Shown: positions 1 through 41,192, counted from the first letter of the stretch. The stretch is 41,192 nt of DNA from a virus (IMGVR_UViG_3300014047_000001:64001-105192); one strand, 5' to 3'. The notes: generated by a model not told the origin, from the sequence alone. Numbers and translations: made by a program.

Positions 1-168
1 AAGGAAATATTAAAAAACAAAGGTATAGATTGGTATAAAATAGAATGTGAGTATACAAAAGAGTATGATAAAGAAAAAGTATTGAATATACCGACATTCT
101 TAAAATATGTAGACTATAATATTATATGTGGTATTGATATACCAGAATATAAATCAGAATATATGTAA
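1..168 (+). CDS. 3' end of hypothetical protein (partial)
   Basis: Frame 1 is open from the window edge to TAA at 166-168, 6 nt before the next ATG. Confidence 0.6.
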   Translation, partial: KEILKNKGIDWYKIECEYTKEYDKEKVLNIPTFLKYVDYNIICGIDIPEYKSEYM

Positions 169-174
169 TTAGTT

Positions 175-855
175 ATGCAAAAGTTATATTGTTTCAGCAG
201 AGAATCTTTTATATGTTATATGCAACGTATGGGATGGATTAATGATGTTCCAGATGGAGTGGCTGTTATATCTATAGATTCTGTTAATGAAACAAATAAT
301 CATTATTTTAAAGAATCTACCAAGAATGTATTGAATATAGACTGTTGTGATATATCACCAGAAATATATTGGAATAGGGATACATCCGTAGATATGTATG
401 ATAAACTTGAGCATGAATATATAGAATCTTTAAAAAATAATACACCTTATGATGATTCTGCATTCATTTATAATTATGGTCCTGCAAAGAATAATACTGC
501 TGTTTATCCATTAAATTATAAGCAAGCAGATGAAATTGTAAAATTCATAGAAGCACATAAAGATTGTGATTTCTATATTCATTGTGCAGCAGGTGTATCA
601 AGAAGTCAGGCGATTGTGCGTTATATACTTGATACATATTTTGATCATCAATGGAAAATAAGAAAAGAAAATCCTCCTATATGCCCGAATATACATGTAG
701 TTAGGATGTTAAAAAGAATGTTCCTTTACCATGAGAAAGAATTTTATCCAATGGATATTATCGAAGAAAAAAGCGGATATATCAACGCAAGCTGTTATGA
801 CACAGAAAAAATTAGAGAAATATCCGAAAGAATCAAGCTCAACATTATTTCATGA
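175..855 (+). CDS. Protein tyrosine/dual-specificity phosphatase-like protein
   Basis: Catalytic P-loop HCAAGVSRS (HCX5R). Confidence 0.8.
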   Translation: MQKLYCFSRESFICYMQRMGWINDVPDGVAVISIDSVNETNNHYFKESTKNVLNIDCCDISPEIYWNRDTSVDMYDKLEHEYIESLKNNTPYDDSAFIYNYGPAKNNTAVYPLNYKQADEIVKFIEAHKDCDFYIHCAAGVSRSQAIVRYILDTYFDHQWKIRKENPPICPNIHVVRMLKRMFLYHEKEFYPMDIIEEKSGYINASCYDTEKIREISERIKLNIIS

Positions 856-1102
856 AGATCATAATGATTTAATAAGTAGATCTGAGGCATTAAGGGAAAC
901 AGATAAGAAACGCAAAGAAATGTTAAATAAATGGGCTGAACAAAACAAAAAAGAAAAATTTGAATATATATTTAACGAAACAGTTAAAAAAATAAAAACG
1001 TTTCAATTAACAGATGAAATTAAGTCAGAACTTGAAGCACTTTGTAGAGAAATCTATAATACTGGTTACAGTAGAGGGGTTAAAGAGGGAATACTTGATT
1101 AA
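731..1102 (+). CDS. Hypothetical protein (start uncertain, probably downstream of 731)
   Basis: Its 3' part fills the gap between the phosphatase and ompA; its 5' part overlaps the upstream gene. Confidence 0.5.
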   Translation: MRKNFIQWILSKKKADISTQAVMTQKKLEKYPKESSSTLFHEDHNDLISRSEALRETDKKRKEMLNKWAEQNKKEKFEYIFNETVKKIKTFQLTDEIKSELEALCREIYNTGYSRGVKEGILD

Positions 1103-1147
1103 TCTATTTTAATTAATTAACAATAAAAACAATTTAATTTTAGAAAG

Positions 1148-2293
1148 ATGAAGAAATTTATTTTTACATTGGCAATCGCAATGATGGCCGTTATTAGTGT
1201 AAACGCTCAGACTGCTACTGAGGATTCAAAGGTATTGGATAATACTTATGTAGGTGTAGAAGCAGGTGTATCTACTCCTCTTAATTTTAACTCAATGTTT
1301 CCTGTAAATCCAGCAGTTGGTGTAAAGCTCGGTAAGGAGTTTACTCCTGTAATTGGACTTGAAGTTGAAGGCGTTGCAATTCTTGGCGATAACTTTTATC
1401 GTGATGGTGTAAACGGTTCTATTCCTGCAACTGGTGCATTTAATGTACATAAGGCTGGTTCTGTTAACACTTTTGTTAAGGCTACAAATGTTGGTTTGAA
1501 CGGTGTAATTAATTGGTCAAATCTTTTGCTTGGCTATCAGGGAACACCTCGTTTCTTTGAAGTAAAGACAAACACTGGTATTGGTTGGTTGCATTATTTT
1601 GGTCACATGCCAACAAATGTATTAGGTGCATGGATGCCAACAAGCAAGAAAAACGCATTGACAGCTAAGACTGCAGTAGATTTTGCATTTAACATTGGTA
1701 AGGAGAAAGCACACACAATTACAGTATCTCCGGGTGTATATTGGAATCTTAATGAAACCGGTGCAGTTCAGTTTAATAAGAATTTTGCACAGTTTGGTGT
1801 AATGGTTGGTTATACATACTACTTTAAGACTTCAAATGGTACACGTCATTTCAAGACTTATGATGTTGGCGCAATGACAGCAGAGATTGGCCATTTGAAT
1901 GATGAGCTTGCAAAGAAGCCTAAGGAAGTAGAGGTTATCAAGTATGTTGATCGTGTAGTTATCAATAACAACAATGCACCTGCAACAAATGCATTCGGTA
2001 ATGCAACTGGTTTTGGCGTAAGTGAAACCGTATACTTTGCATTCAATAGTGCAGAACTTGATGCTCGTGCAAAGGAAGCACTTGACAAGCTTGGTCATAA
2101 TGGTGTTTATGTAATTGACGCTTATGCTTCAAGTGAGGGTTCAACAGCATATAATCTTAAGCTTTCACAGCGCCGTGCAGATGCAGTTAAGGCATATCTT
2201 GAAAGCCGTGGTGCAAAGGTTGAATCAGCAACTGGTCATGGTGTTCAATTTGGAACAACTACTGGTCGTGTAGCAGTTGTTAAGCTTAAGTAA
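1148..2293 (+). CDS. ompA: OmpA-family outer membrane protein, Bacteroidota type
   Basis: Signal peptide ending VNA-Q, beta-barrel-like N domain, and a C-terminal OmpA domain (VYFAFNSAEL, YASSEGSTAYNLKLSQRRADAVKAYL). Confidence 0.85.
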   Translation: MKKFIFTLAIAMMAVISVNAQTATEDSKVLDNTYVGVEAGVSTPLNFNSMFPVNPAVGVKLGKEFTPVIGLEVEGVAILGDNFYRDGVNGSIPATGAFNVHKAGSVNTFVKATNVGLNGVINWSNLLLGYQGTPRFFEVKTNTGIGWLHYFGHMPTNVLGAWMPTSKKNALTAKTAVDFAFNIGKEKAHTITVSPGVYWNLNETGAVQFNKNFAQFGVMVGYTYYFKTSNGTRHFKTYDVGAMTAEIGHLNDELAKKPKEVEVIKYVDRVVINNNNAPATNAFGNATGFGVSETVYFAFNSAELDARAKEALDKLGHNGVYVIDAYASSEGSTAYNLKLSQRRADAVKAYLESRGAKVESATGHGVQFGTTTGRVAVVKLK

Positions 2294-2340
2294 GCATAGA
2301 GATCTTATTGAAGCCGACAAGATTTAATCTTGTGACAGTC

Positions 2341-2380
2341 AGGCATATCTTTCCTTTATGGATTGATATGCCTTTTTCTT
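2341..2380 (+). terminator. Rho-independent terminator after ompA
   Basis: Stem AGGCATATC...GATATGCCT followed by a T tract. Confidence 0.6.
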
Positions 2381-2413
2381 TTATATTAACATAACAAATA
2401 ATAAATTGATAGT

Positions 2414-2575
2414 ATGCATCCATTATTAGAAGCATTTTATACTTTAGTAGGAATATTAATTATATTCTTTTTATATTGTAGAATAATAGATATTTTTAAA
2501 TTAAAGAGAGATGTAGAAGAATTAAAAAATGAAATACAAAATATAAAAGAAAGCAATACAAAAATAACATACTAA
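2414..2575 (+). CDS. Small single-TM protein (53 aa), absent from the ORF track
   Basis: MHPLLEAFYTLVGILIIFFLYCRII..., then a coiled-coil-like tail; ends 4 nt before the next ATG. Confidence 0.6.
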   Translation: MHPLLEAFYTLVGILIIFFLYCRIIDIFKLKRDVEELKNEIQNIKESNTKITY

Positions 2576-2579
2576 TATA

Positions 2580-2801
2580 ATGACTATAAATGAAGCAATA
2601 GAACACTGTAAAGATGTAGCATTACATTGTGATAATAAAGAATGTGCTTATGAACACGTACAATTAATGGATTGGTTAAAAGAACTTAAATGTTTAAGAT
2701 TAGTTGTTGATAAGAAATATTTAGATGGCATTAAATTATTAAAAAATGCATATGGTCAAGATTATGACTATTACTTTGAAAAGAATTTAGGCGAGATTTG
2801 A
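2580..2801 (+). CDS. Small hypothetical protein, truncated paralog of 3847-4152
   Basis: Shares QLMDWLKELKCLRxVVDKKYLDGI with 3847-4152; homology resumes in frame after the TGA. Confidence 0.7.
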   Translation: MTINEAIEHCKDVALHCDNKECAYEHVQLMDWLKELKCLRLVVDKKYLDGIKLLKNAYGQDYDYYFEKNLGEI

Positions 2802-2931
2802 CTGAGAATGTTTGCTGAACCTAAGAGTATTAAACTAGCTGATGGATTTGGAATGAAACAGCTTAGACTCACTTACACACAAATCTAAGTAATAGAGAAA
2901 TATGTCAAAAGATATGTTGAATTTAAAATGA

Positions 2932-3354
2932 ATGAAAATGAAAAAAATGACAAATAAAGAAATAGCCAATGCATTGGCTATATTGAATGATGAAAATCTG
3001 TTATCGTTAGGGTTTAAAAATATCGGAAAAACTTGTGATAGATACGGAGGAATATGTTATAAATACAAAAACTTCAAAAATATTAGAATTATAGATTTTA
3101 TGGGCATTAGGAATCTTGAGCTCTATTTTGAAGCTTGTCCATTTGTTTCACCAGAAGACTTAATAGCAGAAGGTGTAAATGATGTATATAAACAATATAA
3201 AATCTACGATACAGTAAACGAATATGAAGGTTTTAAGATAGATATTCATTCAAATGAAGAACTTATTACAATCTGCGAAAAATGGGCAGTAGCAATAAAA
3301 TCTGCTGGCATTAAAAAAGCAAAACAACGTGAAGAATATTATAAAAATTTATAA
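2932..3354 (+). CDS. Hypothetical protein
   Basis: 140-aa ORF within a co-oriented gene run. Confidence 0.65.
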   Translation: MKMKKMTNKEIANALAILNDENLLSLGFKNIGKTCDRYGGICYKYKNFKNIRIIDFMGIRNLELYFEACPFVSPEDLIAEGVNDVYKQYKIYDTVNEYEGFKIDIHSNEELITICEKWAVAIKSAGIKKAKQREEYYKNL

Positions 3355-3358
3355 TAGT

Positions 3359-3823
3359 ATGACATTAGAAGAAGCAGTTAAACATTGTGAAAAACAAACA
3401 GAGAAACACTATGTGGATGGTTGTGGAATGGAATACAAACAACTCGCAGAGTGGCTTATAGAATTACAGCATTATAAAAATGTTTGGAAAACCCCATCTC
3501 AAAAGCCAAAAATGAATGAAATAGTATTAGTACAATTATATGGTCATAAAATGTATATTGGAAAATATTATATAGATCCCTATGAGAGTGGTAGAGAGGG
3601 AGTATTTTTAGAACCTAGTCAAGGCCTGATTTATTTAAAAAATGTAGATAGATGGGCTTATCCAAAGGAGGTGTTTCCATTCTCAAATAGTATGACTATT
3701 AAACTACAAGATTATAGTGATGGTAAATCTAAAAAATCAAGTGGAGATAATAGAGAATTTGAATCTCACAAGGCATGGGAAGAATCATTACTTATTGCAG
3801 ATAGAATTAGAGGATGTTTTTAA
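3359..3823 (+). CDS. Hypothetical protein with an MTLEEAxxHC..QLxxWLxEL N-terminal module
   Basis: ATG at 3359 avoids the overlap and aligns with the N-termini of the 2580 and 3847 paralogs. Confidence 0.7.
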   Translation: MTLEEAVKHCEKQTEKHYVDGCGMEYKQLAEWLIELQHYKNVWKTPSQKPKMNEIVLVQLYGHKMYIGKYYIDPYESGREGVFLEPSQGLIYLKNVDRWAYPKEVFPFSNSMTIKLQDYSDGKSKKSSGDNREFESHKAWEESLLIADRIRGCF

Positions 3824-3846
3824 TAGATTAATTATACTTTATTAAT

Positions 3847-4152
3847 ATGATATTAGAAGAAGCAATAAAACATTATAAAGAAAAAGCATTAGGTTGTTCA
3901 AATGAACAACGAGAATGTGCTTTAGAATACATTCAACTTATGGATTGGTTAAAAGAGTTGAAATGTCTACGTAAAGTCGTTGATAAAAAATATCTTGATG
4001 GCATAGCATTATTAAAGAAAGCATGGGGAAAGGATTATGATTATTACTTTGAAAAAGAACTTAGTAGAGATTTGACAGGGATGTTTGCAAAACCAAAATC
4101 AATAGGAGAATTAGCAGAAATATTCAAAGATGTAGAGCCGTGGAGATTCTAA
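3847..4152 (+). CDS. Small hypothetical protein, paralog of 2580
   Basis: Direct protein similarity to 2580-2801. Confidence 0.75.
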   Translation: MILEEAIKHYKEKALGCSNEQRECALEYIQLMDWLKELKCLRKVVDKKYLDGIALLKKAWGKDYDYYFEKELSRDLTGMFAKPKSIGELAEIFKDVEPWRF

Positions 4153-4240
4153 ATAAAGCCATATAAAGACTTTATTTAAAAAAGAAGTATACTTTATTAG
4201 ATTTATAGAATAAACGCGATATAGGCTAAATAAACGATAT

Positions 4241-5689
4241 ATGGGATTTGCATTTAATAGTATAAAAGATGATAAAGGTAAAGCTATTGTACAAACAGCA
4301 CGTAATTATCAAATAGAAGCAGATGTTACAAGGTTTGTAGAATATTATAATTCTGAAGAATATCAACAAGAACTCCGCGAATTCTTTGAACGACATGATT
4401 TAGATGGAGAACGTCGACGTTATAATCCAGAAGCTATAAATTCATTTGCAAGTTCTAGTGACAGGAAAAAATATCCGCGAAAAATTATTATATACTTAGA
4501 TGAATTCTATAAAGTATATTGCTATGGTGTTATTTTCATAATTAATCAGGAAGCACTTGATTTACTAACATTTCCTTTTGATTATGTAATGAATAATATT
4601 TCATTCTTAGGAGTGGATATTAAAAAACCTATTATGTGTTTACCACCAACTTTACATAAACTCTATTTTGAAGACTGTACTTTTGATGGAAATTATATAT
4701 TAAGCAATTTATCTGATTGCTTTATTGATGAATTGACTATTAGCAACTGTATAGGCATTGACACATTAAGAAATATAAAAGCAAATTCAACACATATATC
4801 ATCAACAGATATAAACAAAATTATTATACATCATAAATACAGTTTAAATCTTATAAAAGTAGATTCTCGTATTGATCAGGCAGAAGAGATGTTTATAGAT
4901 ATAGATGTTCCATATTTAGGAGACTTTCAAATTTATAATAAACATAATTTTCCAACGAGATTACATTGTAATTTTCATAATACAGCTTTATTAAGTGCGA
5001 CCTTTAATCAATTTATTATTTGTAATTGTAATAAGTGGACAACTACAAAAATACATGACTTAAAATTTAATGAATGTATATTTGAATCATTACGTGCATT
5101 TAATTTTAATATTATTGATTATGTTGTAAATTTAACATTTGAAAGATGTTTAATGAATAATAAATATTTTTCATCTGATAAATTATTATCACTTAAAGGA
5201 AAAATTGTATTACCAAAACATCTGTATAGTGTATATGTAAATACTCACTATGATGATTATAAAGATATAGGTTATATATTAGTTCGTAAATCCCATAATG
5301 ATTATCCTTTATGTATAAAATATGAAGGAGAAAATAATGATAATGAAGCATGTTGTTCTTATTGGGCAGATATTGAAGATAAATGTCAAAAACATAAGTA
5401 TGATTTTAAAAATACAGAGTTTTCTCCTTTTATAAGTTTTGATGAATATAAAGAAAATGGTATATTTATAGAAACTACAGGTCGTCGTAAGGGAATGTGG
5501 TTATATAGACCTGACGGAACTACTGCAAAAGTCCTTATACCGACACACGAAGGTAATAAATTAATAGGAGAAATTACTAATAGTGATAATTTATATAATG
5601 ATATTATGTCTTCATATTCTTGGTATTTTGTACGAGTATTTGCTAAAAACAATGGAGAGAAAGAAGAGTATAATATATATAAAAAATAA
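4241..5689 (+). CDS. Hypothetical protein, possibly a degenerate LRR/beta-solenoid
   Basis: 482-aa ORF with LxxLxFxxC-like periodicity; N-terminus MGFAFNSIK. Confidence 0.65.
   Translation: MGFAFNSIKDDKGKAIVQTARNYQIEADVTRFVEYYNSEEYQQELREFFERHDLDGERRRYNPEAINSFASSSDRKKYPRKIIIYLDEFYKVYCYGVIFIINQEALDLLTFPFDYVMNNISFLGVDIKKPIMCLPPTLHKLYFEDCTFDGNYILSNLSDCFIDELTISNCIGIDTLRNIKANSTHISSTDINKIIIHHKYSLNLIKVDSRIDQAEEMFIDIDVPYLGDFQIYNKHNFPTRLHCNFHNTALLSATFNQFIICNCNKWTTTKIHDLKFNECIFESLRAFNFNIIDYVVNLTFERCLMNNKYFSSDKLLSLKGKIVLPKHLYSVYVNTHYDDYKDIGYILVRKSHNDYPLCIKYEGENNDNEACCSYWADIEDKCQKHKYDFKNTEFSPFISFDEYKENGIFIETTGRRKGMWLYRPDGTTAKVLIPTHEGNKLIGEITNSDNLYNDIMSSYSWYFVRVFAKNNGEKEEYNIYKK
5646..5674 (+). promoter_or_regulatory. 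Candidate phage promoter AAAAC-N18-TATAAT upstream of recA
   Basis: Same spacing as the copies at 10302, 11541, 13628 and 24526. Confidence 0.45.
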
Positions 5690-5699
5690 AAGTAAACAA

Positions 5700-7004
5700 A
5701 TGGCAAAGAAGTAGAAAGAAGAGTTTTAGGGTGGAATTAGCTCATTGATGGGCTTAGTTAGCAGCTTTGATAAAGATTCAGAAATTATCGCATCTTCTTC
5801 ATATTCTAATATAGAGGATTGGATTTCTACCGGTAACTACATTTTGAATGCTTGTATGTCTGGCGATATTTATAAAGCAGTTCCTACTGGACGTGTAGTA
5901 ACATTTGCTGGTACATCTGGTGCAGGTAAGTCTTTCTTGGCTTGCTCTGTTTGTAGAGAAGCGTAGAAGAAGGGTTATATTCCTATATATCTTGATTCAG
6001 AAGGTGCTATCGATTCTGCCTTCGTAAAACGTCTTGGTGTTGATCCGAATAATATGATTATTCGTAAGGTTAATACTATTTTGGAAACAAGCCAGTTTAT
6101 TGCTGAGCTCTGTGATAAATTACAGGAGCAACAGGATAAAACTGGTCAGCATGATAAAGTCATTATCGTTCTTGACTCACTTGGAAACCTTACATCTGAT
6201 AAGGAGCGTGAAGATACAATAGCAGGTGCAGTAAAAGCAGATTTTACAAAGGCAAAAGATACAAAGGCAATGTTTCGTGTTTGTGCAACACCTATTGCTA
6301 AATTGCAAATTCCTTGGATTGTAGTAAACCATGTATATCAGTCTATGTCGTTTATTCCTCAGAATATTCAGGCAATGGGTTCTGGTATTGTTTATAATGC
6401 ATCTATTACTATTGAATTATCCGCAGCAAAGCTTGAAGATAAAGCAAATGATGCAGCAGCAAAGGCAAGAGCAGGTTCCGATGCTGGTACAAAGAATGGT
6501 GTATTGGTTACAGCGAAACCGGTAAAATCTCGTTTCTGTCGTCCAATGAAAGTTAAGTTTCAGATTCCTTATTATAAGAAACCGAATCCTTATGTAGGTT
6601 TGGAGCAGTTTATGACATGGGAAAATTCTGGTGTAGTTAGAGGTAACTTATTAGATCAGAAAGCATATGATAAACTATCAGATGCTGAAAAGAAGAAGAT
6701 TTATACGTTTGAATTTAATGGTGAAACAAAATATGTAGAACCTAAAGATACTGCACGTGGTATTGTTGTTAAGCATCTTGGTATGCAGGTTCCTGTAACA
6801 GAATTCTTTACAGAAACAGTATTCACTCCAGAATTCCTTGATTATATTAATACAAATGTAATTCATCCGATGTTTGATCTTCCCGATCAGTCTGCATTTG
6901 ATGATGTAGCAGAAATTGAGAATATGATTGAAGTTGGTGAGCAGGCAGATGAAGCAATAAAGGTTCCTGGTGAAGAATTCATGACACCCCCAACAGATGA
7001 TTAA
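5700..7004 (+). CDS. recA: RecA/UvsX-like recombinase (434 aa, 3 in-frame TAG=Gln)
   Basis: Walker A GTSGAGKS, YLDSE, Walker B IIVLDSL and VVNHVY. The two ORF fragments are in frame and joined through TAG at 5964-5966 (CREA-Q-KKG, the conserved RecA Gln). Confidence 0.9.
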
Positions 7005-7021
7005 AACTTACTGATATTATT

Positions 7022-7309
7022 ATGAGTTTAAGTAAAGGTGCTGATTTAATATTAGCAGAAAGAGAAAGACAAATATCAGAAGAAGGCTACAATAAAACAC
7101 ATGATTCATTTCATAATTATGAAGAATTTATTAAAGCAGCAATAAGTTATTCATTAAGCAGTATGAATAATGAAGATTTAAAAAGATCAGGTAATTTATG
7201 GTGGCCTTGGAGTATAGAATCGCATAAACCAAAAGACGTATTACAAAACTTAAAGAGAGCAGGCGCATTAATTGCTGCAGCAATAGATAGATATGAAGAG
7301 GGTACTTGA
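7022..7309 (+). CDS. Conserved phage hypothetical protein
   Basis: AERERQIxxEG...WWPW...KP...NLKRAGALIAAxIDR pattern, which I recall from other phage proteins. Confidence 0.7.
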   Translation: MSLSKGADLILAERERQISEEGYNKTHDSFHNYEEFIKAAISYSLSSMNNEDLKRSGNLWWPWSIESHKPKDVLQNLKRAGALIAAAIDRYEEGT

Positions 7310-7328
7310 TAGTATCCTCTTTTATTTT
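7297..7328 (+). terminator. Rho-independent terminator
   Basis: AGAGGGTACT-tgat-AGTATCCTCT followed by a T tract. Confidence 0.6.
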
Positions 7329-7341
7329 ATAAATATAAAAA
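7329..7341 (+). promoter_or_regulatory. Candidate late promoter ATAAATATAAAAA
   Basis: Identical 13-mer 13-15 nt upstream of four TAG-containing genes; here it includes the T4 late consensus TATAAATA. Confidence 0.55.
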
Positions 7342-7354
7342 TGAAATATCTTTG

Positions 7355-9049
7355 ATGAATAATCTTATTAAACATATAGTAGAAGCATTTGATTTTAATT
7401 CTGTTAATAAGTAGAAAAAGGTTGTAAATGCTTATGACATGGTATTATTCCCTATAATTAATAAAATCAAACATTATGAATCATTAACCAAAGATGAATA
7501 TAATCTATTAATTTCATATACAGGAATTTATAAAGTAACTTCTAAAAATGATTTAATAGGATTATTAAATTATGCTATTGATTAGTTTGGTAATCATTGT
7601 GATTTAAACTGGATTGACATAAGTGAAGTTACAGATCTTTCTGAATTGTTTTTTAGATCAAATTTTAATGGTGACATTAGTAAATGGAATACCGGTAATG
7701 TAACTGATATGTATAAAACATTTCAATAGGCAGAATTCAATGGAGATATATCTAAATGGGATACACATAATGTTATTGTTATGACAGAGATGTTCTGTAA
7801 TAATTCTAAATTTAATGGTGATATTAGCAAGTGGGATGTAAGTAAAGTGGCTTATATGAGGAATATGTTTTATAATTCATATTTTAATGGTGATATTAGC
7901 AATTGGAATGTATCTAATGTCAGAGATATGTGTGGAATGTTCTATAATTCTGAATTCAATGGAGATATTAGTAATTGGGACGTATCAAATGTTACAGATA
8001 TGAGTCAAATATTTTGGAGTTCTCCATTTATTGGAGACATTAGTAATTGGGATGTAAGTAGTGTTACTGATATGCAAAGTATGTTTAGAGATTCCTTTTT
8101 TAATGGAGATATTAGTAACTGGGATGTTTCTAATGTAACCAATATGGAATGTATGTTCAAAGATAATCATGCATTTAATGGAGATATTAGTAATTGGAAT
8201 GTAAGTAATGTAACTACTATGTATGCTATGTTTGCATTTTCTTCTTTTAATCAAGACATTAGCAAATGGGATGTATCTAATGTTACTATTATGTCAGAAA
8301 TGTTTGAATATTCAGAATTTAATCAAGATATTAGTAATTGGAATGTTAAAAGAGTAAAAAAGGCAAAAGGTATATTTAATTCCTGTAAAATAAAGGATTA
8401 GTATAAACCTACATTTATAACAAATGAAGCATTTGATTTTGATACAGTAGATAAATCAAAGAATAGAATTAATGCCCGCTCGCAAATACAGCAATATACA
8501 CTAAATAAATTTTTATCTGGTGAAAGATTAGCAGATGATGAAAAGGTTGTTATAAATAATCTTCCTGATAGATACTATGCTATTGATGATGAAACAGAAT
8601 TAAAGAACTTTATTGATAAATGTGTAAAGGTATTAGGAAAAAAGTGTAATTTAAACTGGATTGATATTTCCGGTATTGATGATATGTCTCGTATGTTTAT
8701 GTATTCTTCATTTAATGGAGATATTAGTCGCTGGGATGTTGCACATGTAATAAAGATGAATTACATGTTTTATAATTCTGAATTTAATGGAGATATTAGT
8801 AATTGGAATGTAGAATAGGTAGAAGATATGCATAGTATGTTTGAACTATCAGTATTTAATTAGCCCATTCCTAATTGGACATTCAGATGTATAAAAACAA
8901 CAAGAGATATGTTCAAACGCAGTCAATTTAATCAAGATATTTCTAAATGGAAATTAAGATATACAACATTTACAAAAAATATGTTCTTAGGATGTCATAT
9001 TAAAAAAGAATATATGCCCGATTTATCAAATACAAATAAACAATTTTAA
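7355..9049 (+). CDS. BspA/DUF285-type repeat protein with two tandem modules (564 aa, TAG=Gln)
   Basis: About 22-aa repeats [20 protein letters not shown]. The frame is open from 7355 to TAA at 9047 except for TAGs, and FN-TAG-PIPNW aligns with FNQDISNW. Confidence 0.85.
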
Positions 9050-9051
9050 TC

Positions 9052-9603
9052 ATGAATAATTACGTTAAAGAATTAGTTGAAAAACAATTAAATGAAAATT
9101 ATAATCTTTTAAATGAAGATTTTGGTAAACCATATCAAATGACAAATCCTGTGTCTATGCATGATTTTATAGAAGCATGGGATAAAGATGGAAAGATAGA
9201 TGGTATTAAAGTGAAGCCATATTGTCATGAAGAAATGATGAAAGAAATATTAGAAGATCGTGAAAAACATCCAAATGCTTATAAAGAAGGAGGTTGGGAT
9301 GGAACTCAATATTACTGTGTATTTGGTCGTTGGGATAAAGAGAATCCGTTTGTTTATGAAAAAACATGGGATTATGATGATAATATACTCGGTAATAAAA
9401 TTAATGGTTCACATGGTACGAAAGGCATTGGACATGCTTTCTATTATATATACAGATATGAGCATGGTTATTTAATAACAACCGGCCATTATCCATCAAA
9501 AGAAGAAGATTTACGTAAACCCGGTAAAGGATGCTATTATAACTGGTTACTGGTTATGGATGATCATGTTCAATCAATGTTGGATTTAGATATTACAAGA
9601 TAA
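9052..9603 (+). CDS. Hypothetical protein with an LNE-rich N-terminal leader
   Basis: 183-aa ORF starting MNNYVKELVEKQLNENYNLLNED. Confidence 0.7.
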   Translation: MNNYVKELVEKQLNENYNLLNEDFGKPYQMTNPVSMHDFIEAWDKDGKIDGIKVKPYCHEEMMKEILEDREKHPNAYKEGGWDGTQYYCVFGRWDKENPFVYEKTWDYDDNILGNKINGSHGTKGIGHAFYYIYRYEHGYLITTGHYPSKEEDLRKPGKGCYYNWLLVMDDHVQSMLDLDITR

Positions 9604-9606
9604 AAT

Positions 9607-9635
9607 AATAGGATAACTAATTTAGTTATCCTATT
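9607..9635. terminator. Hairpin between convergent genes (bidirectional terminator candidate)
   Basis: AATAGGATAACTAA-t-TTAGTTATCCTATT, 14-bp arms. Confidence 0.6.
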
Positions 9636-10267
9636 TCTTTTCCATCAGGTGTATATTTCTTATGTCCTGTTAAGAATATTTGATATATTGCACCTCGTTT
9701 ATTTTTTGATGGATCTATTGCAGCCATAAAAGTAAAATCATCAGAAACTCTTATATCGCCAACAAAATTCATTTCCTTTATTATATCTTCCCAAAGCTTT
9801 CTTACATCTTTTGGTAAATCTTTATAATAAATCTTATCTTCATTTGCTTTTTTCTTTCTGAATTTTTCTACCTATATATCTTTCCAGGAACCTAATAGCC
9901 AATTTGGGCCATATAAAACAGGATGTCTATATTCTAATGCAGGAATCATTTTACCTCTTACTTCTACTTCGCTATCATGGCAGAATTTATCAAGAGTATC
10001 ATTTATATCTTTTACCTGCTATTCATAGAATCTATCATTATTACCTATATACTATGCATAATTCTATTTACGTTTCTCTATAAATATATTTCTTATTTTT
10101 TCACAAGTATCTGTGAGAATATAATCTTTTAAATTTTTTGTTATCTGTAATGACTTGTTTTTATCATCAACAGAATCAAAATCAAATGCTTCATTAATAG
10201 CAGACTTTATTGATTTTGATATATCTCTAATAATTTTTTCGCAAACAATATCCTAAAAATTTTTCAT
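9626..10267 (-). CDS. Hypothetical protein (213 aa, 5 TAG=Gln), missed by the ORF track
   Basis: MKNFQDIVCEKIIRDISKSIKSAINEAFDFDSV...; no TAA/TGA until 9626-9628; fills an otherwise empty 640-nt gap. Confidence 0.8.
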
Positions 10268-10280
10268 TATCTAAAAAACA

Positions 10281-10293
10281 TTTTTATATTTAT
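10281..10293 (-). promoter_or_regulatory. Candidate late promoter ATAAATATAAAAA
   Basis: Minus-strand copy 13 nt upstream of ATG 10267. Confidence 0.55.
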
Positions 10294-10301
10294 TTGATAT
10301 A

Positions 10302-10330
10302 TAAACATTGCTAAGAATATAAAGTATAAT
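10302..10330 (+). promoter_or_regulatory. Candidate phage promoter TAAAC-N18-TATAAT
   Basis: Intergenic, upstream of the GMP reductase gene. Confidence 0.5.
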
Positions 10331-10356
10331 AATTGTATAAAAAATGTGATTTAATT

Positions 10357-11472
10357 ATGTTGATAAAAGAAACACTTTATGCACTTGATGATGTTACGAT
10401 TATTCCCGCTCCTCAGTCAAGTGTAAGACACAGAACAGATATTAAAGTAACTTATGATAATGGGTATCTTCCTATTTTTACTGCTCCAATGGATGCTGTT
10501 GTTGGCGCATGTAATATGAAGATATTTGAAAAGAATAATATTATTCCTATTATGCCTCGTACAGAATCTATAGAAACACGTTTAGAATGGTATAAGAAAG
10601 GATATTGGATTGCAGTAGGTTTGACAGAATTTGAAAATTATTGGCTTCATGTTACAAATTTTCCATTACCAGATGATGATAATACAGTAAAAGTACTTAT
10701 TGACCAAGCTAATGGTCATATGGACATTCTTCCAGAATATATCAAGAAAGCAAAAAAGAATGCAGAGAAGTATAAGGTTAATCTGGAAATTATGATTGGT
10801 AATATTGCAGAACCTTGGGCTTATAAGATTCTTGCAGAAGCTGGTGCTGATTATGTTCGTATAGGAATTGGGGGTGGTTCATGTTGTATAACTGCTTCAA
10901 ATTCAGCCAATTACATGCCAATGGCATCACTTATTGATGGATGTAAAGAACTTAAAGACTCTTATAATCTAACCTGTAAGATTATTGCCGATGGTGGTAT
11001 TAGTAATTTTTCACGTGCTATTAAGGCATTAGCATTAGGTGCTGATTATGTTATGATGGGTTCATTACTTGGTTCTTGTTTTGAATCGGCAGCAGAACTT
11101 CATTGTAATTCAGTAGAAGATGAAGTAATTACTTATAATATGCATGATGATTTGACATGTGATATTTGTCATGTAATGTCTGAAGATGAAAAGAAAGAAT
11201 TTATTGCTACATATCATCCAACAAAGAATATATATGGAATGTCTACCAGAAAGGCACAAATGAAAATTAATCCAAATGCAAAACTTAAGACTTCTGAAGG
11301 TATTGAAAGAGTATTAAAAGTAGAATATACATTGGCACAGTGGGTTGATAATTTTAAATCATTCTTACGTACAGCAATGTCATATGATAATTTTACAAAT
11401 ATAAAAGAATTTATTGGCGGACCTACACTTAAGCTTTTATCAGAAAGTGCAAAGGCATCAATTAATAAATAA
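10357..11472 (+). CDS. guaC: GMP reductase / IMP dehydrogenase family (no CBS domains)
   Basis: LDDVTIIP, PIFTAPMDAV, IDQANGH, catalytic GIGGGSCCIT, IIADGGI, KALALGADYVMMG. guaC versus guaB is not resolved. Confidence 0.8.
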   Translation: MLIKETLYALDDVTIIPAPQSSVRHRTDIKVTYDNGYLPIFTAPMDAVVGACNMKIFEKNNIIPIMPRTESIETRLEWYKKGYWIAVGLTEFENYWLHVTNFPLPDDDNTVKVLIDQANGHMDILPEYIKKAKKNAEKYKVNLEIMIGNIAEPWAYKILAEAGADYVRIGIGGGSCCITASNSANYMPMASLIDGCKELKDSYNLTCKIIADGGISNFSRAIKALALGADYVMMGSLLGSCFESAAELHCNSVEDEVITYNMHDDLTCDICHVMSEDEKKEFIATYHPTKNIYGMSTRKAQMKINPNAKLKTSEGIERVLKVEYTLAQWVDNFKSFLRTAMSYDNFTNIKEFIGGPTLKLLSESAKASINK

Positions 11473-11540
11473 AATGTTTTCATAAATTGAAATTTAAATT
11501 TTTAAAAATTATCTGTTAGTCAGATCTGGGGTGTTTAAAT

Positions 11541-11569
11541 TAAGCATTCCAGATTTTTTAATATATAAT
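11541..11569 (+). promoter_or_regulatory. Candidate phage promoter TAAGC-N18-TATAAT
   Basis: One mismatch to the TAAAC-N18-TATAAT motif, 21 nt before ATG 11591. Confidence 0.4.
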
Positions 11570-11590
11570 TTATAAGCTTATTTTTAATTT

Positions 11591-13009
11591 ATGAAACAAT
11601 GTATAGTATTAATTGAAGACGTAAAGAATATAGTCAGGTATTTAAGTAATTTACAGTATGGATTATGGTATGCTGAACAAACAAACCGTGAATTACTTTT
11701 AGCATTTCCAGATTATGATAAAGTAAGAGAATATAAAAAATCCAGGTGGGAAACTTTATTATTTGAAGATGTAGAGAAATTATATAATACAGAATATGTA
11801 GTAGATATAGATATATTTTCTTCTGATTTTTTAAATAAAATTTCAGAAGAACCAGATTTAAATTGTAAAGATGAAATTGTTTATATATACGGAAATTATA
11901 CAGATTATAAACAATATCACGATGGTTTTATATTAGATAAAATCAATATTAATGAAACTATATATAATGATATAAAAGAAACATATGCAGATGTATATGA
12001 TTTCTCTGAAATAACTGTATCATTATATGTTGATAAACCTATTGATATAGAAGAAAAAAATCAATTAAGAAAAGTATATAAAACCATTATAAAACAATTT
12101 CCACAAGGTGGTGTTAAATATCTGGTTATTTCTGATGATATTGAATGGTGTAAGAAGAATCTCACAGGAGATGCATTCATATTTATGGATAAAGATATAA
12201 AGAATTATAATAAAGAATTTATTAATATTGTAATTCAAACAATGTGTGATGATAATATTCTTGGAAATAATCTTGTTAGCTGGTGGGGAGCATTTTTAAA
12301 TAAACATGAAAACAAGAAAGTATATTATCAATATCCTTGGAATCCTTATCCAGAAATGATAGATACTTCATTAGGTTGGAAACGAGTAAGGTTACAAGAG
12401 AAATATAATATTGCATTATGTATACTTTGTGAGATAAACCATATACATTCATTCGATTGGATTTCTTATTATAAGAAAATGGGGGTTAAACATATATACA
12501 TGTATAATTATGCTAATAGTGATGAAATGCCTAATGATATATTACATTATTATATAGATAAGAATTATGTATCTGTATTCAATACCAATGGTATGGAATT
12601 ATATACACCATGTTATTCAGACTGTTATAAGAAATATGGTGAACTATATGATTGGATGGGATTTTTAACTATAAATGATTTCTATGTATCTGATATTAAA
12701 TTACATGAATTATTATATAGTAATACTGTTAAAGATTTTCAATCTGTAAAAATAGCTAGACAAGAATATATTGCAGTAGATGAAGATATTGAAGATTTTG
12801 ATATAAATAATTATTCAATAAAAGTTAAATCAAAGTATAATGAAAATTATGTTCATTTTGTTCGCACTAAACTAAATAATACCATTATAGGAGAATATGG
12901 TCCAATATTCTCAAATAAAAATTACAAGTCTTGCTATGTAACTGGTAAAGAGTGTACTTCAAAGAAAGAGTATATTTATGATGGACCTATTTCAAAGTAT
13001 ATTCGATAA
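11591..13009 (+). CDS. Fusion of GT11 (alpha-1,2-fucosyltransferase)-like and GT92/GT2-like domains, motifs degenerate
   Basis: SDDIEWCK and SWWGAFLN (GT11); WISYYKKMGVKHIYMYN...YDWMGFL (GT92-like). Confidence 0.65.
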   Translation: MKQCIVLIEDVKNIVRYLSNLQYGLWYAEQTNRELLLAFPDYDKVREYKKSRWETLLFEDVEKLYNTEYVVDIDIFSSDFLNKISEEPDLNCKDEIVYIYGNYTDYKQYHDGFILDKININETIYNDIKETYADVYDFSEITVSLYVDKPIDIEEKNQLRKVYKTIIKQFPQGGVKYLVISDDIEWCKKNLTGDAFIFMDKDIKNYNKEFINIVIQTMCDDNILGNNLVSWWGAFLNKHENKKVYYQYPWNPYPEMIDTSLGWKRVRLQEKYNIALCILCEINHIHSFDWISYYKKMGVKHIYMYNYANSDEMPNDILHYYIDKNYVSVFNTNGMELYTPCYSDCYKKYGELYDWMGFLTINDFYVSDIKLHELLYSNTVKDFQSVKIARQEYIAVDEDIEDFDINNYSIKVKSKYNENYVHFVRTKLNNTIIGEYGPIFSNKNYKSCYVTGKECTSKKEYIYDGPISKYIR

Positions 13010-13018
13010 ATATAAAAA
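13006..13018 (+). promoter_or_regulatory. Candidate late promoter ATAAATATAAAAA
   Basis: 15 nt upstream of ATG 13034. Confidence 0.55.
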
Positions 13019-13033
13019 TATGATTTTATCAGA

Positions 13034-13612
13034 ATGAATACTAAATAGAAGAATGCTCTTTATGAAAGCATAATGAAAAAAGTTGCGGTTATTGTAAAGA
13101 AAGCAATTAATGAATATAATATTGGAGGTGTTGAAGTAAACAAGTTAAGTCTTACTAAGATTAATGATATTACAGACTTTGATAAACCTGTTAAATTTGA
13201 ACATCAGAAAATACAAAAGACTGTAGAAGACATATTAGCAAAGATGCATAATGACTTTAAGTTTAAAGCATTTATCGATGAAAATATGGCTACTAAAATA
13301 AATTGGACATATCAGATAGATACAGCAGCAACAGATGGAAATAATGGTATGCTAATGTTTAATCCGGAATTTGCAGAGAAAATCTATAATACAGGTGCCG
13401 GATCATTACAGAAAGGAAATCTTGGAGAGATGTGTATACAATTTATTATTCTCCATGAAGCAATGCATAACTATTATCATAATACCCGTCATGAGAAGGA
13501 AATAAACTCTGTATATGACAATATTCAATCTGATAAGCGTATTAATGCAGAAATCATAAGAAGATGGCCGATGTTTAAAGAAATTCCCCAATTAATCGGT
13601 GCATTATTATAA
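13034..13612 (+). CDS. Putative HEXXH metallopeptidase (DUF2201 N-domain-like) with an N-terminal leader
   Basis: TAATDG...FNPEF and ILHEAMH. Start extended through TAG at codon 5 (MNTKQKNALYESIMKKVAVIVKKAINE). Confidence 0.7.
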
Positions 13613-13627
13613 AATATTATAAAATAA

Positions 13628-13656
13628 TAAACTAAATGGCTTTATCTATCTATAAT
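13628..13656 (+). promoter_or_regulatory. Candidate phage promoter TAAAC-N18-TATAAT
   Basis: Intergenic, upstream of the 13689-15979 gene run. Confidence 0.5.
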
Positions 13657-13688
13657 AGGTAAAGTTTTTTTATATCCTTTAATTTATA

Positions 13689-13937
13689 ATGTTAATAGAC
13701 AAGAAAGATATTATTATTGCTGTATTGTGTTTAATGCTGTTTGGATGTATGTTTATTATAGCAGGTCAGCATGAGCAGATTAATACTTTAAAAGATGAAA
13801 TTCATACTAATAGGGAATTTATTAGTACAGAATTGCATCTTATTGATAGTATGTATGATAATAATTATCGATTATGGGATTGGAGAGTAGAACAGCTCCT
13901 TAGATATTATGAAAATCAAGGATATTTAATAAAGTAA
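13689..13937 (+). CDS. Small membrane-anchored protein
   Basis: N-terminal hydrophobic stretch IIIAVLCLMLFGCMFIIA. Confidence 0.65.
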   Translation: MLIDKKDIIIAVLCLMLFGCMFIIAGQHEQINTLKDEIHTNREFISTELHLIDSMYDNNYRLWDWRVEQLLRYYENQGYLIK

Positions 13938-13942
13938 TAAGC

Positions 13943-14362
13943 ATGAAGAAAATACATTTAGGTAATTGTGAAATAGGTACATCCTTTGAAGTATATGCAG
14001 TAAAAAGACATAGCAAATGGGGTGATTTCTATAATTTTATTAATCGTATTGATCCTGAACATAGTTCATGGTTTGGATGTAAGAAAGAGGATGTTATTAC
14101 GGTAAGGTGTACTATTATTGCTAATGATATATCGGTTGTTGCTTTATATAAAGATCCTGATTATGATGAAAATTGCATTGATTATCTTATGAGCTACGAT
14201 TTACATCATGATAATATGATAATTATGCATAATATAAAGGTATTTAACTGTTGTTTTCCTTATGGAGCAGATGCAATATGTTTTGCACATAATGATACAG
14301 AAGAATATAAGAAAGGAGATAGAATAGGTTATTTATGTCGTGTAAAAATCGAGGAGATATAA
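13943..14362 (+). CDS. Hypothetical protein
   Basis: Tightly packed co-oriented ORF. Confidence 0.65.
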   Translation: MKKIHLGNCEIGTSFEVYAVKRHSKWGDFYNFINRIDPEHSSWFGCKKEDVITVRCTIIANDISVVALYKDPDYDENCIDYLMSYDLHHDNMIIMHNIKVFNCCFPYGADAICFAHNDTEEYKKGDRIGYLCRVKIEEI

Positions 14363-14365
14363 ACA

Positions 14366-14671
14366 ATGAGTGATAAAAATAATATATTATATAATAAAGA
14401 TTTAGATAACTTTACTGTATTCTTTTATGATGAACCAAAATTTCTAAAAGAATATTTAGAAAATGAAGGTTTTGTAGATGCACAAGTATTGGATGATAAT
14501 TGGTATGTTTATAGATATTCTGTTTATAAGCTCCCAATAGATTGGCAAAAGCAAATAAGAGATTATCATTTTATTACATTAGATTTTGTTGGTAATGCAT
14601 GGCATGTTATCCCTCGTAATCAGCAAACATGTTCACAATATAGTTTTATAAAGAGTATATATGATGATTGA
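14366..14671 (+). CDS. Hypothetical protein
   Basis: Tightly packed co-oriented ORF. Confidence 0.65.
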   Translation: MSDKNNILYNKDLDNFTVFFYDEPKFLKEYLENEGFVDAQVLDDNWYVYRYSVYKLPIDWQKQIRDYHFITLDFVGNAWHVIPRNQQTCSQYSFIKSIYDD

Positions 14672-14673
14672 TT

Positions 14674-14883
14674 ATGAAATATAAGTATAAGATTTTTAAA
14701 CAAAAATATACAGATTATCCATATCGAGTTGAAGAAGAGCTATCAAAAATAGGAGAAGACGGTTGGGAACTGGTAAATGTAATAAAGACTGATAATGATT
14801 CAAACAGTTTATATGAATTACCAGAAACAATATATTATTTTAAAAAGGTAATACAAGAAGATAATATAACAATAGCAAAATAA
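14674..14883 (+). CDS. DUF4177-like small protein
   Basis: KYKYK...EEELSKIGEDGWELVNV...YYFKK. Confidence 0.7.
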   Translation: MKYKYKIFKQKYTDYPYRVEEELSKIGEDGWELVNVIKTDNDSNSLYELPETIYYFKKVIQEDNITIAK

Positions 14884-15083
14884 TGCAATACGAATATAAA
14901 GTTTTTACAGAAGGTGATTATGATAATAAAGACATCATAGAAGATAAACTTAACGAACTTGGTAAAGACGGATGGAAAGTCTTCCATATAGAAAGGATAA
15001 ACAAAGGTGATTATTGGAAGTATCCTAAATCTATCTATTATTTAATAAAAGAAATTGATGAAAATATAACAATAACAAAATAA
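14883..15083 (+). CDS. DUF4177-like small protein (tandem paralog)
   Basis: QYEYK...EDKLNELGKDGWKVFHI...YYLIK. Confidence 0.7.
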   Translation: MQYEYKVFTEGDYDNKDIIEDKLNELGKDGWKVFHIERINKGDYWKYPKSIYYLIKEIDENITITK

Positions 15084-15092
15084 TTTAGAAAT

Positions 15093-15779
15093 ATGAATCA
15101 GACAAATTTTGATAAATTCGCAAAGGGACGGGTAGATTCTTTGGTTTTAAATGACTATAAGAATTCACTATCAAAGAAATTGTTTAACCCTATGAATTAT
15201 AACCCTGCTACTATTATAGAGGAGCGTCAACTTAATGTAGCTGTTATGGATGTGTTTTCACGTTTGATGATGGATCGTATTGTTTTCTTAGGTGATGCAA
15301 TCGATGATGAAGTATCTAATATCATTACTGCTCAGCTTTTATTTTTGGATTCTGCTGAGCCTGGTAAGGATATTTCTATTTATATCAATTCTCCTGGCGG
15401 TAGTGTATATGCAGGTTTTGGTATTTATGATACTATGCAGTATATACAGAGTGACGTATCAACAATCTGTACAGGTATGGCTGCTTCAATGGCAAGTGTA
15501 TTGCTTGCTGCTGGTGAACAGGAAAAAAGGTTTGCCCTTCCACATTCACGTATTATGATTCATCAGCCAATGGGTGGCATGCAAGGCCAGGCATCTGATA
15601 TGGAAATTGAAATGAAGGAAATGAACCGAGTAAAGAAGGAATTATATGATATTCTTTCAACACATACAGGAAAGCCTTATAAGACTATTGTCAAGAATGC
15701 AGATCGTGATTATTGGATGACTTCTAAAGAGGCAGTTGAATATGGTATTATTGATGAAGTATTAACAAAACAGAAATAA
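15093..15779 (+). CDS. clpP: ATP-dependent Clp protease proteolytic subunit
   Basis: DVFSRLMMDRIVFL, YINSPGG and the catalytic triad motifs GMAASM, IMIHQP, DRD. Confidence 0.95.
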   Translation: MNQTNFDKFAKGRVDSLVLNDYKNSLSKKLFNPMNYNPATIIEERQLNVAVMDVFSRLMMDRIVFLGDAIDDEVSNIITAQLLFLDSAEPGKDISIYINSPGGSVYAGFGIYDTMQYIQSDVSTICTGMAASMASVLLAAGEQEKRFALPHSRIMIHQPMGGMQGQASDMEIEMKEMNRVKKELYDILSTHTGKPYKTIVKNADRDYWMTSKEAVEYGIIDEVLTKQK

Positions 15780-15781
15780 TT

Positions 15782-15979
15782 ATGATAGGTAATGAAAAGC
15801 AAAAACTTTGTCTTATAGAAGATGATGGAGAATATCTTGGATATAAAGACAATGAAGAGGTGCAAAGTTTGATGCAAGATGGATGGATAATCACTCAAAT
15901 TACAGGAGTTGGCACAAATTCAACACCTCGTTGTTATGTGCTTTTAAAGAAACCGGATGAAGAAGAAATAGCAAAATAA
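15782..15979 (+). CDS. Small protein, distant DUF4177-like
   Basis: EVQSLMQDGWIITQI...YVLLKK; C-terminus EIAK resembles the two upstream paralogs. Confidence 0.55.
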   Translation: MIGNEKQKLCLIEDDGEYLGYKDNEEVQSLMQDGWIITQITGVGTNSTPRCYVLLKKPDEEEIAK

Positions 15980-15981
15980 TT

Positions 15982-16010
15982 AAAGAGCAGCAGCAATGTT
16001 GCTCTTTTTT
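15982..16010 (+). terminator. Rho-independent terminator
   Basis: AAAGAGCAGCA-gcaa-TGTTGCTCTTT followed by a T tract. Confidence 0.75.
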
Positions 16011-16053
16011 GTTAAATAATGCAAATAAATTTTTTAATATCAAGAATTATCCA

Positions 16054-16063
16054 TATCTTTGCA
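16054..16063 (+). promoter_or_regulatory. Bacteroidota-type -7 promoter element TATCTTTGCA
   Basis: Matches TAnnTTTG, lies just after a terminator and 23 nt before ATG 16087. Confidence 0.6.
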
Positions 16064-16086
16064 GTATCAATTTTAAAGGTACAATT

Positions 16087-16548
16087 ATGACAATACGGAC
16101 ATATTTAACAGAGGATGAGAAGCAGCTTGTATTTTTAGCTCTTCCTGCATATGCAGAGAAACATGAAGAAACAATGCTATCTGTATGGGACTTGATTCGT
16201 TTATTGGGTTCTACAAAAGTATCAAGTGGAATACTCTTCTCACATGATCCTGAATATGAATGGGCAGGTGATACTGGTAAATGGTGGACTCGTTATATTG
16301 ATTTTGTATCTGAACCTTTTATCTTTCATACAGACGGTGATACTTATGTTACATTTGCCTGTATTACAGACGGAGAAGATTGGGACGGTAATTATATAAG
16401 TAGTATATATGCAGATATTAAGACTATTAAAGTAGAGGATACTGCGGAAAATGATCTCATAACTGCATGTATTGATATGATTATCTGGATTTCTGATCAT
16501 ATGAATAAGGAAAATTATAAAATAGAATTTGATAAAACTAAATGGTAA
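16087..16548 (+). CDS. Hypothetical protein
   Basis: ATG 16087 preferred over TTG 16009, which overlaps the terminator and promoter. Confidence 0.65.
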   Translation: MTIRTYLTEDEKQLVFLALPAYAEKHEETMLSVWDLIRLLGSTKVSSGILFSHDPEYEWAGDTGKWWTRYIDFVSEPFIFHTDGDTYVTFACITDGEDWDGNYISSIYADIKTIKVEDTAENDLITACIDMIIWISDHMNKENYKIEFDKTKW

Positions 16549-16552
16549 AATT

Positions 16553-16690
16553 ATGAATGATTACACAGTAAAGGTATTTATTGGTGATGACAGCTTTGAT
16601 GCAATTATTGCTGCACCAAACAAAACAACAGCAGAAAATATTGCATTGAGTATGTATCCTGATGCTACTGATGCATTATGTTTAATTTAA
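16553..16690 (+). CDS. Small hypothetical protein (45 aa), absent from the ORF track
   Basis: MNDYTVKVFIGDDSFDAIIAAPNK...; fills the gap between its neighbours almost exactly. Confidence 0.6.
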   Translation: MNDYTVKVFIGDDSFDAIIAAPNKTTAENIALSMYPDATDALCLI

Positions 16691-16703
16691 ATAATAATAA
16701 TTT

Positions 16704-17114
16704 ATGGAATATGTACATGCAATTTCATTACCTGCAAAAGCAGGAATGTTAGAAATTATACGTAAGATTTATGAAAATATTGATTCAACGGAAACGATTA
16801 ATCCTATCAATATTAATAAGAAACCATGCGCTGGTGTAGGAAGTCGTGCATATCTATATTCTTTAATATTTACGCCGAATGCATGGATGGCAGGTATTCA
16901 TGATGCAGAAATTACAATTTTTGATAAAAATGATGAAACAAAGAAAACTTTAGTAAATTTTCGCATTAGATTTGAAACAAATATTAAGGAAATCTATATA
17001 TATAGTTATTGGGAAATGTGGGAATGGCTTCCTATAATTAAGGATTCACTTGATTCATTTTTCCTTGACTACCGAATAAATTTATCTATTCGACCAGAAA
17101 TAAAAACAACATAA
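16704..17114 (+). CDS. Hypothetical protein
   Basis: Co-oriented ORF. Confidence 0.65.
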   Translation: MEYVHAISLPAKAGMLEIIRKIYENIDSTETINPININKKPCAGVGSRAYLYSLIFTPNAWMAGIHDAEITIFDKNDETKKTLVNFRIRFETNIKEIYIYSYWEMWEWLPIIKDSLDSFFLDYRINLSIRPEIKTT

Positions 17115-17139
17115 TTAATAACATTTAAAATAATTAATA

Positions 17140-17685
17140 ATGAAGAAAGCAACATTTGGTATTGGATTAATTGTAATTCTTGTTATTGGTATTGCCTGGC
17201 TTGCCGGTTCATATTTCAGCTACAATAACAAAGAGGTAGCACTTCGTACAGAATCTGAAGCGCAGAAGGGCAAGATTGAAGGCGTACATGATAAAATGTG
17301 GAAAATCATTCAGCAAAAGGCTCAGGTATCTAATGAGTATGCTCAGAGTTTTGATTCCATTTATACACATATTATCAGTGGCCGTTATGATAAGGGTGAT
17401 GGTTCTCTTATGAAGTGGATTACAGAGGCCAATCCACAGTTTGATACTTCCCTCTATAAGGATTTGTCTCAAAGTATTGAAGTATTCCGAACAGAATTTC
17501 AACATTCACAGGAACGTATGCTTGATATTGTGCGTGAACATAAAACACTTTGCTCTACATATCCCGGAAAGTGGTTTATTTCTAATACAACTCCTATTGA
17601 ATATACAGTTGTAAGTTCTACTCGTTCAAAGGATGTAATGAATACAGGACTTGATGATGATGTAGACCTTTTTAAGAAATAGTAA
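17140..17685 (+). CDS. Membrane-anchored helical protein, distantly LemA-like
   Basis: N-terminal TM helix then a coiled coil; ends TAG TAA, so it terminates at 17685 in code 15. Confidence 0.65.
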
Positions 17686-17694
17686 TATAAGCCT

Positions 17695-17976
17695 ATGTTT
17701 AAGAATCTGAAAGACATCCGTGAAGCAGCAAAGCAATATGAGGATTTATCAGGATATGTAAAACAATACCTTACAAATAGCAATAAGTGGAATGGTTATA
17801 CAGAGCTTGATTATATTGATTTTGCAGTAGACCAAGATTATATCGAAGCACATGTAAGTGGATTCTTTATGGGTGCATGGGATACATCAGTTATTGGTGT
17901 AAAGTATAATGATATTATAAATTTAATAAACAATAGTAATAAATCTTTTAACGAATTTAATTATGGACAAAATTAG
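17695..17976 (+). CDS. Hypothetical protein
   Basis: Co-oriented ORF. Confidence 0.65.
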   Translation: MFKNLKDIREAAKQYEDLSGYVKQYLTNSNKWNGYTELDYIDFAVDQDYIEAHVSGFFMGAWDTSVIGVKYNDIINLINNSNKSFNEFNYGQN

Positions 17977-18457
17977 TCGTGAGAATCTGGTACAGAATTT
18001 GAATCTTGTAAATTCACGTATCAAGGAAGCAAAGAAAAAGAAGTTTGAGTATAAGACAGATGAGCGTTATCTGACGGGTTGGGCTATTATTAGCCAGATT
18101 GAGGATTACAAGGAGCTTGTAGAGGTTCTTGCATATCTGAAGAGTCAGATGGCCAATACTGCTGGCGCTGCAGAGGAGTTGGGTATTGATCTTTCTAAGC
18201 TCGATGAGGAAGACCAGCCAACAGTTCCTACATTGTGTGGCTATCCTGTAACCGAGTGGATTGAGGATGTAAAGACTCGTAAGGCAGAGTTGGATAACAT
18301 TGCAACTATTGAGAAGTTGACAAAGGCCAAGGCACTGCTGGAGAATAACTTGTCAGAGGATGATCGTTTCAACATTCAGATGGCTCAGGTGGCTGACTTG
18401 ATGGGCGGCGACCTTGCTGAGACAGAAGCAGAGGCTAAGTCTGAGGAAATTGCTTAA
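17963..18457 (+). CDS. Hypothetical acidic helical protein
   Basis: ORF with marked AAG/GAG/CAG codon preference and higher GC than its neighbours. Confidence 0.7.
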   Translation: MDKISRENLVQNLNLVNSRIKEAKKKKFEYKTDERYLTGWAIISQIEDYKELVEVLAYLKSQMANTAGAAEELGIDLSKLDEEDQPTVPTLCGYPVTEWIEDVKTRKAELDNIATIEKLTKAKALLENNLSEDDRFNIQMAQVADLMGGDLAETEAEAKSEEIA

Positions 18458-18460
18458 TAT

Positions 18461-19309
18461 ATGAAGAAAAACCTTGTAATTACTAATTACGATAATTTCA
18501 AGGATCTTTCTTATTTCATTGGACAACACAAAATAGCTTTAGGAATGTTGGATGAAATTGAAAAATTTTATCTGGCATTCCTAAAATCAAAATTGATATA
18601 TAGCCTTGATATAAGTAAATTTCCTGGGAAAATTATCAAGCAGACAAAAGTATACAAAGATACCATACATCTTGATAGCAAATATGATGAAAAAATCTTT
18701 GATGCAGTAAAACCTGGTGATACTTTTACCGATTTTAAGCAGGGAGATAATAAACCTTATAAACCTTTTACTATTATTAAAGTTGGAAAAGCACAAAATT
18801 GTTGGAATCAATATAAGACTCGTACAATTACTATACGTTATAATGATGATGATCCAAAAATAGAATACCACAATTTATTATCAGACGTATTTTGTTCTAC
18901 TCATACGCATAGTGATAAATTTTTATGGCCTAAAGAAGAAGATTATAATAATCAATCTGGACTTAAAAAAGAATTAGAGAACGAGTGGAAAAAGCAAAAA
19001 AGTAAATTTTATATTATTACTGGACCAAAAGGGGAATTCTTTTATTTTTGTGATGAATCTGAATTGCCAGAATATAAATTTACCTTATCAGATGATTCAT
19101 CTAAATTAATTGTATATAAAGACACTTATAGTGGTGGAACGGAAACAGATAGATGGAAAACATTCTCTTATGAAGGATATACCCGTACATCATTTTCTTT
19201 TGATGTGAATACCGGTAACTTCTTGAAAAAAGATGAGGACTTTATTTATACTCGTAGAACAGAAATGAAAGGAGTGCATAATGGATGGCATCCTTATGAC
19301 GATGATTAA
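18461..19309 (+). CDS. TNYDNFK-family protein 1
   Basis: N-terminus LVITNYDNFKD shared with three downstream genes. Confidence 0.75.
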   Translation: MKKNLVITNYDNFKDLSYFIGQHKIALGMLDEIEKFYLAFLKSKLIYSLDISKFPGKIIKQTKVYKDTIHLDSKYDEKIFDAVKPGDTFTDFKQGDNKPYKPFTIIKVGKAQNCWNQYKTRTITIRYNDDDPKIEYHNLLSDVFCSTHTHSDKFLWPKEEDYNNQSGLKKELENEWKKQKSKFYIITGPKGEFFYFCDESELPEYKFTLSDDSSKLIVYKDTYSGGTETDRWKTFSYEGYTRTSFSFDVNTGNFLKKDEDFIYTRRTEMKGVHNGWHPYDDD

Positions 19310-19327
19310 TTATAAAGTATAATAATT

Positions 19328-19585
19328 ATGTTTGAGAAATTGCTCAAGAACTGGTTTAATATAAAAAACCAAACAGAATTAAATATTGCCACTGTATTAG
19401 GTTCGCCTATTGAATGCAGTGATGAACGTGGAGTTTACTACATTGAAGAAATATTCTTTGATGAAGATGGTGATTTGTGTGGATGGTGCATGGATGTAGA
19501 TGGTAAAGAATTTGAACTATCTGGTGTTTTTCTTTCAAGAGAAGATGAGATAAAGATTATTAACTGGTTAACAAATCATGCATAA
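19328..19585 (+). CDS. Hypothetical protein
   Basis: Co-oriented ORF. Confidence 0.6.
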   Translation: MFEKLLKNWFNIKNQTELNIATVLGSPIECSDERGVYYIEEIFFDEDGDLCGWCMDVDGKEFELSGVFLSREDEIKIINWLTNHA

Positions 19586-19895
19586 TATGGATAACATAAA
19601 AGAAATATTGAAGGATGATAATAAATTTGAGGATTTATTAACAAAATTAGATGAAGATTCTCAATATTTTCATGAAGATACCTGTTCTGTAGTATTTGTC
19701 AATAAAGATAGTGCAAGAAGTGATACATTAACTGATAGCATTACCTTCAGGGATTCTGATCTGGGTACTCGTATGGATTTGAATATTGGTGATGCTGCAT
19801 ATATATTTGATACTTTCTTGGATCTGTGTCCAGAAGCTATAGATTTCTTCAACAAGTTTATTGAATATAGAAACTTAAAGATTGTTAAGGTATGA
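19578..19895 (+). CDS. Hypothetical protein
   Basis: Co-oriented ORF; the start may be 19587. Confidence 0.6.
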   Translation: MHNMDNIKEILKDDNKFEDLLTKLDEDSQYFHEDTCSVVFVNKDSARSDTLTDSITFRDSDLGTRMDLNIGDAAYIFDTFLDLCPEAIDFFNKFIEYRNLKIVKV

Positions 19896-20767
19896 AATTA
19901 AAGAAAGTGGCTGATCATAAATCTACGAGAATTATTGGTAACTGGATATATACCAAATATGTTGCTACTGATGGTTCTCGTAGTGTACGCCATAAAATTA
20001 TGCATGTATTAGATATTTCTAATGATGGAGGAGAAGTATGCTATAAAATTAATCATATTAGCAGCTTATTTGAACCTGAATATTGGCAACGGGATGCAGT
20101 TTATCAAATGATGAATAATGCTGTTATGACAGATTCTCTGAAAGATATATTTGATAAAATGGTAAATCAATATGCGTCTTCTAATGTATATACATCTCAT
20201 ATGGATATTGGTGATGATACTGTATATATAGAAGACCGCGCAGGAGTTTATATTATTTCAGAAAAAGATGCTGAATATCTATTAGAAGTATTTAAGAATT
20301 TCAATAAATTACCAGTATCAAAGTATCGTTTAGATTTTTTGGTAAATTCTTATCCAGATGTTTATAGCAGAGATAAAAAGCTTTCTGAAGAAGATATGCA
20401 ATTTCAGTTTGTGCAAGCAGGTACAAAGCTCTATATAGTCAATTATAATACAAAGGTTCCTCAAATAAAGACATATACATTTGATGCGCCATTTACTATA
20501 CAGAAGGATAAGCATGCAAAAACTACTTATAATTCTTTTAAGAACACCATAACATTAGATCAGGAATTTTTAAACTATAAATCTGCATATCATGAGTATT
20601 TCCTTAATCTGAAAGATGCAGAGGAGCAAGCGATAATTCATATTAATGACTCATTATCATATGTTACTCATAGACTCAGAGAAATAGAGGATGAAAAAAC
20701 AGAGTTAACAAAATATGAAGCAGATTTAAAAACAGCATTAGCACAATATGAGTCAGCAGAAAAATGA
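19892..20767 (+). CDS. Hypothetical protein with a C-terminal coiled coil
   Basis: 291-aa ORF with an ATGA overlap to the upstream gene. Confidence 0.7.
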   Translation: MKLKKVADHKSTRIIGNWIYTKYVATDGSRSVRHKIMHVLDISNDGGEVCYKINHISSLFEPEYWQRDAVYQMMNNAVMTDSLKDIFDKMVNQYASSNVYTSHMDIGDDTVYIEDRAGVYIISEKDAEYLLEVFKNFNKLPVSKYRLDFLVNSYPDVYSRDKKLSEEDMQFQFVQAGTKLYIVNYNTKVPQIKTYTFDAPFTIQKDKHAKTTYNSFKNTITLDQEFLNYKSAYHEYFLNLKDAEEQAIIHINDSLSYVTHRLREIEDEKTELTKYEADLKTALAQYESAEK

Positions 20768-21860
20768 TTTTATTATAACCAATTATGACAACTTCAAAGA
20801 TGCAAGTTTATTTATAAAACAGTATTTTGAAGCAGAAAAAAGGATGAAGGATATTCAGAATTTCTTTCAATCTTTTTATATGTCAAAATTAATTCGCTCC
20901 GAGGATGTATATAAGTTAAAACCAAAATATGTTGTTTTTGGTGAATATGATACATCTCATAGTTGGTTTGATATAATAGCAGATGATGATTTGTATTTAA
21001 GCAGCTATTGTATATCTAAATTTAACAGAAAAAATGAATTAAAGCAAGAAATAAGTCATATTGGTGAATTATTAAAAGAAATATCGACACGTCTTAGAAA
21101 TGATTGGGCATGTTATTATATTTTAGATGCTAATAATATACTTCATGAATTTATTCCTGTAAAAGCGGTTGATACAATAAAAGTAACTTTTGATAAAGAA
21201 TCAATATTCATTACTGGACATTATTTTTATGGTTTTCAAATGAATGGAGATTTTGGTATGGCAGAAGAACATATATCACAAGTTACAAAAACTATTGTTA
21301 TTGATCCAAGCAATAATAATGTATTAACAGTAAAAACTTCTGTTAAACACATAACAACTCAAAAAATTAAAAAACATTTGGGTAGTCATGAATGTTATAC
21401 ACATGCATGGGTAAATGCGGCTGTTGATGGTGATTTTGATACATTTGAGTATGTTAATCCTTATAAACAAATAAAAAAGTATATAGAAGATAATTATGCC
21501 AACTATTATAAAGGATATATTCGTACTGTATATTTTAAAAGTGGACATTCTGGTTCATACGGCCCAATATATCTAGTAAAAACAAAAAAAGAATTAGAAT
21601 CTATATATAATGATATTATAGAGCATAATAAAGATATATTCAAAGAAGTATTGGGTATTGAATTAAATAAAAAACATTTATCTAGATATGATGATCTTTT
21701 TCAACTTCGGAGTACTGCAATTAAAGAAGCATATAAAGATATTAATTTAACTTATGGAAAAATGAAGAATATACCAGAAAATAAGTATCCTTTAACAGTA
21801 TGGTATAAATGCAGTACACATAAAAACCTTTTAGAAGAAAATGGCAAAGAAAACAGATAA
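20748..21860 (+). CDS. TNYDNFK-family protein 2
   Basis: FIITNYDNFKD; CYYILDANNILHEFIPVK. Confidence 0.75.
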   Translation: MSQQKNDFIITNYDNFKDASLFIKQYFEAEKRMKDIQNFFQSFYMSKLIRSEDVYKLKPKYVVFGEYDTSHSWFDIIADDDLYLSSYCISKFNRKNELKQEISHIGELLKEISTRLRNDWACYYILDANNILHEFIPVKAVDTIKVTFDKESIFITGHYFYGFQMNGDFGMAEEHISQVTKTIVIDPSNNNVLTVKTSVKHITTQKIKKHLGSHECYTHAWVNAAVDGDFDTFEYVNPYKQIKKYIEDNYANYYKGYIRTVYFKSGHSGSYGPIYLVKTKKELESIYNDIIEHNKDIFKEVLGIELNKKHLSRYDDLFQLRSTAIKEAYKDINLTYGKMKNIPENKYPLTVWYKCSTHKNLLEENGKENR

Positions 21861-22776
21861 ACTCGTAGTAACTAATTACGATAATTTTAAAAATGCGGAG
21901 TTCTTTAAGAAACAATATTTACAGGCGCAAGAAATGATAAAAGAAGTTAATGACTTCTATAAATCATTTTGTATGTCTAAATTGTTAACAATAAAGGATC
22001 TTATATCCTTAAAACCATATCTACTAATAAATTGCCCGTGGACTAGACATTTCATTTTTCCGGATTATAAGTATGAAATGTATATTAATGCACGATTAAA
22101 TGGCAAAGAATATGAAAAATGGGAGTTACCTGATGGAGATGATGCAGAAAAATCATTTGCTGAAATTCTTAAAGAAGCGAGGGATTATACAAATGTATGT
22201 ATAGGTGATTTGAATACAATATTTAGTAAAGATCCTCAATATGAGTGTTATTATGTATTGGATCAAAATAATTGTTTGCAGGAATTTATACCAGTAAAAT
22301 GTAAAAACACTATTTCTATTGATTTCAGTGGAGATGATATAAAAATTTCAGGCTATTATTATAGCTATTCAGAAACTGGTGCCCCACATGGAAATGCGCG
22401 ATCAGATATTAACAAAGTTATTAGAACAATATATATTAATTCCTCTAATAATAATGTAGTTGACGTACAATCAGAATATGAGCATCAAGAATCTGGGGAT
22501 GCAAATGGTAAAACATATTGGGATAAGCATATATCCTATGACATGACAGATAGAACAGCAAAATCTGTTAAAACACATCATTGGAATGGATTACGACGTA
22601 CAATAAAGAATGACTATGAACATTTCCGCCAAATGGCAAGAAATTATTATTTTGGATATACTTCAGAAGAGTATAAAATGATGATGTTAGAAAAATATGC
22701 AAAGGAATTTGAAAAAGAATTTCATCGTCCCATCACAAAAGAATACATAGATGGTTGCTGTAGTGCATGGGATTAA
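21841..22776 (+). CDS. TNYDNFK-family protein 3
   Basis: LVVTNYDNFKN; CYYVLDQNNCLQEFIPVK. Confidence 0.75.
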   Translation: MAKKTDKLVVTNYDNFKNAEFFKKQYLQAQEMIKEVNDFYKSFCMSKLLTIKDLISLKPYLLINCPWTRHFIFPDYKYEMYINARLNGKEYEKWELPDGDDAEKSFAEILKEARDYTNVCIGDLNTIFSKDPQYECYYVLDQNNCLQEFIPVKCKNTISIDFSGDDIKISGYYYSYSETGAPHGNARSDINKVIRTIYINSSNNNVVDVQSEYEHQESGDANGKTYWDKHISYDMTDRTAKSVKTHHWNGLRRTIKNDYEHFRQMARNYYFGYTSEEYKMMMLEKYAKEFEKEFHRPITKEYIDGCCSAWD

Positions 22777-22794
22777 AAAATATTTACATATTAT

Positions 22795-23727
22795 ATGCCA
22801 AGAAAAAGTAATACAGAGAAATTGGTTATAACCAATTATGATAATTTTAAAAATGCAAATTTCTTTATAAAACAATATTTTCAGGCTCAGGAGATGTTAA
22901 AAGAAGTAGAAGAATTCTTCGAATCTTTTAGAATGTCTAAACTAATAACATCTGAGCAACTGGTTAATATACATCCTAATATGTTTCTATATGAATATGG
23001 AGCTGAATGGACAGAGGCTTTTATAGAGCATGATACATTAGAAAAAACGCATGATTATGAATTATTGGATGGTCACTCATGGAGAGATAAACATGCATTT
23101 ACTGCAGAGGAAAAAGCAGAGCACTTGAAAAAAGTACGATCAGCGACACAAAAATTATGTGAAGATATAGCAATTCGTATGATTGGAAATTATGATTGCT
23201 ATTATGTTCTTGATAAGAAAAATAATTTACATGAATTTATTCCAGTAAAATCAGCAGATACTATTAAAACGGATTTTACAAAAAAGGAAATTATTATATC
23301 AGGATATTATTATCATTATCATGAATGGGGTGCACAATGGGGAAATTCTGAATCTGCAATGGATAAAATAATAAAAAAGATTATTATTGATCCAGCAACT
23401 AATAATGTTAAAGAAGTACGTGAAGAAACAGTAACAATAAGTAAGGGTAATGCTAATGGTAAAGATTATTGGTCAAATCATGAAGATTATTGTTTAACGG
23501 CACTTGATGGAAAAAACAAAGTATCCACTTCATCATGGGATAATGTGCATAAAGCTATGAGCAAATATAGTCATGAATTATTTGACAGACATTGTTATGC
23601 TAATACGCCAGAAGAAAAGGAAAAATTAAAAATAGAACTTCATAAAAAATTTGATGCTCGATATAAGAAAATTTATAAACAAGAATTAACAGATAAAGTA
23701 TTAAGTTATTATTTTAATATTAAATAA
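22795..23727 (+). CDS. TNYDNFK-family protein 4
   Basis: LVITNYDNFKN; CYYVLDKKNNLHEFIPVK. Confidence 0.75.
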   Translation: MPRKSNTEKLVITNYDNFKNANFFIKQYFQAQEMLKEVEEFFESFRMSKLITSEQLVNIHPNMFLYEYGAEWTEAFIEHDTLEKTHDYELLDGHSWRDKHAFTAEEKAEHLKKVRSATQKLCEDIAIRMIGNYDCYYVLDKKNNLHEFIPVKSADTIKTDFTKKEIIISGYYYHYHEWGAQWGNSESAMDKIIKKIIIDPATNNVKEVREETVTISKGNANGKDYWSNHEDYCLTALDGKNKVSTSSWDNVHKAMSKYSHELFDRHCYANTPEEKEKLKIELHKKFDARYKKIYKQELTDKVLSYYFNIK

Positions 23728-24528
23728 ATGGGATTTGATTTTGGATCTATAAAAAAGAAAAAGAATACTGCTAATATTATTGCAGATGATATTCGTAAAC
23801 AATATTTAGATGATATAAATTTACGAACAGATAAATGGGCAGCAATATTAGAATATAATAATCATGATTCTTATCAGCATATATTAAATGCATTTCATAT
23901 TGATTTTGATGAGAAGAATAGAATAACATATAGTATGGATATTATTCCTTGTATATTAAATAATAATGAATATAAGGAATATCTTATAGATCCTAATTAT
24001 ATTCAATATTATAGTGAAAAGAATTCTATATTTAAATCTACTGATCCTACTTGTAAAATTGCAGTATTATGTGCATATGGTAATGTAGATAATAATTACA
24101 GAGCATCATGTAAGCTTATAGAAAAATTATATGATATTGATATTATTGCAGATAATATCATATTTCAATTATCATTTGATAATGACATAACTATATATGA
24201 ATTATATAAATGGATAGTATTTGATTCACAACGGCATCCGGAACGTTTATATACATTTGTATATGATGATTATTTAGTCAGACATTATTTTTCATATGAG
24301 AATACAATATATGATAATGAAAAATATAGTATGTGGAGAAAATTTGTAAAAGGTGAACGCTCTATAAGAAATATTGTTCAAAAAGTAATGCTATTATATC
24401 ATAATTGTAATAGTATTTTTGGTAGGATAAAAATGGGATTAGGTTTTGTAAAGCATCCTACTGTTATTTTTACAACAAGATATGCAATAGCTACATGGCA
24501 TGATGTAGATAGATGTTTGGAAGTATAA
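23728..24528 (+). CDS. Hypothetical protein, N-terminus MGFDFGSIKK
   Basis: 266-aa ORF abutting the upstream stop codon. Confidence 0.7.
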   Translation: MGFDFGSIKKKKNTANIIADDIRKQYLDDINLRTDKWAAILEYNNHDSYQHILNAFHIDFDEKNRITYSMDIIPCILNNNEYKEYLIDPNYIQYYSEKNSIFKSTDPTCKIAVLCAYGNVDNNYRASCKLIEKLYDIDIIADNIIFQLSFDNDITIYELYKWIVFDSQRHPERLYTFVYDDYLVRHYFSYENTIYDNEKYSMWRKFVKGERSIRNIVQKVMLLYHNCNSIFGRIKMGLGFVKHPTVIFTTRYAIATWHDVDRCLEV

Positions 24529-24554
24529 ACAAATATTTTGGTTGTATATATAAT
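24526..24554 (+). promoter_or_regulatory. Candidate phage promoter TAAAC-N18-TATAAT
   Basis: 19 nt upstream of the AAA ATPase ATG. Confidence 0.5.
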
Positions 24555-24573
24555 TTATAATTAAAAGTTATTT

Positions 24574-25746
24574 ATGATATTGATGACAAAAGAGAAATTA
24601 GAACAGTCATTCCATGAAGCAGCTAAGTTTTTTGCAGATCAAGGAGTGGCCACTATAGATGATGCGAATATTCTTTCTGGCATTTATACAAAAATGTTTG
24701 GATTATATCCGCAGATTATCGATATAGATACAGAAGGTGCATATCTTAATAAGAAAATGAAAGACGATGATGAGGAAGAGGAAGAAATGCCATTGGATGA
24801 AATGATTGCTCGCTCACAAACAGATGAGATTTTCCAAGAAGAACCACACCGGATTTATAGATTCAAGTCTATTGATAACAATCAGACATTTATTAAGATT
24901 ATTGAGAACAATCCTGAATGTGTAGTTATTCGTAGTTTTGATTTTCCTATTATTATCAAAGATAAAGTTATTATTTTCTGGCACAGATTTCAGCGTGAAT
25001 TGAGAGTTATGCAGGATCGAGCAGAACTTTATGATTGGATTGGAGATAATGTAGTTGAAAAGAGCAGTGATGAAAACCACCTTTATTTTGATTATGCTAC
25101 ATATGGTCAAAATGGATTTGATACAATACCGTTGGAAATAAAGAAGCAGACAGTAGATATTGCAACAAACTATAATGATGATCTTCCAAATAGGGAGATC
25201 CTTGAATTCCTTGCCAGTAAAGAAAGTGGTTTGTTGATTCTTCACGGTATTCCTGGTACCGGTAAGACTTCTTATATACGTCATTTGATGTATACTTTGT
25301 TTAAGAAAGAATTCCTTGTATTAGATAATTCTGTATTCAATTATATTACAGATTCATCTTTTATTTCATTGCTTATGGATTATAAGGATGCTGTAATTAT
25401 TCTTGAAGACTGTGAAAGCATGCTTACAGACAGAACACAGGGTAATAATCGCCTTTCTGCATTGCTTAACCTATCAGATGGTATTATTGGTGATTCCTTT
25501 AATTTTAAGTTCATATGCACCTTTAATGCTAATATAGGTAAGATTGATAAGGCATTGCTTAGAAAAGGTCGTATGAAGCTTAAATATGAGTTTAAGGAGC
25601 TTTCTGCAGAGAAGGCAAAGGCACTTGCGCAAAAATTAGGAAAAGATATTAAAGAAGACAAGCCAATGACATTGGCAAATATATATAATTACGGTCATAA
25701 CAATGACAGAACGGATGAAGAGCATAGCATCGGATTCCGAAAATAA
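24574..25746 (+). CDS. AAA+ ATPase
   Basis: Walker A GIPGTGKT, Walker B IILEDCE, LLNLSDG, and SRH region TFN...IDKALLRKGR. Confidence 0.85.
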   Translation: MILMTKEKLEQSFHEAAKFFADQGVATIDDANILSGIYTKMFGLYPQIIDIDTEGAYLNKKMKDDDEEEEEMPLDEMIARSQTDEIFQEEPHRIYRFKSIDNNQTFIKIIENNPECVVIRSFDFPIIIKDKVIIFWHRFQRELRVMQDRAELYDWIGDNVVEKSSDENHLYFDYATYGQNGFDTIPLEIKKQTVDIATNYNDDLPNREILEFLASKESGLLILHGIPGTGKTSYIRHLMYTLFKKEFLVLDNSVFNYITDSSFISLLMDYKDAVIILEDCESMLTDRTQGNNRLSALLNLSDGIIGDSFNFKFICTFNANIGKIDKALLRKGRMKLKYEFKELSAEKAKALAQKLGKDIKEDKPMTLANIYNYGHNNDRTDEEHSIGFRK

Positions 25747-25792
25747 AGTTTCCATAATTAAAAATTTTAAGTTTATTAAAGATTAATCTACT

Positions 25793-25831
25793 AGGGAGAT
25801 ACATTAATTTAATGTATCTCTTTTCTTTTTT
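25793..25831 (+). terminator. Rho-independent terminator
   Basis: GGGAGATACATTAA-t-TTAATGTATCTCTT followed by a T tract. Confidence 0.7.
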
Positions 25832-25877
25832 ATATCACAAATAAATAATAATAGAATAGTATAATATTTTTTGATAT

Positions 25878-27518
25878 ATGAAAAAACTTACACATATATA
25901 TGAGAATAATCAATGGATTTAGGTAGGTGAAGTAAATCAATATGATTTAGATCTTAAAATCCCGAGAGGTTCGCTTGGCAAAATTAATGGAATTTCCATA
26001 GAAGATGGAAATAATGTTGATTTGGATTTATGTCCATATATAATTGTAGAAGAATTACCATAGGATTTTGATGAAATAGAGAAGAATAAAATATATATTC
26101 TTATTACAAAAACTCCTTTACATTTAGGAGATGCAATATTTGATCATTCTTCTTTTGATGCAGCTTCTTTTACAGAAGACATTATTGCAGGTTTCTTTGA
26201 TAAGGGTACTTTTGATTCAATTTTCTTTCAGGATTCTTCTGAGGAAGAAGTAATACCAGATGACCCTTCTGTTAATCCTAATCCATTCCCAATAGATCCG
26301 GATATTCCAACGCCAACAACAGGATGGCGATTTGGATATAATTCTACTTTCCCTATAATATTGGGAGGTGGTGATGCTATATTTGGAAATTATGTAGTCG
26401 GTGATATTCCTGTTGTAGAGAATTTCAGTGACGGACATTATATTTTCCATGTTTCTGATGAAAAGCAGAAAGTAGGTTATTGGCAGAAATTAAATGATAA
26501 TACATTTGAGGTTAAATTAAATGATTATCTCAGCATTGATGAAGCTGCAAGAAAGTATCAGCCAAAAGGTAGTTATCTTACTACTCAGCAAGCTGCTGCA
26601 TATTTAACAATATAGCAAGCTCAAGAAAATCTTTTAACCATTTCTGCAGCAAGAAACATATATCAGGAAAAAGGTAATTATTTAACAGTATAGCAAGCTG
26701 TTCAAAATTTCCAAGCAAAAGGTAATTATGTTACTGTTGATACACAATCTTATTATTTAGATGTAAGTTTATATGAGGATAACGCATCTATTAAATTAGA
26801 TTCTAAATCTCATACAACCTTGTCTACATTAACCTTGCCATCTGCTACAGAAGAAAAAGCAGGTTTAATGTCTGCTAATGATAAGCAAATTATCAGAGAA
26901 TTACAAGAGCAGGTAGAATACTTGACTGATAAAGTAAAGAGATTACTTAAGAATATTATTCTTCCTGGTGTCTTTGATGAAACAAACTTTGATGAATCTA
27001 AATATCAGGAAGGTGAAGAAATACAAGAAGAGTTTGATTCAGTGGGCTCGCTTATTGTATATAATAAGGCTGGTAATGATGCACAAATAAAATATGTTTA
27101 CACATATCAATATAATTCTGATAGTGGATTAACAAATTCCATAGTAACAACTGAAGAAATGCTTAATGATGCAATATCTTCATTACAATTATCAATAAAT
27201 CCTGCATCATTAATAGATAGTCGTGATTATGTATTTATAAATCAAGCAAATACAACAAATAATATATTATTATCAGACCTTGAAAATAACATCAATCCTG
27301 ATTTCCGTATTATTGACGGTGTAATATATTATAAAAATGAGGATAATGTTTGGAATGCATTAACAACAGTAGACGCTATACATACATTGAATGTATTAAA
27401 AACTGTAACGTTTGAAGTAGATAACAATATGAATATCTCATATTCATCTCCATCAGATGACCTTATAATAACTGCTGAGATAGATGAGAATGGATATGCA
27501 TCTGTTTATATAAATTAA
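25878..27518 (+). CDS. Putative virion/tail-associated protein (546 aa, TAG=Gln)
   Basis: Single frame joining the ORF fragments. YQPKGxYLT repeats align YLTT-CAG-Q with YLTI-TAG-Q and YLTV-TAG-Q; LPSATEEKAGLMSANDK resembles a fibre motif. Confidence 0.75.
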
Positions 27519-27538
27519 AATAAATTTAAATTAATAAT

Positions 27539-28774
27539 ATGTCAGTAAAATTACAATTTGGTCGTTTATCAATATTACATAAAGGAGATTATGATCCTAC
27601 TACATTATATGAGAAACTTGATATAGTTACTTATAATAATGATAGCTATATATGTATATAGTCATGTACGAATATATTACCTACTAATACCACATATTGG
27701 AAATTAATGGTAAAAGGTGGTAAATCTGCATATGACTTATATGTAGAAAAAACTGTAAACGCAGGAAATACACCATTAACATTAGAAGCATGGTTAGAAT
27801 CATTACATGGTCAAGATGGACATGATGGACAAGATGGACAACCTGGTGTCGATGGTGCAAATGGTAAATCTGCATATCAAATAGCTACAGAAAATGGATT
27901 TAACGGTACAGAAGTAGAATGGTTAGCATCTTTACATGGACATGATGGTTAGGATGGTCAACAAGGTGCAGCCGGAAATAATGGTGAAAATGGTACAGAT
28001 GGTAAATCTGCTTATCAGATAGCATAGGATAATGGATTTAACGGTACTGAAGTAGAATGGTTAGCATCTTTACATGGACAAAATGGACAGGATGGTAAAG
28101 ATGGTAAAGATGGACAGCCTGGTGCTGCTGGTTCAAATGGTACCGATGGTGTTACACCACATATTGATCCAACTACAAAGCACTGGATGATTGGTGACAC
28201 AGATACAAATATTCTTGCTGAAGGTACAAATGGTCAACAAGGACTAAAAGGTGATCCATTTACATATGAGGATTTTACTACAGAACAATTAGAAGCATTA
28301 AAAGGCCCTAAAGGCGATAAAGGAGATACAGGAACAGTAGATTTATCAGTATTGAAAAATTATGCTACAATAACAGCATTAAATAATTTACAAGATCAAA
28401 TAGAAGCATTAACACAACGTATGAATGAATTACATCCAGCAGAAGAAGAAAAGCCTAGTTTTAAATTCATGACAGCTGAGCCAACTGCACAAAATATAAG
28501 TGAAAACCTTGGTACTTCGCAAGAAATGCCACAAGGTCCTCAGGAAATTGATATGTCTACATTAGCTGGTCCTACTAGTATGTATTTAGTATGCCCATCT
28601 AGTTGGTTTAGTGAAGATACAGGTGGAAATGTTACTAGTCCTATTATAAAATTTACTGCAACAAATGCTGAAATGGCTTGTTTTAAAGATAGTACAATTA
28701 CTGTAAATGGTGTAGAATATGTTATTTTAGGAACAGAATTAGGAACAGGTATGTATACAATAGAATTTGTATAA
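27539..28774 (+). CDS. Collagen-like tail fibre protein (411 aa, TAG=Gln)
   Basis: GxY repeats, GKSAYQIA...[13 protein letters not shown] repeats and a TPHID...W motif; fragments in frame through TAGs. Confidence 0.8.
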
Positions 28775-28815
28775 TTAATATAAATGTTTCATCAATAAAA
28801 TAAAAATTTTTAATT

Positions 28816-31800
28816 ATGCCACAAATAATATTAAAAAATGTACAATTTACTAATGTAAAAGATAAAAGAACAGGTACAAAAACACCTACTACATTAACAT
28901 AGTCTAATGTTGGTAATTCTTCATTAGGTGCATATGTTAATAGTGCAAATTTTTATAAACTTGTTTCTGCCCTTGATATTGCATGGGGTGATATTAGTGT
29001 TGGTAATGGTGTTATCATTAGTGATACAGCAGATCTTATAAATTGGATTACTTCATTACCTGCTTCTGGTGGTAATGGTAAATCTGCATATGAATTATAT
29101 GTAGAAGAGGAAGAAGGAAAAGGAAATACTCCACTAAGTTTATCAGAATGGTTGGAGTCATTATAGGGACAACAAGGTATTGCTGGTGTATCACCTCATA
29201 TTGATCCATCTACCGGCAATTGGTTTATTGGTGAAACTAATACAGGAGTACATGCACATGGTATTGATGGTTCACAAGGTCCACAAGGTTTACAAGGTAA
29301 ATCTAATTATGAATTATACCTTGAAACTGTACCACAAGGGGAAACACCATTAACACAATTAGAATGGTTAGATTCATTAAAAGGATAGAATGGTACAGAT
29401 GGTGTAAATGGTACAGATGGTGCCAATGGTAAATCTGCATATGAAATATATGTAGATCATGTACCTAATGGCTCTACTGCACTTACAGAAGAGGATTGGT
29501 TGGCATCTTTGAAAGGAAAAGACGGTAAAGACGGTCCACGCGGTTTTGAAGGTAAATCTGCATATCAAATATATTTTGATAATACAGAAGATCCACTATC
29601 TGAAGAAGAATGGTTAGCATCTTTGAAAGGCGCAGATGGTACCATGTCTTTTGAAGAGTTAACAGATGAACAAAGAGCATCTCTTGTTGGTGAAACTGGT
29701 CCTGCAGGTCCATCAGCATATCAATCATATCGTAATACAACAACAGATAATCCAATAAAAACAGAAGCAGAGTGGATAGCCTCATTACATGGCCAGACGG
29801 GTGCTGATGGTACAACTCCACATATTGATGCAAGTACAAAACACTGGTTTATCGGAAATACAGATACTAACATCCTTGCAGAAGGTGTTAATGGACAGGA
29901 TGGTAAACCTGGTGCAGATGGTTCAAATGGTATTACTCCACATATTGATCCAACAACTGGTAACTGGTTTATCGGTGAGACTGATACAGAAGTACATGCT
30001 CAGGGTGTTCCGGGCATAGATGGTTCAAATGGTATTACTCCACATATTGATGCTTCTACCGGTAACTGGTTTATCGGAGAAACAAATACAGGAATACATG
30101 CGCAAGGTGAAATTGGTCAATCAGGTGCAGACGGTATTACTCCACATATTGATGCTTCCACTGGTAACTGGTTTATCGGAGAAACGAATACAGGAATTCC
30201 TGCACAAGGTCCTACTGGACAAAATGGTGCTGATGGTTCTACAGGTAAATCTGCATATGAATTATATGTAGATGGTATACAAGAAGGAGAACCATTATCA
30301 CAAGAAGATTGGCTTGCATCATTAAAAGGTAATGAAGGTGATTCTGCATATGAAGTTGCAGTAGCTAATGGATTTGTTGGTACAGAACAACAATGGTTAG
30401 ATTCATTATTACCATCTATTGGTACAGATCCAAGTACTAATAATGCAAGTGATATTTACTGGTTTATTAAGGGAGAAAAAACACAATATCGCGCAATTCC
30501 TCAAATCATAAGTATTACTTCAGCTGCATATGAGGCTTTACAGGAAAAAGATGAAACTGCTATATATGTAATAACAGATTCACAATATAATCAGGATAAT
30601 GAAGTAACATACAGAATTGGTAATATTACACCTACTACAGATATGAACAATCTTGATGTAAGTGTACGCCGTTCTAATAATGTTGTATATTTTGATTTTA
30701 CTTTACCTATTGCTAATTTAGATATTAACAATTTAACAGAAGCACAAGCAACATTATTAAGAGGTAAGTCAAATTATCAGATATATGTAGATAATCACGA
30801 TGTTGATTTAGATGGTCCATTATTGACAGAAGAACAATGGTTAGCAACATTAAAGGGTGAAGTTGGTAATGATGGTAAATCTACATATGAATTATATGTT
30901 AAAAATTATATCAGTACTCATGGTGATGATACTGGCATGCTAACAGAATCTGAATGGTTGAATAGTTTAATACCACAAATTGTAAAAGATCCTTCTGATA
31001 ATTTATATTGGCACATCAATAATCAGAAAACACAATATCGTGCATTCCCTGGAATTCAATTCTTAACATTAGATGAATATAATGCATTAGAAACAAAGGA
31101 AGATGATGTTGTTTATATCATTGACAATGATAAAGATGCAACAGCATTAACATTCAATATAGGTAACGTTACTACTTCTGCTTTAGAAACAGACGCATCA
31201 GTAAATATTCGCAGAATAGACAACTCTATATATTTTGATTTTGTGTTGCCATTCTCAATCGACAGCTCTGAATATAAGGGAGAGTCTGCTTATGAAATTT
31301 ATAAAAGAAATGCATCTACAGGTGAAGTATTATCAGAAACTGCTTGGTTAGATTCATTAAAAGGAAAATCTGCATATGAATTATTTGCTGCAGCTAATCC
31401 GACTTCTGTATATACAAATGAATCTCAATGGTTAGCATCTTTGAAAGGGGAAACTGGTAAAGACGGTTCACAAGGTCCACAAGGTCCAATGCCAACTATT
31501 ACCATAAACTAGGAAGGTTATTGGGTTGTTAATGATCAAGTAATGCAAAGTGCTCTTGGAAGATTACCAGAAATTCGTAATGGTTTATATATTGATCCCG
31601 AAACAGGTGATGAACTTAGCATGAAAACTTGGTGGATAGATGGCGCTGATACTAATGTTCCTACATCATTAGGTGTAGATGTAACAACATTACTTAATAA
31701 AATCGGCGCTATTGGAAATGCACAAGAATTTGAACCATCTACTTATTATACAGCTGAAGATGAAGAAGTTATCGCAGGTACAAAAGAAGAAGGAGATATA

Positions 31801-34800
31801 AAAACACCTGCAGTAGCAGCAGTTCCACATACGGTAAAATCTTATGTAGATAATGCTGTTGCTAATGTACATGTAGATATAGATGCAAGTAATATCTATA
31901 CAAAATCTGAAGTAGATCAAAAATTTGTTGATCTCATTGGTCAGGCACCTGAAACATTAGACACATTGAAGGAACTTGCAGATAAGCTCAGTGATGAAGA
32001 TACATCATTAGGACAATTAAATGCAGTACTTTTAAATAAAGCAGATACATCTAATACTTATACAAAATCTGAAGTTAATACTTTATATAATAATATAAAT
32101 TCTTCTTTAAATTATTATGTATTAAAGACAGATTTAGACGATACAGAAAAAGTAATAGCAACCACATTAGTTCAGTTGAATGAGTCTGTTACAAATATAG
32201 ATGCAAGTATTATTAATATCAGACAAAATGCAGGTTCAGTGAATCCAAATGATTTATCTATATATGAACTTAAAGAAGATTTGATAAATGACTTATCTAT
32301 ATATGAATTAAAGTCTGACTTGGCAAATGACTTATCAATCTATACATCAAAAGCATATGTTGATCAAAAATTTGTTGATCTCATTGGTCAGGCACCTGAA
32401 ACATTAGATACATTGAAAGAAATTGCAGATAAACTTAGTGATGAAGATACTTCATTAGGTCAACTAAATACAATACTTGCTGTTAAAGCAGATACATCTA
32501 CTACTTATACAAAATCAGAAGTAAATGCTTTAATACTTCCTGCTGATTGGGATAATAATGATCTAGAATCATCATAGTTTATAAAGAATAAACCATTTGG
32601 TACTTATAGAGTAACAAAATATAATGAATATAGTAGTAATAATTTCCAATTAAATAATCAATTAGATAAAACAGCGGAAGGTCATTTATATCATTCAGAT
32701 TTTAACTATATAGGTTTAAGTAATGATTTATCAAATGTATTTAGAACTGCTAATAATAGATTTATTGTCTATGTTAAAGGAAAATATGCAGGAATATATA
32801 AAATATTATATAGTAATACTTATGATGCTTATTATACAGACAATTATGATTTTATGTATTATAAACCTGTAAATAATTCTAAATATGAATGGGCATTTAA
32901 GTCTCATACTCCAAATTAGCTTTCTATTGCATGGTTAGATATAAATGATGTATATACTACTGTAGAAAAAGAAACATTTACATTATCAGATTTTGTATTC
33001 TATTTCTTAGATAATAATGGTGATATTATTTTAAATACGCCAATAGAATCAAAATATGTCAATATTAATAATATTATTTCTGATAAAGCAGTTCCTGCTG
33101 AAGATAAACCTTTTGGTGAAATATTTAAAAATATTATTATTAGCAAAACTGATATTTATAATGAATCTGAATAGGCATTTAATCAAACAGGTCCATCTCA
33201 TGGAGGCGTAAGTGGATTAATATTCTCAGAAGTATTACTGGCAGGAGATATAATTATATTGGAAGTTGATGGAGAAGATTATGGTGCAGCAGAAGTAATA
33301 AGTGAAGCTTATGGTGGTAGTTTTATAAAAATTGCCGGTATTGGTGATTATGATTCTTTCCCATTTAAAACTAATTGGTCATTATTTGAAAGTGGTAGTG
33401 CTTATACCCTTGCTATTAATGATGTAAACAATAATTTAAAATCTGGTACACATTCATTAAAAATTAGTAAGGCAATAATAGGTAAAGCAGATGATATTAA
33501 GAAAATTGCATCTAAATATATAGATTATAATAGCTATATAGAAGATAAGTCAATATCTGATTCAGAAAAACCTTTTGGTGAATATTATTATTATAGTGAA
33601 GAAGAGGATTTCTTAGAAACAACTGCAACAACACCAGCAATAGATGCACATTATTATTTCTACCCATGGGCAGGTTCTACTGAAAAATATCCGACACCTT
33701 TAGAAGAAGCAGATAGAGTAAATATTTACATTGATAATGTATTAATGTTTACTTGTATAATACCTGTAAGATTTTCTGGAGTAAGTTTTGATAATGGTGT
33801 AACGTTAGCTCCTAATAGTGCAAGTAATATTTCTAGCATATGTATAAGTTATAATGAGTCTCATTGGAAATATGAAGCATCTACTGAATATAAAGTTACT
33901 TTAAAAATACAACATAGATTAGCAGGTATTAAAACACTAGATGCTAAATATATACCTAGTAGCTTATTATCAAATTATGTTACTGTTGCTGATATAAGTG
34001 CAAATGAATATGTTATTGCTTCTGCATTAATAGAATTGAATAATAATAAAGCTGATAAGGATACAATATATACAAAGTCAGAAATTGATAGTATTATTGA
34101 GAATCTTGATACTGGTGTAGATCCAAATGACTTATCTATATATGAATTAAAGTCTGACTTGGCAAATGACTTATCTATATATGAGCTTAAGAGTGATTTA
34201 ACTAATGACTTATCTATATATGAATTAAAGTCCGATTTAGAAAATGATTTATCAATTTATGTTTTAAATAGTTCATTAATTGAAATTGAAGAAGTTATAT
34301 CTGGTGCTATTTCAAGTTTGAATACTAATAAAGTTGATGTTTCTGTATTAAATGATTATGTACAGAAAACTGCATTAGAGAATTCTGAAAAGGTAATAGC
34401 TGCTGCATTAGTTCAATTGAATGAATCTGTTACAAACATAGACGCAAGTATTATTAATATTAAACAAAATGGTACTATAAATTCAAATGACTTATCAATC
34501 TATGAACTTAAAGAAGATTTGATAAATGACTTATCAATATATCAACTTAAATCTACATTAATAAATGATATTTCTATGTATGAGCTTAAGTCTGATTTGA
34601 AAAATGATTTGTCAATCTATGTATTAAATTCATCTTTAATCGATGTCGAAGAAGTTGTTGCAGAATCTATTACACAATTGAATGATGCACTTGATGAATT
34701 ATCAGGAAATGTTTATACAAAAGATGAAATAGACAATCTTATAATAACATCTAATGACTTATCTATATATGAATTAAAGTCCGATTTAGAAAATGATTTA

Positions 34801-36750
34801 TCTATATATGAGCTTAAGAGTGATTTAACTAATGACTTATCTATATATGAATTAAAATCAGACTTGGCTAATGATTTATCAATCTATGTTTTAAATAGTT
34901 CATTAATTGAAATTGAAGAAGTTATATCTGGTGCTATTTCTGGTTTGAATACTAATAAAGTTGATATTTCTACATTAAATGATTATGTACAGAAAACTGC
35001 ATTAGAGAATTCCGAAAAAGTAATAGCTACTGCATTAATTCAAATAAATGACTCTATTGCAAACATAGACACAAGTATTATTAATATTAAACAAAATGGT
35101 ACTATAAATTCAAATGACTTATCAATCTATGAATTAAAATCAGACTTAGCAAATGATTTGTCAATCTATGAACTTAAAGAAGATTTGATAAATGACTTAT
35201 CTATATATGAATTAAAGTCTGACTTAGCTAATGACTTATCAATTTATGAATTAAAATCAGACTTAGCTAACGATTTATCAATCTATGCATTAAAGACATA
35301 TATCGGTACATTACCAAACAAGACTGAAAATATTTACTATACTCAAGAAGAAATAACAAACGCTTCTGTTGGCGATGATGCATATGGTAAAACAACTGCT
35401 GATATAAAAACTCCTGCAACTCAATATAAAGATTTAATAGAAGTTATTGAGGACAATGAAGAAGTTACCGCAGCTGCTATTGTAGACATGAATAATAAAG
35501 TTACTGATATAAGTACAACGTTATCAGAGATATACACAAAAACAGAAATTGATGCAAGTATTAATGATCATTATTATACAAAATCTGTTACAGATAATAC
35601 ATTTGCTACAAAGGAAAGTCTAAAATTAGTCGCTACTTCTGGCTCATATAATGACTTAATTGATAAACCAAACATTGACTTAAACAGAGAAACGGCAGAT
35701 GGACTTTATCAGCCAAAAGGCAATTATTTAACTGAACACCAGTCTTTAACAGATTATGCGAAAAAAGCAGATATAAGTTAGGGTTATTATACAAAAGCTG
35801 AAGTTGATAATGCAATTTCTACTAATAATGAAAATTATTATACAAAAACTATTGCTGATGGTAAGTATTTAACTTCTAACGATATATCTACATTAGCAGA
35901 TAAATCTGAATTGCCTACTATACCTACAACAATTAGTTCATTTGAAAATGATAGCAAATATTTAGTTGCTAATGATATATCTACGAAGGCTGATAAATCT
36001 GAATTATTCAGTGGTTCGTATAATGATTTATCAGATAAGCCTACTATACCTACAACTATTGCACAATTAACAGATAAAGATGATTATGTTACAAATGCTT
36101 CATTGAACAAGCGTATAGAAGATTTGATTGGAACAGCACCAGAGAATTTAGATACACTCGGTGAAATTGCTACTGCATTAAGTGATAGTAGTGATACCGT
36201 AGCTGGTATAGTGACAACACTTGCAAGTAAAGCAGATACAAATATGGTTTATACTAAAGCAGAAGCAGATGCAAGTTATCAGCCTAAAGGTAATTATCTG
36301 ACTGCACACTAGAGTTTAGCAAATTATTATACAAAAGCTGATATTGATGCAAGTATAATTGAATATGCACAGCCTAAAGGAAGTTATTATACACAATCGG
36401 AAATAAATACCAAAGTAACTGATATAAATACGTCTATAAATTCTGTAAAAACTCGCTTAGACAATATTGATGCATCATGGGTTAACTATTATATAAAATC
36501 TGAAATTGATACAACAGTAACAAAATTAGATACATCTATAAAAAATGGTGACAGCTCTATTGCAACACTTATGCAGAAAGTTGATAATATTTTCGGTAAT
36601 ACTGTAAAAATAGATAATGGTAATGATTCATCAACAATCAAAGACTATATAGATGATCAGATATATGTTTTAACACGTGCAGTAAACCTATTAAGTTCAA
36701 CATTAGAATAGGCACTTGCGCGTATAGATACTTTAGAAGGAAATGCATAA
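28816..36750 (+). CDS. Giant multi-repeat tail fibre-like protein (2,644 aa, TAG=Gln)
   Basis: ORFs 29500, 31543, 33259 and 35911 share one frame, and the gaps I translated contain no TAA/TGA. Repeats include GKSAY/WLASL, TPHIDxxTGNWFIG and APETLDTLKE; YLTEH-CAG-SL aligns with YLTAH-TAG-SL. Confidence 0.85.
34126..35290 (+). repeat. Coding 39-bp (13-aa NDLSIYELKSDLx) tandem repeats in four blocks, nested in a ~627-bp duplication
   Basis: 17 NDLSIY-type units here plus 3 near 32250-32345; the VLNSSLIEIEEVISGAIS block occurs at 34261 and 34888. Confidence 0.9.
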
Positions 36751-36757
36751 TATAAAG

Positions 36758-36788
36758 AATAAAGGGATCATTAAATGATCCCTTTATT
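36758..36788. terminator. Bidirectional terminator between the fibre gene and the RT gene
   Basis: AATAAAGGGATCAT-taa-ATGATCCCTTTATT. Confidence 0.75.
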
Positions 36789-38091
36789 TTAATATATAAT
36801 CTATATCATAATAATTTTTATCAAATGCTAATGATTTAATCTGTTTATATATGCATAATTTATCTATTTTCACTTCATCATGAATATATACATACTTGCG
36901 CCAATATTTTAACATACCACTATCTATAAGACATTGTTTCCTTATTTTATATGTTGCAAACGGTTTCAAAAATCCTAAGTAACTATTAATGACAGATGTA
37001 AACATTTCTATATCTTTTATAGGTATCTGATAATGGTTTTTATCCATATATTTAGCATACAAATGCCATTGCATTAATTTCTTTTTAAACGTTTTTACTG
37101 TTCGTTTCATTATATATTTTCTGCCTGGCTTTAAACAACATCCTATAAAATTTACACCGTTATGTATTTCCTAAAGATAAAATTTCCTTTCAGATAATTG
37201 TAAATATAAATGATTTTCCAAAAAGTCTTTTAATATCGGTACAATTTCAAGTAATTTATTTTTATCCCGGCTTATTATTATAAAATCATCTACATACCTG
37301 CCATATCCTTCTGTATTATTAAATGTATTTTCATCTTTATAAATAAACCCATGCTATAATACAAATTTATCTAATTCTGATAAAAAGAAATTTACGAATA
37401 TCTGACTGGTGAGATTTCCAATAGCAAAGCCTTTATCCTGATTTTTCGGTATATTAAATAATGATTTATGAAAAGCTATTGGTTTCCATGCTGCCTGGGG
37501 CATTTTTCTAATACAATTATACTGTGGCTTATTATATATTATTTCATTTATCAACCATAAATCATAATCATATTCTTCTGGTTTAATGTAGTTTTTTAGA
37601 AAATCACGGAATTTATAATATAAAAGATTTTTATCAATAGATACAAAACATGCACGGAGATCAAGTTTAAGAACATATGTAGGAATAGTATAATTATTAC
37701 TTATATTATAAATCTACTCATATATTCTGTCAATACCAAATTTTGTACCTTTACCTTCTCGACAACTGTATGTATCTAATATCCATTCATAGTTTTCTAT
37801 ATATTGCAATATGCGATTTATTATAAGATGATGAATAATGCGATCACGAAAATCAGCAGCAAAAATTTCACGGTCCGTTGGATAATGTACAACAAATGCT
37901 ATAGAATTACCAATATCATAGGATTTATTATTAAGTTCAAGATATAATTTATATAGCTCTTCATCTTCGTTAATTTCAAATTTTATAGAATTGACTGTAT
38001 TTCTCTTTCTTTTTCTACAATCTATATAAGCTCTATATAATTCTGAAAAGCTTACAAATTCATACTAAATTATATCAATAATATTATTCAT
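36784..38091 (-). CDS. DGR reverse transcriptase (435 aa, 4 TAG=Gln)
   Basis: AYIDCRKRKR, REIFAADFRDRIIHHL, YSCREGKG, LKLDL, GFAIGNLTSQ (DGR-type SQ), YGRYVDDF, YL-Q-EIHNGVNFIG. Confidence 0.95.
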
Positions 38092-38105
38092 TAATTTTAA
38101 ATAAA

Positions 38106-38146
38106 ATATATTAGCAACAATAAAAATTATTATGTTGCTAATATAT
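38106..38146 (-). other. Hairpin in the TR-RT spacer
   Basis: 14-bp perfect arms ATATATTAGCAACA / TGTTGCTAATATAT. Confidence 0.65.
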
Positions 38147-38196
38147 AAATGAAAATTAAATTTAAATAATGATTACAAATTATTACTATCTATAAT

Positions 38197-38335
38197 CTTA
38201 GGAAGGGCCTGCACCAATTACTGTTGTACTTATTGTTGTTGTTCAAGTTGCCATTGTTGGTATTGAAATTGCTACTGTTGTTAGCTGAATACTAAGTAGA
38301 CGACCAGTAATTGGTACCAGACCTTACAGGTGTAC
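38197..38335 (-). ncRNA. DGR template repeat (TR)
   Basis: AAC/AAT-rich 139-nt copy of the VR, located between avd and RT. Confidence 0.95.
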
Positions 38336-38610
38336 TACTGTATATTCGTAAAACAATACAGCAAATCCATAATGCAACACTTATTAGGCAAACAAGAATA
38401 TGCCAACATTTCATAAGTATTTCAATTATTTTATGAAAAGGCGTATAGTCTCTTCTAATATCACTCACCTATGATATAATTATATAATTTTTATTTTTTA
38501 TTATATAATGGAGTGTTCCTTATGAATAGATAACAATTATATAGCTCTACTAAACATTTTACTATATATCATTATTTTCTTTGTATGCTAATCCAGCAAT
38601 ATAATTTAAT

Positions 38611-39075
38611 TTATTCTGATTCGTTATTATCAGTATTAGTCTTTACCATATTTTGGATATTATTATTTTTTTGCTGAATATCCTTCTGAAGAGTATTTAT
38701 CCATCTATTCAAATCTATACCTAATGAAGATAAATTTGAAATAATCATATCAGTTTTATGGAGATCTAATATATGCTATTCATATAAAGTTTTTATACCT
38801 AATGATACATTTTTCAATGAACCTTTACTCTTCAGAGCATACTTATATTTAGTCTATATTTTCTTAGAATCATATGACACTGCCATATTCTTTATAACTT
38901 CTTGCATATTATTTATAATATCATAACCTATAGTTTCCCTTATATCTTTTCTTAATGTAGTGATAACAGGTAAATATAAATTATAAAATGTTTGTGATTT
39001 CTTCCAAATATTTGTATCAGAAAATGCTTTCTTCTATCTATATGGAGCATGTGTCACATCTTTCTCTATTTTCAT
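38611..39075 (-). CDS. avd: Avd-like accessory variability determinant (154 aa, 3 TAG=Gln), missed by the ORF track
   Basis: Basic helical protein (IWKKSQTFYNLYLPVITTLRKDIRETIG...LGIDLNRWINT) in the canonical position upstream of TR-RT. Confidence 0.75.
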
Positions 39076-39139
39076 TGTATTATTATATATTAATTTATAT
39101 ATTATATTATATTATATTATGATATTGTGAAAAGTTATA

Positions 39140-39152
39140 ATAAATATAAAAA
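39140..39152 (+). promoter_or_regulatory. Candidate late promoter ATAAATATAAAAA
   Basis: 14 nt upstream of the DGR target ATG. Confidence 0.55.
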
Positions 39153-39166
39153 AATAGTTAAAATTT

Positions 39167-40351
39167 ATGCCTTTTAGTAAACTATATAACAGTCGTTCAG
39201 AATTCTTAGCAGATTATTCAAATTTAAGCCAACTGGATACATGGGTAGCATATGATAAAGCAAATGTATATTTTAAAAATACATTTAATACATAGAAATA
39301 CAATTTATACGATGTTTTATATGCATCGTCTGATGGTATATTGAATATAACCGGCGACGGTACACCAATTGCCGTATGTGCAATACCTTCTTCACATATG
39401 CCTGATGGAAAAGCAAGATTCATAGCATTAAAAGATTGTACTAATTCAGCTGGTGAATAGCAAACATGGATATATGGCGGTTATACATGTTAGCTAAACA
39501 GCAAAGACTCAGAATTTCATAATTTAGGTTCCGGATGGGGTTATCCTTGTATAGGCAAACCGTCAACGGATGATGATCGTTCATAGCAAACAATATTCGG
39601 TTCATATCAGCAACTTCATTGTATGAATCAAGGACGAGGATTTCCTGCATTTGAATTTGATGATAATTCAGTATCTATTGTATATAATGGAAATACTGGT
39701 TATAAAGTTGCAGATCTTTTTGATGAGAAAACAAAACATTATGTCCGTTATGATTTACGAGATAATAGTACATCATCTCATGGTTGGGGAGGTACATTCG
39801 CTTCACCTTTTTTGACGGATAACAGTAAAAATACTGTATTTTTTATATAGAATTTCAATAATTCTAATAATGAAGCTATATTGTTTAATGGTAAAAGTTT
39901 AACATAGAAATTAGTAAATATTTCATTAGAAACTTTAGAAGCCAACGGTAATGCTACTATTTATAATGGTGAAACAGATACTATATAGAATTTATTAGGT
40001 TATAATGCATCAAATTTAGTATATAATGATGCATCTATTAATAAACGCATGGATGGATGCCATTTTTACCCTGCTGCATTGGCATGCTATGTATACAGTA
40101 CATTGGGTACATCTCCAGGAAATTGGTATTTAGGATCCGGTGGTGAAATGATGTATGTTTTTGCAAGATGTAAAAGTCTTAATACTGTTATTAGTTCTCT
40201 TGGCGGTACACCTGTAAGGTCTGGTACCAATTACTGGTCGTCTACTTAGTATTCAGCTAACTGCAGTAGCTATTTCAATACCTACATTGGCTGCTTGTTC
40301 TACATCGATAAGTACTGCAGTTTTTGGTGCAGGCCCTTCCTAAGCTTATGA
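39167..40351 (+). CDS. DGR target protein with a C-terminal CLec-fold-like domain (394 aa, 8 TAG=Gln)
   Basis: One frame from 39167 to TGA; PAALAC...GNWYLGSGGEM...YWSSTQYS...CRPF; VR at the 3' end. Confidence 0.9.
40206..40344 (+). repeat. DGR variable repeat (VR)
   Basis: Gap-free alignment to the reverse complement of 38197-38335; 16 mismatches, all at TR adenines. Confidence 0.95.
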
Positions 40352-40355
40352 CCGA

Positions 40356-40370
40356 AACCCCAACGGGGTT
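40356..40370 (+). promoter_or_regulatory. GC-rich hairpin just downstream of VR (candidate target-recognition hairpin)
   Basis: AACCCC-aac-GGGGTT, 4 nt after the stop codon and absent downstream of TR. Confidence 0.65.
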
Positions 40371-40382
40371 GAGGAATAAGCT

Positions 40383-40427
40383 GCGTTTATTTAATAGGGG
40401 CTTTGAGCGCCCCTATTAAATAAACGC
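40383..40427. terminator. 19-bp perfect inverted repeat between convergent genes
   Basis: GCGTTTATTTAATAGGGGC-tttgagc-GCCCCTATTAAATAAACGC. Confidence 0.65.
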
Positions 40428-40446
40428 CTTAAATTTTTTACAGTAT

Positions 40447-40962
40447 TTAATGAATCATATTTTTTAACTTAAATATAAAATCTACTATTTCCTGAATAGT
40501 TGAAGAAGTAATATTAAAATTTTTTATTTCATTTATTATATCATCATTATTCGCCGCTGCTGTATTTGTTTGCATTTGTATTTTTTCTATTTCATTATCA
40601 TTATAAGCAGGGGAATTCATCAATTCTAAATATTGTTCTTTTAGCATATCAAAATCTATATCATTAATATTTAGATATATTTTTATAATATTCTTATCAT
40701 CTGATATACTTATATATAATTTTTTATTCTGCTGTTCCTGTGATAGTTTTTCAATAATTTTATCGCACGGGCCACCAATTTTCAAAATATCACTTTTTAT
40801 ATATTTTACATATTTCTTTTTCAGAGTATAATGTGGCATAATTAATTTATAAAAAGAAAATGCGCTGAGATTATAAGCATTATAAAAATTTCCGTTTTTA
40901 TATAGAAATATAATTTTTTCTGTATTTTCCTTTTCTTGATTTATTATTTCTTTAATACTCAT
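40447..40962 (-). CDS. MutS domain I-like DGR accessory protein (MSL-type)
   Basis: IFLYKNGNFYNAYNLSA resembles the MutS-I GxFYE motif; adjacent to the DGR target. Confidence 0.65.
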   Translation of the reverse strand: MSIKEIINQEKENTEKIIFLYKNGNFYNAYNLSAFSFYKLIMPHYTLKKKYVKYIKSDILKIGGPCDKIIEKLSQEQQNKKLYISISDDKNIIKIYLNINDIDFDMLKEQYLELMNSPAYNDNEIEKIQMQTNTAAANNDDIINEIKNFNITSSTIQEIVDFIFKLKNMIH

Positions 40963-40982
40963 TTATTTACAATAATTTTTAA

Positions 40983-41011
40983 ATTATATTTTATATTCTT
41001 TATAAAGTCAA
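40983..41011 (-). promoter_or_regulatory. TTGACT-N17-TATAAT upstream of the MutS-I-like gene
   Basis: Near-consensus sigma70 elements 20 nt before the ATG; the AT-rich background lowers significance. Confidence 0.3.
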
Positions 41012-41192
41012 TTAATCAAATAAATAAAATATAATAAATCTTTAAATATATGTTTATATATAATAACAAGCAACCTATAAAAATATTAAATCATTCGACA
41101 TACGTAAATCATTATAACCATTAATTTTATATTATTAAACATATCATTAGAAAGTATCAAAAACAATAGATTTATCAACAATAGATTTCTCA

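Follow-up and report, generated by a model that had tools for sequence, protein, structure and literature searches.

The 41,192-nt stretch of viral DNA analysed here (the window; IMGVR_UViG_3300014047_000001:64001-105192), which belongs to a 135-kb contig, in our firm opinion contains a complete DGR in which nearly all VR differences between wild populations lie at template adenines; the element likely acts by late mutagenic retrohoming and thereby diversifies a surface of the target protein that is predicted to be lectin-like. By the mechanism described in the text of PMC5758913, the RT and Avd would copy the TR RNA and mis-incorporate opposite A, and the cDNA would then replace the VR. An earlier note on this DNA had proposed such an element, and we found all of its components in place: RT, TR, an avd-like gene, a target with its VR, a hairpin past the VR and a 171-aa gene (Table 1).

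The TR/VR pair and the layout of the cassette

The TR and VR are the arms of the longest inverted repeat of the window. When the TR is read from 38335 to 38192 on the minus strand and aligned with the VR, the two differ at 17 of 144 positions, each of which is an adenine in the TR; 12 of these changes are A>T, 4 are A>G and 1 is A>C. The count of 16 mismatches in 139 nt that had been given previously for positions 40206-40344, all at TR adenines, proved to be exact (P 6e-9, hypergeometric). The VR lies in frame at the C-terminal end of the target, and 11 of the 14 AAY codons of the TR are altered in it. TR/VR was the sole pair with such an adenine bias in a set of 436 repeat HSPs from the 135-kb contig, and no second VR was found in this contig, which is a fragment, so that remote targets are possible.

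The 3' end of the VR includes 20 nt that are identical to the TR, and a G/C hairpin begins 7 nt further on. The last ~25 nt of the VR are likely the IMH, and this short hairpin is likely the target-recognition hairpin of the DGR. One post-VR hairpin had been noted; two were present (z -9.4 for 40340-40440), of which the 19-bp one is likely a terminator. On the other side of the TR, the spacer that leads to the RT start probably forms the 3' portion of the RNA of the DGR. Translation of the region in code 15 gave four ORFs, namely those for RT, the Avd-like protein, the target and the 171-aa protein, and an ORF at 38130-38468 (minus strand) that runs across the TR was treated as a by-product of the open frame of the TR. 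A promoter scan scored at chance level (42 vs 44).

Table 1. Positions of the DGR components and of the adjoining fibre-like gene, in nucleotides of the window
Feature	Coordinates	Strand	Description
Fibre-like neighbour outside the DGR	28816..36750	+	2644 aa, repetitive, 10 TAG; convergent with RT; PF24243 Phage_tail_C, E 6e-8
DGR RT	36784..38091	-	435 aa in code 15; TAG at codons 9, 126, 246, 307
TR-to-RT-start spacer	38092..38191	-	AT-rich; long predicted hairpin (RNA fold, without shuffle comparison)
TR	38192..38335	-	144 nt, 50 adenines; in the target's frame 14 AAY codons and one TAG
Avd-like gene	38611..39075	-	154 aa; TAG at codons 14, 74, 100
Target	39167..40351	+	394 aa; 8 TAG, one of them at codon 43; stand-alone gene; no assignment for N-terminal ~290 aa
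VR	40206..40349	+	codons 348-394 of target
Hairpin, 6-bp	40356..40370	+	G/C-rich, 3-nt loop; 7 nt past VR
Hairpin, 19-bp	40383..40427		between convergent target and MSL-like genes
MSL (MutS-I-like) candidate	40447..40962	-	171 aa, no TAG

TAG recoding and the predicted role of the target

The coding density of the contig is 72% in code 11 and 91% in code 15, and TAG appears to be read as Gln. RT codon 307 is TAG in the window, and at this position 118 of 118 homologues have Gln, so that a reading of TAG as Glu does not fit; the RQ motif of the terminase agrees with this assignment, and so do tandem repeats, in which CAA or CAG takes the place of TAG. The other three TAGs of the RT fall in variable columns in which Gln is not the commonest residue, and broad paralog counts for the identity of TAG were crude, noisy and uninformative. 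No tRNA, suppressor tRNAs included, was found on the contig fragment. Within RT, Avd and target, which carry 4, 3 and 8 TAGs, respectively, 15 of 37 Gln codons are TAG, compared with 182 of 1266 elsewhere (P 1e-4); the TAG density of the DGR genes is not clearly higher than that of other recoded genes (P 0.054), and TAG is absent from 98 of the 146 non-overlapping ORFs of at least 80 aa. Retranslation in codes 11 and 15 bore out the claim that RT, avd and target are broken or invisible under code 11: the 171-aa gene alone of the four cassette ORFs is intact in that code, and the ORFs listed at the RT locus are only pieces of 108 and 66 aa. A 108-aa C-terminal RT piece (P0145), from a 135,441-bp contig, is present in a public collection.

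Because RT, Avd and target all carry in-frame TAG, the DGR belongs to a recoded class of genes which has been linked to late genes in the text of 10.1101/2021.08.26.457843. TAG occurs early in each reading frame (codon 9 of RT, 14 of Avd and 43 of target). We infer that RT and Avd would be made only once the phage had switched the cell to reading TAG as Gln, and that mutagenesis would thus share the late phase of the virion genes. Such gating would be a property of the recoded class and not a lock specific to the DGR.

The C-terminal domain of the target resembles Lcl_C/DUF1566 (CLec2-type), as seen through its homologues and the Atlas. PF07603 covers the C-terminal part of the target's four distant homologues, the Atlas comparison placed the target at 0.96 to a cluster that is 36% Lcl_C, and hhalign of the target with P0123 gave 96.6%. 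Direct searches of the target against Pfam and PDB gave no match, and the predicted structure had a pLDDT of 37 for the C-terminal 154 aa and 30 for the full protein (8 close rows). The target is a predicted lectin-like binding protein, which the DGR likely retunes. It is flanked by fibre-like genes on one side, where a 411-aa gene upstream of the 2644-aa fibre-like gene matches tail-fibre PHROGs, and by two BspA-type LRR genes on the other. A similarity between the N-termini of the target and of a BspA-type LRR protein encoded on the same contig was considered and was not significant (29 of 5000 shuffles, in 145 comparisons).

We suggest that the target, earlier taken for a receptor-binding protein and encoded apart from the fibre, may be exposed on the virion, where it would bind a Bacteroidota surface glycan or protein. 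It is possible, though we consider it rather unlikely, that the protein is instead a late non-virion or accessory protein of lectin fold that binds, for example, some component of host defence, of the surface or of mucus. That possibility draws on the target being a stand-alone gene in which no fibre or collagen domain was found, and on its homologues in Lak-A1, B1 and C1, which lie among metabolic/unknown, non-structural genes where inspected and have neither TR nor RT. The location of the window's gene between the fibre-like and BspA-type LRR genes, however, and its heavy recoding, which is as seen in structural genes, argue for a virion-exposed protein, as does the text of 10.1101/2025.11.01.686033, in which the DGR targets of gut phages are typically tail proteins.

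VR variation between populations and the state of the enzymes

At least 20 runs from at least 11 studies, among those listed, contain part of the stretch; they are mostly from bovine, goat, sheep and unspecified animal gut, and the runs listed include no RNA run. We aligned contigs of four runs (X1, X2, X4 and X6) to positions 39400-40425; the X6 contig does not include the VR. The VR of X1 was identical to that of the window, and X1 may be the window's source. X2 and X4 are runs from two other studies. The X2 VR had 14 differences from that of the window, with 13 of 13 among those listed at TR adenines, and the X4 VR had 17, all 17 at TR adenines; the changes in both were confined to codon positions 1-2. 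Over the 806 nt that precede the VR, X2 and X4 each had 2 differences among those listed. In X1, X2 and X4, the contigs that carry the TR had the same letters and the same flanks, and differed from the VR of the window at the same 17 positions, with TR unchanged over the part covered. The restriction of variation to TR adenines that had been anticipated for positions 40206-40344 was therefore observed between runs, and activity of the DGR in nature is confirmed.

Seven full-length target proteins, the window's included, contain 6 distinct VRs. Four of the 6 public members are wholly reachable from the window TR by A changes, one of them being equal to the window's; the VRs of P0128 and P0129 are nearly alike and have changes that are unreachable from the window TR (non-A). 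Among the relatives, whose RT and avd variation we drew from protein clusters, Avd is shortened to 109 aa in P0148 and P0149, and RT is split or truncated in P0141+P0133, P0138+P0139 and P0132+P0136. The RT of P0142 has a change at the invariant W202 and a read-through end. One target with a non-A VR is located on a 9768 contig, which is the same size as the contigs of the truncated Avd and of the W202-changed RT. From the truncated and split members and the non-A VRs, therefore, it seems that the DGR machinery has been lost in some strains, a linkage that is drawn from equal-sized contigs and in which assembly errors are possible. The cassette may have arrived horizontally, and could be lost again.

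These relatives with broken RT or Avd bear on a further possibility, that the DGR is real but the copy in the window is inactive, the VR differences between samples being old retrohoming products that became fixed in separate strains. We consider this improbable. Besides the broken relatives, it draws on the result that no within-sample mixture of VRs was resolved, from run contigs that cannot give within-sample rates. Yet the RT and Avd of the window are full length, and because the VRs differ at 13-17 adenine sites, with no non-A change and next to a near-identical flank (2 listed differences in 806 nt), the comparison points to recent retrohoming.

The RT contains the motifs GNLTSQ at residues 225-230 and YVDD at 266-269, as had been reported, and matched Pfam RVT_1 (E 7.7e-11) and PHROG 1423 (E 1.4e-67); a motif of the GNL[TS]SQ type is present in 117 of 118 RT homologues. 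A profile built from the window RT and nine homologues had PDB 8ub7 as its best match (E 5e-44), followed by a group II intron maturase (6e-14). We take 8ub7 to be the Bordetella DGR RT complex. A grouping with group II introns or retrons, which the earlier note had named as the outcome contrary to a DGR, is not what was seen, since the profile ranks 8ub7 far above both. The class of the RT was assigned from the motif, this ranking of profiles and the matches among phages. In a tree confined to 24 close homologues (23 of the 120 matches listed were used), the RT of the window sits on a long branch together with one 73% relative. That the RT is of group II intron, retron or defence type, and the repeat an unrelated duplication, is hardly credible, for although NCBIfam models of group II (56 bits against a cut-off of 300), of retron St85 and of Drt3a were matched weakly, these matches are far under cut-off, the DGR RT structure is the better match by 30 orders of magnitude, and the adenine-only differences and the Avd-like neighbour also stand against it. 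Matches in the phage collection were to Bacteroides phages F2/F4/F1 (33-35%), with Bacteroides uniformis DGR phages included among the top ones, to BPP-1 brt (26%) and to the RTs of crAss-like phages (24-25%). A metagenome scan yielded one RT fragment at 96%, the flank of which matches the same fibre gene, and scans of viral contigs gave no close relative of the RT or the terminase.

The Avd-like protein matched NF033474 (E 1.7e-6; 28.3 bits, below the family cut-off of 80) and PHROG 3206, 'Avd protein of DGR' (E 0.0016). Avd is the sole name given by both libraries, NCBIfam and PHROGs, each match being weak, and the gene is just upstream of the TR; no match was found among PDB sequences. As for the gene that had been called MutS-I-like, it is in place and its Atlas neighbours are MutS_I-like (by ESM Atlas features, 0.94 to a cluster of which 22% is MutS_I; TM 0.59 to a MutS_I-named model), but the identity is a lead only, the search against Pfam having been negative.

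Lak relatives and known DGRs

The phage is a rumen-type giant phage and a divergent relative of the Lak phages. The description of it as a Lak-like megaphage was right as to kinship, Lak phages being the nearest named phages and the code agreeing, though the relationship is a divergent one. Of the 146 ORFs, 57 match the Lak-A1 record, 46 of them over half their length, with a median identity of 43%. The terminase is likewise 43% identical to all 15 Lak records, which is far above other named phages, and RecA/UvsX is 81% identical to that of Lak-A1. Lakviridae, according to the text of PMC11165621, share 72 core proteins at 70% identity; here, in a comparison of a fragment with one genome, 2 of the 46 well-covered Lak-A1 matches were at least 70% identical, in addition to RecA at 81%, which falls short of that standard. 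The same text describes Grandevirales as grouping with Lak phages in a proteomic tree, as using code 15 and as having genomes of 476-660 kb. The 135-kb contig is estimated to be 24% complete.

A survey of Lak genomes for the cassette, as had been proposed, gave no RT match in any of Lak-A1, B1 and C1 (0 of 3, with a positive control). The RT was also absent from two partial IMG/VR Lak-like contigs, and no Lak record was among the best 60 of 78 RT matches in the phage collection. The C-terminal domain of the target, on the other hand, is matched by eleven Lak records; the homologues in Lak-A1, B1 and C1 are recoded proteins of 297-380 aa, and Lak-A1 has two target-like genes and no adenine-biased repeat. 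The DGR would thus have been either gained in the present lineage or lost from the others.

The supposition that Lak DGRs are unreported held for the main texts of PMC6784885, PMC8346664, PMC11165621 and 10.1101/2021.08.26.457843, in which we found none. A literature search also gave no report of one, though one could be contained in the annotation tables that supplement the Lak papers or in the MGV/UHGV catalogues of DGRs. No Lak-type receptor-binding protein is named in the text of the three Lak papers searched. It is an evenly balanced question, in our estimation, whether this is the first DGR of a Lak/Grandevirales-like phage, one of about half a megabase from the rumen, which would couple a lectin-like family that is DGR-less in Lak-A/B/C to enzymes made after the code switch, and whose strains would stop hypermutation by losing RT or Avd on repeated occasions. 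The hypervariable lectin-like gene is a candidate for the host-recognition protein, as are its small homologues in Lak-A/B/C. DGR surveys carried out in code 11 overlook megaphage DGRs, and since one phage has both intact strains and broken ones, they lend themselves to a natural comparison of when hypermutation is worthwhile.

Neither the mechanism nor its combination with recoding is new, both being known from other systems, and the Lak-related lineage is where we found no report. As described in the text of PMC5758913, the BPP-1 DGR shares with the present one the C-terminal VR, the adenine-specific changes, an AAY-rich TR, a G/C-rich inverted repeat past the VR and the GxxxSQ motif of the RT. 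The proposed BPP-1 layout was borne out in the order avd-TR-RT, but not in full: BPP-1 is arranged mtd-avd-TR-brt, with an Mtd domain (PMC5758913), whereas the present target is encoded on the opposite strand and is Lcl_C/DUF1566-like. The present cassette also differs from BPP-1 in its additional MSL-like gene, which follows the target, in an RT that is 26% identical to brt, in TAG = Gln and in its very large phage. It is closest to Architecture D of that text, where components on different strands are recorded among catalogued DGRs, MSL-bearing cassettes included (PMC5758913). The MSL-containing DGRs described there have an avd together with a small MutS-like gene (112-283 aa, a range into which 171 aa falls) and DUF1566-like targets (category 'd'/CLec2), and Msl occurs in Bacteroides DGRs according to the text of 10.1101/2024.11.15.621889. 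The present element differs from these in that its phage is recoded, and its MSL assignment consists of Atlas leads.

The coding densities given above (72 to 91%) are similar to those published for Lak phages (69 to 89%; texts of PMC6784885, PMC8346664 and PMC11165621), and the structural block is syntenic with that of Lak. Recoded DGRs are known from crAss-like phages: the text of PMC12386605 gives DGRs in 18 of 43 Zeta crAss genomes, with amber codons in seven RT genes, and that of 10.1101/2023.08.07.552389 describes active DGRs, with diversification under way, in three code-15 infant persisters, one of which lost its RT by deletion. As far as those sources describe them, these crAss-like elements and the one reported here are alike in the in-frame TAG of the RT, which conceals the element from standard tools, in a C-type-lectin target, which for the present element is a prediction, in diversification in the wild and in the loss of RT in some strains. 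In contrast to them, the phage that carries the present DGR is related to Lak and has a T4-like terminase, is not a member of Crassvirales, and has an RT that is distant from those of the crAss-like phages.

Codon 361 of the DGR target

An in-frame TAG lies within the TR, in the region of window positions 38294-38296, and corresponds to target codon 361, at which each of the full-length target sequences (7/7) carries Gln. Under code 15, a stop cannot be obtained from the AAG codon of the TR.

Related RTs and strains

A relative of the window RT (P0002, P0146; 445 aa) is 73% identical to it, and the two have in common an 11-aa insert before YGRYVDD; this likeness in sequence suggests that a sister phage carries the same DGR. 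The DGR of 2 IMG/VR contigs (L012 and L014) has one TR and two VRs, and its RT compares at 38% with the window RT. For RT, Avd and the target, we also compared strains by their clustered proteins (P0128, P0129, P0132-P0144, P0148 and P0149), and observed that Avd is truncated, or RT split or altered, in several strains. In one strain, a frozen VR with non-adenine changes seems to be paired with damaged machinery.

Adjoining genes and Lak relatives

Directly after the DGR lie 2 large recoded genes for BspA-type LRR proteins, which are possible adhesins. Within the window, the members of a row of related TAG-free genes share an N-terminal ITNYDNFK motif, and Lak homologues exist for the 3 genes that we have named by motif.

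Coordinates of features
Feature	Location	Remarks
DGR	L012 7873-9109
DGR	L014 8746-9982
BspA-type LRR gene	L004 277-2943	888 aa
BspA-type LRR gene	L004 2940-8081	1713 aa; C-terminal Laminin G domain
Presumed OmpA-like gene	window 1148-2293
Recoded repeat protein	window 7352-9049	565 aa; ~24-aa repeats
Its paralogue	contig 61045-61935
Presumed IMPDH/GMP-reductase-like gene	window 10333-11472
Presumed ClpP-like gene	window 15093-15779
Row of related TAG-free genes	window 17963-24528	282, 370, 311, 310 aa
Target-like gene, Lak-A1	L005 9560-10453
Target-like gene, Lak-B1	L008 14152-15294
Target-like gene, Lak-C1	L009 14341-15318

Neither RT nor TR accompanies the target-like genes of Lak-A1, B1 and C1. 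These are candidate static lectin-like genes, and their TAG-rich products (297-380 aa) have a C-terminal domain that resembles that of the DGR target.
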